Origin: Ignavibacteriota bacterium
Lineage (GTDB): Bacteria > Bacteroidota > Ignavibacteria > UBA10030
Direction of reading: 5' to 3'
NCBI GenBank assembly: GCA_963727825.1
Contig: CAVSHO010000009.1
Location: forward strand, 896,001 to 960,000
DNA length: 64,000 bases
The translations under genes were made by a program, and so were the position numbers. The notes below the pieces were generated by a model. The model was not told the origin of the DNA. It saw only the letters and a program-made list of their open reading frames with translations, and made no database searches. Shown piece by piece: positions 1 to 64,000 of this stretch (its first letter is position 1; the number at the start of each line of letters is the position of its first letter).

Positions 1-1206
1 ACTTGCATTGATATGAATATATTCTTTTGTCAAATCGCATGTCCAGAAGCGCGCTTCTGCAGACCCTTGATTAAGATTAATCTGCACACTGATATTATCC
101 TGTGATAGTACAGCTTTCGCTTTCTCTTCATCAAGAACAATTTCATAGTTCGGTTTCAATACTGGCAAATCGTTAAAGCCAATTGATACTTTTGCCGGAT
201 CGAAATCAATGCCGGAATAACCAACAGCGCAAAGAATACGTCCCCAATTTGCATCCGCACCGTGAAGAGCGGTCTTAACTAAATTAGAATTTGCCACAGA
301 TCGTGCGGCTTGTGTGGCTTCATCTTCCGTTTGCGCTCCGCTCACAACAATTTCTACGAACTTTGTTGCACCTTCACCGTCGCGTGCAATCATCTTAGCA
401 AGTTTAATAAGGATGTATTCGAGTGCTGCAAGAAACTGCTGATAAACAGAAGTGTTTTCCCGAATCTCTTCGTTTTTCGCTAATCCATTTGCAAGCACGA
501 GCAGCATATCATTCGTGCTCATATCTCCATCAACGGTAATGCGATTGAAAGAATGATTGTTTGCGATACGTAATGCCGACTGTAACGCCGATGGCGCGAT
601 GACTGCATCGGTAGTAACAAATGCAAGCATTGTTGCCATGTTAGGCGCAATCATTCCGGAACCTTTAGCCATTCCGCCAATCGTAATAACAGAAGAACCG
701 ATGGAAAGCCGCAAGGCACATTCTTTAGAAAATATATCCGTTGTCATAATCGCTTCGGCGGCATCTTTATTGCCATCCGCAGAAAGGTTTATTGATAGAT
801 CACTGATGCCTTTCAAAACATTTTCCATTGGAAGATACTGACCGATGACACCGGTAGAAGAGACCAGCACTTCCTCGCGAGGCAGACGAAGAGCGCTGGC
901 AGTTTTATCAACCATTGTCCATGCGTCTTTCATTCCTTGTTCACCTGTGCATGCGTTGGCATTGCCGCTGTTAATGACGACAGCTGAACATATCTTCGAA
1001 TTCTTGAGTTGAATTTTATCAACCAGCAAAGGCGCTGCAACAACTTTGTTCAGCGTGAATACCCCGGCAACAATTGCCGGTTTTGCTGACCGCACAATTG
1101 CAATATCCTTTTTTGCTTTTCGAATACCGCAGTAAATTCCGCCGGCAGTGAATCCTTTTGCCGCAGTTACACCGCCGGCGCATTCCTGAGATGCATCAAT
1201 TTCCAT
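1..1206 (-). CDS. argJ: Bifunctional glutamate N-acetyltransferase/amino-acid acetyltransferase ArgJ (3' end runs off the window)
   Basis: Not in the ORF track because its stop lies outside the window. Manual translation from the ATG at 1206 (TAATG overlap with the argC stop) gives MEIDASQECAGGVTAAKGF...GMAKGSGMIAPNMATML...DGDMSTNDM...ARDGEGATK...DANWGRI...WTCDLTKEYIHINAS, all ArgJ signature segments. Confidence 0.95.
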   Translation of the reverse strand, partial: MEIDASQECAGGVTAAKGFTAGGIYCGIRKAKKDIAIVRSAKPAIVAGVFTLNKVVAAPLLVDKIQLKNSKICSAVVINSGNANACTGEQGMKDAWTMVDKTASALRLPREEVLVSSTGVIGQYLPMENVLKGISDLSINLSADGNKDAAEAIMTTDIFSKECALRLSIGSSVITIGGMAKGSGMIAPNMATMLAFVTTDAVIAPSALQSALRIANNHSFNRITVDGDMSTNDMLLVLANGLAKNEEIRENTSVYQQFLAALEYILIKLAKMIARDGEGATKFVEIVVSGAQTEDEATQAARSVANSNLVKTALHGADANWGRILCAVGYSGIDFDPAKVSIGFNDLPVLKPNYEIVLDEEKAKAVLSQDNISVQINLNQGSAEARFWTCDLTKEYIHINAS

Positions 1207-2222
1207 TATTGTAATCCTTCTATTTCGTTCATTCCAAACATGATATTCATATTTTGCACTGCTTGTCCTGCAGCCCCTTTGATTAAATTGTCGATCGCAG
1301 AAAAAACAACGAGCTGTTCGTTTTCTTGATTGATGCGGAAACCAATGTCGATAAAATTTGTGTACGTAACGTTTTTAATTTCTGGGATTGCTGTTGCCGA
1401 GTATCGAACAAACGGCGCCGCTGCATAGTACTTGTCATAGATTGCAAGAATTTCTTGCTCAGTTACCGACTTTTTCAGTATCGCATACGTGGAAGTATAT
1501 ATGCCGCGTGTGATTGGAAGAAGATGCGGCACGAACGAAAACTTCACTTGCTTACCGGAAAGCGACTCTAATGTCGTTTTAATTTCCGGAATGTGTTGAT
1601 GAGCGCCAACTTTATAAGCACGAACTGATTCATTCACTTCAGCAAAGGACATATCAGTGGAAGCACTTCGCCCAGCACCGGAAACACCGGAGAGCGAACT
1701 GACTGCGATGCCATTCGATTCTATGATGCAATCTTTCAGCAGGGGAGCGAGCGGAAGGATGACACTTGTCGGATAACAACCAGGATTTGCGACAAGAGAC
1801 GCTGATTTAATCTGCGGTGAATTCCATTCCGGTAAACCGTACACAGATTGTCGTAATATTGCAGTCGCCGAGTGAGCTCGTTTGTAATATCGTTCGTATA
1901 GCGAAGTATCTTGTAGACGGAAATCACCGCCAAGGTCAATCACCCGTTTTCCTGCCGAAAGTATAGCTGGAACAATATTCATTGCCTCTCCCGAGGGGAG
2001 CGCAACGAAAATAAGGTCGCTTTTTAATATTTTATCGACAGAATATGGCTCAAGCACTATGTCTAAAGTTTTATTGAACAACGGTGCAACATCAGAAAGA
2101 TGTTTGCCAGCGGAAGAATTTGCAAAGAGTCTATCTATTTTTACGCCAGGGTGATGAACAAGGATCTTTAAGAGTTCAATGCCAGAATAACCCGACGCAC
2201 CGATGACGGAAACGGAAATCAT
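1206..2222 (-). CDS. argC: N-acetyl-gamma-glutamyl-phosphate reductase
   Basis: GASGYSG Rossmann motif, ANPGCYPTS catalytic Cys, SGVSGAGR and DNLIKGAAGQAVQNMN; adjacent to argJ. Confidence 0.97.
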   Translation of the reverse strand: MISVSVIGASGYSGIELLKILVHHPGVKIDRLFANSSAGKHLSDVAPLFNKTLDIVLEPYSVDKILKSDLIFVALPSGEAMNIVPAILSAGKRVIDLGGDFRLQDTSLYERYYKRAHSATAILRQSVYGLPEWNSPQIKSASLVANPGCYPTSVILPLAPLLKDCIIESNGIAVSSLSGVSGAGRSASTDMSFAEVNESVRAYKVGAHQHIPEIKTTLESLSGKQVKFSFVPHLLPITRGIYTSTYAILKKSVTEQEILAIYDKYYAAAPFVRYSATAIPEIKNVTYTNFIDIGFRINQENEQLVVFSAIDNLIKGAAGQAVQNMNIMFGMNEIEGLQ

Positions 2223-2252
2223 ATTATATACGTATCCCTTTTAATTTTTATA

Positions 2253-2290
2253 ACTGCATTAATATACTACAATATGGATAATTATGCAAA
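2253..2290. promoter_or_regulatory. Tandem ARG boxes (putative ArgR operator)
   Basis: Two 18-bp imperfect palindromes, ACTGCATTAATATACTAC (2253-2270) and TATGGATAATTATGCAAA (2273-2290), 2 bp apart. Both fit TGnATwwwwATnCA and lie directly upstream of argC. Confidence 0.7.
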
Positions 2291-2474
2291 TGAAAATTAA
2301 TCATATTTTAAAAACATTTCTTAATATTTTAGAAATTGTGAGTCATTTTATATTCGTAAAGAGGAAAAATAAAACGGAAAGCAGGCAACAGGCAACAGGA
2401 AACAATGATTTGCTATTAACGGCTTTCATTAATGCTTAAAACAATATTTCAACTTACTTTTGCTATCCCGATAT

Positions 2475-3388
2475 CTAAAAATTCATTGTTAAACTAACAC
2501 CGGTTCCACGCGGTGTAATATTTGGCAAGATATGCACCTTAGCCTTTCCATCTCCGGAATCTATTATTGGCATTCCTTCGGGATGTGCGGCAAGCATTCC
2601 AAAATAATATCCGATGAAAAGTCCAAGCGGATAATCACTCACCCAATGGATGCCATTGCTTAACATGCCAAGCCCAACAAGACGTAGTGAATGCATATCC
2701 AACTGGACGAATCCATTTTTCATCTGGATAATTTTCTGCAACCACAATAACAGTCGCGATGGATGTACAAAGATGTCCGGATGGAAATGCGTCGAATTGA
2801 GGAACTCTGCGATGATAATCAATTTGATTGGGCAAGATTTTCCAAATTCCTGTTGGTGAAGTGCGTACAAACGGACTTTCTCGGCCTGTAACATGTTTGA
2901 GTAATTGTACCACAGCACCAGATGCAAGCACAGCTTGCACAATTTCACTCCCTGTTCTCAATGCTTTTTGATCTGTGAATACAAGCCCATATGCTCCTAG
3001 CGTTCCTGCAAGAGCAAACTGTGTTGTTCCTTCTCCCATGTTGGCACAAAAATCACTCAGATTTTTTGCAGATCGATGAACCGTAATAAAATTTAGCTGC
3101 CGGTGTATACGTAATATCATCCGTAAAATAAGTTCCCACAGTTAATCCACCAACAATAAGCCATTCATCAACTCGTTCTTTACAAAAGGAAATATCGTAC
3201 CAACGCTCCCAATCACGCGGAATGTTTTCAATCATTGTGTACCATTGAACATTTTCCGGTTCTTCTTTGTCTAAAATGGAAATTGAATCCGCCGAAGATG
3301 ATTTTTGTAAGTCTTGTGCTTGACTCTTGTAGATAGTACCGATTAATAAAATTATGAATAAAAACCATAGGAGAAATAAATGTCTCAT
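2475..3388 (-). CDS. PAP2-family phosphatase with signal peptide (split by two +1 frameshifts, probably sequencing errors)
   Basis: Fragments 3053-3388, 2635-3120 and the 3' part of 2475-2948 join into one protein with KxxxGRESP, FPSGH and HWVSD PAP2 motifs. Removing one base at about 3075 and one at about 2682 restores the frame. Confidence 0.85.
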
Positions 3389-3397
3389 ATTATCCTT

Positions 3398-4219
3398 TTA
3401 AAACTTTACGCTGAGAAGAAAACCGTATTGGTGTCCATCTGCCTGGGGCAGAATTGTGACATCGGAGGAGCCATAATTTAATTTTTCAACCAATTTTGTT
3501 TCATAATGTCCAATAATTGCGCCCAACAAAACAATCGCTCATCCAATGCGTGCTTTCTGTGACCGGCTAACGGCAGTAGCTGTCGCGAGTGAATAGCACA
3601 TGTAAGATACCCAAGGTTCAGTATAGAAATCGGAAATCGTTGTAGCAGCAGCAAATACTGTCGTTGTATGCCCAGAAGGAAAAGAATCAAAAGAAGAAAT
3701 TCCTTTGCCGTTCCCCTTTGATTTGCTGAAATATGCAAACGGTCCATACCAAAATCCGCCGTGTCGAGTTGCGGCGCTTGGACGTTCACGTCCGCAGAGA
3801 TATTTGAAGAATTGCACAGTAACACCGGTAAAAATGAAAGATTCAATACCAATTTTGCCAACTTCGAATGCTTTCTTATCCGTGAAAATCAATCCATATC
3901 CGGCAAACCCTCCGAATAATCCTACAGAGAACAAACCATTTCCAAGATTGGTAATAACCGGGCTAACATCTTTCACAATTTTGTGGTTCATCTTCCAACC
4001 ATATAAGTCATTATAGATTTGTTGATCATAATGAAATAGTAGAGCAGTTAATAGCTATAGCACCGGTGACACCAAGAACAATTGTAGCTGACGATGTTGT
4101 TGTCGCTGCACTATCGGAAATAGTTGATGTTAAAGGTTGTGAGAAACAAAAGCAGAACAAAGATAAGATTAAAAATAATAACTTTGATTATTGTGGTAAT
4201 CAAGCAGATAAACTTTCAT
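3398..4219 (-). CDS. Second PAP2-family phosphatase (several frameshifts)
   Basis: The 3539-3991 fragment has KYLCGRERP and SFPSGHTT. A hydrophobic N-terminus at about 4050-4219 and the C-terminus ...ILPQADGHQYGFLLSVKF* (stop 3398) lie in other frames. Confidence 0.8.
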
Positions 4220-4403
4220 TTTTTCGACCCAATTGAGAAATATGAATGTTAAACCTGATGGTAAAGTTATTTCCTCACATGAATGAAAGAATCTCAAGTT
4301 ACTCTTTTTCATGAGAAAAATATTTTTACACAAAGGGAAAAGAGTGGGCCATCTATCTCTTTATTGCCTAATATAATTTACGGTAATTTTATGAGATGTA
4401 ATA

Positions 4404-6934
4404 CTAAAATTCGATTTCGATTCCACCAACCGGGAAAAAAGAAAATTGGTATACAGTTTCACGTGTACCGTCACTACGGTATTCATAATAAAACACATTT
4501 TTTGTGTTCATCACATTCATAAGTGCAATATAAACATTGATATTCCAATTTTGCATATAGAACCTGCTGATCCATTGGATATCAAGACGGCTATAATCCG
4601 GATAACGAACAGAGTTGATTTGATCGGATGCTTTCCATGTTCCACGCGACCATTGAACCCCGCCTTCCCATACCTGTTCGCTTGTTGTCCATTCAATAGG
4701 TGTATATACCCCGCCAGTTTGATAACGATACTTGCAACTAATCTCCATTTCATCTGAAAATGGTAGAATATACAATGGGTATTTGATAAAGAACGACTGC
4801 TTATTAAGCCATGAACGGGCACCCTTTACAATCTTGCCGCCGACCAAATTAACAATCACTGGATAATCATACTGCGATGGGTATGTTTTTCCCACCATAC
4901 CAATGCGCGGATCATCATCAGTTGTTTTGGAAAGTGAAACACTAATTGTCCCATAATAGTTAGTCACCTGTTTTTTTTGTAAAGAAATTCTAATCCATAG
5001 GAATATCTTGTGCCCGACTGCAAGATTTTATCAGACCAGTTTGTATCGATTAAAGAATGAATATATTCCTCACTCACTGCGATGTTACTGAAAACTTCTT
5101 ATAATATGTTTCCACACTGAATTTTATACCTTCATCTAGAATATGCTGTAAACCAAGGACAATATGTTGAGATCTTTCATTCTCTAAATATTTATTGATT
5201 CCTAGATTTTTCCGGTCAGCATAATCCGGTAATGGCTGTGTCTGCCAATAATCTCCAGCCGATAATGAAAGTGTAGTTGTTACTGGAATTAATTCGTATG
5301 CAATACTTCCACGCGGACTGAATTGCCCTTGCCTGGAATATGAAAAGTAGTCATATCTTAAACCGAAAGTTAGATTAAAACTCGGTGTAATACGATATTT
5401 ATCGCTTATGTATGCAAACATTTTATTTGCATCGCCGAAACTTAAAGAGTTAGTAATATCACCGTATGGGGAATTTGTATACACATAAGATGTATCATAA
5501 GGATTTTGAATGTTGCGTTTATAACGTGTCTGACTTCCTAAAAATGTCGATGTACCAATCCAATGGTTTGTTGTCTGAATTTGAGTGCCAACCATAAGAT
5601 CATGCTTGGGGTGAATTTGATAAAACAGCTCATATTTTATCGCATAAAAGGCTTCATCATCATGCGAATTATATACATCCTGTGAATTTATTATTTTTGC
5701 CGCTTCAACGTTTCCTTTATCATTGTAGACGAGATGATAATAATTATCCAGCGCATCCACATTATATTGGTTTCCAACGGTGTAGAGAGAAAGAGTAGAA
5801 TATCCCTCTTTTCCCCATAGACTTTTTAAATTGATGCCAAGAGCATATTGTTTATCATGGACATTATCATTCTCTAAACTCGCTTGAATATATCCGAATT
5901 TTCGCGGCTCGCATCCTGCTGATTAGGATCTCCTTTAATATAGATACGGCTATCTCCATAAAGACCATTCAGCGAAAGTTTTTGTGTCGGCGAAAGATCG
6001 TATACAACCTTTGTTTGTGCATCCCAATATTTCGGAATTGCTGTCAAGAGAGAGAGCAGACATTCCCACTAATTTGTCAATAACTTCCAAGAAGCTTTGG
6101 CGTGCGGAAAAAATCCATGATCCCCTTCCATCTGCCAATGACCCCTCCATCAATGTCCCGAAACCTGCCATATTAAACCCAGTATTTGATGCAAATCCCT
6201 TATTCCGATCTCCCTCACGAATTGTTATATCCATTACTGAAGACATTTTATCGCTGTACTGCACAGGAAATCCGCCGGCAGAAAATTGAACATCTTCCAC
6301 AAAATCAATGTTGATCATATTAATCGGACCAGCAGAATTAAATTCATTTGGATAATGATTAATAGAAGGAATTTCCATGCCTTCCATAACTGTCAGGTTT
6401 TCGTACGGTGCACCGCCGCGTACAATAAGTTCATTGACATTATCATTAGAGCTGGCAATACCGGGCAGATTCTGCACAACCCGCTGTACATCCATGTATA
6501 GATCCGGGCTGACGTTTTACTTCTGCGCGGTCGTAATTATTTACGCTTAATGGAGCTAATTGATTATTTCTAGTAAAATAATTTGCCTGTATTGTCATAC
6601 CGGAAACTTCAACCGTTTGTTCATTCAATTTGATTGTTACTTTGGTACTGCGTCCGGTCGATACGACAATATTTGTTACAATAATGCTTTCATAACCGAC
6701 GATCGTTGCTTTCAAACTAAACGAGCCAACAGAAATTCCTTTAATACAGAAATTACCAGATGAATCTGATGTAGCGCCGAAAGTCGGTTGTTCTACAACC
6801 TGTACATTAACGGCAGGTAAGGGTTCCTGAGTTTTTCCGTCTACAACATGCCCGACAATGTCGCCTTTGAATGATTGTGCGGAGAGTTGGAATGCAGCAA
6901 GGCATACAAAAACAATAAATGCAACAGGTTTCAT
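4404..6934 (-). CDS. TonB-dependent receptor with N-terminal carboxypeptidase-regulatory-like domain (frameshifted into at least 4 fragments)
   Basis: Signal peptide and GxVVDGKTQEPLPAVNV domain; plug DVQRVVQNLPG...VRGG...ENL...FSAGGFPVQY; barrel GLRYDYF, YSRLDI; terminal Phe (GIEIEF*). Confidence 0.88.
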
Positions 6935-7041
6935 ATTTCTTTAATCGATTATTGGATAAAGTGAGAAACCTAAATTTAATTAAAAAAGCAACGAATTCGT
7001 TCGTCAGAATGGAATTCAGATGCCTCTGGTATTGTCACTTA

Positions 7042-7069
7042 AAACGAACGTTGTGTCAAAAAAGTTACA
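7042..7069 (-). promoter_or_regulatory. Putative ECF-sigma promoter of the TonB receptor gene
   Basis: Minus strand reads TGTAAC-N17-CGTTT, matching the generic ECF AAC/CGT pattern, about 110 bp upstream of the receptor start. Confidence 0.4.
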
Positions 7070-7390
7070 ATTATGTAGAAAGTTCGATAGTGAAATGATA
7101 AAGACATTTGCACTTTCGTTGTTTTAATCTTACTAATTTAACATACACAGTAAAATGAAAATAACTTTAACGATTTCGGTAAATAATGGAAGTAAGCCGG
7201 TGAATGGAAGATATAGGAAAAAAGGATTTTACATATAGCTAATGTAAAACATTGCAATCCAATATTATTCCACTGATCAAAAAAAACATCTATTACAATT
7301 CAATTCTGAATAAAATCTTTATATCGTAAAAGCAATAATCATTACATTCTAATTAAAAAGACTGATGGTTCTGTGTTCCTGTCCGACTAC

Positions 7391-7825
7391 TCATAGTTCA
7401 ATATCATAAGGCACAATTAGATCTCTACCACGTTTTAGTATGTCTTTTGGAAAAGGACAGGATTTTCTTTTTTGAGTATTAAAATGAACAGCCGTCAACA
7501 CCATAATTGCAGCGACTTCGCCTGTTATATCATTACGCATTTCATGAACAAAACGTACAGCTTTCTCTTTAATTTCAAGAACTCCTGAGCGCACAGTAAC
7601 CGTGCTTCCTGCGGTTATTTCAGATTTATATGTTATGTTCTGCTGAAGCGCGGCAATACCCATGTGTTTTTTCATAAAATATGAATTATTCAAACCCAGC
7701 ATTGAGGCAAATTGCCAGGATGCATCATCAAACTTACTTGCGTACCAAACAACATTCATATGACCCATAATATCGCAATGCCATGGATGAACAACACCGC
7801 GATATGTAATTTGCATTTCAGCCAT
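7391..7825 (-). CDS. Acyl-CoA thioesterase (4HBT/hotdog family)
   Basis: VHPWHCDIMGHMNVVWY motif (D-x-x-G-H-x-N); 144 aa. Confidence 0.9.
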   Translation of the reverse strand: MAEMQITYRGVVHPWHCDIMGHMNVVWYASKFDDASWQFASMLGLNNSYFMKKHMGIAALQQNITYKSEITAGSTVTVRSGVLEIKEKAVRFVHEMRNDITGEVAAIMVLTAVHFNTQKRKSCPFPKDILKRGRDLIVPYDIEL

Positions 7826-7875
7826 GAAATTAACTCCGGAATAAATTGACTGGACAAATTAAAACAAGAACAATT

Positions 7876-8232
7876 CTATGCTTTAATCATTACAAGGATC
7901 ATTTTGAATTTTGTAATTGCCCTTACTGAATGCGGCTGATTTGCTGGAAGCAACAACATTTGTCCTGCGTGCAACCGATGTGAAATTATTGAAATAGATA
8001 TTTCGGCTTCGCCTTCTATCATAAGAACAAGTGCATCAAAAGGCACTGTATGTTCGCTCAAACCTTGGTTTTTATCAAAAGCAAATGCGGTTACATTGCC
8101 GCCAGACTGTTTCAACAATGTGCGGCTGACTACAGTACCGGTTTGATATTGAACAAGCTCAGCTTGCTGAAGAACGCCGCTGATTGTTGATAAATCATCT
8201 ATGTTTGTTGACATTTTCGTTACACCAAACAT
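7876..8232 (-). CDS. Cupin domain protein
   Basis: FAFDKNQGLSEHT...EGE...PANQPHSVRA cupin motifs; likely start at MSTNID. Confidence 0.9.
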   Translation of the reverse strand: MFGVTKMSTNIDDLSTISGVLQQAELVQYQTGTVVSRTLLKQSGGNVTAFAFDKNQGLSEHTVPFDALVLMIEGEAEISISIISHRLHAGQMLLLPANQPHSVRAITKFKMILVMIKA

Positions 8233-8269
8233 TTGTGATATAATATTAAGTTATTCGACAAAAGATTGC

Positions 8270-9928
8270 TTATTCATAACTTTCCTCACCTCGTATTTGC
8301 ACGCGTCTTATTTTACCGCTGATAGTTTTTGGAAGCTCCGTGACAAATTCCACAATCCTTGGGTACTTATATGGTGCGGTAACTTTCTTTACATGATTTT
8401 GCAACTCGCGTGCCAATTTATCGCTTGGCTGATAGTTCTTTGAAAGAACAACAGTTGCCTTCACGATTTGACCGCGTTCATCATCTGGAACAGCAGTAAT
8501 GGCACATTCCAATACTGCCGGGTGTTCCAATAATGCGCTCTCCACTTCAAACGGACCAATTCGGTAACCGGAACTTTTTATAATGTCATCAGCCCTGCCA
8601 ACAAACCAGTAATAACCATCTTCATCACGCCATGCCGTATCGCCTGTGTAATAGATGTTATTCTGCCATACACTTTTTGTAAGCCCTTCGTCCCGGAAAT
8701 AACCATCGAACATCCCTACTGGCTTTCTCTTCTTAGTATAAATTACAATCTGGCCAATTTCACCTACCTCGCATACCTTACCGTCTGGATCAATAAGATC
8801 GATATCGTAACCAGGCGATGGTTTTCCCATAGAACCTGGTTTTGGTTCCATCCACGGATAAGTTGCTACGGCAACCGTGCATTCTGTTTGTCCATAACCC
8901 TCCATTAATCGAATGCCGGTGGTTTCAAGGAATTGTTTGTACACCTCAGGGTTCAATGGCTCGCCTGCAACGACACAATATTTCAATTGGCTCAAATCAT
9001 ACTGTGTCAAATCCTCTTTTATTAAAAATCTGTAAATGGTTGGCGGTGCACAAAATGAGGTTACGTGGTACTTCTCAATAACTTTCATTAAATGTTTCGG
9101 AACAAATTTGTCGTAGTCGTACGTCATCACAGCGCATCCCGACAACCACTGACCATATATTTTTCCCCAAGCTGATTTTGCCCATCCGGTATCCGCAACT
9201 GTAAAGTGAAGACCATTGTCTTGCACATTTTGCCAGTATTTTGCCGTAGGAATATGTCCAAGGGGATACGCAAAGTTATGATTTACCATCTTGGGCATTC
9301 CAGTTGTGCCGGATGTAAAATAGAGAAGCATTGTATCATTTATTGTTACTTTTTCCCCAAGTGATTTTTGATTGAATACCTCCGGACTTTTTTCCATTTC
9401 TTCGGTCAAGTTCAACCACCCTTCACGCGATGCACCAATCAAAGCTTTATACTTTAAAGTTGGTGATTTTGCAATTGATTCTTCCACATGCTGAACAACA
9501 TCCGGTTCCGATACACTAACAATCATTTTTATATCTGCGGCATTATTTCTATATATAATATCTTTTGTACTTAGGAGGTGAGTTGCAGGAATGGTAATCG
9601 CTCCGATTTTATTTAAGGCGAGTGTACAAAACCAATATTCATAACGACGTTTCAAAATAAGCATCACAGGATCGCCTTTACAGATGCCTATTGATTGAAA
9701 GAAATTTGCAGCTTTGTCACTGAAACGTTTCATTTGTCCAAATGTAAAGGTTTCTTCTCCTCCTTTGTCGTCACACCACACCATTGCAATTTTATCGGGA
9801 GTTTTAAGGGCGATTTCATCAACTACGTCGAATGCAAAGTTGAAATGTTCTGGTATTCGAATCTCAAATTTATCGATGAATTCTTGATATGAATTGAAGT
9901 CTGTTTGTGAAAGATATTTATCAAGCAT
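8270..9928 (-). CDS. AMP-forming acyl-CoA synthetase (medium-chain/acetyl-CoA synthetase-like)
   Basis: [12 protein letters not shown]-loop, [32 protein letters not shown] and LPKTISGKI. Confidence 0.95.
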
Positions 9929-9953
9929 TATTATTCTCTTCTTATTTTAATGT

Positions 9954-10508
9954 TTATAAAACGATTGCCAGCATTTTGACCGGAGCTTGGTTCATTGCTT
10001 TCATCGCATGCTTGTATGCTGAGTCAAAATAGATGGAATCGCCCACATTCAAAACAACTTCATGTGTATCAATGATAATCTTCATTGTTCCTTCGAGGAC
10101 GTAATTGAATTCCTGCCCCGGATGAGAATTAAACTCCACTGGAGTAAATTCTGTATCTGGATCAATTTTAACGATAAACGGTTCTGCTTTTTTATTGATA
10201 AAATTAAATGCAAGATTTTCGTACTTATATTGTTTTCTTCTTTCCACACTCAATCCCTTGTCTTTACGAACTACGCAATAGACATGAAGTCTTGGATTCT
10301 CTCCGGTAAGGATTGCCGTAAGTTCAATGCCGAATTTATGTGCCACCTCATAAAGGAATCCAACGGGAATATCAACCGCCCCGCTCTCATATTGGATGAT
10401 TAAATCTGATGAAATTCCAAGGTCTTGTGCCAGTGAAGTTACGGAAAGTCCGGAAATTTCTCTCAGTTCCTTTATCCGCTCAGCGATGAATTGTATTTTT
10501 TCTTTCAT
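9954..10508 (-). CDS. XRE-family HTH regulator with C-terminal cupin domain
   Basis: RIKELREISGLSVTSLA HTH plus HPGQEFNYVLEG...GDSIYFDS cupin; typical partner of the downstream synthetase. Confidence 0.92.
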   Translation of the reverse strand: MKEKIQFIAERIKELREISGLSVTSLAQDLGISSDLIIQYESGAVDIPVGFLYEVAHKFGIELTAILTGENPRLHVYCVVRKDKGLSVERRKQYKYENLAFNFINKKAEPFIVKIDPDTEFTPVEFNSHPGQEFNYVLEGTMKIIIDTHEVVLNVGDSIYFDSAYKHAMKAMNQAPVKMLAIVL

Positions 10509-10677
10509 AGTAACAATTTCTTTCTAAGTCGTTTTCTTAACAATCAGTGCCGGTAGATTGAGTTATTACTTAGCACATTATAGGATAATGTTCTTGACAT
10601 GTCTACTTTTCGGAAATTTAATTGTTAATATGAGTAAAATCAATTTGTATTAGATTTTTATTGAAGAATTCTTCAGC

Positions 10678-11766
10678 TCAATCCAATATTTTTTGTAAGA
10701 TATGCACATCTAAAAGTCTCCCAAATTTCCGCCCAACTTCTTTTAATATTCCAACTTGAACGAAACCAAAATTAGCATGCAAATGCAAACTGACATCGCT
10801 TTCACCGGCTATACGTGCGATGATAGTATGGTATTTTAATTGTATAGCTTCTTTGATCATTGTTTGCAAGAGCGCTGTGCCTATTCCCTTGCCGTGGTAT
10901 TCGGATTTAACATAGAACGATGTTTCTCCTGTATCGTTATATGCATTACGATCGGACCATTTGCTCAGCGATATCCACCCAACAACTTTTCTGTTGAGTA
11001 CTGCAATCCAAACCGGATGTCTGCTATCATGCAATTGAAACCACTGTGCCTGCTCACTTGTGCTCTTCGGTTCAGTGTCGAAAGTTGCAGTTGTTGTAAG
11101 AATTGCTTCATTATAAATTTCGGTGATGGTATCTATATCCGACAACGCTGCTTTCCGCGTCACGAGGGATTTCTTCATTTTATAGTATTCCTTTGCCGAT
11201 AGGGTGGCCTTTACGATGAATTTTGTTTTTGCAATGGTATAACCAACTCTGTCGTTTGGATATATTTCCACTAAATGTAATTTCAGTTGTTGATACTCAT
11301 TTGCAAGATATGGGTGTTCAATCAGATAATCTCGAAATAACAATCTATCCCAGTGTTCAAATTCACCCTCTACCATATGAATGTGATGCGTACGATTTCC
11401 GTGCGTGTCTCGTTTAATGAACCAAGCATAAAATGGCAGGCCATCATCACCGTACGTTGGTCGCCATAAATAATCATACCCTTGCGATATTAATATTGGG
11501 ACTATTACATTCTTTGTTTCTTCGAGAGAAGTCACTTCAACCAAGATGTCAATAATTGGTTTCGCCGATAAACGGGGAATTGCTGTGCTTCCGAAATGCT
11601 CGATTCTTTTAATAATTTTATGCGGTAGACAGGCAAAAAGATGCTTCTTTTCCTCTTCAAACATCTTTGGCCAGTCTGGGTTATACGGAACAATAAAAAC
11701 TTCTTCCTGTGCCGCCTGTTTAACGCGCTTTTCAAGAGAATCTTTGTCGTTTGCTATCTCGGCCAT
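10678..11766 (-). CDS. GrpB-domain protein joined to a GNAT acetyltransferase (phosphinothricin acetyltransferase-like); fusion may be an artefact
   Basis: N-terminal half: YNPDWP...IEHFGSTAIP.LSAKPIIDI...FRDYL (GrpB). C-terminal half: IYNEAI...ATFD...GKGIGTALL...GRKFGRLLDV (YncA/Pat-like GNAT). Confidence 0.85.
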   Translation of the reverse strand: MAEIANDKDSLEKRVKQAAQEEVFIVPYNPDWPKMFEEEKKHLFACLPHKIIKRIEHFGSTAIPRLSAKPIIDILVEVTSLEETKNVIVPILISQGYDYLWRPTYGDDGLPFYAWFIKRDTHGNRTHHIHMVEGEFEHWDRLLFRDYLIEHPYLANEYQQLKLHLVEIYPNDRVGYTIAKTKFIVKATLSAKEYYKMKKSLVTRKAALSDIDTITEIYNEAILTTTATFDTEPKSTSEQAQWFQLHDSRHPVWIAVLNRKVVGWISLSKWSDRNAYNDTGETSFYVKSEYHGKGIGTALLQTMIKEAIQLKYHTIIARIAGESDVSLHLHANFGFVQVGILKEVGRKFGRLLDVHILQKILD

Positions 11767-11787
11767 AATTTATTTCAATTGCTTTGC

Positions 11788-13119
11788 TTATGTTTTCTGC
11801 TGTTTCTTCTTCGCTGCAGGAAATAGAACATTATTTAATATCAACCGGTAACCAGGTGAGTTTTTGTGCAGATTCAAATCGGTTGGAGGATTGCCGACGG
11901 CATGTTGATAATCTTCAGGATCGTGCCCGCCGTACCAAGTAAATGTGCCGCGTCCGAAGTTGCCGTGGATATATTTCACTTCTTCTGTTCCTTCACGTTC
12001 TGCAAGAATTGTTATTGTCTTTTTAATTAAGCTTTTCTTGAATGCCGTTGTCTGCCCCATAAATCCTTTGATGATGTTGACATGGTCTTGTGTCAGCATC
12101 GTCGGCACGGGATCATACTTCGCAGAGAATTCAAAAAGCGTAAAATAGTCCGTATTCGGATCGCGAATGGGAGGTGGATCGCTTGGTGGAATGTCAATAT
12201 CTGAATATTCGTAGCGTAGCGGATTCATCTCGAGTTTGAAATTCTCGAAAGCCAATGTCTTGCTGAAGTCAAGCTTTGCCTGAGCGTTGCGATCGGCCGG
12301 GTCGCCATCGAACATTACATCACAAATGTCAACATTTTCTGCTGCTAAAGCAATATCGTAACTGTCTGTTGCAGAACACATCGCAAACATAAACCCGCCG
12401 TTGCCGATAAATTCCTTAATAGAACGAGCAACAGCTTTTTTCTCTTCAGACACTTTTTTATAGCCAAGTCGCTTGGCTTCGCGTTCATACAACATTTGCT
12501 GTTCAATATACCATGATGCATTACGGAAGCTTGCATAGAACTTTCCATACTGCCCTGTGAAATCTTCATGGTGCAAGTGAAGCCAGTCGTACTCCGCAAG
12601 CTTTCCTGAAAGAACTTCTTCATCCCATACTTTAGTATAATGAATTTCTGCATACTCGAGCGCCAATGTTACAGCATCGTCCCATGGTTTGAAGCCCGGT
12701 GGTACATAAACAGCAATCTTTGGTGCTTTTTCCAATCGCACTACATCTTCGTTGTTATCCTCGCGTTGGACTTCGGCATACAATGAAACTGCTTCGGTTG
12801 CGGTGAGCGGTTCAAAAAAAACACCGCGAATACGACACTCATCTGCTAATATATCACTATAGTCGCATAGGAATGATCCGCCCCGGTAGTTGAGAAGCCA
12901 ATCGACCTCGCCATTTTTTTCTAACAACCAAAAAGCAATACCGTAAGATTTTAAATGATCGGTTTGTTTCAGGTCCATTGGAATGAGAAGTTTGGATTGG
13001 GAATAACTTATGGATGAACAAAGAACCAGTGCTAGAAGGCAACCAAGTCTGCCAATGATATATCGGTAGATATGCAGCCTTGATGAGTATAATTTTGTTC
13101 GAGTAGTTTTTCTTTCCAT
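11788..13119 (-). CDS. Conserved secreted protein with class I glutamine amidotransferase-like fold (family often labelled 'asparagine synthetase B')
   Basis: Signal peptide before SKLLIPMD; DWLLNYRGGSF, DWLHLHHEDFTGQYGKF, FAMCSATD, GGHDPEDYQH and SPGYRLILNNVLFPAA segments recalled from this Bacteroidota family. Confidence 0.75.
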   Translation of the reverse strand: MERKTTRTKLYSSRLHIYRYIIGRLGCLLALVLCSSISYSQSKLLIPMDLKQTDHLKSYGIAFWLLEKNGEVDWLLNYRGGSFLCDYSDILADECRIRGVFFEPLTATEAVSLYAEVQREDNNEDVVRLEKAPKIAVYVPPGFKPWDDAVTLALEYAEIHYTKVWDEEVLSGKLAEYDWLHLHHEDFTGQYGKFYASFRNASWYIEQQMLYEREAKRLGYKKVSEEKKAVARSIKEFIGNGGFMFAMCSATDSYDIALAAENVDICDVMFDGDPADRNAQAKLDFSKTLAFENFKLEMNPLRYEYSDIDIPPSDPPPIRDPNTDYFTLFEFSAKYDPVPTMLTQDHVNIIKGFMGQTTAFKKSLIKKTITILAEREGTEEVKYIHGNFGRGTFTWYGGHDPEDYQHAVGNPPTDLNLHKNSPGYRLILNNVLFPAAKKKQQKT

Positions 13120-13250
13120 CTTATACTTTCGACTTCGTAAACGCGAGAGAAGTTCCCTTCGTCATAACTATCGAAATATACTTAATTAATTCTAAATCAT
13201 TGTTAATAGAAGAGGCAGGTAATCAGTTTTAATAAAGATAGGTCTTGCTG

Positions 13251-14489
13251 CTATTTAATTGTCTCGTATGCCATCGCATTCAAAAGCATAATGCGATTCT
13301 TCATCGGAGGGTGTGTAGCGAATAAATCAGCCCACCAACCTTCCTTCGAATTGATTTCTTTTCCTAATGGATCAACGATGCATAAATGAGCAATGCCTTT
13401 TTGAAAAGAAGTCGTAGGTTCTGTGGCATTTTCTATTTTTGTCAATGCGCTGGCAAGTGCTTTGGGATTGCGCGTAAGTTCTGCTCCTCCTGCATCGGCA
13501 AGATATTCTCGCTGACGTGATACGGCCATCGCCACAATGCGGGCAATCAATGGAGCCAAAAGTAACGTAATAAGCCAACCAATGAACAAGACACCGCGAA
13601 TCATCCATCCGGCGCCGGGAGCGCGGCTTCCAACAAATCCACCGAAAAAAGCACTCTTCTTCATCCACTCAGAAAGTAAAAGCACGGCGCCAAATAGAAC
13701 TGTAATAATTGTCATCAATTGGGTATCAGAATTTCGAATGTGGCTCGTCTCGTGCGCAATAACACCCTGCAATTCTTCGCGGTCGAGCATTGCAAGCAAT
13801 CCAGTTGTGACAACAATAGAACTTTGCCGTACATCAGTGCCAACAGTAAAGGCATTTGGATCGGAATCATTCACTATATATACTTTTGGAGCTGGAATTC
13901 CTGCTGCAAGACTCATTTCTTTAACCACATTCAATAATTCTGGAAGATCCGCAACAGTTTCATCCGGTTGCTCGGCATGCACAGACCAAAGTATAGAGTT
14001 CTTTCCCCAACGAAGACTCGTTAGAATAGAAACAATGCCAATGATGACTGCTAAAGTTGTTCCAATAGGAAGAAATTGCAAGAGAGTGAGGTTGCTACAT
14101 TGTGAAAAGAATTGCAGAAAGGGACGGGGATTGAAAAAGAACGCTAAGAGAAAAATAAGGAAAATAAATGCCATAATTGTTGTTTTTAATAACCACTTAT
14201 TTAACGGATCATTTCCTTCGTCATCATCATCAGCAAACTGTTTCGGTTTTTTCCACAATCCCTCTGCCGCCCGCTGTTTGAAATTCCAGATACCTGAACC
14301 AACCATAAGTATTACAAATGGAAGGATGATGATTCGCGCTACAGGACTGACATTAAAAAAAATATCAAATCCCGCACCGATAACCGCAATAAGAAGAACG
14401 AATGCCACAATGAGCAGCCATGTCATCCGGTGGTTGTGAGCCTGCTGTTCGTAGATATTGTGTGCGTGAGTTAAGATTGGCTCAGGCAT
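13251..14489 (-). CDS. htpX: M48 family zinc metalloprotease (HtpX-like), paralogue with an extra membrane insert
   Basis: PNAFTVG, AHETSH (HExxH), SRQREYLAD and FATHPP. Confidence 0.85.
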   Translation of the reverse strand: MPEPILTHAHNIYEQQAHNHRMTWLLIVAFVLLIAVIGAGFDIFFNVSPVARIIILPFVILMVGSGIWNFKQRAAEGLWKKPKQFADDDDEGNDPLNKWLLKTTIMAFIFLIFLLAFFFNPRPFLQFFSQCSNLTLLQFLPIGTTLAVIIGIVSILTSLRWGKNSILWSVHAEQPDETVADLPELLNVVKEMSLAAGIPAPKVYIVNDSDPNAFTVGTDVRQSSIVVTTGLLAMLDREELQGVIAHETSHIRNSDTQLMTIITVLFGAVLLLSEWMKKSAFFGGFVGSRAPGAGWMIRGVLFIGWLITLLLAPLIARIVAMAVSRQREYLADAGGAELTRNPKALASALTKIENATEPTTSFQKGIAHLCIVDPLGKEINSKEGWWADLFATHPPMKNRIMLLNAMAYETIK

Positions 14490-14493
14490 TGTT

Positions 14494-15480
14494 TTACTTT
14501 GAGTACTGATATGCCATCGACTTCAACAGCATAATACGCTTTTGTATTGGAGGATGTGTTGCGAACAATTCAGCCCAAAATCCTTCTTTTTCATTTATTT
14601 TTTTACCAAGCGGGTCTACTACACATAGGTGTGCAATGCCGCGCTTAATGGTAACCGTTGGTGCCGAAGCGTTCTCTAGTTTCTGAAGAGCTTTCGCAAG
14701 AGCCAGCGGATTTCGCGTGAGCTCGGCAGCAGAAGCATCGGCAAGATATTCACGTTTACGTGAAATCATCATCGCCATGATTTTTGTAAGTACAGGGGCA
14801 AGGAGTGCCGTAATAAGCCAGAGAAGAAGAAACACTATTATTAATGGATTTTTTCCTTTGGAACGTATGCCGCGTCCAGAAATAAACCCAAACCGAATAC
14901 CTCGAAGAGAAAGATCCGCCAATAAAACAATTGCACCGACACATGCAGCTACGAGTGTCATCAAACGAATGTCGTAATATCGAATATGACTCATTTCATG
15001 CGCTATTACACCCTGCAATTCGTCACGCTCAAGGGTGGTGAGAAGTCCACGAGTAACGGCAACATAGCTGTGCCCTGGATCCCTGCCCGTCGCAAAAGCA
15101 TTTGGATCATCATCGGGAACAATGTATACCTTTGGCGCCGGTAATCCGGAAGCAATAGACATTTCTTGAACAACATTAAGTAGCTGGCGTTGATCAGGGT
15201 TGTTTGGGTCTGCCGGAACTGCTTGAGCTGATAAAAGTACCGCCGAAGCGCCCCCTTGAAGACTCCATAATGCAAATATGATACTGATAACCAGAGCAAG
15301 GATCGTAACAATCGGAATTTCAGCTTGTGTGTTGAACATTCCTAAATAATAGTAATCAATTCCCAGCCCGATAACTGTAAAAAGCACTATAATACATCCT
15401 ACAATACACCATGTCATCCGGCGATTGTGAGCTTGCTGCTCGTAGATGTTGCGTGCTTGTATTAGGATTGATTCGGACAT
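14494..15480 (-). CDS. htpX: M48 family zinc metalloprotease HtpX
   Basis: PNAFATGRDP, AHEMSH, SRKREYLAD and FATHPPI; directly downstream of lemA. Confidence 0.92.
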   Translation of the reverse strand: MSESILIQARNIYEQQAHNRRMTWCIVGCIIVLFTVIGLGIDYYYLGMFNTQAEIPIVTILALVISIIFALWSLQGGASAVLLSAQAVPADPNNPDQRQLLNVVQEMSIASGLPAPKVYIVPDDDPNAFATGRDPGHSYVAVTRGLLTTLERDELQGVIAHEMSHIRYYDIRLMTLVAACVGAIVLLADLSLRGIRFGFISGRGIRSKGKNPLIIVFLLLWLITALLAPVLTKIMAMMISRKREYLADASAAELTRNPLALAKALQKLENASAPTVTIKRGIAHLCVVDPLGKKINEKEGFWAELFATHPPIQKRIMLLKSMAYQYSK

Positions 15481-15494
15481 TGGTTACCTTGATA

Positions 15495-15540
15495 ACCTTC
15501 GCAAGGGCTCTTAGATTGCACAGGAAAACCTTGCGAAGGT
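15495..15540. repeat. REP-like intergenic inverted repeat
   Basis: Perfect 12-bp arms ACCTTCGCAAGG / CCTTGCGAAGGT around a 22-bp spacer, between lemA and htpX. Confidence 0.7.
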
Positions 15541-15551
15541 ATCTCCAGAGA

Positions 15552-16115
15552 TTATTTTTTTAGCGAGAGATCTACAGTTGGAGTTTCTCGCTCTCCGGAA
15601 TCTTTAATCTCGAATAGAGGGAACATTTTAAATCCAAAGGATGATGCAAACAAATTTGTAGGAAAAACCTCTAACTTTGTATTATATGTTGTTGTGATGT
15701 CGTTGTAGAACTGACGCGCAAATGTGATTTGGTTTTCGGTGGTTGTCAATTCTTCCATCAACGGCTGAACGCTTTCGTTTGCTTTTAAAGTCGGATAATT
15801 TTCAACAACGGCAAAAAGTTTGGAGAGCGCTGATGATAGTACATCTTCTTTCGCCATACTATCGGTAATATTTTTTGCGCCAACAGCAGCTGCACGAGCT
15901 TGGATAACACCCTCAAGCGTTCCTTTCTCAAATTCCATCTGTCCCTTAACCGCATTGACAAGATTAGGAATTAGATCATGCCGGCGCTTGAGCTGTACAT
16001 CTATTTGTTTCCAGGCATTGCGCACTTGATTTCGGATTTGGACAAGAGAATTGTACCCACCAATTGCTGCAATGACAAGAATAACTATGAGAACAAGCAA
16101 AATAATGAAGATCAT
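15552..16115 (-). CDS. lemA: LemA family protein
   Basis: N-terminal TM; YNSLV...NAWKQIDVQLKRRHDLIPNLV...ENYPTLKAN...ARQFYN...FPTNLFA. Confidence 0.96.
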   Translation of the reverse strand: MIFIILLVLIVILVIAAIGGYNSLVQIRNQVRNAWKQIDVQLKRRHDLIPNLVNAVKGQMEFEKGTLEGVIQARAAAVGAKNITDSMAKEDVLSSALSKLFAVVENYPTLKANESVQPLMEELTTTENQITFARQFYNDITTTYNTKLEVFPTNLFASSFGFKMFPLFEIKDSGERETPTVDLSLKK

Positions 16116-16203
16116 TGATCCCTCCTGTAGTAGTAATAAGTTATCAATCGAATTATAACATTATTTTATGATAAATGAATAAATTCTGTAGATGTGTTGA
16201 GAG

Positions 16204-17292
16204 TTATTTCTTCTTAAATAGAAATATATATTCATGTTTAAAAATGTAAAAGCCACCTACCAATGCACGATATCGCCAAAGTTCTTTTTGATTTTTTTTC
16301 CCTTTTGTCTCATCAAAATTCTTAATGATAATAGATTTCAAGGAATATCCCCGTTTTAAAACTTCTTGCATCGTGTAAAAACCAAGGGGTATCCAATTAC
16401 CGCCGGAATATTTATCACCAATAACTACTGCGAGGTAGCGACCTTTGTTCAAAACAGGATATGTAGCATCGACGACTTTGTCGAAAAGACCTAAAAATTC
16501 ATTCATCGATTTTGCATTTGACAGGTCTCTCTTGTTTTTGCTAAATTTGATAATATCCCAGTAGGGTGGATGCATAATTAAAAATTGCACACTATTAATT
16601 TTTCGTTGATGTAACTCGCGCTCAAAATCTATACTTGAACTGTCGCCGACAATAACTTCTGTACGAGTTGAGTAATGACCAACTTCCTGCCTAATAGCTT
16701 TCGTAGCTGAGTTTGCAACTTTTCGTAGAAGTTCTACTCCGATACCGTTCCGGCCCAATCTCTTGCTTTCGATTAAAGTAGTACCACTTCCAAGAAATGC
16801 ATCCATCACCCATTCACCTCTTTTTGTATAGCGCCGCAACAACTGATTTGGAATTTGCGGAATAAAGTTGCCCCAATAACCTCCGCTATGAACGCCAGAG
16901 GTATCGCGTTTTTCTAAAACCCATAGACTGTCTGTAAGAATATCATCATATTCTTTCCATCTATGTAAATTCAGATCGTTGATCTTACCGGTCTTTGTTT
17001 CAGAAAGTGCACGGATTAATCTTTGGATGTAATATTTTGTTCTTTCAATTGTTCGAGTATCAATAATTTGGTCAAGCTCACCGAATAAATATTCCGACCT
17101 AACTTTCATAATTTTTCGACCAAACAGTATGTTATAAGCACCATCTTTACTCTTAGACCACTTTTCGACATCTATTTTAATGTTACGGACCGCAGCACGA
17201 ATATGAACAAGATTTCTTTGCTCAAGCAATTTTGATAAAGTATTTATTATTTTTGTTTTGTTTGATATCATTTTGTCAACATTTTTTACCAT
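16204..17292 (-). CDS. Orphan amino-methyltransferase (N4-C/N6-A DNA MTase-like; TRM11-like fold)
   Basis: Motif X/I GNFIPQIP...VMDAFLGSGTT followed by a motif IV variant HPPY and LAVVIGD; no endonuclease gene nearby. Confidence 0.85.
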   Translation of the reverse strand: MVKNVDKMISNKTKIINTLSKLLEQRNLVHIRAAVRNIKIDVEKWSKSKDGAYNILFGRKIMKVRSEYLFGELDQIIDTRTIERTKYYIQRLIRALSETKTGKINDLNLHRWKEYDDILTDSLWVLEKRDTSGVHSGGYWGNFIPQIPNQLLRRYTKRGEWVMDAFLGSGTTLIESKRLGRNGIGVELLRKVANSATKAIRQEVGHYSTRTEVIVGDSSSIDFERELHQRKINSVQFLIMHPPYWDIIKFSKNKRDLSNAKSMNEFLGLFDKVVDATYPVLNKGRYLAVVIGDKYSGGNWIPLGFYTMQEVLKRGYSLKSIIIKNFDETKGKKNQKELWRYRALVGGFYIFKHEYIFLFKKK

Positions 17293-17293
17293 A

Positions 17294-17436
17294 AGTCATC
17301 TCAAAAATGATTCTAAGGCACACCGAGCCTGTCAAAGAGTGACGTAATATGCCACATATCAAACTTCGACCTGCCTGCGTGCCTTCGGCGTGCAGGCAAG
17401 ATCAGCCTGACAGTAAATGGTATTTTTGAGATAGCT
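17294..17436. repeat. Composite palindromic element (MITE/REP-like) with nested hairpin
   Basis: Terminal inverted repeats AGTCATCTCAAAAAT / ATTTTTGAGATAGCT (13/15 match). Internal REP-like arms GAGCCTGTCAAAG ... CTTCGAC[insert]AAGATCAGCCTGACA, with the GC hairpin TGCCTGCGTGCC-TTC-GGCGTGCAGGCA at 17372-17398. Confidence 0.65.
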
Positions 17437-17793
17437 CCTATTAATCTATCGATTGCTTATAAGATACTGCACCTCTTTTCCGTTTGCAAGAGCACGCACG
17501 CTGAAATAGATTTTGCATGGGTACCCCCTGCCGCTCAAGAACATATCCTTAATGTTATATTGTCAGCCTTGCATTCGGTTTGATTACAATAGGTTTAATG
17601 ATTGGTGTTGTTCTCGGTTCAATTGCCGGTTTGCGGCTACAATCACGTACTCACAGGAATTTTGATATTCTTTTGCGGAGCGGCTATCCAATTCCTAACT
17701 TTGCAAAGCACTTTTTAGAATATAATGAACGACATTAAGGTAGTAATTTATCTTGGTGTAATCTTATTTCTCATCAGAGTAAGATAATACAAA

Positions 17794-18732
17794 CTATCTC
17801 TGCACTGCCTGGTAGTATTCTTCTCCATTGAATATAAATGACTTAATATTTTTTTCTCGATCTAATTTCTGTAACGATGCAATAATATTTTCCTGCCTTA
17901 TATCCAACGATTCTGTCATTTGAGCGACAGTCATTGCACGGCGCTTGAGCAAAGCGAGAATCGTCTGCCCATCAATATTGTGCTCTTGGGTCTTTTGTGT
18001 TTCTTTGAAGATGCCGATTATTTCACTGCGCCAACCCAATATCTTTTGAATCTCCTTCAAGCGGCCTTCTTCCACCGGCTGTGCGATTGCATATGCTGGC
18101 GGACGGATAACGGTATTGAGATGTATTCTTTCAGGCTGAATCTCATCGAGCACCTGTTTCATTTTAAAAATCTCTTCGTCATGGTCGTTCATACCTTTAA
18201 CAAAAAGAATTTCGATCCACATCCTGCCTTTGTATTCTTGCCGGAACATTTTGATGCCGTTAATAATAGTGTCTATGCGGAGTTTCGGATTAGGCCGATC
18301 GACTTTTTCAAATACATCTACCGAAACTGCATCCAGAGATGGTGAGACAATATCTGCATCCATCAAATCGCGCCTCACTTCAGGCAAGTTTAATAATGTT
18401 CCGTTAGTTAGCACAGCAACTGGAATTTTCGTCATTTGTTTGATGCCGCGAATTATGTCACCGATTTTTGAATTCAATGTCGGTTCGCCGGAACCAGAAA
18501 TTGTTATATGGTCGAGATTGGGATATTCCGCAATCACTTCTTTTACTTCGGTAAGAATTTCATTTGCAGGTAAATATTCTTTCCTTGCAAGACCTCGCTT
18601 GTCGGTTACGCCAACTTCACAGTACACACAATCAAGCGAGCATAATTTATTTGGGATAATGTCCACACCAAGCGATAATCCTAATCGTCGTGATGGAACA
18701 GGGCCAAATGTATATTTTCGTTGTACGGGCAT
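17794..18732 (-). CDS. Radical SAM Fe-S oxidoreductase (COG0731-like) with C-terminal winged helix
   Basis: FGPVPSRRLGLSLGVD, CSLDCVYC (CxxxCxxC), SGSGEPTL and LNTVIRPP. Confidence 0.92.
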   Translation of the reverse strand: MPVQRKYTFGPVPSRRLGLSLGVDIIPNKLCSLDCVYCEVGVTDKRGLARKEYLPANEILTEVKEVIAEYPNLDHITISGSGEPTLNSKIGDIIRGIKQMTKIPVAVLTNGTLLNLPEVRRDLMDADIVSPSLDAVSVDVFEKVDRPNPKLRIDTIINGIKMFRQEYKGRMWIEILFVKGMNDHDEEIFKMKQVLDEIQPERIHLNTVIRPPAYAIAQPVEEGRLKEIQKILGWRSEIIGIFKETQKTQEHNIDGQTILALLKRRAMTVAQMTESLDIRQENIIASLQKLDREKNIKSFIFNGEEYYQAVQR

Positions 18733-18889
18733 TACAGTATTTTAAACACAAATCTAAAGTTCATCGTTCCAATAATTTAATAATACGGAATAATTGCGAT
18801 TGAAGTAATCAAAGGAAAACAACTATTGAAAACTGAAATATCTTCTATTATTTTCTTCTTTTCGTTTTATGACTGATACTTGAATTATT

Positions 18890-19105
18890 ATGGAACCAAA
18901 TAAAACATCCGTGGTCGTTATCGGCGAAGGCATTACCATGCTTGATATTATCTGCTGGATGAAGAAACGCGGAATCAATATTCCATCAAAGGGAAAACGA
19001 AAAATTCCCGGCTATTTTTTGAACTTGTGCTCGTTCGGAAATCGAACGCCTGCCGGATTAATTGCACTAATTGCATTTATTGGCGGTGCATGCCAGCCGT
19101 ATTAG
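18890..19105 (+). CDS. Small hypothetical protein (71 aa)
   Basis: Non-overlapping ATG-initiated ORF, more GC-rich than the flanking intergenic DNA; no recognisable domain. Confidence 0.4.
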   Translation: MEPNKTSVVVIGEGITMLDIICWMKKRGINIPSKGKRKIPGYFLNLCSFGNRTPAGLIALIAFIGGACQPY

Positions 19106-19426
19106 TTAGTATAAGGATGCACAAAATATTTAGATAACGCTTGATGAACTCAAATCTATTATGCAATTTTCAGGAAAACCCGTATATTTGAATATGCGCT
19201 GGTAAAGATCTATTGCATAATATGAAATAGATTACCAGCAAAAGATTTACATACTCACTCAGTTTGAAGAATCCAACTAAGACATATTGCTGGCGGGAAA
19301 AACATCACGGCGGCATTGCAGTTGGCGAATGTGTGAAAAATGCGTATGAGATTGCAGGGGATGTCTACCCTCCGACACTCTCAACACTATAGACCTTATT
19401 TGATGTCTTCCTCGAAAGGATTAAAT

Positions 19427-20145
19427 ATGAAAAAGAATATTACGCTTTATATTGCATTGTTTAGTTTTATTACAACTGCTATGCTCGTGGCGCAAGTGCA
19501 GCAAGCGGTATATCAAGATGAAAATACACCGCCTGAATCTTTTACCATTCTGCTAAAAGATGAGTGGGCTTACTTACGCGATGCTGTTACACAAACTGAA
19601 AAATGAAACAGAAACACGAGGCGAGTTTGAGACAACACAGGAATTTCAGGCACGAGTGTCGCGTTCTCGTGATTCCCTTCAAAGCAAATTGAATGTCCAC
19701 ATCAAAGAAACAAAGTTGGATCACAGGAGTTTTTGGCTTGTGGTTCAAGGCAACACTCGTCTCATACAATGCAGATGCAGAAATATACTCTTTCAAATGT
19801 CCAACAACCATCGAAGCACATTACAGTATTCCAGCCGTGGATTGTCTTGTTCCGTCTAATCCGTTTATTGATTTAGTGGATAGTATTCGGGGTGGTTATC
19901 GGACATCGAGTATATTTATGAAATTCAATCCGGATTTCAGATGGAAAGTTAAAAGAAACGAAGCACAATCGGCAAAAGGAAACGAATCCGATATATTTTT
20001 CAAAGTTCATTTTATAGTGAGCTTGACACAGGAAGGATCTGCAATTCATGGACAATTGAAAATAATCCCGAAAGATATTGCACTGATGAATCGAAGCAAT
20101 AATTATGTGTATTGGAAAGAAGAAATAACTCCAACGGACAGGTAG
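19427..20145 (+). CDS. Secreted hypothetical protein (two +1 frameshifts)
   Basis: AAAGGA RBS and signal peptide MKKNITLYIALFSFITTAMLVA. Fragments join through a GEFETTQEFQAR segment to ...YVYWKEEITPTDR* when one base is removed at about 19595 and one at about 19727. Confidence 0.75.
20056..20127 (+). repeat. Direct repeat copy 1 (current 3' end of the secreted-protein gene)
   Basis: 72 bp encoding LKIIPKDIALMNRSNNYVYWKEEI; 63/72 identical to 22390-22461. Confidence 0.9.
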
Positions 20146-20179
20146 GATAGCTTGAACCGGTTAGGGGGCGTTTTGCCAA

Positions 20180-21835
20180 TTATTTAATTGAGAAATATTC
20201 TAGAAATGTATCCTCTGGTGATTTCCTTCCTGTTAATGTAGTGCGAGGAGTGGTGTGCCTCAAATAATGAACCTGTTGACCACCATAATTATCAGTATGT
20301 AGAATATCGAAAACAACTTCTTTATTTTTCTTTGAAACAAGATGTGCATTTGAAATAACTTGTAAACTCAAAATATCTTTGTAGAAATCAACGAAATAAC
20401 CTCCTTGTATTGCATCTTTAATCATATCTTTTGTTAGCTCGACTTTATCATGAATTAAGTATTTAAGAGCATTGAATTCAACAGTCATTTCCGAGGAAGG
20501 TTTTCCAACAATAACAGTATAAAGATTTAGGTAGTTATCAAAATCTAAATCTTTTATATAGCCAAACGCTTGCTCAGTTAATATGAATCGATTCCGGAAA
20601 ATCTCATTATCTTCTGGGGTGTTATATTGGTTACTCACACGGCGCGATTCAACATCTTCTTTAAGTTTGTTTTTATCAAACGAACCAATAAGACTAATTT
20701 GAACGATATTGGAATTAATTTCATTTACTTCGAGAGAAATAGGAGTAAATATGACTACATTACCTCGAGCAATTCTTCTTTTAATTTCATAATTCAAGGA
20801 TTTTAGAAATTTCTCCACCTTATCTCTTGCAGAACCTACAAGATTTGTTGTTAGACGTACATCCTTATATCCAGCAGATAAAAGCCGCTCCTGTTCAATG
20901 GAAGACAATTGACTTACTCTCAAATCAATTTGGCTAGAAAGATTTTTCATGAGATCACTATTTGGATATTTCTTAGATAAATAATTCTGAAAAGCTACGA
21001 TGTCATCGGGTTCCCTTAACTTATTACAATCTTGACTAATACTTCCAAACAACCAAATAAAACTACTGTCATGACCAAGATCAGCGTATCTTTTCGCTGC
21101 ACTTATTGCTCTCTTTAGTTCTCCAAGATATTCAATATTATTAAAATGACTTTTTGTAAGATAATCTCTGATTTCTTCGTTCGCATAACCCAATGTTCGC
21201 TCGAAATTATATTTTCCCGCTGCAACATCAGATAGTATTATTGAAAGCAGGGCAACCTCCGAGTAACTCTTAATTACTGGTATTTTGTAAGATTCAAAAT
21301 GCATTGGAGAACCACCAGGATAATAAGTTCCTGATTGATATTCTAACAATTCTTTACATTTATTGTCAGAACAAGGAAATATTGGTTTAGCACCAAGGAT
21401 AAATGTTGGTGGAGATGCAGAAGACCTGTCAAAACAAATTCCATCGGTAAGCCAGTCATTATTCCCGTCACAAATATAGTAGATGGCTCGGTACTTTGGA
21501 CGTAAAGTTGTGAAATATAGGAAAAGATCTGAAATGGAATCAGCTTGCAAATCTTCAACAAAAGTCTTTACTGTTGATACTTCTTTCAACTCAATTAAAG
21601 GATGCAGTGTAGGATGAGAATTGTAATACTCTATAACATTCCAAATTGGACTTTTAGGACTTTGAACATATATATTACCAGTGAATATCTCATGTACTTC
21701 TTCTGGCTTTTTATAGATTAAAAGGATCTTTTTTGAATCAAAGGAAAGTTTTTGAATAAGTTGTGTGTCAATCGATGGTGCACATCCCATTAAGAAGACT
21801 ATTGACAAAGGCAAAAATATTTTTGATCGTCGCAT
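20180..21835 (-). CDS. Hypothetical lipoprotein (AT-rich islet cargo)
   Basis: 551-aa ORF; MRRSK followed by a hydrophobic stretch and lipobox LMG-C; visibly AT-richer than flanking genes. Confidence 0.8.
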   Translation of the reverse strand: MRRSKIFLPLSIVFLMGCAPSIDTQLIQKLSFDSKKILLIYKKPEEVHEIFTGNIYVQSPKSPIWNVIEYYNSHPTLHPLIELKEVSTVKTFVEDLQADSISDLFLYFTTLRPKYRAIYYICDGNNDWLTDGICFDRSSASPPTFILGAKPIFPCSDNKCKELLEYQSGTYYPGGSPMHFESYKIPVIKSYSEVALLSIILSDVAAGKYNFERTLGYANEEIRDYLTKSHFNNIEYLGELKRAISAAKRYADLGHDSSFIWLFGSISQDCNKLREPDDIVAFQNYLSKKYPNSDLMKNLSSQIDLRVSQLSSIEQERLLSAGYKDVRLTTNLVGSARDKVEKFLKSLNYEIKRRIARGNVVIFTPISLEVNEINSNIVQISLIGSFDKNKLKEDVESRRVSNQYNTPEDNEIFRNRFILTEQAFGYIKDLDFDNYLNLYTVIVGKPSSEMTVEFNALKYLIHDKVELTKDMIKDAIQGGYFVDFYKDILSLQVISNAHLVSKKNKEVVFDILHTDNYGGQQVHYLRHTTPRTTLTGRKSPEDTFLEYFSIK

Positions 21836-21899
21836 ATATCATGTTCCTTTCATATGAACAAATATTTTTGCAATGAATTAATTTTCATATTTGTAACAT

Positions 21900-22232
21900 T
21901 TATTTTTTACTTTCTTGATAATCACCAATAAGAGTATTGTCACATAGCATTCCTTCACCTTTAAAAACAGAAATACCTTTACTATTCCTCCAAGTCAAAG
22001 AGAAAATCTTGTTTTCAGTGTTAAGCTTTTGCGATATTTCTAAAACAGCATTTTTGGGCTTCCCATTTTCCTGCCAAGTTGAATAATATTTACCAAGATA
22101 ATTGCCAGTATTCTCAAGCGAATCAGAACTTTCAGTATAAATACCAGGACTCTTATTATTTGAAAATTCACCAATAAGATTCCCGTTGATTGTTTGTTTA
22201 AAGTAGAAACATCCAATTAAATTGTTTGCCAT
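21900..22232 (-). CDS. Hypothetical small beta-rich protein (AT-rich islet cargo)
   Basis: ORF 21900-22295; likely start MANNLIG at 22232 after an AAAGG RBS; alternating beta-strand pattern (GNLIGEFSN, YYSTWQE, FSLTW, FKGEGML). Confidence 0.7.
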   Translation of the reverse strand: MANNLIGCFYFKQTINGNLIGEFSNNKSPGIYTESSDSLENTGNYLGKYYSTWQENGKPKNAVLEISQKLNTENKIFSLTWRNSKGISVFKGEGMLCDNTLIGDYQESKK

Positions 22233-22389
22233 AATGGAACCTTTCATTATTATTTTTGTCAAATTGCCGTTGTATTTCAAAAAGGCAACATGCAAAATTT
22301 TCTCATCAAATCCAGAAAATTTCTTAAATATTGTTTTATTCCAATCGTCGCAACATGGCTATTGTCAAACCGCAAATAATCATTACGGA

Positions 22390-22467
22390 CTAAAAATAAT
22401 CCCCAAAGATATTGCGCTGATAAATCGTAACAATAATTATGTTTACTGGAAAGAAGAAATAGAGTAA
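22390..22467 (+). repeat. Direct repeat copy 2: displaced gene 3' end with its stop codon
   Basis: Encodes LKIIPKDIALINRNNNYVYWKEEIE*; differences from copy 1 are mostly synonymous. Confidence 0.9.
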
Positions 22468-22495
22468 ACAAGAAGACAACAATTGAATATTACCA

Positions 22496-22520
22496 AACGG
22501 GCGGCTTAAAGCCGCCCGTT
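22496..22520. terminator. Hairpin, probable bidirectional terminator
   Basis: AACGGGCGGCT-TAA-AGCCGCCCGTT, a perfect 11-bp stem between the displaced 3' end and the convergent ccmF. Confidence 0.75.
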
Positions 22521-22571
22521 GTGTTTCAAAAAGATAGTCTTCGAAGTTCTTTAATCAAAATTGAAAAATCT

Positions 22572-24816
22572 TTACGTATTGTTTTGCTTCAATCGTCGCA
22601 ACATAGCTATTGTCAAACCACAAATAATCATCGCGGAAGCAATCCATACTAAATTCATAAACGGCTTCACACTGATCTCAGCTATAAGAGTTTCAGGTTT
22701 CTGCATTCCCGCATGCATCATCTTTTCAACGCCGATAACATTGATTTGTACTTGTGATTTTTTTGTGCCAGAACCTACATTTATTACTACTAGTTGAAAT
22801 CCAAGATGTCCATTCTTGAGATATGCTGTTTTCATCTCGGGATTTCTCTGCAAATTATATGTTGTTGTCGGTACAATTTCTTGGACATCCTTTTTGGTTT
22901 TGATTTGAAGCACTGCACCAATGGTAACGGAATTCTCTCCACCCATCATACCGTTCTTACCATGCGTTCCCATCTCAAATCTTTGGAAGGTGATGGTGAT
23001 AGGACCGTAAATTTGTGGTTCACCTTTAACAAGAACAATTAGGTTCTCTTGATTTGTGTCTCCCTGCTCAATGGAAGCCGGCTCAAAGTAGAAGTCGCCA
23101 GACCAGGAACTTAAGTAATCCGGAATTCGCATAAGCCCGTTATTATAATTGCTTTCGAACATTATTGGTTCGAGAAGTGCGAACTTGCCATCTCGCTCAA
23201 GGTTGACGGTAAACTTTGTCTTTCCATCTTGTGTAGTAGACATTCCTATGTACGTCAGTTCGTAACCGAAAATCGACTTTGGCTGATTCAGTGGAAGTGA
23301 GATAGCTTGCTTCTCTCCATGCCTGCCGGATGCGATGATGCCAAGAAAAAGAATCGTCAATCCGATATGTGATAACGCCCCGCCAATAAAGCGTGGCTGT
23401 TCTTTTGCAATTTGGTAACCTTGACGGATACTGACAAAGAATGCGAAGAGCGATGTTAGCACGAGTAATATATCAAGAATATCGTGCAAACCCATTATAA
23501 TGAAAATACCGAGAATGACAATGGACAAGATACCAGGAATAATAAGTTTCTTAATAAATAATGGCAGTTCTTCTTTATTCCATTGCGTACTTAAACTGAA
23601 TCCGAGCAGTAATGTCATTAACATGGCAAGCGGTAGGCCGGTACGATCGTAGAACGATGGCTCAACTGTAGAAGTAGAAAACAACGGCTTGCTAGTTCCA
23701 AAAAGAATAACTGCCGCGCAGACTCCTATCACAATTATGGCAAGAGTGAGCATAGATTCGCGGTTGAACCATGCACTGTGAGGAGTTGCGATGTTCAGTT
23801 CTTTCCACCGCAGAATAATTATTCCAAATCCGCAAAAGGCGATCGCTCCTAACCATGCGATAAGCAATGAATATGCAAATGTGCCGGGATTCACAAATGA
23901 GTGCACCGAAGCATTTGCAAGAATTCCACTGCGCGTTAAGAACGTACTATAAATAACCAGGAGATATGCGAGTACAGCAAGAATGAAATTTGTACGCACA
24001 AGTTTACCAGTTAACATCTGAATGAGCATTGTATGGATTAACATAACAGCAACCATCCAGGGAATGAGCGACGAATTTTCCACAGGATCCCAGCCCCACC
24101 AACCACCCCACCCGAGTACACCTGTACGCCCAATAACCGCCGAGTATTAGACCGGCACCAAGTGATACAGCACTGAAAAGTACCCAAGGCAAAGCATTAT
24201 GTATCCACTTTTCATATTTTTTCTGCCAGAGAGCGGCAATAGCAAGGACAAATGGAATTGCAAGTGAAGCAAATCCTATAAATAAAATTGGAGGATGAAT
24301 TATCATCCAAAAATTTTGAAGCAGAGGATTGAGACCCCTGCCGTCTTGAGGAATAAAACCCTTCGGGATGTTATTCGTTGTTATTTCCCAGACGTATTGA
24401 AACGGTGATTTAATTGCAATAAGCAAAAGAAGAAATGAAAGTACAAGAGAATAAGTTGCCATTGCTTCTCTTTCCATTTCTCTACGCCGTGTATAGCGTT
24501 GTAGGACAAATCCGATGATAGCGGTAAAGAGCGCCCAAAGTAAAAAGCTTCCTTCCTGGCCGGCCCAAAATGTTGTTATCAATAGCGCCGTCGGCAAATC
24601 GCGAGAACTATAGCTTGCAATGTAGTTGTACTCAAACCGATGCTGAAGAATATAAAATATTAACAACGCGGAAACTGCAACAACACTGAGAGATGAGATA
24701 TAGAAACAGGTGCGCGCTAAAAGCAGAACATTTTGTCTTTTTGCGGATACGAAGTACAAACTTGTTGATATAAAAGCTGCTGCGAAAGAAATCCAAATAG
24801 TAAAAGAGCCAATCAT
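22572..24816 (-). CDS. ccmF: Cytochrome c biogenesis heme lyase CcmF/CcsA family (one +1 frameshift at about 24124)
   Basis: WAGQEGSFLLW, GRGLNPLLQNFWMIIHPP, WAY-(+1)-GVLGWGGWWGWDPVENSSLIPW, FLTRSG..SVHSF and KPFMNLVW. Confidence 0.9.
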
Positions 24817-24964
24817 ATCTCTCCTTAACCTAATATATTTGTTGCATTGGAGGACGTCTTTTACCGTCTGCCATGCTGTGTCAAGTTTCGCATTGCACTC
24901 CGCTAGTACAGCGGAATCTAAATCGGTCTAAGTTAAAAGGTATAAAAAATGTTTGCAATAAGAT

Positions 24965-26257
24965 TCACAATTTTGGATTTCGTAAATACTCTTCAAGCTC
25001 TGAACGAAACGATGGATGGGCTATTGCAATGAGGGCTTCCGCTCGCTGGTGAAGATTCTTTCCATGTAGTGAAGCAACTCCGTATTCAGTTACGACATAA
25101 TGAACATCTGCTCGCGATGTAACTACACCAGCTCCTTGTTTGAGTTGAGGAACAATTCTGGAAACTGTTCCCTTCTTAGTTGTAGAAGGTAGCGCGATAA
25201 TCGGTTTGCCATCTTTGGAATGCGCCGCTCCACGGACGAAATCTACTTGACCGCCGAAACCACTATAAATTTTTGTACCAATAGAATCAGCACAGATTTG
25301 CCCGGTAATATCCACCTCGATACAGGAATTTATTGCAACCATTTTTTCGTTTTGCGAGATTATGAATGGATTGTTAGTATAGTCACAAGGGTGCAGTTCG
25401 AAGAGCGGATTATTGTGAACATAATCATATAACTTTTGAGTACCCATCACAAATGTTGCTACTACTTTGCCGGGATGAAGCGTTTTCTTCTGACTAGTGA
25501 TAATACCTTTTTCAATTGCTTCCACTACGCCGTCAGAAATCATTTCAGTGTGAATACCTAAATGTTGTTTACCTTCAATGCGTGCCAGCACTGCGTCTGG
25601 TATGCCGCCAATTCCTAATTGGAGCGTTGCACCATCTTCAATAATTGGAGTTATGAAGTCTGCAATCTTTGCTTCAATATCTGAAGCCGTTGTTGGCTGA
25701 AGTTCCAAAATCGGTATTGAACATTCTACAATTTTATGAACTCGAGACACGTGAATAAAAACATCACCTAACGTGCGCGGCATGCGTTCATTCACTTGTG
25801 CAACAACTATCTTTGCATTTTCAGCTGCCGCTTTCGATGCAGCGCACTCAACACCGAAACTCATAAAACCATGTGCATCTGGCGGTGAAACATGAATAAA
25901 AGCAACATCGAGAGGTATATATTTGTCACAAAATAATGACGGGATCTGAGAAAGATGAATCGGTACATAATCAGAAATTCCATCGGCAATGGATTGACGA
26001 TCACCGGGGCCGACAAACATCGAGTTGTGCCGGAAATGCTGGGACATGCCGGGCTTGGAAAGCGGGTCGCCTCCAAACAACAAAATGTGATTGACTTCTA
26101 CATCAGAAAGTTCCTGTGCACGATTTGCTAGAGCGTTCGTCAGCAGAAGCGGTGTTGCGGCGTTTCCGCTTAGAAAAATTCGGTCTTTTGATTTGACAAC
26201 TTTAACCGCCTCCTCAACCGTCGCGACTTTCGACTTGTATTGATCGAGCCAATTCAT
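24965..26257 (-). CDS. Acetyl-CoA hydrolase/transferase family (4-hydroxybutyrate CoA-transferase-like)
   Basis: LQLGIGGIPDAV, GIHTEM (catalytic Glu), SGFGGQVDFVRGA and VVTEYGVA. Confidence 0.93.
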   Translation of the reverse strand: MNWLDQYKSKVATVEEAVKVVKSKDRIFLSGNAATPLLLTNALANRAQELSDVEVNHILLFGGDPLSKPGMSQHFRHNSMFVGPGDRQSIADGISDYVPIHLSQIPSLFCDKYIPLDVAFIHVSPPDAHGFMSFGVECAASKAAAENAKIVVAQVNERMPRTLGDVFIHVSRVHKIVECSIPILELQPTTASDIEAKIADFITPIIEDGATLQLGIGGIPDAVLARIEGKQHLGIHTEMISDGVVEAIEKGIITSQKKTLHPGKVVATFVMGTQKLYDYVHNNPLFELHPCDYTNNPFIISQNEKMVAINSCIEVDITGQICADSIGTKIYSGFGGQVDFVRGAAHSKDGKPIIALPSTTKKGTVSRIVPQLKQGAGVVTSRADVHYVVTEYGVASLHGKNLHQRAEALIAIAHPSFRSELEEYLRNPKL

Positions 26258-26265
26258 AGTAATTC

Positions 26266-27405
26266 CTATTTTGTTTTGTTTGCCGGAGAATTGAGTAATA
26301 TTTGAATGTCGTTCATTTCCATATCGAAAGCTTTTGCCGCGGCTTTATTAGTACAGCATCCTCGAAATGTGCAGACCCCCTTGGAAAGTCCAATATCAGC
26401 ACGAAGCACTTGTTCCACGCCAAGTTCTGTTGCTTCCCGCAAGAATGGAAGAAGTACATTCGTCCATCCGACAGTTGCTGTGCGCGGCACCGAAGCCGGA
26501 GTATTTGGGACACAATAATGTACGATGCCATGAGTTATATACACCGGATCAGTCAATGTTGTTGGACGGCTCGTCTCCACACAACCGCCTTGGTCGATAG
26601 AAATATCAACAATGACAGAACCGGGTTTCATCTGTTTCACTAAGTCTTCAGATACTAAATGCGGGGTCTTTTCGCCTTTCAATAGAACAGCTCCAATGAG
26701 AGCATCTGCTTCACGAACCGCACACTCAATATTGTATTGATCAGAAACAGCAGTAGCTATTCTCCACTGAAACAGATTTTCCAATTCACGCAACCGGCTA
26801 ATGTTCTTGTCGATAATCATCACCTTCGCTCCGACTCCAACCGCTACACGCGCCGCAGTGCGTCCGACGGTTCCAGCGCCAAGAATAAGCACATCGGCGG
26901 CAGGTACACCCGGAATACTTCCCAATAATACGCCGCGACCGCCTTGGCGAGCTTGAAGATAGTGCGCTGCTACTTGAATTGAAATCTGTCCGGCAATTTC
27001 TGCCATCGTCTGAACAATCGGCAGATCACCATGTTCATTTTCAATCAATTCATATCCGATAGCCGTCACATGCTTTTCAAGAAGTGTCTCTATCGTTTTT
27101 CGTTTAGAGATGGCAAGATGCAACGCCGAAAAAAGTGTCTGTCCTTCATGTAAAATTTTGAGTTCCGAATCAGCAGGCGGTGCAACTTTCAAGACTATGC
27201 TAGAACGATTAATAACTTCTTCCGGACTGTATACAATAATGGCGCCAGCATTGATATACTCATCATCTGTAAAAAAGCTAAGTGCGCCAGAGTTTCGTTC
27301 TACATATACGACAGCACCTAATCCCACTAATGTTTGTACACCACCCGGTGTTAATGCTACGCGTCGTTCAGACGGAGCTATTTCCTTGAGTATACCGATG
27401 TTCAT
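26266..27405 (-). CDS. ald: Alanine dehydrogenase
   Basis: KEIAPSERRVALTP, LHLA, MAEIAG, GAGTVG, VDISIDQGGCVETSRPTT and HYCVPN. Confidence 0.92.
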   Translation of the reverse strand: MNIGILKEIAPSERRVALTPGGVQTLVGLGAVVYVERNSGALSFFTDDEYINAGAIIVYSPEEVINRSSIVLKVAPPADSELKILHEGQTLFSALHLAISKRKTIETLLEKHVTAIGYELIENEHGDLPIVQTMAEIAGQISIQVAAHYLQARQGGRGVLLGSIPGVPAADVLILGAGTVGRTAARVAVGVGAKVMIIDKNISRLRELENLFQWRIATAVSDQYNIECAVREADALIGAVLLKGEKTPHLVSEDLVKQMKPGSVIVDISIDQGGCVETSRPTTLTDPVYITHGIVHYCVPNTPASVPRTATVGWTNVLLPFLREATELGVEQVLRADIGLSKGVCTFRGCCTNKAAAKAFDMEMNDIQILLNSPANKTK

Positions 27406-27641
27406 GCCAACGATCCTTCCTATGTTTTGTTTTTTGTCTTACCTTAGAAAATGATTACGTGAAGTGCAAGACGCATTATCAGCTTGTTATTATGCTGTTT
27501 TATTATTGTAGAGTGAAAGGGTGAAAAAGTAACAATATTCGGATTTGATACGTTGATTCTTTGAATATTCATAACAGAACCTCCGTTCAACATCTAAGAA
27601 GTAATATTTCTAAGCGAAGATTTGTTATCCGTTTGGCAGTC

Positions 27642-27965
27642 TTACAAAAAATCTGGATTACATTCAGAGATAACGCTATTGCTCACCTGACCGCAGGCAC
27701 GGATTGCATTCAGTTTTTGATTAATGTGCAAAACAATTCGACTCTTTTCTTCTAAAAGTTCGCGCAAAAAAGAATTTACATCCGGGTAGTCACATTCTAT
27801 CATGATTGTTTCGTAGAATTGGATCATCTTAGCTTCTTTTCGCATTGCCTCAGTCAACATTTTACACGTGATACGACAGTCATGGCTACATTTTGTATAA
27901 CCGGGCTCTGTTGTATTTTCGCTCCAAGCTTGAATTGCAGATTGTGTTTTATCTATTTGCTTCAC
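27642..27965 (-). CDS. Small ferritin/rubrerythrin-like helical protein
   Basis: GTGA overlap with the oxidoreductase gamma stop; LTEAMRKEAKMIQFYE...CDYPDVNSFLRELLEE resembles half of a rubrerythrin bundle. Confidence 0.6.
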   Translation of the reverse strand: MKQIDKTQSAIQAWSENTTEPGYTKCSHDCRITCKMLTEAMRKEAKMIQFYETIMIECDYPDVNSFLRELLEEKSRIVLHINQKLNAIRACGQVSNSVISECNPDFL

Positions 27966-28603
27966 TGTGCCGCCATTTTAGTTGTTGCTTCTATCGCCAA
28001 ATCTCTCCCCCGCACTAACGCTTGCTCATTCAGAGGAATTAAATGTTGTCTATGCGGAGGCAGAACGCCGTGAAGGGCACTTATTACATGTTCTAACTTT
28101 ACGATCGGGCATAGTTCGATGTAAGCGCCGAGTAACACCATGTTTGCTACTTGCTTGCTTTTGAGTTTTTGAGCCTCTTCTAATCCTGGAATAGCAAGAA
28201 TCTCAATATCTTTTCTTGTAGGCGGACGGAGAATGGTGGATTTTTCATAGATCAAGATGCCGCCTGGTTTCACGGCATTTTCAAATTTTTCTACCGATGG
28301 CTGATTTAGTACAATAGCAGTGTCGAACTTTGTGACAATAGGAGAACTAATACGTGAATCAGAAACTATTACCGTGCAATTTGCGGTGCCGCCGCGCATT
28401 TCGGGGCCGTAGGAAGGCATCCAACTTACTTCTTTGTTTCCTTCCATTGCGGCGTAAGCAATGATTTGCCCCATTGAAAGAACACCTTGACCGCCAAAAC
28501 CGGCAATAATTATTTCTTGAGTTGTTCCCATATTCATAGTCGCTTTATTTTTCAAAGAGAATATTGCTTTACCATCTTTACAAATTTCTACAGGATTCAA
28601 CAT
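27962..28603 (-). CDS. 2-oxoacid:ferredoxin oxidoreductase gamma subunit
   Basis: IAGFGGQGVLSMG, PSYGPEMRGGTANC and NMVLLGA; true start may be 28537. Confidence 0.95.
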   Translation of the reverse strand: MLNPVEICKDGKAIFSLKNKATMNMGTTQEIIIAGFGGQGVLSMGQIIAYAAMEGNKEVSWMPSYGPEMRGGTANCTVIVSDSRISSPIVTKFDTAIVLNQPSVEKFENAVKPGGILIYEKSTILRPPTRKDIEILAIPGLEEAQKLKSKQVANMVLLGAYIELCPIVKLEHVISALHGVLPPHRQHLIPLNEQALVRGRDLAIEATTKMAAQ

Positions 28604-29379
28604 TAATTCTTTGGTACTTTAATATCTCCAAGTGGATAAATCGGAAACATGTTTTTCTCCAACCATTCATTGGATTCTACCGGTGTCATTTTCCACCCAG
28701 ACGGACAATTAGAAACTACTTCGATAAAGCAAGTACCTCTTTTTTCTTTTTGGTATTTGAAAGATGCAGAAATCGCTTTTTTTAACTTACGTACAGCTAA
28801 CGTATTATGTACCGAATGCCGCGAAACGTAATACGCGCCGGGAAGCTGTGCAAGCAATTCTGTAATTTTCAATGGATTGCCCATTGTCATCGCTTCACGT
28901 CCAAATGGCGATGTCGTTGTTTTCATGCCCAATATTGATGTCGGAGCCATTTGACCGCCTGTCATTCCGTATATACCATTGTTAATAAAAATCATAAGTA
29001 TATTCTCACCGCGATTGACGGTATGAATTGTTTCGCCGGTACCAATTGCCGCAAGATCACCATCGCCTTGATAAGAAAAAACATATTTATCGGGAAGAAC
29101 GCGCTTTACACCCGTCGCTACTGCGCTTGCGCGTCCATGCGCCGCTTCCTGCATATCGATGTTCATATAATCGTATGCAAACACAGCGCATCCGACCGGT
29201 GCCACGCCGATAGTCTCTTCCTGAATATTCATTTCTTCAATTACTTCCATTAGAATTTTATGCACTACACCATGTCCGCACCCCGGACAATAGTGTGTCG
29301 GCGTATCGGTAAGCGTTTTAGGCTTTGCATAAACAACTTCTAATCCATCTATTTTTGCGGCTGTTTCCATTTCTTCCAT
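28603..29379 (-). CDS. 2-oxoacid:ferredoxin oxidoreductase beta (TPP-binding) subunit, VOR-like
   Basis: HYCPGCGHG, PVGC, AHGRA, YQGDGDLAAIG, NNGIYGMTGGQMAPT and CPSGW. Confidence 0.95.
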   Translation of the reverse strand: MEEMETAAKIDGLEVVYAKPKTLTDTPTHYCPGCGHGVVHKILMEVIEEMNIQEETIGVAPVGCAVFAYDYMNIDMQEAAHGRASAVATGVKRVLPDKYVFSYQGDGDLAAIGTGETIHTVNRGENILMIFINNGIYGMTGGQMAPTSILGMKTTTSPFGREAMTMGNPLKITELLAQLPGAYYVSRHSVHNTLAVRKLKKAISASFKYQKEKRGTCFIEVVSNCPSGWKMTPVESNEWLEKNMFPIYPLGDIKVPKN

Positions 29380-29380
29380 C

Positions 29381-30484
29381 CTATACATGCATCGTTTGAA
29401 ATTCTTTTGCAATTGATTCCACCTTTACCAGTACTTCTTCTGGTGATGGAATCATTCCGCCCATCCGTCCGTAGAAATGCACCGGACATTTGCCGTTAAT
29501 TGCAAGCCGCACGTCTTCGACCATTTGTCCTGCATTCATTTCAACCGTCAGAAATACTTTTGCGTGCTTCGCTAATTTTGCAAGCGCATCTGTTGGAAAA
29601 GGATACAACGTGATGGGACGAAGCAATCCAACTTTTAACTCTTTTTCGCGTGCCAGATTCACAGTCTTGCCGCAAATACGGGATGTTAATCCGAACGCGA
29701 CAAGCACGATATCTGCATCTTCGGTCTGGAATTCTTCCCATCGAACTTCATTTTGTAGTTGTCGGTATTTTTCCTGCAAGACTAAATTTAACTTCTCCAT
29801 TCGCTCAGGTTGAATGAAAAGAGAAGTAATAATATTTCTCTCTCGTGAATTCGGCTTTCCGATCGTCGTCCAGGAGTAATTTGGTTTTGGCAAGGAACCT
29901 GCCGCAGGCAAGGTAACCTTCTCCATCATCTGACCGAGTGCACCGTCGGCAAGAATCATTGCCGGATTACGATATTTTTCTGTTAAACGAAATGCATCGA
30001 ACATAAAATCTACCATCTCTTGAACAGACGATGGTGCAAGGACGATGAGGTGATAATCGCCATGACCGCCGCCTTTTACTGCTTGAAAATAATCTGCCTG
30101 CGATGGCTGGATAGTACCAAGACCGGGGCCGCCTCGCTGAACATTTACAATAACTGCCGGCAGCTGTGCTGACGCCATATATGAAAGACATTCCTGCATC
30201 AAACTGATACCGGGGCTTGACGATGAAATCATTGTACGCGCACCAGCGCCAGAAGCGCCATGCACCATATTTATTGCTGCAAGTTCGCTCTCCGCTTGCA
30301 GCACCACAACGCCCGGATAGTTTGGCTGCTGAATTGCAAGATATTCCATAACTTCTGTTTGCGGTGTAATGGGATATCCAAAGTAAGCCTGCATACCTGC
30401 ACGCAAAGCGGCTTCAGCAAGCGCCTCATTGCCTTTCATCAATCGAGTATTAGATTTTTCGTTTCCACTTGCCATGCTATTCAC
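29381..30484 (-). CDS. vorB: 2-oxoacid:ferredoxin oxidoreductase alpha subunit (3-methyl-2-oxobutanoate dehydrogenase VorB-like)
   Basis: MKGNEALAEAA, YFGYPITPQTE, QAESELAA, RGGPGLGTIQPSQADY and VEMNAGQMVEDV. Confidence 0.92.
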   Translation of the reverse strand: MNSMASGNEKSNTRLMKGNEALAEAALRAGMQAYFGYPITPQTEVMEYLAIQQPNYPGVVVLQAESELAAINMVHGASGAGARTMISSSSPGISLMQECLSYMASAQLPAVIVNVQRGGPGLGTIQPSQADYFQAVKGGGHGDYHLIVLAPSSVQEMVDFMFDAFRLTEKYRNPAMILADGALGQMMEKVTLPAAGSLPKPNYSWTTIGKPNSRERNIITSLFIQPERMEKLNLVLQEKYRQLQNEVRWEEFQTEDADIVLVAFGLTSRICGKTVNLAREKELKVGLLRPITLYPFPTDALAKLAKHAKVFLTVEMNAGQMVEDVRLAINGKCPVHFYGRMGGMIPSPEEVLVKVESIAKEFQTMHV

Positions 30485-30565
30485 ATTGTTAAATTAGGAG
30501 TTTGTTCTAAATGATTGCCTTGTTGATTATGTTGCGCCGTTGTCTAATGGAGTTTTTGGTACAGC

Positions 30566-30790
30566 TTATTTCTTTTCTTTTATTTGGCGGTACACTGTTA
30601 TGGCGCTATCAGGACAAACAATGGCGCAATTGATACATCCGGTACAAGAATCATTCTTTAATTGTACATATCTGTATCCTATCGAATTCAAATAGGGCGA
30701 TAATTCTAAACAATCCTGTGGACATGCTGCAACGCACAACTCGCACGCTTTGCAAATTTCTGTTGCAACGATAATTGTTCCTCGAATCAT
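30566..30790 (-). CDS. 2x[4Fe-4S] ferredoxin (oxidoreductase delta subunit)
   Basis: CKACELCVAACP and CTGCINCAIVCPD; first gene of the operon. Confidence 0.95.
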   Translation of the reverse strand: MIRGTIIVATEICKACELCVAACPQDCLELSPYLNSIGYRYVQLKNDSCTGCINCAIVCPDSAITVYRQIKEKK

Positions 30791-30864
30791 TTAATACTCC
30801 GATGGATTTCTTTGCATTAACCGATTAATTAAATAAGAAATCGTATATTAGTTTTTATTGACGC

Positions 30865-30879
30865 TCAAGTAATGTGCCA
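30865..30879 (-). promoter_or_regulatory. Possible sigma54 (-24/-12) promoter of the oxidoreductase operon
   Basis: Minus strand reads TGGCAC-ATTAC-TTGA: perfect -24 box, -12 box GA instead of GC, about 75 bp upstream of the ferredoxin start. Confidence 0.4.
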
Positions 30880-31301
30880 CATTGCGCATTGCTTCAAGGA
30901 ACGACTTAAATGCTATATTTCAAAAGAAAAAAAAGGTGCTTGGCACTTTTAGGAAGATTACAGAACAGCTTTCCTGAAAGCGGCAATAGATAAAATAAAT
31001 GAATTGAAGCATTATTGCAATATAGTTCCATCGTCATTGTAACTCTTTGTTTCTTACTTTGCTATTCATCAATTCGTCCAAAGCCTATAAATAGGGAAAT
31101 CTTTCCAATATATAGTATTTCTGAAATTGTGACATCATACCTGCAATCATTTTTCACTCAAGATGGGAATCTATTTAAAGGCATATATATATAGTTATCT
31201 TTACATTTTGATGTAAACCATAAGACTTTTTTCCATAGCTTGATTATAGAAGGAAAAAAAACTAAAGTAATTCTAATATTTAATAATACTTAAATTATTT
31301 T

Positions 31302-32768
31302 ATGGAGAATGTTATGCAAAATTTCGATTTAACACTTAAGAATTTGAATAACCTCTTTCCAGAGAATTTCAGTGAAGAGCAAAAAGCAAAAGCAAAAACC
31401 ATTTTTTTAAAAGAACTTTCGCTTTTGTGTCATAAATTTTATAGGGGAAAAATAGCGACGATACCAAAAGCAGGAATTTACGGGTTTAACTGGTTTAATG
31501 TCTGGTACACGCCAGGTGTTTCAAAAATCTCTACTACGATTCGCGATAACAACGACACTTCGTTCGATTTGTCAAATCGTGGAAATTTAGTTGCAGTCGT
31601 TTCTGATTCAACACGTGTTCTTGGTGATGGCGATTGCACGCCCCCCGGCGGATTAGGAGTAATGGAGGGAAAAGGACTTCTTATGAAATACCTTGGCGGG
31701 GTCGATGCTGTCGCGCTTTGCATCAATTCTATCAATGCAAAAGGTGAACATGATGCAGACAAAATTATCGAATTTGTTAAAATGCTGGAGCCAAGCTTCG
31801 GAGCTGTAAACCTCGAAGATATTTCTCAGCCAAATTGTTTTAAAGTACTTGATACGCTGCGTGAGGAATGCAATATTCCCGTGTGGCATGACGATGCTCA
31901 AGGTACTGGCAGTGTGACGCTAGCAGGATTGATAAATGCCCTTCGCATTGTCGGTAAAGACATGAAAAATGTGAAGATTGTTTTCTTCGGCGCAGGAGCG
32001 TCAAATACTACGATTGCCCGATTAATATTAAAAGATGGAGCCGATCCGCATAAAGTAATCATGTTCGATACGAAGAGCGCACTTCACAAGAATCGCAAAG
32101 ATATTGAGGCAGACAAAGCATTTTATCGTAAGTGGGAGCTCTGCCAATCAACAAATCCATCGTGCATCGAAGACATCGAAACTGCTGTAACCGATGCTGA
32201 TGTTCTCATCGCTTTAAGCAAACCCGGACCCGACGTTATTAAGCGAACATGGATACAGAAAATGGCGAAGAAATCAATCGTCTTTGCTTGTGCAAATCCG
32301 GTCCCTGAAATATATCCGTACGCTGCTAAAGAAGCAGGCGCTTACATCGTTGCCACCGGACGCGGTGATTTCCCCAATCAAGTAAATAATTCGATGGGCT
32401 TTCCTGGAATTCTGAAAGGTGCCCTTATGGTACGTGCAAGAAAGATTACAGATGAAATGGCAATTATCGCAGCATATTCGATGGCAAATTTTGCGATGAA
32501 AAAGGGTCTCAATCCTGATTATATCATGCCTACTATGGAAGAAACAGAACTATTTGCTCAAGAAGCTGCTGATGTTGGCACGCAAGCTATTAAGCAGGGT
32601 GTTGCGCGAATCCAACTCAGCCATAAAGAAATTTATGATGCAACACTTTGCGATATAAAGGAGGCGCGCAGTATATTAGATTTATTGATGAAAGAAAATT
32701 TTGTAAAAAAGCCCGATATGGCATTCATTGAAAGTGCAGCGAAGAAAGCAATTGAATCGGTTATATAA
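31302..32768 (+). CDS. NAD(P)-dependent malic enzyme (short type, no PTA domain)
   Basis: YTPGVS, DSTRVLGDGD, VMEGK, NLEDISQP, WHDDAQGT, GAGA, FACANPVPEI and TGRGDFPNQVNN. Confidence 0.95.
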   Translation: MENVMQNFDLTLKNLNNLFPENFSEEQKAKAKTIFLKELSLLCHKFYRGKIATIPKAGIYGFNWFNVWYTPGVSKISTTIRDNNDTSFDLSNRGNLVAVVSDSTRVLGDGDCTPPGGLGVMEGKGLLMKYLGGVDAVALCINSINAKGEHDADKIIEFVKMLEPSFGAVNLEDISQPNCFKVLDTLREECNIPVWHDDAQGTGSVTLAGLINALRIVGKDMKNVKIVFFGAGASNTTIARLILKDGADPHKVIMFDTKSALHKNRKDIEADKAFYRKWELCQSTNPSCIEDIETAVTDADVLIALSKPGPDVIKRTWIQKMAKKSIVFACANPVPEIYPYAAKEAGAYIVATGRGDFPNQVNNSMGFPGILKGALMVRARKITDEMAIIAAYSMANFAMKKGLNPDYIMPTMEETELFAQEAADVGTQAIKQGVARIQLSHKEIYDATLCDIKEARSILDLLMKENFVKKPDMAFIESAAKKAIESVI

Positions 32769-32906
32769 GGCAGGCTAATTCATTCATAGAAAAAATAAGG
32801 CTTGTTTTACTAATAGAATAAAACCAAACCATTCATTAGAAATAAAAGAGGGGCATATGTTATTGAAATGATAGAATATGGGAAAGGTGAACGATAACCG
32901 AATTGG

Positions 32907-32996
32907 TGTAGAATCCAGTCACCGACTGGATGAAACAATGTTAACATCATTGTCCGATCTGGTGATCGCCTGCCCGACGCAGGCGGGGACTCTACA
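32907..32996. repeat. GTAG-type REP pair with nested GCCTGC...GCAGGC hairpin
   Basis: Ends TGTAGAATCC / GGACTCTACA. The right arm GTCCGATCTGGTGATC-GGACTCTACA is interrupted by GCCTGCCCGACGCAGGCGG. Confidence 0.65.
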
Positions 32997-33046
32997 AGCT
33001 AATGCATAATTTGGGATAAACGAAGCACATACAGTTCATAAAATAA

Positions 33047-33078
33047 AAGCCCGATTCCATAACCACAGAACCGGGCTT
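33047..33078. terminator. Bidirectional terminator between the malic enzyme and cyclase genes
   Basis: AAGCCCG...CGGGCTT stem with A-rich and T-rich flanks, between convergent genes. Confidence 0.65.
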
Positions 33079-33116
33079 CTTTCCTATTATTCATTTACTC
33101 GGCGGTTCAAACTTAC

Positions 33117-35321
33117 TCACTTTGTTGTCATTATAAAGACGCCGTTCCATTCAGCTGGTGGCGGGGTAATTTGATACAAGTTTGCGCGTTCTGTATACAT
33201 CTGTGCAACAAAACAAGTCTCGTCTAATGAATATGCCTGCTGCATATATGCAATCGCTTCTTCCCATTTCCTTGCACGATACAATTTTAATCCCTCGTGA
33301 TACATTTCTAATGCCTGTTTCTGGTTTTCGGTCATCTCCATGTCCGCGGTACCAAGCAGTTCGTACACCTTCACCGGTTCTGTTTTGCCTTTTACTTGAA
33401 TCAAATCAAGTTCCCTCACAATAATTTTACTCTTTACATGCATATAGGTAAAATCGCTGATCATAATATTCGACTTGTATTGTTTGTTGGCGCCCTCAAG
33501 CCGTGAAGCAAGGTTCACACTGTCGCCGATAACGGTGTAGTCAAATCTATCCCTGCCGCCCATATTTCCGACAATTACAATGCCCGTGTTGATACCCATC
33601 CGTACAGAGAGAGGAGGTTTGCCTTCCTTTATCCATTTTGGCCTCAGTACTTCCAAACGTTTCTGCATCTCCAATGCTGCAAGACATGTCCGGAGTGCGT
33701 GATCTTTTTGTGGAAGCGGTGCACCCCAGAATGCCATAATTGCGTCGCCTTCATATTTATCCAGCGTTCCTTCATACTTGAGCACAATACGCGTCATTTC
33801 ATCTAAGTATTCATTGAGTAGCCCCACCAATCCCTCAGGCTTGGCATGGTACTGTTCCGAGATAGTTGTGAAGCCAGCTATATCAGTGAAGAACACTGTC
33901 AGTTCTCGGCGATCGCCACCCAGTTTTGCTTTCTCTGGATTCGAAACCAATTCGTTCACTACAGCAGGATTAATATAATGGCCGAACATATTTTTAATAA
34001 CTGCTTTTTGCTGCCTTTCTGTTAAGTATTGATAAACAGCTGTGCCAAAATATGCGAATACAATGGCGAGACTTGGGTTAACAACGTTCATCAATACATT
34101 ATTATTGCTAAATACAATTATGGAGACTTCGAACACTGCACCAACAAAAATGATAGTGAGAAGTAAAGCCCCTATTTCTAACAACCACATATAACGAATA
34201 TGAATCTGCTTCAATGCCAACATGCCATAGAAACATATAAGTGAAATGAGGATGATACATATGTTTTCGATCAGGGGGTCAGCTGTTGTGATAAAGTTTT
34301 TGTCGATCACATTCTGGATGGCGGTGGCATGAATTTCGACACCGTTCATTGCATAATTCTTTTTTCCACCTTCTTCTTTATACAAAGGCACATTGTGAAA
34401 ATCATGCTCTTCTGGCATGACGGAACCGATAAGAACAATCTTATTCTTCAGCAACGCAATTGTGCTGGCATCGAATGCGTTAATGGGTTCACCCATCTCT
34501 ACTTCATCTTTTGTTTGGAATGTCGAGTCATCAATAACTTGTGAAAAAGGAATATAGCGGAAAGTTCCGCTTGGGCCGTAATAACTAAGCATAAAAGTGG
34601 TACCGTTGCGGGGAATGTTTCTATCCTTCAACAGAAAATATTTTTCATTACTGAAATCGACTAACGTACCAGGTTTAAGTTTGAAATATTTGTTAAGAGC
34701 AGCAAATGCAAGTGTTGGCGTGCCCCATCCCTTTATTTCCAACAAAGGCAGATATGATCGGCACACATCGTCACGATCTTTGATGATGTTTGTTGCACCG
34801 ATATTTTTATCAACGCCATAGAACAGATTATCATAAGTCGGTTCGGTGGCTCGTACCTCCGCAAATTTATTCGATTGTGTATACCCGACAGTTGTTGCAA
34901 TAACGATGTTATTGTATTTTTGAATTGTTTGGCGCAAAAGACTGTCATCCGCGGCTTTTAGGGAATCATCCATGGTAATATCAAATACAATAACGCGTGC
35001 GCCGGCTTGCTCAAGGTTATCAATGATATGTGCATAGTACGAACGAGGGAATGGAAACGGCTCGATGAGGGCTTTTCGGTCTTCATCGGATATGCCGACG
35101 ATAACAACATCACCATCTTTCTTCAAATCGCGTGTCTGTTCGGTTCGTTCATATTTACTTTGGTACCGTAAGTCAATGGTCAGCAAATCGATATTCTTGA
35201 GAAAGTTCAACTCGAAAAGCCATCCTTGTCCGATTATAATAACGAAAATACCTATCCCGATACCGATTGATAGCTTCACAAGGAGCGGTAATATTTTCTT
35301 TTTGAATTCATAGGAAGTCAT
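33117..35321 (-). CDS. CHASE2-domain class III adenylate cyclase with C-terminal TPR-like tail
   Basis: CHASE2: VVIVGI...PFPRSYYA..I..L...GARVIVFD, NKIVLIG, MNGVEIHA. Three TMs, then cyclase FTDIAGFT, LDKYEGDAIMAFWG, DYTVIGDSVNLASRLEG (Lys/Thr pair indicates ATP specificity) and VKGK. Confidence 0.95.
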   Translation of the reverse strand: MTSYEFKKKILPLLVKLSIGIGIGIFVIIIGQGWLFELNFLKNIDLLTIDLRYQSKYERTEQTRDLKKDGDVVIVGISDEDRKALIEPFPFPRSYYAHIIDNLEQAGARVIVFDITMDDSLKAADDSLLRQTIQKYNNIVIATTVGYTQSNKFAEVRATEPTYDNLFYGVDKNIGATNIIKDRDDVCRSYLPLLEIKGWGTPTLAFAALNKYFKLKPGTLVDFSNEKYFLLKDRNIPRNGTTFMLSYYGPSGTFRYIPFSQVIDDSTFQTKDEVEMGEPINAFDASTIALLKNKIVLIGSVMPEEHDFHNVPLYKEEGGKKNYAMNGVEIHATAIQNVIDKNFITTADPLIENICIILISLICFYGMLALKQIHIRYMWLLEIGALLLTIIFVGAVFEVSIIVFSNNNVLMNVVNPSLAIVFAYFGTAVYQYLTERQQKAVIKNMFGHYINPAVVNELVSNPEKAKLGGDRRELTVFFTDIAGFTTISEQYHAKPEGLVGLLNEYLDEMTRIVLKYEGTLDKYEGDAIMAFWGAPLPQKDHALRTCLAALEMQKRLEVLRPKWIKEGKPPLSVRMGINTGIVIVGNMGGRDRFDYTVIGDSVNLASRLEGANKQYKSNIMISDFTYMHVKSKIIVRELDLIQVKGKTEPVKVYELLGTADMEMTENQKQALEMYHEGLKLYRARKWEEAIAYMQQAYSLDETCFVAQMYTERANLYQITPPPAEWNGVFIMTTK

Positions 35322-35356
35322 AGTTCAGATTCCTTTTGAGGTTGACGGAAGGAATA

Positions 35357-35392
35357 TTCCCGCCGTTCTTTTATGATGGAGAGAAGCGGGAA
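35357..35392. other. Intercistronic hairpin
   Basis: TTCCCGC...GCGGGAA arms between the barrel gene and the cyclase gene. Confidence 0.45.
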
Positions 35393-35414
35393 GTAATAAT
35401 CAATTTGCAATTTA

Positions 35415-37993
35415 TTAGAAATTAAAACGATATATAATACTTGCAATAACGTCGCTATTTTTACCCGGATTTTGGATTACTTCAACCTGGCCAACAATAT
35501 AATGATTGTCTATCACTTGATAATCTATGCCGCCTTGTATCAAGAACCGTTTGAAATCGCCAAAAGAAGGCGCCAGCGTTGCCAGCACATTGAGCCGCTC
35601 ATTAAATAATCTGTATCGTGCAGTGAATGAAACTGTTTGATAATCGAACGTTTGTTTATTTGTTGTGCTAAGATATTGCTTCGTCACTGAATCTTGCATC
35701 GCAGAGTATGTAGCATTATGACTTGCAATAATAGCTACCGTTGTTTGCAATGGTATACTATAGAACGTTGTCAGTGAGGCAGCGGCAGTTAGGTTATCCT
35801 GATTGTGCAGATTAAATGTATTGTCCACTTTGTTTGCTATGGTGACGGTTGCATGTTAAAATCTGATGCGTGAGAAGATTAAAGTCATAATTTGCCGCGA
35901 AGAAGAAACGATTCGTAGTTTATCTCATACTGCACAGTTGTAATGAATCCAATTTTGTTGATGGATAGGCAGTATCTGCCGTAGTCTCCATCCATACTAT
36001 TAAAACAGTGTCTAGACGAAGCTGGATCGGATTCTTTCGTGTGTTGAACCCATAACCGACTGTCAACGTAGGCAGACTCACACCCGGATACGCACTTACT
36101 GATCCGTTAAAGGTATTGAACGTCGTTTGCGGTTGGGTATTATCATTCCCAATGTTATTCCACTTCGTTTCATACGAAAAACTTGTCATAGCTCTATTGT
36201 CAAACAATCGAATGCGATCGGAGAGATTCAAACCGGCGATATCTGTTTGAACATATTCATTCCCAAATGATGTATAATTTTTACCGCGTCGGAACGCCAG
36301 TGCCCTGATATAATTATTGAAATAGTTCAATATCAACTCGGACTCAACAGCTAACGATGGAAATCCGCTCGTAGGATCGAGCGGTGACATATTAGGATTA
36401 ACTATGATAACATTGCGTCCCAATTTTGCAAGATCAATTAAATCCTGCGCATCTTTTAATGCTTTTGCTGAATCGGCAGCTGTCGCTGTACTTGATAACC
36501 CTGACAATTTATATTGCCTAAAATCAGCATCAGAATAATTCCCGCCGGTAATATCGGTGTTATTAAGGCTGAACGCCACCTGCGTTGTCCATTTAAACTT
36601 CTGATTATCAAATGCGATCAAGAGATCTGTGCCCGCTACAAAATTATCAGCGGGATAATTACCATACTTAATAGAATTTGTGTCATCTGTGGCTTTGATT
36701 ACACTGAAACCAAGCTGAAAATTTTCGCCGCTGCCAAAACTTGGGCGGACAGCTAAGAATTTTCGGTCGTATGTTCCATCCGTATATGTTCGATATATCA
36801 ATGTATCCATACCGCTAACGCTATTATAGCCGCCGCGCCCCTGAAAAACCGTTTCTTTCGGGCGTGCTGATGCCGTAGAAGAATCAGGATAATAAACTAA
36901 TCCACCTAATGTCCCTTCAATAAAGCGTTCCGTCTGACCGTAGGAAACATCAAGGTTGAAGAAACCTAATGTAAGCGCACCGGTAACACCGCGCACACGT
37001 TTGCCACTGATCATCAGCGACGGAAACACCGGATACGCATCACCAACCTGAACTTTTGCATAATCTGCTGCCTGCACCGTAGCTAGGAACCGGTTTTGCG
37101 GCTGGCGATCGTCTGTGTTTTCATTTGTCAGGTGCATATCGTACCCAAAAGTCAGGGATTGATATGTCCCATTGAGGCGAACATCTGCGCGTTGGTAGGT
37201 AGTGTTTGTGATATCTACTTTTTCATTTCGTAATTCGAGTTGAGCGTTACCCATATATTGCAGCAGCGCTTTTCTCTTCTTCGATAGCAGCCTCCGTAGA
37301 AAGATTGAAGTCTGTTCGTTTCGTATAGTAAATCTGTCCCTTACTGTCATATATTTCAATCGTAATCGAATGTGCACCTAAATTTAGTGGTTTGTTAAAA
37401 TTCTTCGGGTTGTAGAGAATCACATCATCAGAGAGCAAAGCTTCTTTTGTTACATCGGCACCATCGAGGTAAATACGTGTTCGTTGTTTATCAACTGCAT
37501 CAGAAACAAACATTAATGATATAGCAACTGCCAAATCTTCTGCAGCTAAAGTCTCTCCCGGCTCCGGGCTAAGTATGCGAACTTCTGCATCTTTCGGATT
37601 CACGCCTTCCACTGCGATCTTAATTGGATTGACGTCAGGATTTTCGGATGGGTATGTTGCTTGTGTATTGTCTGCGAGTTGAAACCTGATATAGTACTCT
37701 ATATAAGGTGGCATAACGGCATTAGCTGGCAAAGTAGCAACGGCTGTTCGACCGGCAAGCAGCATCTCGAGTTCTTTGTATTCCGTCTCACCAAATTGAC
37801 GATAAAGGAGCAACACCCTTTGAATTTGGATATTCTGTGTCATCTCAACACTGATCGATAATGGTGTTTGTTGAGCAGCCGGTGGTACTTTAACATCAAC
37901 CACGTATTGACTCACCTGTCCAACGGTGATAGAAAAAAACAGGACGGTAAGAAGGATTGATAACAGAATTTCGTCTTGGTGGGTGCGTTTCAT
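35415..37993 (-). CDS. Predicted outer-membrane beta-barrel protein with N-terminal Ig-like domains (several +1 frameshifts)
   Basis: GAGGGG RBS and signal peptide at 37993. Fragments 37247-37993, 35920-37377 and 35415-35828 join; amphipathic beta strands and a terminal ...SIIYRFNF* beta-signal. Confidence 0.8.
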
Positions 37994-38050
37994 AGGAATC
38001 CCCTCGTTATGAACGTCTAGTAATTTTCGATGATGACCACAGGAAAACAT

Positions 38051-38081
38051 AAAACGACGGGTGTATGCTCCCACCCGTCGT
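38051..38081 (-). terminator. Intrinsic terminator or stabilising hairpin after the FecR gene
   Basis: 10-bp perfect stem ACGACGGGTG / CACCCGTCGT followed by a short T run on the minus strand. Confidence 0.65.
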
Positions 38082-38136
38082 CCAATGTATTAAAAGCAAT
38101 TATTTGATGCAAGACCTAATTGCAGCCAGGGTCAGA

Positions 38137-39825
38137 TTATTCATTCCATTTTAAGACGAGAACTTTTTTCTGTAACGACCCGGTTTGGCCCGGTATGCGA
38201 AGTTCACGCTGGATTGCCTGTACCGATGTTGTCATCGGATTGGATGAACCATCTTGCGGTATAAATACTGTTGATCCATCGTCAAATCGTAGAGATGTAT
38301 AATATTCCAACACCGGGAATCGGATCTTTTCCGCCGGAATTTGCCCTGTAGCCACTTGGCCGGATGTAGTGAGTATCAATTCCGTAAATGTAGGCTCATT
38401 CTGTTTTCGGTAAAAGAGACTGACGGCCGTGACATTTGCTTGAAGCGAAGAGAAGTCTACACTGACAGAACCGGAGCTTCTTGATTTCAAAGGACCAAAA
38501 TTTGGAACAATTCTATTCAACGGAGGAACACTTATGGACATAGGGTTCGAAGCGCCATCGCCGGGAAGCGTAACCTCTGTATTCAATGAATCTGCCAGAT
38601 TGATGACGAAATAATAGTCAAGTTCCGGCGCGCGTACATCAGTCCCCGGCACTGTTCCAGTCGCGACCTTGTTGGAAAGCGTAAGTGCAAGCGATTTGAA
38701 TGCGGCATCTCCACCACGACGGTACTTGAGTGTCACAGTATTCAGCTTTGGAGCGACCGAAGAAAGATCGAGGGTTGATTGTATATTCATAAAGGAATGG
38801 ACTGGCGAAGGACTGAACACTGGCGTCGCGGTTATCGTCACAAGTCCTCCGGGGGCAGAAGAGACTGACTTGGCAACTGTTACCGAACCAGGCGCACCAG
38901 CACCGCCCGTTGGCAGAGTAATAGTACGTGTTCCAATAGTTATTGCAAAATAATATTCCAATGCCGGACTTGCAACCGTTGCAGCGGGAATTTCGACCGA
39001 AGCAACGTTTCCATCTAACACCATTACGAGTCGAGTGAAATTGGTAGTTCCTTTCGTGCGGTAGAAGAGCTTTACACCGGCAATGACAGTATCAGTGGAA
39101 CTCAGATCCAGTTTTGCCGTTGTTGCATTGCCCACCGATGGAATTGGATCAAAACCGATTGTGCCGGAGACTACAACATTTTTAATTGTTGGACCTTGTC
39201 CGCCGCCTTCTGCTGCTCCGTTTGCAATATTATCAAGTTCTTTTTTATTTGCTTTGCGAAGATTAAGACCTCCTGAGCTGTCAGCAACTGCGGTATTTCC
39301 GGTGCTGACATGCGTGGAACGGCCGGAGATTGAATTCGTGAACTCTGCTAATCCATTAGAAATAGTAAAATAGTCTGCATTGCCGCCAGTATTATATCCA
39401 CCTTCAGTGCCGCGAATAGATGCCACAGAGATAGGGGAAGAAAAACGAAATTGTTCAGTCTCCGCCTTTTTCACATTAAAGATCATATCTCCGCGATCCA
39501 TGTAAACGCTTCGGCTGAGAATTTCTTTTCCTTGCACTTCGCCCTTGATGGTCACAATGGATTTCTCGCGGAGGATTAATTTTGACTGGTCTGCAAAAAG
39601 AATCATTGCTAAAGATCCTTTATCGGTCTGAACTTCATAACCAGATTTTAATTTGCTTAATGGTACAGCCTTTTGCCATGCTGTTGTAGGCGATTTCATA
39701 TTTACATCCCGGATAACTTTCACGATGTAAGCTGAAATATCTTTCTTGTCCGGTTGTGTTTTCTGCCCCAGTGAAATTACACCAAGGAGTACCAATACAT
39801 AGATAATAACAATCTTATTCTTCAT
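38137..39825 (-). CDS. Periplasmic FecR-domain protein with three tandem Ig-like repeats
   Basis: Signal peptide; FecR pattern VQTDKGSLAMILFADQSKLILRE...SPISVASIRGT; three repeats of V.L.YR..G...F..L.......A...IP...V..P.LEYY. Confidence 0.85.
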   Translation of the reverse strand: MKNKIVIIYVLVLLGVISLGQKTQPDKKDISAYIVKVIRDVNMKSPTTAWQKAVPLSKLKSGYEVQTDKGSLAMILFADQSKLILREKSIVTIKGEVQGKEILSRSVYMDRGDMIFNVKKAETEQFRFSSPISVASIRGTEGGYNTGGNADYFTISNGLAEFTNSISGRSTHVSTGNTAVADSSGGLNLRKANKKELDNIANGAAEGGGQGPTIKNVVVSGTIGFDPIPSVGNATTAKLDLSSTDTVIAGVKLFYRTKGTTNFTRLVMVLDGNVASVEIPAATVASPALEYYFAITIGTRTITLPTGGAGAPGSVTVAKSVSSAPGGLVTITATPVFSPSPVHSFMNIQSTLDLSSVAPKLNTVTLKYRRGGDAAFKSLALTLSNKVATGTVPGTDVRAPELDYYFVINLADSLNTEVTLPGDGASNPMSISVPPLNRIVPNFGPLKSRSSGSVSVDFSSLQANVTAVSLFYRKQNEPTFTELILTTSGQVATGQIPAEKIRFPVLEYYTSLRFDDGSTVFIPQDGSSNPMTTSVQAIQRELRIPGQTGSLQKKVLVLKWNE

Positions 39826-39843
39826 GGCTTTCTCCTTAGGCGT

Positions 39844-41006
39844 TTATTGGTTTTCAACACTAAGCTGAATCTTCAAGTCGGAACGGCTTGCAAGATCGTT
39901 TATCAGACTTTGTAGATCAGTCTGGGACAATGTGCTGCCATCAAGCGTGATGTTTCCATAGGGTGACCATGCGATCCAATTATTAGGATCTGCCCGAAGT
40001 GTCGAATAGGTAGCAGACGCGGAACCGCTGAACGCATTCAAGAAATTATCTAACATTTGTCCAATTCTGTCATCGGAGATACGGAAGACAACCGGAAGAC
40101 TTGATTGCATTACATTTCCACGATTCGTAGAAACTATCGCCTGTACCTGGAGAACATATGATTTATTCTGTGCGAGCTGACGTTGAGCATCGGAAGGATA
40201 CGTGAGTGACATTTGGCCTGTCAACTACGCACCAAACATGGATTTCCACCGGTCAGTGCATCCTGAGGAGATCGCTGCGTAGGCAACGCTTCATATACAG
40301 AAACTGTTACATTTGATTCGCTTGTCGTCCAGCTAAATGTCGGGGCAAGATTGTTAAAGAAACTTCCGTTTTTCGGATCGTTAATCTCGACAAACACTTC
40401 GTCTACAGTTGAAAATTGGACTGTGGTTGTCTTAGCGTCTTGACCTAAAACTTGAACATTGGTTGGAACACCCCTATCCGTCAATTTAATAGACGGGTAA
40501 GTAAGTACTTGCATAATAATAGTATACTTACCCGGTGGTGCAGTTGGATTCTTTGCAGCCATATCTGTTAACCGCTGACGGAGTGGTCCGTTCTCAACAT
40601 AAGTGTTCATACCGTCCCGGATATAAATATTGCCGCTGCCGCCTTTTGCGAAATTATTTGCAGCAAGCACTGGGTTTCTAAGCATATCAAAATTATTTGT
40701 GTACAAATGCATCAATTCCTGATCGGCCTCACCACTAAGTTGGACATGTAATTCAACATAAACACATACTAATAATGTGTCTGGTGCTTTACCGATTGCA
40801 GACATGCTAAGAGAGATTCCGGAAATATTCGGGTTCAATTGATTGTTTTTAATATCAACAAAATCAGTAAGATAGACGACATCGTACATCTGGAAATCTA
40901 AAGATGCTTTTACGGAATTGTTTTGAGCAAAGGCAGTCGAACAATTCAGCACAACGGCAAGAAAAACAATGCCGCTTAGTGCGATCTTATTCATAGTCCA
41001 TTTCAT
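39844..41006 (-). CDS. Secreted Ig/FN3-like hypothetical protein (split at about 40222)
   Basis: AGGAG RBS and signal peptide (…STAFA|Q). The FN3-like segment INDPKNG...PTFSWT...SLTYP...LAQNKSYVLQVQA spans the break between ORFs 40221-41042 and 39844-40224. Confidence 0.75.
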
Positions 41007-41097
41007 GGTGCGTAACTCCTTTGTATTGTTTGTTTTATGCACTCATTATAGGCGATGGAGCAATAAAATACGTTGACAACTATCACACAGGAAGGAT

Positions 41098-42411
41098 TTA
41101 AAAATTTATAACATCATTATAAAGAACGAACGCCATAAATACAAGCAGCAATATAAATCCTGCTTGTTGAAGAGCAATTTTTACTTTGCTGGGGACTTCC
41201 CGCCTGAATACAGCTTCATATACAAGAAAAACAAGGTGCCCGCCGTCAAGCGCAGGAAAGGGAAGAATGTTCAACAAAGCAAGACTGATACTTAATAAAC
41301 CGATGAATCCGAAGAATTCCAATACACCGTTGTCAGCAGACCTTTTTGCCAACTGAGCTATTTTAATAGGGCCGCCCATCGATTTACTTATTGAAACTTT
41401 TCCTGTCGCCATTTGATATAGATTGGAAAGAAAAAGAATGCTTGTTGTCTTCAATTCTCCAATACCAATCGGAAGAGCCTCAAATAAAGAATATTGCTTG
41501 TGAATAACAGGTCCCTCGTATGCACCCTCTAAAGCAATTCCGATTCGTCCTTCGGCAGTCGGTCTTACATGCGCGCTCATTTTCTGATTTCCGCGCGCCC
41601 AAGACAGCAAGATTTCTTTATCAGCATTTGATCGAATTGCTTCTTGTAGTGAACCAAAGCTCACAGGCACCTCATTAACCGCAAGAATTGTATCTCCAGG
41701 CTGCAAGCCAATTCCCTCTGCAGGTTTTCCATGATCCACGATAGTAACAACTGACATAAGGCCTGATGGAAGAATACCAAACCGCTCTTCGGTAATATCC
41801 GGTAGTTCTGCATGATTGATCAAAATATTGCTAATTATATTGGAACGACTCACTTGTATATTCAAATCGTTCGCCATTGATTCAGTATAAATCGTGCTTT
41901 CGATTTCATCCCACTGTTTCACAGGATGATTGTTGATGGAAACGATTTTATCGCCAACGTGCAGCCCGGATTTTGCAGCAATACTATTTTGTGCTATGTA
42001 CCCGATTTCTGTCACCGGACGAATCGTCTTACCTTCGTGAAAAATTATTCCCCAAAAAATGAAAACAGCAAGTAAAAGATTCATAATAACACCGGCGGAA
42101 ATAACGATCATGCGCTGCCATATCGGTTTCGAACGGAACTCCCACGGCTGTGGTTCTTTATCTAAGAATTCTGTATCGAAGCTTTCGTCAATCATGCCGG
42201 CAATTTTCACATAACCGCCAATGGGAATCCAGGATATACAGTAATCGGTCTCGCCTATTTTTTTACCAAACGCTCTCGGTGGAAAACCTAAACTGAAAGT
42301 GTCTACACGCATCTTAAAAAACTTGGCAGCAAGAAAATGTCCGAGTTCATGCACTAAAACGAGAATGCCAATTGTTATGATAAAATAAAATATCGTGCTT
42401 AATATCGCCAT
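41098..42411 (-). CDS. rseP: RIP metalloprotease RseP
   Basis: VHELGH, IPIGGYVKI, AGVIMN, two PDZ domains and NILPFPALDGGH. Confidence 0.97.
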   Translation of the reverse strand: MAILSTIFYFIITIGILVLVHELGHFLAAKFFKMRVDTFSLGFPPRAFGKKIGETDYCISWIPIGGYVKIAGMIDESFDTEFLDKEPQPWEFRSKPIWQRMIVISAGVIMNLLLAVFIFWGIIFHEGKTIRPVTEIGYIAQNSIAAKSGLHVGDKIVSINNHPVKQWDEIESTIYTESMANDLNIQVSRSNIISNILINHAELPDITEERFGILPSGLMSVVTIVDHGKPAEGIGLQPGDTILAVNEVPVSFGSLQEAIRSNADKEILLSWARGNQKMSAHVRPTAEGRIGIALEGAYEGPVIHKQYSLFEALPIGIGELKTTSILFLSNLYQMATGKVSISKSMGGPIKIAQLAKRSADNGVLEFFGFIGLLSISLALLNILPFPALDGGHLVFLVYEAVFRREVPSKVKIALQQAGFILLLVFMAFVLYNDVINF

Positions 42412-42450
42412 AAATTTAATTCACCTTTGACTAACTTTTAAAACTGCAAG

Positions 42451-43605
42451 TCACAATAAAGTTCGGACATACTCCCGTGTGTTATGATCGCTTTGAAACG
42501 TATGTTCAAGATCGGGCGAGACATGGTTCGTTTGTTTGGCAAGTGCCTGTTCAATTAATTCTGGAATTCTGTCAAATGAAATTTTCTTCTCTAAAAAAGC
42601 TTGCACTGCAATTTCGTTAGCAGCATTCATAACGGCAGGAGCAGTCCCACCCGATGCCATCGCGTCGTATGCTAATTGCAGGCAGCGGAATTTATTGAGG
42701 TCAGGCGCAAAAAATGTCATCGATTGCAACTTTGGAAAATCTATACGGCTTTCTCTCATTGGACATCGTTCTGGATATGTTAATGCATATTGAATTGGAA
42801 GCTTCATGTCCGGCACGCCAAGCTGCGCTTTTATGGAACCATCCACGAACTCTACCATTGAATGGATAATTGACTGCGGGTGAATCACAACATCAATACG
42901 TTCTGCTGGTATGCCGAATAACCAGTGGGCTTCTATAACTTCCAACCCCTTGTTCATCAACGTGGCGGAGTCGATTGTAATCTTATTTCCCATTTTCCAA
43001 TTAGGGTGATTCAATGCTTGTTCAATTGTAATAGAGGCGAATGCATCTTTAGGTGTATTTAAAAGTGGTCCACCGGATGCAGTTAGGATAATTCTGCTCG
43101 CACTATTTCGATCTTCACCGACAAGGCATTGTAAAATAGCACTGTGTTCACTATCGATCGGAACAAGATTTACCCTGTATTCTTTGACTAATGAAGTAAT
43201 AAATTCTCCGGCAACGACAAGTGTTTCTTTATTCGCAAGTGCAATGTGTTTTCTATGTTTGATTGCCTCAATTGTCGGTTTCAATCCAGCAAATCCGACA
43301 ATCGAATTGATGACTAAATCAACATCGTCCTGGCGTACAATTTCCAGTAATCCTTCGCGGCCGGCAAATACTTTTACCGAATCACCAACTTTTGACTTTA
43401 ACGCTGCAGCTTTAATTTCGTCTAAAACTACAACACCGCGTGGATGGAAATTCGCAATCTGGTTTTGGAGCAGCTCGATGTTGGTGTTAGTTGTAAGATA
43501 GGTAATACTGAATCTGTCTGAAAGATTATGAATTACCGAAAGACAATTCCGGCCAATAGAGCCGGTCGAACCAAGGATAGCAATATGCTTTGAATTCTGA
43601 CTCAT
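42451..43605 (-). CDS. dxr: 1-deoxy-D-xylulose-5-phosphate reductoisomerase
   Basis: LGSTGSIG, LANKETLV, PIDSEHSA, HPNWKMGNKITIDSATLMNKGLE and NAANE. Confidence 0.98.
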   Translation of the reverse strand: MSQNSKHIAILGSTGSIGRNCLSVIHNLSDRFSITYLTTNTNIELLQNQIANFHPRGVVVLDEIKAAALKSKVGDSVKVFAGREGLLEIVRQDDVDLVINSIVGFAGLKPTIEAIKHRKHIALANKETLVVAGEFITSLVKEYRVNLVPIDSEHSAILQCLVGEDRNSASRIILTASGGPLLNTPKDAFASITIEQALNHPNWKMGNKITIDSATLMNKGLEVIEAHWLFGIPAERIDVVIHPQSIIHSMVEFVDGSIKAQLGVPDMKLPIQYALTYPERCPMRESRIDFPKLQSMTFFAPDLNKFRCLQLAYDAMASGGTAPAVMNAANEIAVQAFLEKKISFDRIPELIEQALAKQTNHVSPDLEHTFQSDHNTREYVRTLL

Positions 43606-43616
43606 GTTGTGATTTC

Positions 43617-43645
43617 AAGGTAATCAAAATCGTTAGGCATGTCAA
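43617..43645 (-). promoter_or_regulatory. Putative sigma70 promoter of dxr-rseP
   Basis: Minus strand reads TTGACA-N17-TACCTT, just upstream of the dxr start. Confidence 0.4.
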
Positions 43646-43733
43646 GGAAGGCAATTTTCACAAGTCACCACCGCAAATCGAACTTGTTTTTTGTATATTG
43701 ACGAAGAACAAATTATATAGTCGAAAGTAAAAT

Positions 43734-45569
43734 GTGAAAATTGAAAATAATATTAAAATAATATTCCTATTTGGGATTCTCGCGTTTTCCCAGTTCGCCC
43801 GTACACAAGACACAGATAAACTAGCAAAGCTTCGTCTAGCACAAGGATTTGAAGAAACTGGCGAATGGGAACGAGCAGTAGCTCTCTACGAAGACCTCAG
43901 CAGGTTAGAACCGAATAATTATTTATTTCTTGATGGGCTCCAGCGCAGTTATATGCAAATCAAAGAGTATGGCAAAGCTATCAACGTTATTCGCCGATGG
44001 CTAATCTTTCAACCGGGAGATATGAATAAAATGACAGCGCTCGGCGGACTTTATTATGACGCTGGTAATGAAGCAGCTGCAGACTCCGTATGGAAATCAG
44101 TCATAGCGATTGACCCGCATAACATACAAATTTATCGAATTGTCGCCAATGAAATGTTGCAGCATCGCATGTATGATCAATGTATCAAAACTTATCTTAA
44201 TGGGCGTTCGATCAGTAAGAATAAGGCGATATTTGCAGATGAATTAGGGAATCTTTACGCCGCACTTCAGCAGTACATATCTGCATCAAAAGAATATATA
44301 CGCTTGATAAAAACAACACCGGAGCAATTGCCTCTTGTTCAATCGCGTCTCAGTGCATTTACTGCTAAACCGGAAGGCATAAGTGCAGCTTCCGAGACAG
44401 TTATGGATGAATTGAAAAACTCGCCGGATAATATTGCTTTGCATCGATTGTATGCGTGGCTTTTGTCGGAGGAACGACGCTATGACGCAGCGTTGGAGCA
44501 ATATCGAATCATAGATCGTCTCTCTAACGCGAACGGCAACGAACTGTTCAATTTTGCCCAGCAGATTCATCAGGAGCGAGAATATAAAACTGCGGCGGAA
44601 GCATTCAAAGAAATTATTAACAAATATCAAAATTCTCAGATTTTATCGTATGCGCGTTTCGGTTATGCTCGATCGCTTGAAGAACTGGTTGCTCTGCCAG
44701 ATACAACTATGTCATTATCAGAATCGCAACTGACGTACAATATTCCGATTCAACTATACGAAACGATTGCTGCTGAACATGCGAATCCCGATCTCGCCGC
44801 TCAATCGTTGTATCGCATAGGCGTTATAAAATTTGACAAACTCTTCGACCTCAATGGTGCTCTTAATGCATTCAATCGATTGAAGGATGTACCGTTAACA
44901 TCGAATATTTCTAATGATGCTTTGCTAAAGATAGGTGATATACAAATTGCGCGGAACGATCTTGCTGCGGCACGAAAAGAATATGATCGGCTTAGCAAGA
45001 TTTCGATTGTAGTGTATCAAGACCAAGCGTCATTCAAATTAGCGGAGTTGGATTACTTTGAGGCGAAGTTCGATTCGGCGCTATCAATTCTGAAGCGGTT
45101 CAATGCAAATCCTAATACTGATTTTACGAATGACGCGTTGCAACTGCAATACTTTATTCAAGAAAACAACATATCTGCACCGGAAGCACTGATGGAATTT
45201 GCCAAAGCTGATTTGTTAATGCGCCAGCGCAAATACTCAGAGTCGCTTGTTCAGTTTCAAGATATTGCCAAACACTATTCAACGGCATTATTGGTAGATG
45301 ATGCGATGATGAAGATTGGTAAACTGTATCTTTTATTGAAACGTCCGAATGAAGCAATAACGGCATTCAGTTTTATTGCCGACTCAATTCAGTTAAGTAT
45401 TCTCAAAGATCGCGCACAATTTAAAATAGCGGAAATTTGTCAGACAGTTTTAAACAATAAAGCGCGAGCAATTGACGGCTATGAAAAATTGCTATCGCAA
45501 TTTCCCAACTCTCTTTATGCAGAAGAATCTCGGAAAAGAATACGGTTGTTGAGAGGAGATAATCTATAA
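43734..45569 (+). CDS. Secreted tetratricopeptide repeat protein
   Basis: Signal peptide and many TPR-like helical repeats ending ...YEKLLSQFPNSLYAEESRKRIRLLRGD. Confidence 0.9.
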   Translation: MKIENNIKIIFLFGILAFSQFARTQDTDKLAKLRLAQGFEETGEWERAVALYEDLSRLEPNNYLFLDGLQRSYMQIKEYGKAINVIRRWLIFQPGDMNKMTALGGLYYDAGNEAAADSVWKSVIAIDPHNIQIYRIVANEMLQHRMYDQCIKTYLNGRSISKNKAIFADELGNLYAALQQYISASKEYIRLIKTTPEQLPLVQSRLSAFTAKPEGISAASETVMDELKNSPDNIALHRLYAWLLSEERRYDAALEQYRIIDRLSNANGNELFNFAQQIHQEREYKTAAEAFKEIINKYQNSQILSYARFGYARSLEELVALPDTTMSLSESQLTYNIPIQLYETIAAEHANPDLAAQSLYRIGVIKFDKLFDLNGALNAFNRLKDVPLTSNISNDALLKIGDIQIARNDLAAARKEYDRLSKISIVVYQDQASFKLAELDYFEAKFDSALSILKRFNANPNTDFTNDALQLQYFIQENNISAPEALMEFAKADLLMRQRKYSESLVQFQDIAKHYSTALLVDDAMMKIGKLYLLLKRPNEAITAFSFIADSIQLSILKDRAQFKIAEICQTVLNNKARAIDGYEKLLSQFPNSLYAEESRKRIRLLRGDNL

Positions 45570-45573
45570 AATA

Positions 45574-45603
45574 CAAAAAGCTCAGATTGCTTTGAGCCTT
45601 TTG
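45574..45603. terminator. Terminator hairpin between convergent genes
   Basis: CAAAAAGCTCA-GATTGCTT-TGAGCCTTTTG. Confidence 0.55.
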
Positions 45604-45631
45604 TTGACAGTTGTTCTTTTCGTAATGCCCT

Positions 45632-45659
45632 GTAGAGACGTTTAATTAAACGTCTCTAC
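45632..45659. repeat. Perfect 28-bp palindrome, GTAG-type REP
   Basis: GTAGAGACGTTTAA|TTAAACGTCTCTAC, immediately after the hydA stop. Confidence 0.8.
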
Positions 45660-45664
45660 CATGG

Positions 45665-47500
45665 TTATATCGCGTGTTCCGTTTCTTTCTTTTTCTTCTT
45701 TGCTTCACCGTTTCCGTTTGATTGCCATACAAACAATCCACGCTTCTCGTATGTTGTGTGTAGAAGATTGTGCGACATATGCCCCAATGGTTCTTTTAAG
45801 AACTCTTTGTATAGCGTCGCAATTTGAGGATTCTCATGTGACTTACGAATCGGTTTGTTGGAATCCTCCAGATAAATAGATTCGGCTCTTTTCTTCTTTA
45901 TTTCCCATGTAGTAGGAATCGGCTGACCGCCACCACCAAGGCATCCGCCCGGACAAGTCATCACTTCGATAAACGCATATGGTGATTCCTTCTTTTCTAT
46001 TTGTTCGAAAAGCTTCCGTGCATTACCCAGCGTATGTGCTACCGCAACTCTGACCTTTGTGCCGTTCATATCGACTTCTGCTTCTTTGATGCCTTCCATT
46101 CCACGGACAGCGGTGAAATTGATGTTTGCAAGCGTTTTACCGGTAACAACTTCATACGCGGTTCTTAGTGCAGCTTCCATGACACCACCTGTTGCTCCGA
46201 ATATCACCGCAGCACCTGTGGATTCACCCAACGGGCTGTCGAATTCTTCGGCTGGAAGATCAGAGAATTGAATTCCTGATTCCTTGAACATCCGGGCAAG
46301 CTCTCTTGTTGTCAGCACATAATCAACATCATAAAACGCATCGTCTTGTGACCATCCCTTCTTATCTTTCCAATGCTCGAAGGCGCTCATCATTTCAGGG
46401 CGCTTTGCTTCGTATTTCTTTGCTGTGCAAGGCATAATTGAAACGACGACCATCTTTCGCGGATCTATTCCCATCTTTGCTGCATAATATGTTTTCGCTA
46501 CCGATCCGAACATTTGCTGCGGTGATTTACATGTAGATAGATGAGCAAGCGAGTTTGGAAAGAAATGTTCGGCAAACTTGATCCATCCGGGCGAGCAAGA
46601 GGTGATCATTGGAAGGGTACCTTTGTTCGTGATGCGTTTGATTAATTCATGGCCTTCTTCCATAATAGTAAGATCTGCAGTAAACTGTGTATCGAAGACT
46701 TTATTGAAGCCGAGTCTACGTAAACCGGCGACCATCTGGCCTGTCACAAGAGCGCCGGGCCCCATTCCCATGGCTTCTCCAATGCCAACACGAATTGCAG
46801 GTGCAGTTTGCACAACGACAACTTTATCCGGATTCAAAAGGTCTTCAAATACTTCATTTGTGTCGTCCCGTTCAACAATAGCTCCAGTGGGACACACTAG
46901 TGCGCATTGACCGCAATTAGTGCAGGCAACATTTCCAAGACCTTTTTCCATGTAAGTTGAAATCTTAGTTTTAATGCCGCGTCCGGATAAACCGATTGCA
47001 TACACTGTTTGAATGTTGCCGCAGACAGCAATACACCGGCCGCATAAGATACATTTGTTAGGATCTCTAATTATGGCAGGCGAGGTCTCATCACAAAGCT
47101 GTTCTTTTTTCGTCCGAACAAAGCGACTCTCTTTTATACCTAATTCAGAAGCAATAGCCTGCAATTCGCAATTCTGGTTGCGCAGGCATGAAAGACAATC
47201 TTTTGGATGGTTAGCAAGAATTAATTCAACATTCGTTTTTCTTGCATCACGGATACGTGCTGAGTTCGTTACAATCTCTGTTCCCTCGTGCACACAGGCG
47301 GTACAGGAACGAACAAGTGATCGCGCACCTTTCACTTCAACAACACAAACTCCGCACGAAGAATTTCTAGAAACATCCTCAAGATAACAAAGCGTCGGTA
47401 TTTCGATTCCCGCCCGTTTGCAGGCATCGAGGATCGTGATACCATCGGGAGCCTGATAATCTTTACCGTTAATTTTAATATTGATCATCTTCGTTTCCAT
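45665..47500 (-). CDS. hydA: [FeFe] hydrogenase catalytic subunit, group A (HydA/HndD-like)
   Basis: N-terminal [2Fe-2S], His-ligated [4Fe-4S] (HPKDCLSC) and two [4Fe-4S] clusters; H-cluster motifs TSCSPGW, MPCTAKKYE and EVMTCPGGCLGGGGQP; small-subunit tail RKSHENP. Confidence 0.97.
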   Translation of the reverse strand: METKMINIKINGKDYQAPDGITILDACKRAGIEIPTLCYLEDVSRNSSCGVCVVEVKGARSLVRSCTACVHEGTEIVTNSARIRDARKTNVELILANHPKDCLSCLRNQNCELQAIASELGIKESRFVRTKKEQLCDETSPAIIRDPNKCILCGRCIAVCGNIQTVYAIGLSGRGIKTKISTYMEKGLGNVACTNCGQCALVCPTGAIVERDDTNEVFEDLLNPDKVVVVQTAPAIRVGIGEAMGMGPGALVTGQMVAGLRRLGFNKVFDTQFTADLTIMEEGHELIKRITNKGTLPMITSCSPGWIKFAEHFFPNSLAHLSTCKSPQQMFGSVAKTYYAAKMGIDPRKMVVVSIMPCTAKKYEAKRPEMMSAFEHWKDKKGWSQDDAFYDVDYVLTTRELARMFKESGIQFSDLPAEEFDSPLGESTGAAVIFGATGGVMEAALRTAYEVVTGKTLANINFTAVRGMEGIKEAEVDMNGTKVRVAVAHTLGNARKLFEQIEKKESPYAFIEVMTCPGGCLGGGGQPIPTTWEIKKKRAESIYLEDSNKPIRKSHENPQIATLYKEFLKEPLGHMSHNLLHTTYEKRGLFVWQSNGNGEAKKKKKETEHAI

Positions 47501-47509
47501 GTTATCCTC

Positions 47510-50500
47510 TTAGTTATCTTCTTCTTGGTGGCATTTGACATCACATCGCAGACAACGAGCAGCTTCCTGCAGGGCTTCTTCTCCGGAATACCCGCCCAGA
47601 ACTTCTTGAAAACTTGAAATTCGTTCCTTGACAGGAAGTTTTTGTGGGTTGATTTTTTTGCCGCCTTCCGGTTCAGGAATCACTTCATCTTTATATTTGA
47701 AATCCCTAAATAACCGATGAAATCGTTTCTCCTTCATCAAATCTATATCAATCGCTTCTGCCGCTTGGCGGGCAAGTCCCATAGCTTCAGAGACCGTCGC
47801 CGGTCCGGAAACTGCATCGCCGCCGGCATAGACCTTAGGTAAGTTAGTCCTGCAGCTTGGCTGTTGCACTTTGATAGAACCATTCTTTCTGAGTTCCAGA
47901 CCAATTTCCTTTGCGGATTCAAATTCAACTTTCTCACCGAGGGAGAGAATAATCGTATTGCATTCCACTATTGCAGTCTCGCCGGTTTCTATCGGTTTCT
48001 TTCGCCCGGTATTATCGAAACCGTCGAACTTCATTTTATGAATTTCAAGGCCTGTAACTTTTCCTTTTATATCACTGATGGCTCGATGTGGTGCAGACAA
48101 AAATATAAACCGGATGTTCTCGTCTATAGCATCTTTAATTTCATGAGCATTAGCCGGCATCTCATCTTTATCGCGGCGATAGACAATCGTCACATCGGTA
48201 CCGAGCCGCAGACATGAGCGTGCTGCATCAATTGCTACATTCCCAGCGCCAACGACAACAACCTTCTTTCCAAGATGAAGTTTCTTCCCGCTCGCAAATT
48301 TCTCAAGGAATTCATAACCTTGAAGAACTCCTGTTAGATGTCTGCCCGGAATATCAAGTTCAATATCTTTCTGAGCACCGATAGCAAGGAAGACAGCATC
48401 ATTCTGCTTTTGCAGATTCTTGAATGAAAATTCTTTGCCAATATGCGTATTGAAGACGAATTTTACACCAAGTTTTCTAAAGAGTTCAAGTTCTTTATTG
48501 AGACCATCTTTCGGTAAACGATATGCTGGAATTCCGTATTGTAGAATTCCGCCTGCTTTTGCATGATTATCATATACTGTGACGTTATGACCCAGACGAA
48601 CGAGAAAATATGCTGCAGTCAATCCGGCGGGCCCTGCCCCGACAATTGCAATTTTCTTACCTGTAGGGGATAGCTTTTCTTTTATCAACCGCTGATAAGT
48701 TTCTCGCTCCTTGCCCATTTTGTACATTGTATCTGCAAGATAGCGGTGAATATCGCCTTGTGAGACCGGATCATCTACCATATCTCTTCGGCATCGCAAT
48801 TGGCAATGGAAGTAGCAAATTCTTCCGACTGTACCAGGTAAAGGATTATCACGCAGTGTGAGTTCAAATGCTTCTTCGATCCGTCCTTCTTTTAAAAGTT
48901 GAAGGTACCCGGGAATGTTCATATGCATTGGACAGCTATTTTCACATAGTGCCATGAACAAGCTCTCACATACACCAGCTTTACACCGCTTTTGAATTAT
49001 ATGTTTTTCGTATTCATCGCGGAAGTAACGCAATGTGCTCAATACCGGATTCGAACTCGTTTGTCCCAAACCGCAAAGTGCAGAATCTCGAATTACATAA
49101 GCTAATCGCTCAAGTGTATCTAAATCTTCCATGGTTGCTTCGCCGCGTGTGATTTTGTTGAGAAGCGCGAGTGCTTGCGCCAGTCCTTCGCGGCATGGCG
49201 TGCATTTCCCGCACGATTCAGCATAAGTTACTTCAACAAAGTAGCGTGCAACATCTACCATACAATTATCCTGATCCATTACGACCATACCACCTGAACC
49301 CATGATCGTACCGAGTTTCGTTAGAGATTCATAATCTACCGGTGTATTGAAATATTCAACTGGAATGCAGCCACCCGACGGACCACCTGTTTGCACTGCA
49401 CGAATTTTCTTTTTGTTACCCGTGCCTTCGCCCATCTGATAAATTATATTTTCCAGCGGTGTACCAAGCGGCAATTCAACAAGGCCGGTGTTCTTAATTT
49501 TTCCAACAAGTGAAAATACTTTTGTTCCTGTGCTGGTTTGTGTTCCAAACTTTGCAAATGCATCTCCGCCAATCGTTAGAATGAGAGGGATATTGATCCA
49601 TGTTTCCACATTATTGATATTGGTCGGTTTGCCCCACAACCCTTTTTGTGCAGGATACGGCGGCCGCGGAAGAGGTCTACCTGCTCTCCCTTCGATCGAT
49701 GCAATAAGCGCGGTTTCCTCTCCACATACAAACGCACCAGCCCCTTCCACATACGACATATCGAAGCTGAACGAAGATCCAAAAATGTTCTTTCCCAGAA
49801 TACCATATTCCTTCGCTGCGGCAACCGCTTTTTTAAATCGTTCAACAGCAAGCGGATACTCGGCTCTTACATACATCACACCTTCAGAAGCACCCATCAC
49901 GTACGCACCGATCAGCATTCCTTCGATAAGTGCATGGGGGTCGCTTTCAATTTCGTTTCGATTCATATAAGCGCCCGGATCACCTTCGTCAGCATTACAG
50001 ATAATATATTTTTTATCCGTTTCGACTTTCTTCATCATTTCCCATTTAATAGCTGTCGGGAAGCCGGCGCCGCCGCGTCCACGCAATTTTGATTTCTTGA
50101 CCTCATCGAGAACAGAATCAGGCGTCATTTGCGTTAACACCTTCATCAAGGCGCTGTAACCGCCGACAGCGATATAATCTTCGATATCTTCCGGATTGAT
50201 TAATCCGGAATCACGAAGGACGATCTTCTTCTGCCCTTTGAAGAATGGAATTTCATTCCAAAGAGGAACACTACTCAGCCCGGTTCCGAACTCTACTCTC
50301 GAGGTATAAAAATTCCAATTTTCGATTCTGCATAATGCCTTCTTCAGCGGTATCATTCCCCTGCAAAGACCATCAACAATACTCTCGGCATCCTTCGGGA
50401 TAACTTTGTGTAGAATGACAAGCGGCTGTCCCGGGACATAACAATTGACAAGTGTCTCTTCAGCACAAAAACCGAAGCAGCCTATAAGCGTTAATTGAAT

Positions 50501-50671
50501 CTTTGCTCTTTTTGCTCTAATAGCTTTCTGTAGACTTTCATATACTTCTTTTGCCCCGTTGCCGAGACCGCATGTTCCCATACCGACGGAAATTTTTGGT
50601 ACGTCGGGAAGAAATTTTGCCAATCCCTGTTGCCTAATCTTTTCCAATGTTGAAGCATCATGTATCTTCAT
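47510..50671 (-). CDS. hydB: NuoF/HydB-like FMN/NADH subunit fused to a GltD-like FAD/NAD(P)H module
   Basis: Thioredoxin-like 2Fe-2S domain; LRGRGGAGFPT, NADEGDPGA, GAFVCGEETAL, GGPSGG and ESCGKCTPCREG. Then CENSCP...GRICYFHCQLRCRR, GAGPAGL, GAGNVAIDAAR, VYRR, YAGGD and EAARCLRC. Confidence 0.93.
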   Translation of the reverse strand: MKIHDASTLEKIRQQGLAKFLPDVPKISVGMGTCGLGNGAKEVYESLQKAIRAKRAKIQLTLIGCFGFCAEETLVNCYVPGQPLVILHKVIPKDAESIVDGLCRGMIPLKKALCRIENWNFYTSRVEFGTGLSSVPLWNEIPFFKGQKKIVLRDSGLINPEDIEDYIAVGGYSALMKVLTQMTPDSVLDEVKKSKLRGRGGAGFPTAIKWEMMKKVETDKKYIICNADEGDPGAYMNRNEIESDPHALIEGMLIGAYVMGASEGVMYVRAEYPLAVERFKKAVAAAKEYGILGKNIFGSSFSFDMSYVEGAGAFVCGEETALIASIEGRAGRPLPRPPYPAQKGLWGKPTNINNVETWINIPLILTIGGDAFAKFGTQTSTGTKVFSLVGKIKNTGLVELPLGTPLENIIYQMGEGTGNKKKIRAVQTGGPSGGCIPVEYFNTPVDYESLTKLGTIMGSGGMVVMDQDNCMVDVARYFVEVTYAESCGKCTPCREGLAQALALLNKITRGEATMEDLDTLERLAYVIRDSALCGLGQTSSNPVLSTLRYFRDEYEKHIIQKRCKAGVCESLFMALCENSCPMHMNIPGYLQLLKEGRIEEAFELTLRDNPLPGTVGRICYFHCQLRCRRDMVDDPVSQGDIHRYLADTMYKMGKERETYQRLIKEKLSPTGKKIAIVGAGPAGLTAAYFLVRLGHNVTVYDNHAKAGGILQYGIPAYRLPKDGLNKELELFRKLGVKFVFNTHIGKEFSFKNLQKQNDAVFLAIGAQKDIELDIPGRHLTGVLQGYEFLEKFASGKKLHLGKKVVVVGAGNVAIDAARSCLRLGTDVTIVYRRDKDEMPANAHEIKDAIDENIRFIFLSAPHRAISDIKGKVTGLEIHKMKFDGFDNTGRKKPIETGETAIVECNTIILSLGEKVEFESAKEIGLELRKNGSIKVQQPSCRTNLPKVYAGGDAVSGPATVSEAMGLARQAAEAIDIDLMKEKRFHRLFRDFKYKDEVIPEPEGGKKINPQKLPVKERISSFQEVLGGYSGEEALQEAARCLRCDVKCHQEEDN

Positions 50672-51189
50672 GACTTTTTCCGTCCCTTCGATATTTTACT
50701 AAGAAGTTTCTGCAATTTAGAGGTTGTTACATTGCTGTAAATAACCCCGTCAATCGCTACGACAGGTGCGAGCGCGCACTGGCCGAAACATGCTACCGTG
50801 GAAATTGTGAATTGATTGTCCGGTGTTGTAAAGAACGATTCTCCCTCTTCAAGCGCTTTGCTGCATCCCAACATTAATCCCAGATCATCGAGCAACGCTT
50901 TTGATCCCTTTGTGTGGCAGGCAGTTCCCCTGCAAACTGTTAGTGTGTGTTTGCCCTGAGGTTTGAGATTGAAGAACGAAAAGAAAGTAACGACGTTGTA
51001 CACTCGGGAGAGTGGAACGCCGGTTCGGAGAGCAACATGGTTAAGAGCTTCCTCGGAAAGAAATTTTTGTTCGCAGAGAAGTTGTGTCTCCTCAAGTATA
51101 CTTAACAATTCACCGTGCTGCCCCTTGTGTTTTGTAATGACTGAATCGATTTCCTGTAATTCTCGCGACAACGTTTGAGTTCCGTTCAT
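50668..51189 (-). CDS. hydC: NuoE/HydC-like [2Fe-2S] subunit
   Basis: VTFFSFFNLKPQG, CRGTACH and ACFGQCALAP; ATGA overlap with hydB. Confidence 0.95.
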   Translation of the reverse strand: MNGTQTLSRELQEIDSVITKHKGQHGELLSILEETQLLCEQKFLSEEALNHVALRTGVPLSRVYNVVTFFSFFNLKPQGKHTLTVCRGTACHTKGSKALLDDLGLMLGCSKALEEGESFFTTPDNQFTISTVACFGQCALAPVVAIDGVIYSNVTTSKLQKLLSKISKGRKKS

Positions 51190-51239
51190 AACTGCCCCTA
51201 ATAATTTTTCTGTTCGTTTTAAGCTAATGTTTTATATAC

Positions 51240-51254
51240 GCAACTTTCGTTCCA
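51240..51254 (-). promoter_or_regulatory. Sigma54 (-24/-12) promoter of the hydrogenase operon
   Basis: Minus strand reads TGGAAC-GAAAG-TTGC, with GG and GC at the canonical spacing, 50 bp upstream of the hydC start. Confidence 0.65.
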
Positions 51255-51812
51255 TTTAAATTGAACGTAAAAAGCCATTATAGTTTTTAAAAATGACATA
51301 AAAACACCTTACATTCTTGGTATTCGGAAAGCGAAAAGGTCAAGCATTATACTATAGTATCAAAAGGAAGCAAACTGCAGCGTACGATATTGGTAAAGTA
51401 TGAAAGTTAGAGAATTCTAAATTTCTTTTATTTTCGTAACGTTTCCGTTCAACGTATAGTTATTTTAAAAAACGAAAAACGGTTTCCTGAATCAAGTTTA
51501 ACAATGATATCCCAAAAGAAACAAGCTGCTAATCAATATATGATGCCACTTTTACTTTCTCGAATGCCAATAGGCACAATTATAATATAAAGAAGAAAGA
51601 TGTAAACAGTAAGACATTTTTTCCGAGAGTCGTAAATAAATAATTACTGAATCGCACTATAGGCACAATTCATTTATAATGACGAAATAGTAAGTTGACT
51701 TTGCCTGTGTTATCCGTGTTTTGATACTTTGTATCATCTATAAGGTTCTTAAAAGATTTAGATAATTGCTTCATTGGACAAAAACAATTAATTTACAATA
51801 GTATAATAGTAA

Positions 51813-51842
51813 GCCGGTACATTGTGTGCCGGCATTTTTTTT
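51813..51842 (+). terminator. Intrinsic-terminator-like hairpin in the leader of the TonB receptor gene
   Basis: GCCGGTAC-ATTGT-GTGCCGGC followed by A and T8, then GGAG and the ATG at 51856. Confidence 0.55.
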
Positions 51843-51855
51843 GGAGCTTCGCGAA

Positions 51856-54177
51856 ATGAACAATTGTTTGCCATACTTTAATAAAACAAATACATATATA
51901 GTACTTTTCTTTTTTAATTTTTCATTCTCTCTTTCGCAATCAATTTCGCTTACCGGAAAAGTTGTAGATGCTGTGACGCATCAACCCATAGCCCAAGCAA
52001 TTGTAGAAGTGCTCGAAACAGGGGAAAAAAAGAGCACAGATGATGAAGGGCATTTTCGGTATGAACGACTTTCTTCCGGACGATATACACTTTCTGTACA
52101 GCACATTGCCTATGCCAACACTGAACGTCTTATTGTTCTACCTCTCAGCCAAAATGATAGCATCATCATCAATCTGCGTCCTGCGCTCTATAAGTCTGAC
52201 GAAGTAGTTATTAGGAGCACAAGAACGTCATCCGCAATGAATAATACAACATACCCAGTGGATATTGAAATGAGCGACCAGCTTACCCAATCTTCTAATG
52301 TTACTGTCTCCGATGCATTAAGTAAGGTACCTGGTATTGCTCTCGTACGCGATGGAATATGGGAAACCGCTATTTCAGTCCGCGGAATGACCCGATCCGA
52401 CATCGTATCTTTAATTGATAACACAAGAATTGAAACTGCCAATGATATTGCTGGAGCGCTTTCTCTTATCAACATAAACGATCTTGAAAGAGTTGAAACG
52501 CTGAAATCTCCCGGATCAGTGCTTTATGGAACAGGAGCTCTTGGTGGTGTTATCCATCTTGTAACGAAGCGTCCCTCGTTCACCGATCAAATTGAATCAA
52601 AAGCTGAATGGACAAGCAGTGCCTCCACCGTCGATGGCGGACTATCTAATTTCGCAGCTGTGCAATCTTCGTCTGATCAATATGCGGCGCGAATAAGCGG
52701 CGGATATCGCAACGCAGGAAATACTACTACACCAGACGGTATTCTACCAAACTCTCAGTATCATGATTTCAGTCTCACTGGCTCTTTGGGAATAAAAACG
52801 ATTGATGAACAATCTCTATTTCTATCTTATCAACGTTCGCAAGCCGAAAACACCGGTATTCCCGGCGGTTCTGCTTTTGGCCCAACAGCTGCAGTACAAT
52901 ACACACTTGCGCGCCGCGAACTTTTCGGATTAGAATACAATATTCCAAATATTTCTTCCAGATTACCACTTATTACATTGCGAATGTCACGTCAGGAAAT
53001 TGATAGGAATGTCGAAAGTAATCAGGGCGATACATTGATCGTAACACCGCACGCAGTTCACACAACGACGAACTTCCAAATAGAATCTAAACTGTGTCCA
53101 TTAACAAATCATCTTCTTGATGTTGGAGCAGAAGCATGGGAAAGACAACTCGAAAGCGAACGCGAAAAGGATTTTTTAAACCAGAATAAAATTATTGGAG
53201 ATCTGCCGATTCCTTCATCGAGATTCTTCAGTGCCGGCATTTATGCACAAGATGAATGGACGATAGTTCCAAACGAATTAACTGCTACATTAGGCGCAAG
53301 ATACGATCTGATTCGTGTCAGCAACGATAAGGCATATAATCCTGAATATGTAATCACTTCCGGAACTTTGCATACTAATACTGCAGATTCTACAATTCTC
53401 TGGAACAAAGGCACTGCGCATGATGAATCGTGGAGTGGAAATGTGGGTTTGCAATACGCTCTCAATTCATATCTGGATTTAACATTTCTTGCGGCGACCG
53501 CTTTTCGATCTCCATCCCTTGAAGAACGATATCAATATTTGGCTCTTGGGAATGGAAGGGTTCAAGTTGGAAATTCAAACCTTCAGCCCGAAAGAAGTTT
53601 TTGTTTGAATATTGGGAATCGAGTTCACACGGATAATTTTAGCATTCAAACAGATGTATTCTTGAATCAACTGACTAATCTTATCACGACAGTGCCTGGA
53701 ACTTTCGAAGGGGTTCCGGCTTTACTTGATACGAATATTGGAAAAGCCCGATTGTACGGCTATGAAATTTACAGTGAACTCGAAATAGCAACATGGAGCG
53801 TTCTGAAAACTTCGCTGGCCTATGTTCGCGGACAAGATACGCGTAATCATGCGGACCTACCGCAGATTACACCGCTCAACGGACAAGTAGAATGGAGCAG
53901 CTATTTCCGGCAAGTTGGCACAATAAGTATTTCCTGCACTTGTGACGCCTCACAAAAGAACCTTGCATCAGGAGAAATAAGCACAGCTGGCTATATGGTT
54001 GTTGATATCAATGCTGTAAGCGTTCCGTGGAATATTGGACGGTTTTCATTGACACTTCATTCTGGGATCCAGAATCTGTTGAACAAACCGTACCAAGATT
54101 ATCTTTCAACTTTACGCGGTCTCGTAAAAGAAGAACCCGGCAGGAATTATTTTTTTTCTATAACCGTTGCGGTATAA
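51856..54177 (+). CDS. TonB-dependent receptor (heme/metal-chelate receptor-like)
   Basis: Signal peptide and carboxypeptidase-regulatory-like domain; plug ERVETLKSPGSVLYGTGALGGVI; LGARYD, FRSPSLEERY/NSNLQPE (FRAP/NPNL-like) and EPGRNYF. Confidence 0.92.
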   Translation: MNNCLPYFNKTNTYIVLFFFNFSFSLSQSISLTGKVVDAVTHQPIAQAIVEVLETGEKKSTDDEGHFRYERLSSGRYTLSVQHIAYANTERLIVLPLSQNDSIIINLRPALYKSDEVVIRSTRTSSAMNNTTYPVDIEMSDQLTQSSNVTVSDALSKVPGIALVRDGIWETAISVRGMTRSDIVSLIDNTRIETANDIAGALSLININDLERVETLKSPGSVLYGTGALGGVIHLVTKRPSFTDQIESKAEWTSSASTVDGGLSNFAAVQSSSDQYAARISGGYRNAGNTTTPDGILPNSQYHDFSLTGSLGIKTIDEQSLFLSYQRSQAENTGIPGGSAFGPTAAVQYTLARRELFGLEYNIPNISSRLPLITLRMSRQEIDRNVESNQGDTLIVTPHAVHTTTNFQIESKLCPLTNHLLDVGAEAWERQLESEREKDFLNQNKIIGDLPIPSSRFFSAGIYAQDEWTIVPNELTATLGARYDLIRVSNDKAYNPEYVITSGTLHTNTADSTILWNKGTAHDESWSGNVGLQYALNSYLDLTFLAATAFRSPSLEERYQYLALGNGRVQVGNSNLQPERSFCLNIGNRVHTDNFSIQTDVFLNQLTNLITTVPGTFEGVPALLDTNIGKARLYGYEIYSELEIATWSVLKTSLAYVRGQDTRNHADLPQITPLNGQVEWSSYFRQVGTISISCTCDASQKNLASGEISTAGYMVVDINAVSVPWNIGRFSLTLHSGIQNLLNKPYQDYLSTLRGLVKEEPGRNYFFSITVAV

Positions 54178-54201
54178 TGAATTCTCAAGAGGATTAGTAG
54201 A

Positions 54202-55083
54202 ATGTTCTGGTTCACGTTGGCAACTTGTTCTGCACTGCTTTCGGCAACAGCAGCTGTAATTCAGAAAAAAGTCTTGTTTCGAGTAAATGCTCTTGAATTT
54301 TCATTTCTTGTTTCTATAATCATTTTAATTTTTTCGTCATTCATACCATTTTCGATGGATGTCACTTCTCTTGCTCCATCAACGTTAATGATCATCATTG
54401 GTAAAAGTATTCTCGGTGGAGCTGCATTTCTATTTGTTATGATGTCTTTAGAACATAATCCGATTAGCACCGCTTTGCCGATTCTTGGTATGACGCCCGC
54501 GGTAACGGCGCTTGCCGCTTTGTTGATTATCGGAGAATCACTTCATAATTGGGAATGGCTGGGAATTGGAATGATGATGGTAGGGACTTATATTTTAGAA
54601 AAGCGTCCGGCACAACGAATCTTTCAGCCATTCAAAGAAATTCTCTATTCAAAAGATCATTATTATATATATAGTGCACTCGGATTGTTTGCGGTTTCAT
54701 CTGTCTTTGACAAACTTCTTGTAAGCGGATATAAAACCGATCCTCTTGTTGTTCTTTTCTATCAGCATATAGTCTATTGTGCGATGTTCGGTTCTCTATT
54801 ATTAATACGCAAACAATCCTTTCAAGCAGCAGTACAAAAAGGAACGTCACAGCTTCCATTTATTGTCGCGGTCGCATTCTTGACTATTGCTTATCGCTTT
54901 ACTCAGCTTGAAGCAACAAAATTTGCACCGGTAGCTTTGGTGTTAGCTATAAAGCGAACTTCTATTTTATTTGCATCGTTTTTTGGGGGAAAAATATTTT
55001 CTGATGAGCGGCTAAAACAAAAACTTATTGGCGCAGCAATCATTGTTGGCGCCGGTTTTATCATTCTTAGAAATGTCGGATAA
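54202..55083 (+). CDS. EamA/DMT family transporter
   Basis: About ten TM segments in two repeats; IGESL and IKRTSILFA...FSDE motifs. Confidence 0.88.
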   Translation: MFWFTLATCSALLSATAAVIQKKVLFRVNALEFSFLVSIIILIFSSFIPFSMDVTSLAPSTLMIIIGKSILGGAAFLFVMMSLEHNPISTALPILGMTPAVTALAALLIIGESLHNWEWLGIGMMMVGTYILEKRPAQRIFQPFKEILYSKDHYYIYSALGLFAVSSVFDKLLVSGYKTDPLVVLFYQHIVYCAMFGSLLLIRKQSFQAAVQKGTSQLPFIVAVAFLTIAYRFTQLEATKFAPVALVLAIKRTSILFASFFGGKIFSDERLKQKLIGAAIIVGAGFIILRNVG

Positions 55084-55108
55084 ATAGTTAATATGTCAAT
55101 TGGATCGT

Positions 55109-56485
55109 CTATTTAGGTTCTGCATGAATCATAATTCTTCGCAGCTGTTTGAAATGCTGAAAGAGCACCGCCTCCACATCTGAAATAATTTGATGCACTT
55201 CATCCAGTGTTTTTGTCTTCTCAATCTGACATGTAAGCGTAGCATTGTACTGATGCCCCCTCTTCAGTAATGTTAAATCCTTGCATGCAAAAACATCTTT
55301 GTGAAGTTCCGTTACTTCTTGAATTTCCTTAGACAGATTTACCTCGGCGTCTGTTACATTCAGAAGAATGCGTTCAGATGGATGATATTCTTCCATGTGG
55401 ATTGTTACCTTGCCGATAGATGGAAGAGAGGTTTGAATTTGCCGCTCGATCTCAGAAGTCATTTCGTGGGCTTCAGTAAAACTCTTTCCTTCTGCATATT
55501 CCACATCAAAGTCGATAAAATAATTTTCGTCAGTAAGATGCACTTCTATATTATGTGGTGCGCGCAGGCCATTATCCATCATAATCATCCGGATTTTATC
55601 GATGATAGTTTCATCCCTCGCTTCGAACGGTTCCGCATGCACGACAACATCAGCGTTGGGATGAATGTTATGCACAGCTCGTTCGATGCTGTCCATAATT
55701 GAGTGAGCACTTTGAAATGGAATTGTCCGGCGGATAGCGACAACGGTATCCACGAAAATATGTGCCCCGGAAGTGCGGATACGTACTTTGCGCAATTCTT
55801 CTACACCTTCTACCGATTTAATAACGTTTTCTATTTCTTTAGTTAAACTGTGCGGCACACGATCCATCAGAGCGTCAATAGTGCGGCGTCCCAAGCGGTA
55901 GCTCACAAACAGCACCAGTAACGCTACCCCAATAGCAGCAACTGCATCGAACTCAGGATATCCAAGCCACACAAAAAATAGTCCGCCAATAACAGTAAAA
56001 GACGACCATATATCGCTGGAAAAATGCAGCGCATCGGCCTCGAGTGCTTGACTATTGTGTTTTCTTCCAATCCGATACAAAGCACGCGACCGGCTTGTGT
56101 CAATTAAAATTGACACACCCATCACAATAAAACTCCAAATATTTGTTTCGACGTGGTGTGTGTGCTTCAGCAGGTGGTCAACACCTTCCCAAACAATCCA
56201 CGCGCAAGTGATGATAAGTAAAAGTGTTTCTACGAATGCAGAAATATTTTCTAACTTACCATGACCGTATGGATGGTCTTCATCAGCGGGGCGGTCGGCA
56301 AAAGAAACGGCTAGCAAAGTAATAATGGCTGCGAGAAGATCGAGTCCGGAATGTGCCGCTTCGGAGAGAATGCCAAGACTGTTTGTCCATAGTCCAATGC
56401 CAAGCTTAAAACTTGTTAAGAATACCGCAGCAAGCACCGAGGTTAATGCTATAAGTTTCTTTTCTTTATCAGCTGTGAAAGTCAT
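55109..56485 (-). CDS. Cation diffusion facilitator with three C-terminal dimerisation domains
   Basis: SEAAHSGLD, PADEDHPYGHGKLE and ADALHFSSD; three repeats ending VHAEP, IHMEE and IHAEP. Confidence 0.93.
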   Translation of the reverse strand: MTFTADKEKKLIALTSVLAAVFLTSFKLGIGLWTNSLGILSEAAHSGLDLLAAIITLLAVSFADRPADEDHPYGHGKLENISAFVETLLLIITCAWIVWEGVDHLLKHTHHVETNIWSFIVMGVSILIDTSRSRALYRIGRKHNSQALEADALHFSSDIWSSFTVIGGLFFVWLGYPEFDAVAAIGVALLVLFVSYRLGRRTIDALMDRVPHSLTKEIENVIKSVEGVEELRKVRIRTSGAHIFVDTVVAIRRTIPFQSAHSIMDSIERAVHNIHPNADVVVHAEPFEARDETIIDKIRMIMMDNGLRAPHNIEVHLTDENYFIDFDVEYAEGKSFTEAHEMTSEIERQIQTSLPSIGKVTIHMEEYHPSERILLNVTDAEVNLSKEIQEVTELHKDVFACKDLTLLKRGHQYNATLTCQIEKTKTLDEVHQIISDVEAVLFQHFKQLRRIMIHAEPK

Positions 56486-56688
56486 AAATGAATGTGTTCT
56501 TATTATCGGTCAATATACAGAGCGTTTAGAAGGAGTGCAACGAACATTGCATAGGACAGCGAGTTTGCATATATTCATAACAATTAAGTAAATGCCAAAA
56601 CAGAAAATGGCGTGAAAAAGCAGTAGAGCCGCTTAGTATTGATATCGAAAATAGCGAACTGAGGAAATAATATCGGACCAAAAGAAAT

Positions 56689-57390
56689 ATGCGCGTTGCA
56701 ATCATTTCTGATATTCATTCCAATCTTGAAGCGCTGATAAAAGCGTTTGAGATTATCGATAAACATTCTATTGATGAGATTATTTGTCTTGGTGATATCG
56801 TTGGCTATGGCGCCAATCCCAACGAGTGTGTCGAACTTGTCCGTCAGCGTTGTAACCTCGTCATCAAAGGCAACCACGAAGATGCTTTGCTCGACATAGC
56901 AGTTGCTGATGATTTTACAGATAACGCACGCTCGGCAATTCTATGGACGCGTGAACAAATCACAGAAGAAAATTTCAGCTACCTTAGCTCGCTTTCTCTT
57001 ATTCATAGGAAGAAAGACATGATTTTAGTCCATTCTTCGCCATGCCAACCACAGGAATGGAATTATATTTTTGATGAGGATACCGCTGCACGTGCTTTCC
57101 GTTGTTTTTCAGAACCGCTATGTTTCATCGGACATACGCACATGCCAATGATATTCTCTCCAAACGGTAATGCCTCTGCAATTACAATTGATGAACGCTA
57201 TCTAGTCAATGTAGGGAGTATCGGTCAACCACGTGACCGGAATACTAATTTGAGCTTTGGCATATTTGACACCGGTGCATGGACATACGAAAATATCCGA
57301 AGTCCGTATGATATAGAAACAGCCGCAGGGAAAATATTAAAAACCACATTACCGCCAAAACTGGGGCAACGACTATTAATAGGAGTGTAA
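56689..57390 (+). CDS. Metallophosphoesterase family protein
   Basis: SDIHSN, GDIVGYG, GNHE, GHTH and NVGSIGQPRD. Confidence 0.95.
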   Translation: MRVAIISDIHSNLEALIKAFEIIDKHSIDEIICLGDIVGYGANPNECVELVRQRCNLVIKGNHEDALLDIAVADDFTDNARSAILWTREQITEENFSYLSSLSLIHRKKDMILVHSSPCQPQEWNYIFDEDTAARAFRCFSEPLCFIGHTHMPMIFSPNGNASAITIDERYLVNVGSIGQPRDRNTNLSFGIFDTGAWTYENIRSPYDIETAAGKILKTTLPPKLGQRLLIGV

Positions 57391-57474
57391 CTTAATCTCG
57401 AATAAAGAGTTGATGATTATAAATTACAACCGAATAATCAGTTAAAGATAAAAAGAAAGATGCAAGAGAGAAAG

Positions 57475-58101
57475 TTAATCGTGAGTTTCATCCGCAATTA
57501 TACCGCGCTCTTTGGCGTAATCATGAAGCTTTTCTTCCAGCATTTTCCTGCCGCGATGCAAACGTGAGCGGACGGTACCTATTGGGCAGTTCAAAAAATC
57601 TGAAATTTCCTCATACGTCAATTGTTCAATATCACACAAAATTACTACCGTGCGAAAATCTTCTGGTAAAGATTGCAGTGCACCTATAACTTCGTCGCTC
57701 AACATATTACTATACATACGTTTCTGCAAGTCGTTGGAATCGGTGCTGTCGTCGCGGATGGAATCATAAAAGTTTTCAACATCATCATAGTCAACCATTC
57801 CGGGCTCTCGTATTTCTTTACGATAGCGGTTGATATAGGAATTTTTCATAATGCGGAAGAGCCATGCGCGAATGTTTGTTCCTTTTTCGTATTTATCCCA
57901 AAAGCGAAATGCTTTCATAAATGTTTCCTGTAGAAGATCTTTCGCCTCATCTGCATCGCCGGTAGTGCGTAGTGCAAAGTTGAACAATATATCCTTATGA
58001 GGATACGCTTCGGCATTAAATTCCGTTTGTCGTTTAAGCAACGCTTTAGAGGTAATAGAGTCAGCCATGATATCTGCGTCCCTGTGAGCCATTCTATTCA
58101 C
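57475..58101 (-). CDS. ECF RNA polymerase sigma factor (SigH/SigR-like)
   Basis: AKDLLQETFMKAFRFW...GTNIRAWLFRIMKNSYIN (region 2); YEEIS...PIGTVRSRLHRGR (region 4). Confidence 0.95.
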   Translation of the reverse strand: MNRMAHRDADIMADSITSKALLKRQTEFNAEAYPHKDILFNFALRTTGDADEAKDLLQETFMKAFRFWDKYEKGTNIRAWLFRIMKNSYINRYRKEIREPGMVDYDDVENFYDSIRDDSTDSNDLQKRMYSNMLSDEVIGALQSLPEDFRTVVILCDIEQLTYEEISDFLNCPIGTVRSRLHRGRKMLEEKLHDYAKERGIIADETHD

Positions 58102-59312
58102 GGTTGCTTTAATAGCAGTGGTAACTCGGTTACAGGAAATGAGCGATCCAGTTTAATTCGATTTGCATCAAGCTCTGCTCCCCGCGCATCCACATCTTCC
58201 TCTAGTGCTGTGAAAGTATTGAGGTCTCCAATCTCTGTAATTGTAGCAATTTGTTCCAGCGAATCTGTTGAGTCACTCCATCGTGTTTCAAAGTTAATAC
58301 CGACATCAACTTGGATTGGAGCAATTTGATTGTTTGATTGTAGTATGGCATTTCGAATGATATGATCACACCCTAATTTCATATTGAATGGAATTTGTTC
58401 ATAGACTCCGGTATCTGCTTGCGCACTCTCGCCGGTGGCAATTGCATAAAGCGTTGTTAGCAATGCAACGCAATTCAACTTACGGATGAAGAATTTATTG
58501 GGATCACCCTTCCATCCGCCAGATTCTACCAACACCGTGCTTGTACCCCACTTCTGAATATTGTCGCCAAATGCACGCGGCTCAAATGTATCATCCCATT
58601 TTGCCAAATGACCGGGAATAAATAGATTTAATATTTGTGCAAAAGTCGATGCAACTTTCTTAGCTTTTACTCTAACCGGATTATCTGCACGTGATTCATC
58701 TGTAGAAGGAGCGAGTAATGCAATTGCGGTGATTTTTTTTGTTGTGCCGACCGTTAACCGTGTATCTTGATCATGAAGATTAAATCCGTATTCCGGCTGA
58801 TACTTGTTGCATGTTTCTTTCAGGATTCTCGCTTCCGGAGTTTCAAGTGCCAGTGCATCACGATTTATGTCTATTAGTTGAGCAGTTCGGCGGGTAAATC
58901 GTTCGGCTCCATCCGGGTTCAGCATCGGAATAACCAGTAATGTCAATTTCTCTCGTATTGTTTTTGTCGCAATATGGGCTGGATGCTTGGCAAAGAATTT
59001 GAACATATCTATAAGCGCCATGGTCGCTGTCGGTTCATCGCCGTGCATTTGAGACCAGAGCATTACTTTTGTTGATCCGTTTCCTATTGAATAGAGAGAA
59101 ATTGTTCTGCCTTCACCCGATATCCCTAATGGCAGGTTGATGAATAAGTCTTGCTCTTGAAACGATTGAAGCCACTTCAGCATATCTGCGTGTGTGATGC
59201 GGCAAGAAATAATTTCCGTCGCTTTGAAAGAATCATATAAATCAAACAAATCACGCGCAATATCCTGTGTTGCCGATTGAATAAATGCTGTCATGCCGGG
59301 AACTTTTTTCAA
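58098..59312 (-). CDS. M14 family zinc carboxypeptidase
   Basis: WSQMHGDEPT (HxxE), PMLNPDG, DINRD, FNLHDQ and LVESG. Confidence 0.92.
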   Translation of the reverse strand: MKKVPGMTAFIQSATQDIARDLFDLYDSFKATEIISCRITHADMLKWLQSFQEQDLFINLPLGISGEGRTISLYSIGNGSTKVMLWSQMHGDEPTATMALIDMFKFFAKHPAHIATKTIREKLTLLVIPMLNPDGAERFTRRTAQLIDINRDALALETPEARILKETCNKYQPEYGFNLHDQDTRLTVGTTKKITAIALLAPSTDESRADNPVRVKAKKVASTFAQILNLFIPGHLAKWDDTFEPRAFGDNIQKWGTSTVLVESGGWKGDPNKFFIRKLNCVALLTTLYAIATGESAQADTGVYEQIPFNMKLGCDHIIRNAILQSNNQIAPIQVDVGINFETRWSDSTDSLEQIATITEIGDLNTFTALEEDVDARGAELDANRIKLDRSFPVTELPLLLKQP

Positions 59313-59431
59313 TTAGAGTTAATTCTATTTTATCTTATTTATAAGATAGTGCATTCTTCTGTTCTTTGCACCGATTTTTTATCTTCTTATTCGCATCGAG
59401 AAGAACCGAATTCTGAAAATGGAAACGCGTG

Positions 59432-59460
59432 TTGACATTCAAACGGTCATTCTTTATATT
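59432..59460 (+). promoter_or_regulatory. Sigma70 promoter of the BMC shell genes
   Basis: TTGACA-N17-TATATT about 50 bp upstream of the AGGAG-led BMC gene. Confidence 0.65.
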
Positions 59461-59510
59461 GGCTTCAACGTGAAACTTCCATTCAGACCACACACGTAAG
59501 GAGAATTTCA

Positions 59511-59807
59511 ATGTCAGACATTTCATTAGACGCACTTGGCATGGTCGAAACCAAAGGACTTGTCGGCGCAATCGAGGCAGCCGATGCTATGGTCAAGGCG
59601 GCTAAAGTAACACTGATCGGCAAAGAACAAATTGGCGGCGGATATGTAACCGTTATGGTGCGCGGCGATGTTGGTGCCGTGAAAGCAGCAACTGATGCCG
59701 GAGCAGCAGCGGCACAGCGTGTTGGCGAATTAGTGTCGGTGCATGTTATTCCGCGTCCGCACAGTGATGTGGAAACCATTCTGCCTAAACGTCCAGCACA
59801 AAAATAG
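59511..59807 (+). CDS. Bacterial microcompartment hexameric shell protein (EutM/PduA-like BMC-H)
   Basis: [24 protein letters not shown]...[20 protein letters not shown]...HVIPRPH. Confidence 0.97.
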
Positions 59808-59821
59808 TTTTTTGATATCAT

Positions 59822-59854
59822 AATCCCGAAGGATTTTAAACCGTCGGGATTTTT
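59822..59854 (+). terminator. Hairpin with T run between the two BMC genes
   Basis: AATCCCGA...TCGGGATT followed by TTT. Confidence 0.6.
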
Positions 59855-59875
59855 ATTTCATTCGGATGATAAATC

Positions 59876-60499
59876 ATGGTTGACTATGCTCTTGGCTTAG
59901 TGGAAACCAAAGGACTCGTTGCCGCTATTGAAGCGGCTGACACGATGGTGAAAACTGCCAATGTCATTTTGATTGGTAAGGAAATAACGCGAGGCGCACT
60001 CGTAACAATCAAAATCGTTGGTGACACTGCGGCAGTACGTTCCGCGGTTGAAGCCGGAGCAGCGGCTGCACAACGTATTGGCGAACTCGTTTCCAAGCAT
60101 ATCATTCCGCGTCCTGGAGATGGATTGGAAGAATTGATCTTTGCAAAAAGTCAACTTACGCAAAATGAAGTAGAACAAATTTTCAGCAGAGAACCTGCGT
60201 TGCTAGTAAAAAAGGATTTTCCTCCTCAAGAAGAAGAACCTATCGCACTACAAAACGAGAATGATGATAAGGTTAATGTAGAACCCAAGGAAGAACCGGT
60301 TCAGGAAGAATTGTACACGATGCCGGAGGGGTTGACTCCAGAACTGCAAGCGTACTTCAAACAGTTAGATTTAATGCCCGTGCATGAGTTACGCCGTTTT
60401 GCGCGAACCGTTGAAGGACTACCGATTTATGGCAGACAGATTTCTCGGGCCAATAAAAAGGAATTAGTTGAAGAGTTATTGAAAGCAAAGAAGGTATAG
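59876..60499 (+). CDS. BMC-H shell protein with acidic linker and C-terminal helical (Rho_N/HeH-like) extension
   Basis: BMC domain (aa 1-88), Glu/Pro-rich linker, then LDLMPVHELRRFAR...GRQISRANKKELVEEL. Confidence 0.9.
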   Translation: MVDYALGLVETKGLVAAIEAADTMVKTANVILIGKEITRGALVTIKIVGDTAAVRSAVEAGAAAAQRIGELVSKHIIPRPGDGLEELIFAKSQLTQNEVEQIFSREPALLVKKDFPPQEEEPIALQNENDDKVNVEPKEEPVQEELYTMPEGLTPELQAYFKQLDLMPVHELRRFARTVEGLPIYGRQISRANKKELVEELLKAKKV

Positions 60500-60664
60500 G
60501 GGCATAATTCAGAAATCAACTATCAGCATTTAAGTTCTCAGCTTTTGGCCATTGATAACCGTTTTTTATATTGTAACTTCTTGCTTCTCCTAATTGGTTG
60601 TCTCCATAAAATACTTTGATGTAAAAATATTGCCTTCATACAGTAAGCATATAAAAAGAAAACG

Positions 60665-61559
60665 ATGAATAAAGGAGCTTGGTACGCTGTCGGTGCATAC
60701 ACTTGCTGGGGATTGCTTCCAGTATACTGGAAGCTGCTTCACCATGTTACCTTCGGTGCAATTGCTTGGGCATCGTATTGTCTGGTCATTCGTTGCGTTG
60801 ATGATAATAATTTTGCTCATGCGGCAATGGAATTCATTTCGATCTGCAGCTCTCGCCCCTCGAGTATTGCGCATTTATATTGCCGCAGCGGCACTCATCG
60901 GAATTAACTGGCTCACGTATGTATGGGCTGTCAATTCAAATCATATGGTGGAAACAAGTCTTGGGTATTTCATCAATCCGCTGCTGAGTGTCTTAATGGG
61001 TGTGATTTTCTTTCGCGAACGATTGCGTCCGTGGCAGTGGGTTCCTGTCGTGCTTGCGGCGGCCGGGGTAGTCTATCTCACGATTGTCTTCGGTTCGTTG
61101 CCGTGGATTGCGCTCACTCTAGCTTTTTCATTTGGGCTGTATGCTGTCGTCAAAAAAATTGCACCGCTTATATCACTTTATGGATTAATATTGGAAACAA
61201 GTATTCTGCTTCTTCCGGCAACGGCATATCTTGTTTATTCGGATACAACCGGCAGCGGCGTGTTTTTACATTTGGGAATCATATCCGATCTTCTATTGAT
61301 TGGCGCGGGATTGACAACCACCATTCCCTTGCTAATGTTTTCTTCTGCAACGCAGCGCATTCCACTTTCGCTTATCGGTATTTTGCAGTACATCTCACCA
61401 ACCCTGCAATTTCTTCTCGGCGTCTTTGTTTACAGGGAATCGTTTTCGTTTACGCAATTCATCGGCTACAGTATTGTCTGGGTAGCGCTAATTCTGTTCG
61501 GCCTGGAGGGATATTCTGCCTATCGCTCGCAATCTGTCGCGGAAGCGGAGATAGAATGA
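60665..61559 (+). CDS. rarD: RarD family EamA transporter (one +1 frameshift at about 60748)
   Basis: MNKGAWYAVGAYTCWGLLPVYWKLL joins HRIVWS...INWLTYVWAV...SLGYFINPL...LQYISPTLQF. Confidence 0.92.
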
Positions 61560-61688
61560 AGAGAAAATGTAATAAGTATGTTTATGTAATAAAGAAACAG
61601 GTAAAAAAAGATTGAGTGATTGTATTATAATTGATTTAGTTAAATATAGCTGGGATTATGAGAAAAGAGGATGAAGGATAAAAAAGGG

Positions 61689-62849
61689 TTAATCGTAATC
61701 CTTTAAATAATATTTAGTTTTAGTTTCACCAGTAACCTCAGTTTCTTCAAGCTTTTCTATACAATGAAAAATATAGTTCTTTGAACCAACTGTAATTCCG
61801 TTAAGATCTACTACGGTATCGGGAAGAAGGCAACCGCTAAAATATTTATTGTCTTCATTTGTTTGTAACGTCCAATATCCAGATTTTATGTTTATTTTTA
61901 TAATTTTACCCTCGAGGTTAACATTTTCAATTTCATATTCTCTTATTGTCTGTAATTTGTCATATAAGGGAATTGCGCGGGACCGTTGAATAGAATGAGA
62001 GACGATTTTTTTGGATTGCGGATTTATCCAAGAATAAGAAATGGGACTGTTGTTTGATATAATGAATTCTAGCAGTTTTAAGTAATTACTAAAAAAATGC
62101 CCGCGGTTTTCTTTTAATACACTTAATGACTGTTCTGGATTGTCGACCAGCTCAAGTATGGCGTCAAGCTTATTCAGAGCGCGGGAAATATCAACATATC
62201 CAAAAGCGTCTACAAACATTTTAGCTCTAAGGTGAACCTCAAAAGAAGCTGGTGCAAAGGCATAAACATCTGTTTGATAATTTTCTGGAGTGTCTAGTTG
62301 TTTTTTTAACTTCTTGTCTGTTAAATCTTTAATAGCCTTTTTATATGAAAACTTTAAAAGGTTTTGAAATATAAGAAGACCTTGAGCCAATTTTATTGTA
62401 GAAATTGCATGGTCACGAATTGCTTCTGGTGGATTAAAATCTAAATGAATTACGGCGGTGTTTTGTAAAAGAGAATCATGAAGAAGTTGTTTGTCTTTTT
62501 TGTTTGTGAAAGAATTAATAATAATACCGTGATCAGGTAACCATGATTCAGTGACGGCTTCCTTTGCTATAGAATCAATCGTTAATGATTCTGTGCCATA
62601 GGAATTAGTGCGAAGCAAATAATACTCTCCGAGTTCTGGTTCCTCAAATAGAGTTCTTAGATCGCATTCTCCAGAAAAAAGAAGATTTAATCTTTCTGGC
62701 GACAATGCTATTGTAAGGAATTCATCATATTGACCAGAACGATTTATTAGTTGGCATAAGTACTTTGTGCCGAGCAAGTCTTGTGCTAAAAACAACACGG
62801 GACCATCAAAATACATTAACGTTCGCAGTATATTTATTTGCTTCTTCAT
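61689..62849 (-). CDS. DUF6575-like protein with a possible C-terminal OB-like domain
   Basis: N-terminus LMYFDGPVLFLAQDLLGTKYLC...LSPERLNLL.SGECDLRTLF resembles DUF6575 (recalled, not searched). C-terminus LEGKIIKINIKSGYWTL is beta-rich; AT-rich gene. Confidence 0.65.
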   Translation of the reverse strand: MKKQINILRTLMYFDGPVLFLAQDLLGTKYLCQLINRSGQYDEFLTIALSPERLNLLFSGECDLRTLFEEPELGEYYLLRTNSYGTESLTIDSIAKEAVTESWLPDHGIIINSFTNKKDKQLLHDSLLQNTAVIHLDFNPPEAIRDHAISTIKLAQGLLIFQNLLKFSYKKAIKDLTDKKLKKQLDTPENYQTDVYAFAPASFEVHLRAKMFVDAFGYVDISRALNKLDAILELVDNPEQSLSVLKENRGHFFSNYLKLLEFIISNNSPISYSWINPQSKKIVSHSIQRSRAIPLYDKLQTIREYEIENVNLEGKIIKINIKSGYWTLQTNEDNKYFSGCLLPDTVVDLNGITVGSKNYIFHCIEKLEETEVTGETKTKYYLKDYD

Positions 62850-63250
62850 TTAGGCATAGAACAACGAGGGATAGGATCAAAGTTTCTGTCATTCCACCAG
62901 TCGTGATGTGTCTGACCCGCATCAATCGGAGAATGTTTAATTACCCCAGCTTCATTACTGAGAGTTATCGATATTATTAAATGTGGGTTGTTTTTAAAAA
63001 AGGGTATCTTATTAAGTGCGATACAATCTTCAATAGATAAAAAGATTGATAAAGCTCTGGCTGCGCATTCGTCGAGAAATATCCTTCGGGAATTTAATTT
63101 TTTGGGGGAATGAAAATCTGTCTGTGTTGGTGGAAAACTTTTTACTAATCGATAGAATGATTTTCCATTGGGAAGCTCAACGTCAAGAGGTGGACATCCC
63201 TCGGGCAACTCTTCAGCCCATTGAAAATCAGTGAGATTATTATTGGCCAT
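62846..63250 (-). CDS. Small hypothetical protein, possible ADP-ribosyltransferase-like fold
   Basis: WAEELPEGCPP, FYRLV, DF.S, C.ARALSIF and HHDWW; ATGA overlap with the downstream gene. Confidence 0.6.
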   Translation of the reverse strand: MANNNLTDFQWAEELPEGCPPLDVELPNGKSFYRLVKSFPPTQTDFHSPKKLNSRRIFLDECAARALSIFLSIEDCIALNKIPFFKNNPHLIISITLSNEAGVIKHSPIDAGQTHHDWWNDRNFDPIPRCSMPK

Positions 63251-63621
63251 TTAGTAGAATAAAGCTCAGTTGTTTGATATGTAAAATATAAGTTTTTGCT
63301 GAAATCGCAACCTATCAATTGAAAAGTATTGATAATGAAGTAATATTAAAGTAAATCAGAAATATTGAAGAATGATAATAAAAGGTTGACGAGATATTTC
63401 TTAAATTGTTCCGAGAAAAGGAATAAAAGTCTCATATACATCTCACAATACGTGTAAAACATAAGAAACGCTTATATTTTTTATTGGTTAACCTCTTGCA
63501 GAAGTAATTCCCCGATAGAGAACATTGGAGCAGGCAGCGATAGGCTCTTGGTATAGAAAGAGTTCGAATAAAGGCAAAGAATCCAATTTAAGAGTAAGTA
63601 TCTAAAATCTGTTTGCTCTGT

Positions 63622-64000
63622 CTATTTTTTCAAAGCCGCCTTGGAAAAAAGATATTCAGGTATGATGGTATCAAGAATAATGGAGTCGGTAAGAAACTCT
63701 GTTCCCGCGCCATCTTTGAAGACATCTTTATACAAGACCGACTTTGCTATCCATCGGCTCTGAACTTCCATTACTTCACGCACATCGATCGTCTTCAAGA
63801 GCTTGCCGCTCTTGGCGCAGAGATTTTCTTTCAAAAAAACAAAGCGCATTTTATCAACCCAAACTTTCCGGCTCTCATAGGCGATATCTTCCTTTTTAGC
63901 AGCGAGGTCTAATACCCAGCACGGACGTCCACTCACGGTTTCTTCAGATGCGATTTTTGCCGTGTAGAGATTGGGCAAATGCGGGTCTTCCATCATGTCC
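63622..64000 (-). CDS. Outer-membrane lipoprotein-sorting (LolA-like) protein, 5' end outside the window
   Basis: DMMED...GRPCWVLDL.AK...AYESRKVWVDK...SGKLLK...IPEYLFSKAALKK. Confidence 0.85.
   Translation of the reverse strand, partial: DMMEDPHLPNLYTAKIASEETVSGRPCWVLDLAAKKEDIAYESRKVWVDKMRFVFLKENLCAKSGKLLKTIDVREVMEVQSRWIAKSVLYKDVFKDGAGTEFLTDSIILDTIIPEYLFSKAALKK

Follow-up and report, generated by a model that had tools for sequence, protein, structure and literature searches.

A two-gene module in an Ignavibacteriota bacterium as a divergent variant of the PD-T4-10 system, with a presumed antitoxin that may have an ADP-ribosyltransferase-like fold

The window analysed here is a stretch of 64,000 nucleotides from an Ignavibacteriota bacterium (GenBank assembly GCA_963727825.1, contig CAVSHO010000009.1, positions 896,001 to 960,000), in which two AT-rich genes, here called A and B, lie on the minus strand and overlap by an ATGA tetranucleotide (Table 1). 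An earlier note, made from the letters of the window, had described this overlapping pair, its position between rarD and a LolA-like gene and the AT-rich DNA upstream, and these features are borne out: the two genes are open reading frames of 134 and 386 aa, the flanking genes are an EamA-family gene (the one that the note called rarD) and a LolA_like gene, and the spacer upstream of A is 371 bp long at 30.5% GC. The composition of the module departs from its surroundings, with a GC content of 34.8% against 40.6% for the window and a GC3 of 0.26-0.30 against 0.33-0.48 in five neighbouring genes. The overlap suggests that translation of A and B is coupled. A promoter proposed in the note (TTGCGA-N16-TATTTT) is present as letters, but it scores too low to be listed by the promoter scan; with 11 promoter-like sites, compared to 8.6 +/- 2.6 in shuffled sequence, the region shows no excess. 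No terminator-like site, and no meaningful repeat or insertion scar, was found around the module, and Rfam gave no match at E<=0.1 in 61000-64000. The flanks are housekeeping genes, and no defence island or mobile-element gene occurs among the 16 neighbours scanned (41098-63996).

Table 1. Features of the A-B module and its flanks, in positions of the window.
Feature	Position	Strand	Description
Flank: EamA-family gene	60693-61559		
Gene B	61689..62849	minus	386 aa ORF; DUF6575 protein, PD-T4-10B family, presumed toxin
B residues 199-384	61698..62255	minus	C-terminal module, presumed effector; resembles PDC-M63B, not E. coli PD-T4-10B
B N-domain, residues 1-137, DUF6575	62439..62849	minus	common to E. 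coli PD-T4-10B; predicted A docking site
ATGA overlap, A stop codon / B start codon	62846..62849	minus	four shared bases
Gene A	62846..63250	minus	134 aa ORF; compact alpha/beta protein; PD-T4-10A family, presumed antitoxin
H115 codon of A	62906..62908	minus	start of strand 5 (model strand 115-121); 130/130
S68 codon of A	63047..63049	minus	strand 2; 129/130; best-defined predicted contact with B 13-16
R34 codon of A	63149..63151	minus	YR motif, end of strand 1 (model strand 30-36); 130/130
C19-P20-P21 codons of A	63188..63196	minus	part of invariant 'ELPxxCPP' element; off A-B interface in complex model
Upstream spacer	63251..63621	minus	371 bp, 30.5% GC, AT-rich; promoter presumably within
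Flank: LolA_like gene	63622 to beyond 63996		

The N-terminal part of B (residues 11-128) matches the Pfam family DUF6575 (PF20215) at 42 bits against a gathering threshold of 26.6, in agreement with the earlier note, and the same family is matched by all 11 B relatives (best E 4e-16). The long start used for B is backed by the aligned homologues, whose N-termini are equally long; the database copy P0002 starts at M12. Residues 6-137 also match positions 18-145 of the 353 in the PADLOC model PD-T4-10_B (E 5.3e-5), as do all 11 members of the B family (best E 1.3e-12), and hhalign aligned B with its E. coli counterpart at 88.7% probability (E 2.6e-6), over residues 8-114 only. NCBIfam holds no family for B at E<=1, no macrodomain or ADP-ribose hydrolase family was found in it at that threshold, DUF6575 being the only domain, and the C-terminal 250 residues or so have no Pfam, PDB or PHROG match. 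PHROGs returned one match each for A and B, at E about 0.2 only.

PD-T4-10 was described from E. coli ECOR65 (Vassallo et al. 2022), where it confers abortive-infection defence against T-even phages; B by itself is toxic and A neutralises it, A could not be deleted, and deletion of B abolishes T4 resistance (PMC9519451). Its two proteins are described as lacking a predicted function (PMC9519451; preprint 10.1101/2024.10.26.620412). Since the text of PMC9519451 lists DUF6575 without a system name and its supplementary HHpred table gives no DUF6575 for PD-T4-10B, the link between the two is one made here, through RefSeq annotation and our own scans. The literature searched contained no mechanistic study of PD-T4-10, DUF6575 or PDC-M63, a candidate system discussed below. 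Among the loci that we collected, L005 of E. coli is a true PD-T4-10, its proteins matching the PADLOC models at E 9.8e-76 (A) and 1.3e-172 (B); it spans 1604 bp, as in Table S2 of PMC9519451, and its coding sequences (5489-6004 and 6001-7092) have the same four-base overlap as the pair in the window, which measures 1562 bp. Both systems are thus same-strand pairs of similar total size with an ATGA overlap, a small A upstream and a DUF6575 protein of about 360-390 aa downstream; their A families and the N-terminal domains of their B proteins are homologous, and each has a mobile or patchy distribution. They differ in that sequence identity is near the detection limit (the window's A escapes the PADLOC A model, and B matches at no better than E 5e-5), that E. 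coli PD-T4-10A is longer by some 40 residues at its N-terminus and reads D-F where the window's A has W118-W119, that the C-terminal 250 or so residues of the B proteins have no detectable similarity, and that the E. coli copy lies in a P2-like prophage hotspot, beside an AIPR gene, whereas the window copy sits between housekeeping genes.

Protein A of the window belongs to no family in Pfam and to none in PADLOC or NCBIfam at E<=1, the PD-T4-10_A model being among those without a match. A word-index search with A returned one relative, of 93% identity, and an exhaustive phmmer search returned 910 representatives (50% clustering) at E<=1e-3; tblastn found no match of A in phage records and one in plasmids. 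Alignment A1 consists of the window's A and 129 of the 150 phmmer matches listed, out of the 910 (n=130). The top phmmer match, P0006 (2945 aa, 28 stretches), was discarded as a repeat protein of low complexity; as reconstructed from the input of the alignment, the longer or partial sequences P0013, P0018, P0020, P0030, P0032, P0035, P0042, P0043, P0058, P0060, P0077, P0080, P0087, P0090, P0098, P0108, P0114-P0116, P0119, P0126, P0138, P0147, P0149, P0151 and P0153 were also left out. PD-T4-10_A is matched by 91 of the 130 aligned relatives (best E 2.2e-13), the A1 profile aligned with E. coli PD-T4-10A in hhalign at 96.4% probability (E 1.4e-9, 116 columns), and an HMM made from A1 recovered the E. 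coli A reading frame at E 2.9e-11. Direct BLASTP between the two A proteins gave a match of marginal strength (E 0.008, with 36% identity across 36 residues) and, because the PADLOC model misses A as well, the membership of A is established by transitive profile evidence. Judged by these comparisons of sequence, the module is a divergent variant of the known PD-T4-10 system and not an undescribed one. The earlier note had proposed an undescribed system, and had itself named a match to an already named system as grounds for giving up that claim; PADLOC PD-T4-10_B and the A-family profile provide such a match, and the claim falls with this homology to PD-T4-10, a system that already has a name and has been tested.

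The roles assigned to the two proteins change accordingly in the light of the E. coli work. The note had made the small protein the toxin and the large one an antitoxin or sensor; since in E. coli it is B that acts as toxin, with A as the antitoxin that neutralises it (PMC9519451), this polarity is probably inverted, and by analogy A would be the antidote and not the poison. Alignment with E. coli B covers only some 100-130 residues at the N-terminus, and if toxicity lies in the C-terminal part, what was found in E. coli may not hold for the B of the window. Its residues 199-384 resemble a different PADLOC entry, PDC-M63B (E 5.9e-6), of which only model positions 126-308 of 326 are matched, and another PDC-M63B model is matched by 5 of the 11 B relatives (best E 2.1e-7). 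PDC-M63 is a two-gene candidate in its own right; its first protein, PDC-M63A, is matched neither by the window's A nor by any of the 130 A relatives at E<=0.1. Neither hhalign nor an HMM that we built connected the C-terminus of B with that of E. coli B, residues of about 8-121 being alignable; the profile is shallow (6-11 sequences), and a very remote C-terminal similarity may for this reason still exist.

Two ideas about the activity of B were rejected. An acidic catalytic cluster in the C-terminus (E308, D333, E365, E368/E369) is invariant or nearly so in the 11 close relatives, and none of its residues is so in 14 more diverse proteins. A membrane toxin was discarded because B has no hydrophobic segment, its highest 19-residue Kyte-Doolittle mean being 1.06.

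An A-family reading frame lies directly upstream of B, on the same strand, in all seven loci with a full-length B (the window, L002, L003, L005, L006, L007 and L008), two of which, L007 and L008, were reached from B alone and so by an independent route. The number of loci is small because the search with A, for which an eight-sequence subset (A3) was used, returned only four. The hosts of paired loci include Nitrospirae, Ignavibacteriales, Cloacimonetes, Cyanobacteriota, Actinomycetota and E. coli, so that the two genes occur together across phyla; the view, already put forward in the note, of a toxin-antitoxin-like pair of anti-phage type is supported. Mobility is suggested by the low GC of the module and by the surroundings of its relatives: apart from the prophage hotspot of L005, the relative in L003 adjoins an Eco57I/MmeI-type restriction enzyme and an AAA_15 ATPase, and relatives are found on three plasmids. 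We consider it probable that the module was acquired horizontally and belongs, as a divergent member, to the PD-T4-10 family of toxin-antitoxin-like abortive-infection systems. The pair could also be an addiction module: A would be a plain stoichiometric antitoxin with a fold of its own, its likeness to ADP-ribosyltransferases (below) being due to chance, and the pair a selfish cassette with no defence role here, or one in decay. The window copy does stand alone between housekeeping genes, some copies at other loci have decayed, leaving a fragment of A in L004 and stubs of B in L001 and L009, and deletion of PDC-M63AB in its native E. coli host revealed no measurable defence in the experiment reported (PMC12409345). 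We regard this as unlikely, given that the window copy has both reading frames intact and retains every family-invariant residue, and that the E. coli relative defends against phage (PMC9519451).

Four short motifs of A to which the note had drawn attention are present, LPEGCPP (residues 15-21), FYRLV (32-36), ALSIF (66-70) and HHDWW (115-119), and residues of theirs are among those that are invariant or nearly so in the 130 relatives: C19, P20, R34, G102, H115 and W119 are found in 130 of 130, S68 and C62 in 129 each, and P21 in 127. LPEGCPP had been taken for a leader, a suggestion that does not hold, as the N-terminus is acidic, no stretch of 19 residues is as hydrophobic as a membrane segment (maximum 1.29), and the motif is internal and invariant in the family.

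The AlphaFold model of A obtained with alignment A1 has a pLDDT of 94.3, compared to 37.2 in a single-sequence run. Searched against the PDB with Foldseek, this model has no match at E<=0.001; the best rows lie at E 0.5-1.0 with query-normalised TM-scores of 0.28-0.48, and the 12 best are all proteins of the ADP-ribosyltransferase (ART) fold. EcPltA, cholera toxin A1, Tpt1/KptA, Tne2, ParT and pertussis S1 are among the PDB rows, and rows from the viral library carry the names ART, PARP catalytic domain, DarT and Tpt1, the best BFVD match (E 0.097, TM 0.49) being without a name. In the ESM Atlas the nearest cluster that bears a Pfam family is Arr-ms (score 0.78), which serves as a lead only. 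The order of strands in the model presumably agrees with the ART core, and we take H115 to stand at the place of the catalytic Glu in R-S-E enzymes of this topology. Sequence profiles give no such link: none of the 130 relatives matches an ART Pfam family at E<=0.1, the A profile has one match at E<=10 among PDB sequences (myoglobin, E 0.98), and E. coli KptA, an enzyme that does have the ART fold, was aligned with A1 by hhalign at a probability of 0.1%, a comparison of low sensitivity because the template is a single sequence. R34 and S68 are in place, but the R-S-E (or H-Y-E) triad is incomplete because its third position is an invariant His; this is followed by S, T or D and then by W-W, with no acidic residue conserved there among the 130 relatives. 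Of the ART-like core that the note had proposed by eye, the Arg and the Ser are present and the best Foldseek rows lend weak support to the fold, whereas the Glu, a sequence-profile link and any PDB match better than E 0.5 are missing. The model suggests that A may have an ART-like fold, and A may derive from one. A chance likeness, as the plain antitoxin with its own fold would entail, is consistent with the lack of any match at E<=0.001 and of any TM-score reaching 0.5; against it, a single fold class accounts for all 12 of the best PDB rows, and in our qualitative judgement random matches are unlikely to agree in this way.

Some of these observations would fit the note's own model, in which A is an NAD+-using ART toxin and B the partner that restrains it or senses phage, on the pattern of DarTG or CmdTA. 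Like A, the toxins of DarTG (DarT), ParST (ParT), Xre-RES (RES) and CmdTA (CmdT) are small proteins in two-gene operons, and the toxin gene comes first in DarTG and CmdTA. ParT, an Xre-RES toxin and phage DarT are among the weak Foldseek matches of A, the best PDB rows are ART-fold toxins and enzymes, ART-related names occur among the viral rows, Arr-ms is the nearest lead in the ESM Atlas, and A shares with ART toxins an aromatic-Arg motif on strand 1 (R34, invariant) and a Ser on strand 2 (S68, nearly so). ART toxins are, however, partnered by a macrodomain, ParS-type or Xre protein, whereas A is paired with a DUF6575 protein that lacks a macrodomain; profile similarity to ART families is absent, and strand 5 has the invariant His115 in place of a conserved acidic residue. 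In the predicted complex B lies over the presumed active-site face of A, a placement that would fit an inhibited toxin and a plain binding surface equally well. Given, moreover, that in the tested relative it is B that is toxic and A that neutralises (PMC9519451), we hold a toxic role of A to be quite improbable.

The complex of A and B was modelled with an ipSAE of 0.90 (median of three runs) against 0.00 for the best of three controls, passing a mark that 116 of 157 solved complexes attain, as do 2 of 215 mismatched pairs. At least 94% of contacts are common to the runs, with a partner pLDDT of at least 87. Neither profile has a significant match among PDB sequences, the best lying at E 0.98 (A) and 0.01 (B); no similar complex has thus been solved that the predictor could have reproduced. 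A is placed on the DUF6575 N-domain, at B residues 7-19, 33-45, 64-65, 82-86 and 102-113; in the model the interface thus coincides with the sole part of B that is common to E. coli B, and with residues invariant in both families, D15, W103 and P105 of B being invariant in 14 diverse proteins. S68 of A is predicted to contact B residues 13, 14, 15 and 16 with an expected error of 0.5-0.6 A, H115 to contact residue 13, and residue 35, beside R34, to contact residue 14.

Our preferred reading, that of a PD-T4-10 system with A as antitoxin, leads to the following scheme. A and B would be made from one transcript, with translation perhaps coupled through the ATGA overlap. A would bind the DUF6575 domain through the face that carries the invariant S68 and H115, next to R34, and in the model it would clamp two elements of B, the invariant L-x-Y-x-D-G segment and the W-x-P loop. 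By analogy with the E. coli homologue, bound A would keep B harmless until phage infection caused A to be lost, displaced or inactivated, whereupon the freed C-terminal module of B would halt the growth of the infected cell and so prevent spread of the phage. DUF6575 might then be an adaptor for docking A, to which exchangeable C-terminal modules are joined, of PDC-M63B type here and of another type in E. coli.

The polarity of PD-T4-10 could also be combined with catalysis by A. Type VII toxin-antitoxin systems possess enzymatic antitoxins, such as MntA acting on HepT; A might in a like manner ADP-ribosylate B, for instance on Asp15 or Tyr13, or hold a pocket for NAD+ or ADP-ribose that serves as an infection switch. 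For a passive antitoxin A has many invariant polar residues (C19, R34 and H115, with C62 and S68 nearly so), its likeness to the ART fold is weak but consistent, and the invariant D15 of B, with Y13, is predicted to dock exactly on S68 and H115. The correspondence with type VII systems is conceptual, consisting in an enzyme-like antitoxin fold with invariant polar residues that face a conserved toxin residue; the two are unrelated in fold and in chemistry, and catalysis by A is hypothetical. We judge this reading improbable, since binding alone would explain the invariance of the interface, E. coli A has D-F for W118-W119, no profile connects A with an ART family, all PDB fold matches are at E 0.5 or above, and the catalytic Glu is wanting. 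Its fullest form would make PD-T4-10A an unrecognised, minimal branch of the ART fold, an antitoxin that holds a DUF6575 toxin by its old NAD+-site face and either ADP-ribosylates Asp15 or Tyr13 or releases the toxin when NAD+ or ADP-ribose changes; to this we likewise attach a small probability.

With 910 A representatives, the PD-T4-10 family reaches far beyond the current PADLOC models, and its architecture suggests a modular logic in which a conserved, A-docking DUF6575 domain is joined to an exchangeable C-terminal module. The complex model further provides hypotheses at the level of residues, setting the S68/H115 face of A against Y13, D15, W103 and P105 of B, along with a possible ART ancestry of the antitoxin. 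Were both the ART link and an enzymatic role true, the module would represent a novel mode of toxin control; otherwise the locus is a further divergent copy of a system already known. ADP-ribosyltransferases are also encoded by the T-even phages themselves, against which E. coli PD-T4-10 acts. Conservation in A also extends beyond the predicted interface, to a second cluster formed by E13, L15, P16, C19-P21, D45, F46, C62, W118 and W119, which therefore points to some other role and is compatible with an enzymatic antitoxin.

Two overlapping ORFs are present as the earlier note had described, the small gene (A) and its DUF6575 partner (B) having in common the four bases ATGA, within which A terminates and B starts; the nucleotide sequence shows the two genes to be one operon of coupled ORFs. 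As stored in the database, B (P0002, 375 aa) begins at Met12, skipping 62817-62849 (-), and this start would abolish the ATGA overlap together with part of the predicted A-binding segment. The N-termini of aligned homologues are of matching length, which supports the longer, 386-aa ORF, and we prefer it. The A-B module has a GC content of 34.8%, against 40.6% for the window and 30.5% for the 371 bp upstream spacer, and a GC3 of 0.26-0.30 compared with 0.33-0.48 in five neighbouring genes; such low values relative to the surroundings fit horizontal acquisition of the module. The surrounding sequence showed no repeats, no tRNA-like RNA and no insertion scars. The promoter proposed for the module exists as sequence but is weaker than the scan threshold, and the number of promoter-like sites (11, versus 8.6 +/- 2.6 in shuffles) represents no excess, so that this proposal is not sustained.

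Coordinates of the A-B pair and its immediate flanks in the window
Feature	Position	Strand	Description
A gene	62846-63250	minus	134-aa ORF
B gene	61689-62849	minus	386-aa ORF
EamA-family transporter gene	60693-61559		one flank of the A-B pair
LolA_like gene	from 63622		other flank of the A-B pair

On profile alignments of A and of the N-terminal domain of B, the pair is a distant relative of PD-T4-10, a two-gene anti-phage system of E. coli ECOR65 comprising two CDS and spanning 1604 bp (Table S2, PMC9519451). An exact match to the gene-specific part of one published primer located this system in 13 of 5426 complete E. coli genomes. The copy that we compared (locus L005) encodes an A of 171 aa and a B of 363 aa, named 'DUF6575 domain-containing protein' in RefSeq, with an ATGA overlap and a joint span of 1604 bp, and PADLOC confirms it as PD-T4-10 (A, 9.8e-76; B, 1.3e-172). 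It sits in a P2-like prophage, between the gene for the replication endonuclease and a truncated portal pseudogene, with an AIPR-family gene directly after it (L005 5489-9009). Pairwise BLASTP between window and E. coli proteins is marginal for both A and B. In turn, hhalign aligns the A-family profile with E. coli A over 116 columns (96.4% probability, E 1.4e-9), the Cys of the CPP motif, the Arg, the Ser of 'EC...ALS', the Gly and the His being common to both; E. coli A has D-F where the window's family has W118-W119. The B-family profile aligns with E. coli B over residues 8-114 only (88.7% probability, E 2.6e-6). The pair therefore has A and the N-terminal DUF6575 domain of B in common with PD-T4-10, whereas the C-terminal part of the window's B is different or has diverged past recognition.

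Residues 11-128 of B exceed the Pfam gathering threshold for DUF6575 (42 bits), the N-terminal 137 residues match the PADLOC model PD-T4-10_B (E 5.3e-5), and residues 199-384 match the PADLOC candidate PDC-M63B (E 5.9e-6); for the last ~250 residues Pfam, PHROG, NCBIfam and PDB sequences yielded no match, and B has no hydrophobic segment. Close relatives of B are scarce, word-index searches returning nine besides the window's own entry, each of ~380-400 aa and carrying DUF6575. All 11 aligned B members match PD-T4-10_B (best E 1.3e-12) and five of the 11 match some PDC-M63B model. The combination of conserved A and DUF6575 with differing C-terminal modules suggests that the DUF6575 adaptor is the regulatory half of B and the C-terminus its effector.

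No profile library searched gives a direct match to A, and a word-index search found a single relative (93% identity); phmmer, run exhaustively over 1.84 billion representatives, recovered 910 proteins at E<=1e-3, 242 of which reach E<=1e-10, and almost all are 120-170 aa long. Its top match, P0006 (2945 aa, 28 matched stretches), consists of Ser/Val/Gly-rich tandem repeats and was excluded as a compositional false positive. In an alignment of 130 sequences, C19, P20, R34, G102, H115 and W119 never vary. Conservation is nearly as strict for C62 and S68 (129 each), W118 and F46 (128 each), and D45 and L15 (126 each). Every sequence motif named in the earlier note is found; LPEGCPP, however, there taken for a leader, falls in an internal, invariant motif of a soluble protein. 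None of the 130 members has a convincing Pfam match, and 91 match PADLOC PD-T4-10_A (best E 2.2e-13).

Pairing of A with B extends to distant taxa. A genome scan from A gave four loci (L001-L004): in an Ignavibacteriales genome (L002) and a Cloacimonetes genome (L003) A is followed by full-length B, in a Nitrospirae MAG (L001) by a 147-aa DUF6575 stub at 6363-6806, and in Candidatus Parabeggiatoa (L004) only a fragment of A remains, without B. A tblastn search of plasmids with A added an Oscillatoria plasmid, on which A precedes a 404-aa DUF6575 protein. The independent route, tblastn from B, led to plasmids of Rhodococcus, Arthrobacter and Mycobacteroides. Our own HMM detects an A-family ORF ending exactly at the start of B on the Rhodococcus plasmid (E 6e-27) and at the start of the DUF6575 gene on Arthrobacter plasmid pA58H3 (L008 2049-2501, E 2.3e-7); the Mycobacteroides plasmid (L009 2444-2848) has a 134-aa DUF6575 stub without A. 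In 7/7 loci with full-length B, a small sample, A lies directly upstream. Contexts differ: a prophage hotspot (L005), a restriction-enzyme/ATPase island (L003), three plasmids, and housekeeping flanks in the window and in L002, beside gyrB. The stand-alone N-domain proteins of L001 and L009 may represent toxins in decay or naturally occurring 'adaptor-only' proteins. The A-family ORF of pA58H3 is missing from that plasmid's gene table. In L003 the flanks encode a 1001-aa Eco57I/MmeI-type restriction-modification enzyme and an AAA_15 ATPase (2839-5844, 7941-8765), which is a defence-island context. In L004 the fragment (residues ~5-57) neighbours a PemK/MazF toxin gene and a PD-(D/E)XK transposase-like gene (5980-6168 and 6468-6767), and it resembles a degenerate copy within a TA-rich patch.

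Structure prediction supports binding of A to B. With alignments of 130 rows for A and 11 for B, the complex score (ipSAE) was 0.89, 0.90 and 0.90 in three runs and 0.00 in all three controls. Of 157 solved complexes, 116 attain the mark of the A-B pair, as do 2 of 215 mismatched pairs; at least 94% of contacts were shared by the runs and partner pLDDT was at least 87. Memory of a solved complex is an unlikely source of this score, since neither family has a significant PDB sequence match. In the model, A contributes residues 35, 48-59, 64, 67-68, 78-87, 108-113 and 115, and B residues 7-19, 33-45, 64-65, 82-86, 102-113, 216 and 280; residues 216 and 280 aside, the B interface falls wholly in the DUF6575 N-domain, the sole part conserved with E. 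coli B. Across 14 diverse B proteins, D15, W103 and P105 alone are invariant within this domain, and all three are at the predicted interface. The best-defined contacts join B 13-16 (Y-F-D-G) to S68, L35 and H115 of A, and B 105-106 to A 81-83, from which the patch formed by the R34 neighbour, S68 and H115, in an ART what would be the NAD+ site, would be the surface gripping B. A further conserved cluster of A lies away from the interface (E13, L15, P16, C19-P21, D45, F46, C62, W118 and W119; location including window 63188-63226 and 62894-62899); it might form a metal site or ligand pocket, or be a surface that senses the trigger.

The AlphaFold model of A (pLDDT 94.3, pTM 0.88, from the 130-sequence alignment) runs from a strand at 30-36 (R34) through three short helices, a strand at 67-70 (S68) and two helices to three strands at 91-97, 102-106 (G102) and 115-121 (H115). 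Foldseek against the PDB gave no match at E<=0.001; the best 12 entries, at E 0.5-1.0 and query-normalised TM 0.28-0.48, are what we take to be ART-fold proteins throughout, and include EcPltA, cholera toxin A1, three Tpt1/KptA entries, Tne2, ParT, pertussis toxin S1 and IcmQ. Lower entries comprise RES toxins, heat-labile toxins, CDTa and C3, interspersed with PCNA at TM ~0.14. The best match in a viral structure library was an unnamed protein (E 0.097, TM 0.49), weak named matches including ADP-ribosyltransferase, PARP catalytic domain, DarT, RNA 2'-phosphotransferase and ART-PolyVal; the nearest Pfam-bearing ESM Atlas cluster is Arr-ms (0.78), a lead only. Pfam, a PDB profile search and the 130 relatives provided no sequence-profile link to an ART family, hhalign against E. 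coli KptA was null, and the strand-5 site is an invariant His where R-S-E enzymes have Glu, so that A lacks the canonical triad. The ART fold suggested in the earlier note is thus favoured by the uniformity of the best PDB entries and weakened by their E of at least 0.5, the missing profile link and the unmatched triad; on balance we lean slightly towards an ART-derived fold for the modelled A. That A is an enzymatic ART-type antitoxin or NAD+-linked switch, modifying its toxin or sensing NAD+, would accord with these entries, but the His in place of Glu argues otherwise and we consider it quite unlikely. A plain antitoxin with its own fold, in a selfish or decaying cassette, would accord with the lack of significant structural and profile matches and with the fragment and stubs, and less well with ART-fold proteins filling the best 12 places; we regard it as unlikely.

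The polarity first proposed, with A as toxin and B as antitoxin, is opposite to that of E. coli, where the second component, B, is toxic alone and is fully neutralised by co-expression of A, A could not be deleted, and deletion of B abolished T4 resistance, a defence classed as abortive infection with a range of T-even phages (PMC9519451). The toxins among the structural neighbours of A would suit the inverted polarity, which on the E. coli results we hold to be very unlikely. We instead think it probable that A docks on the DUF6575 domain of an adaptor-plus-effector B, as predicted by the model, and, by extension from the E. coli homologue, that the A-B complex would be harmless, free B toxic, and infection would free or activate B and so lead to abortive infection. 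PMC9519451 gives both PD-T4-10 proteins as being without predicted function, and its HHpred supplementary table has nothing significant for either; a 2024 preprint (10.1101/2024.10.26.620412) still gives the system as of unknown function. The literature searched yielded no mechanistic paper on PD-T4-10, DUF6575 or PDC-M63, and deletion of PDC-M63AB in its native E. coli host revealed no defence against the phages tried (PMC12409345).

The system can no longer be called undescribed, since its match to the named PD-T4-10 removes the novelty by the standard that the earlier note itself had set. New are an A family reaching far past detection by current PADLOC models, a branch of B with a different C-terminal module, and a predicted residue-level view of A holding B. 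The antitoxin A may have ART ancestry, for which we found no precedent in print within the library searched.

The 16 neighbours scanned (41098-63996) are housekeeping genes, among them those for BMC shell proteins, a sigma factor, a cation efflux protein, a TonB receptor, a FeFe-hydrogenase cluster, Dxr and RseP. Two BMC-domain shell genes (PF00936, E 6e-30 and 4e-26) lie just upstream of the EamA gene at 59511-59807 and 59876-60499 (+), the second encoding a long C-terminal extension that is acidic and rich in Pro/Glu; among the neighbours scanned there are no obvious genes for microcompartment enzymes. At 45665-51189 (-), the FeFe-hydrogenase large subunit adjoins a NuoE-like 2Fe-2S protein and a 1053-aa fusion of NuoF-like and pyridine-nucleotide-disulphide oxidoreductase domains, a cluster that looks like an electron-bifurcating-type hydrogenase.
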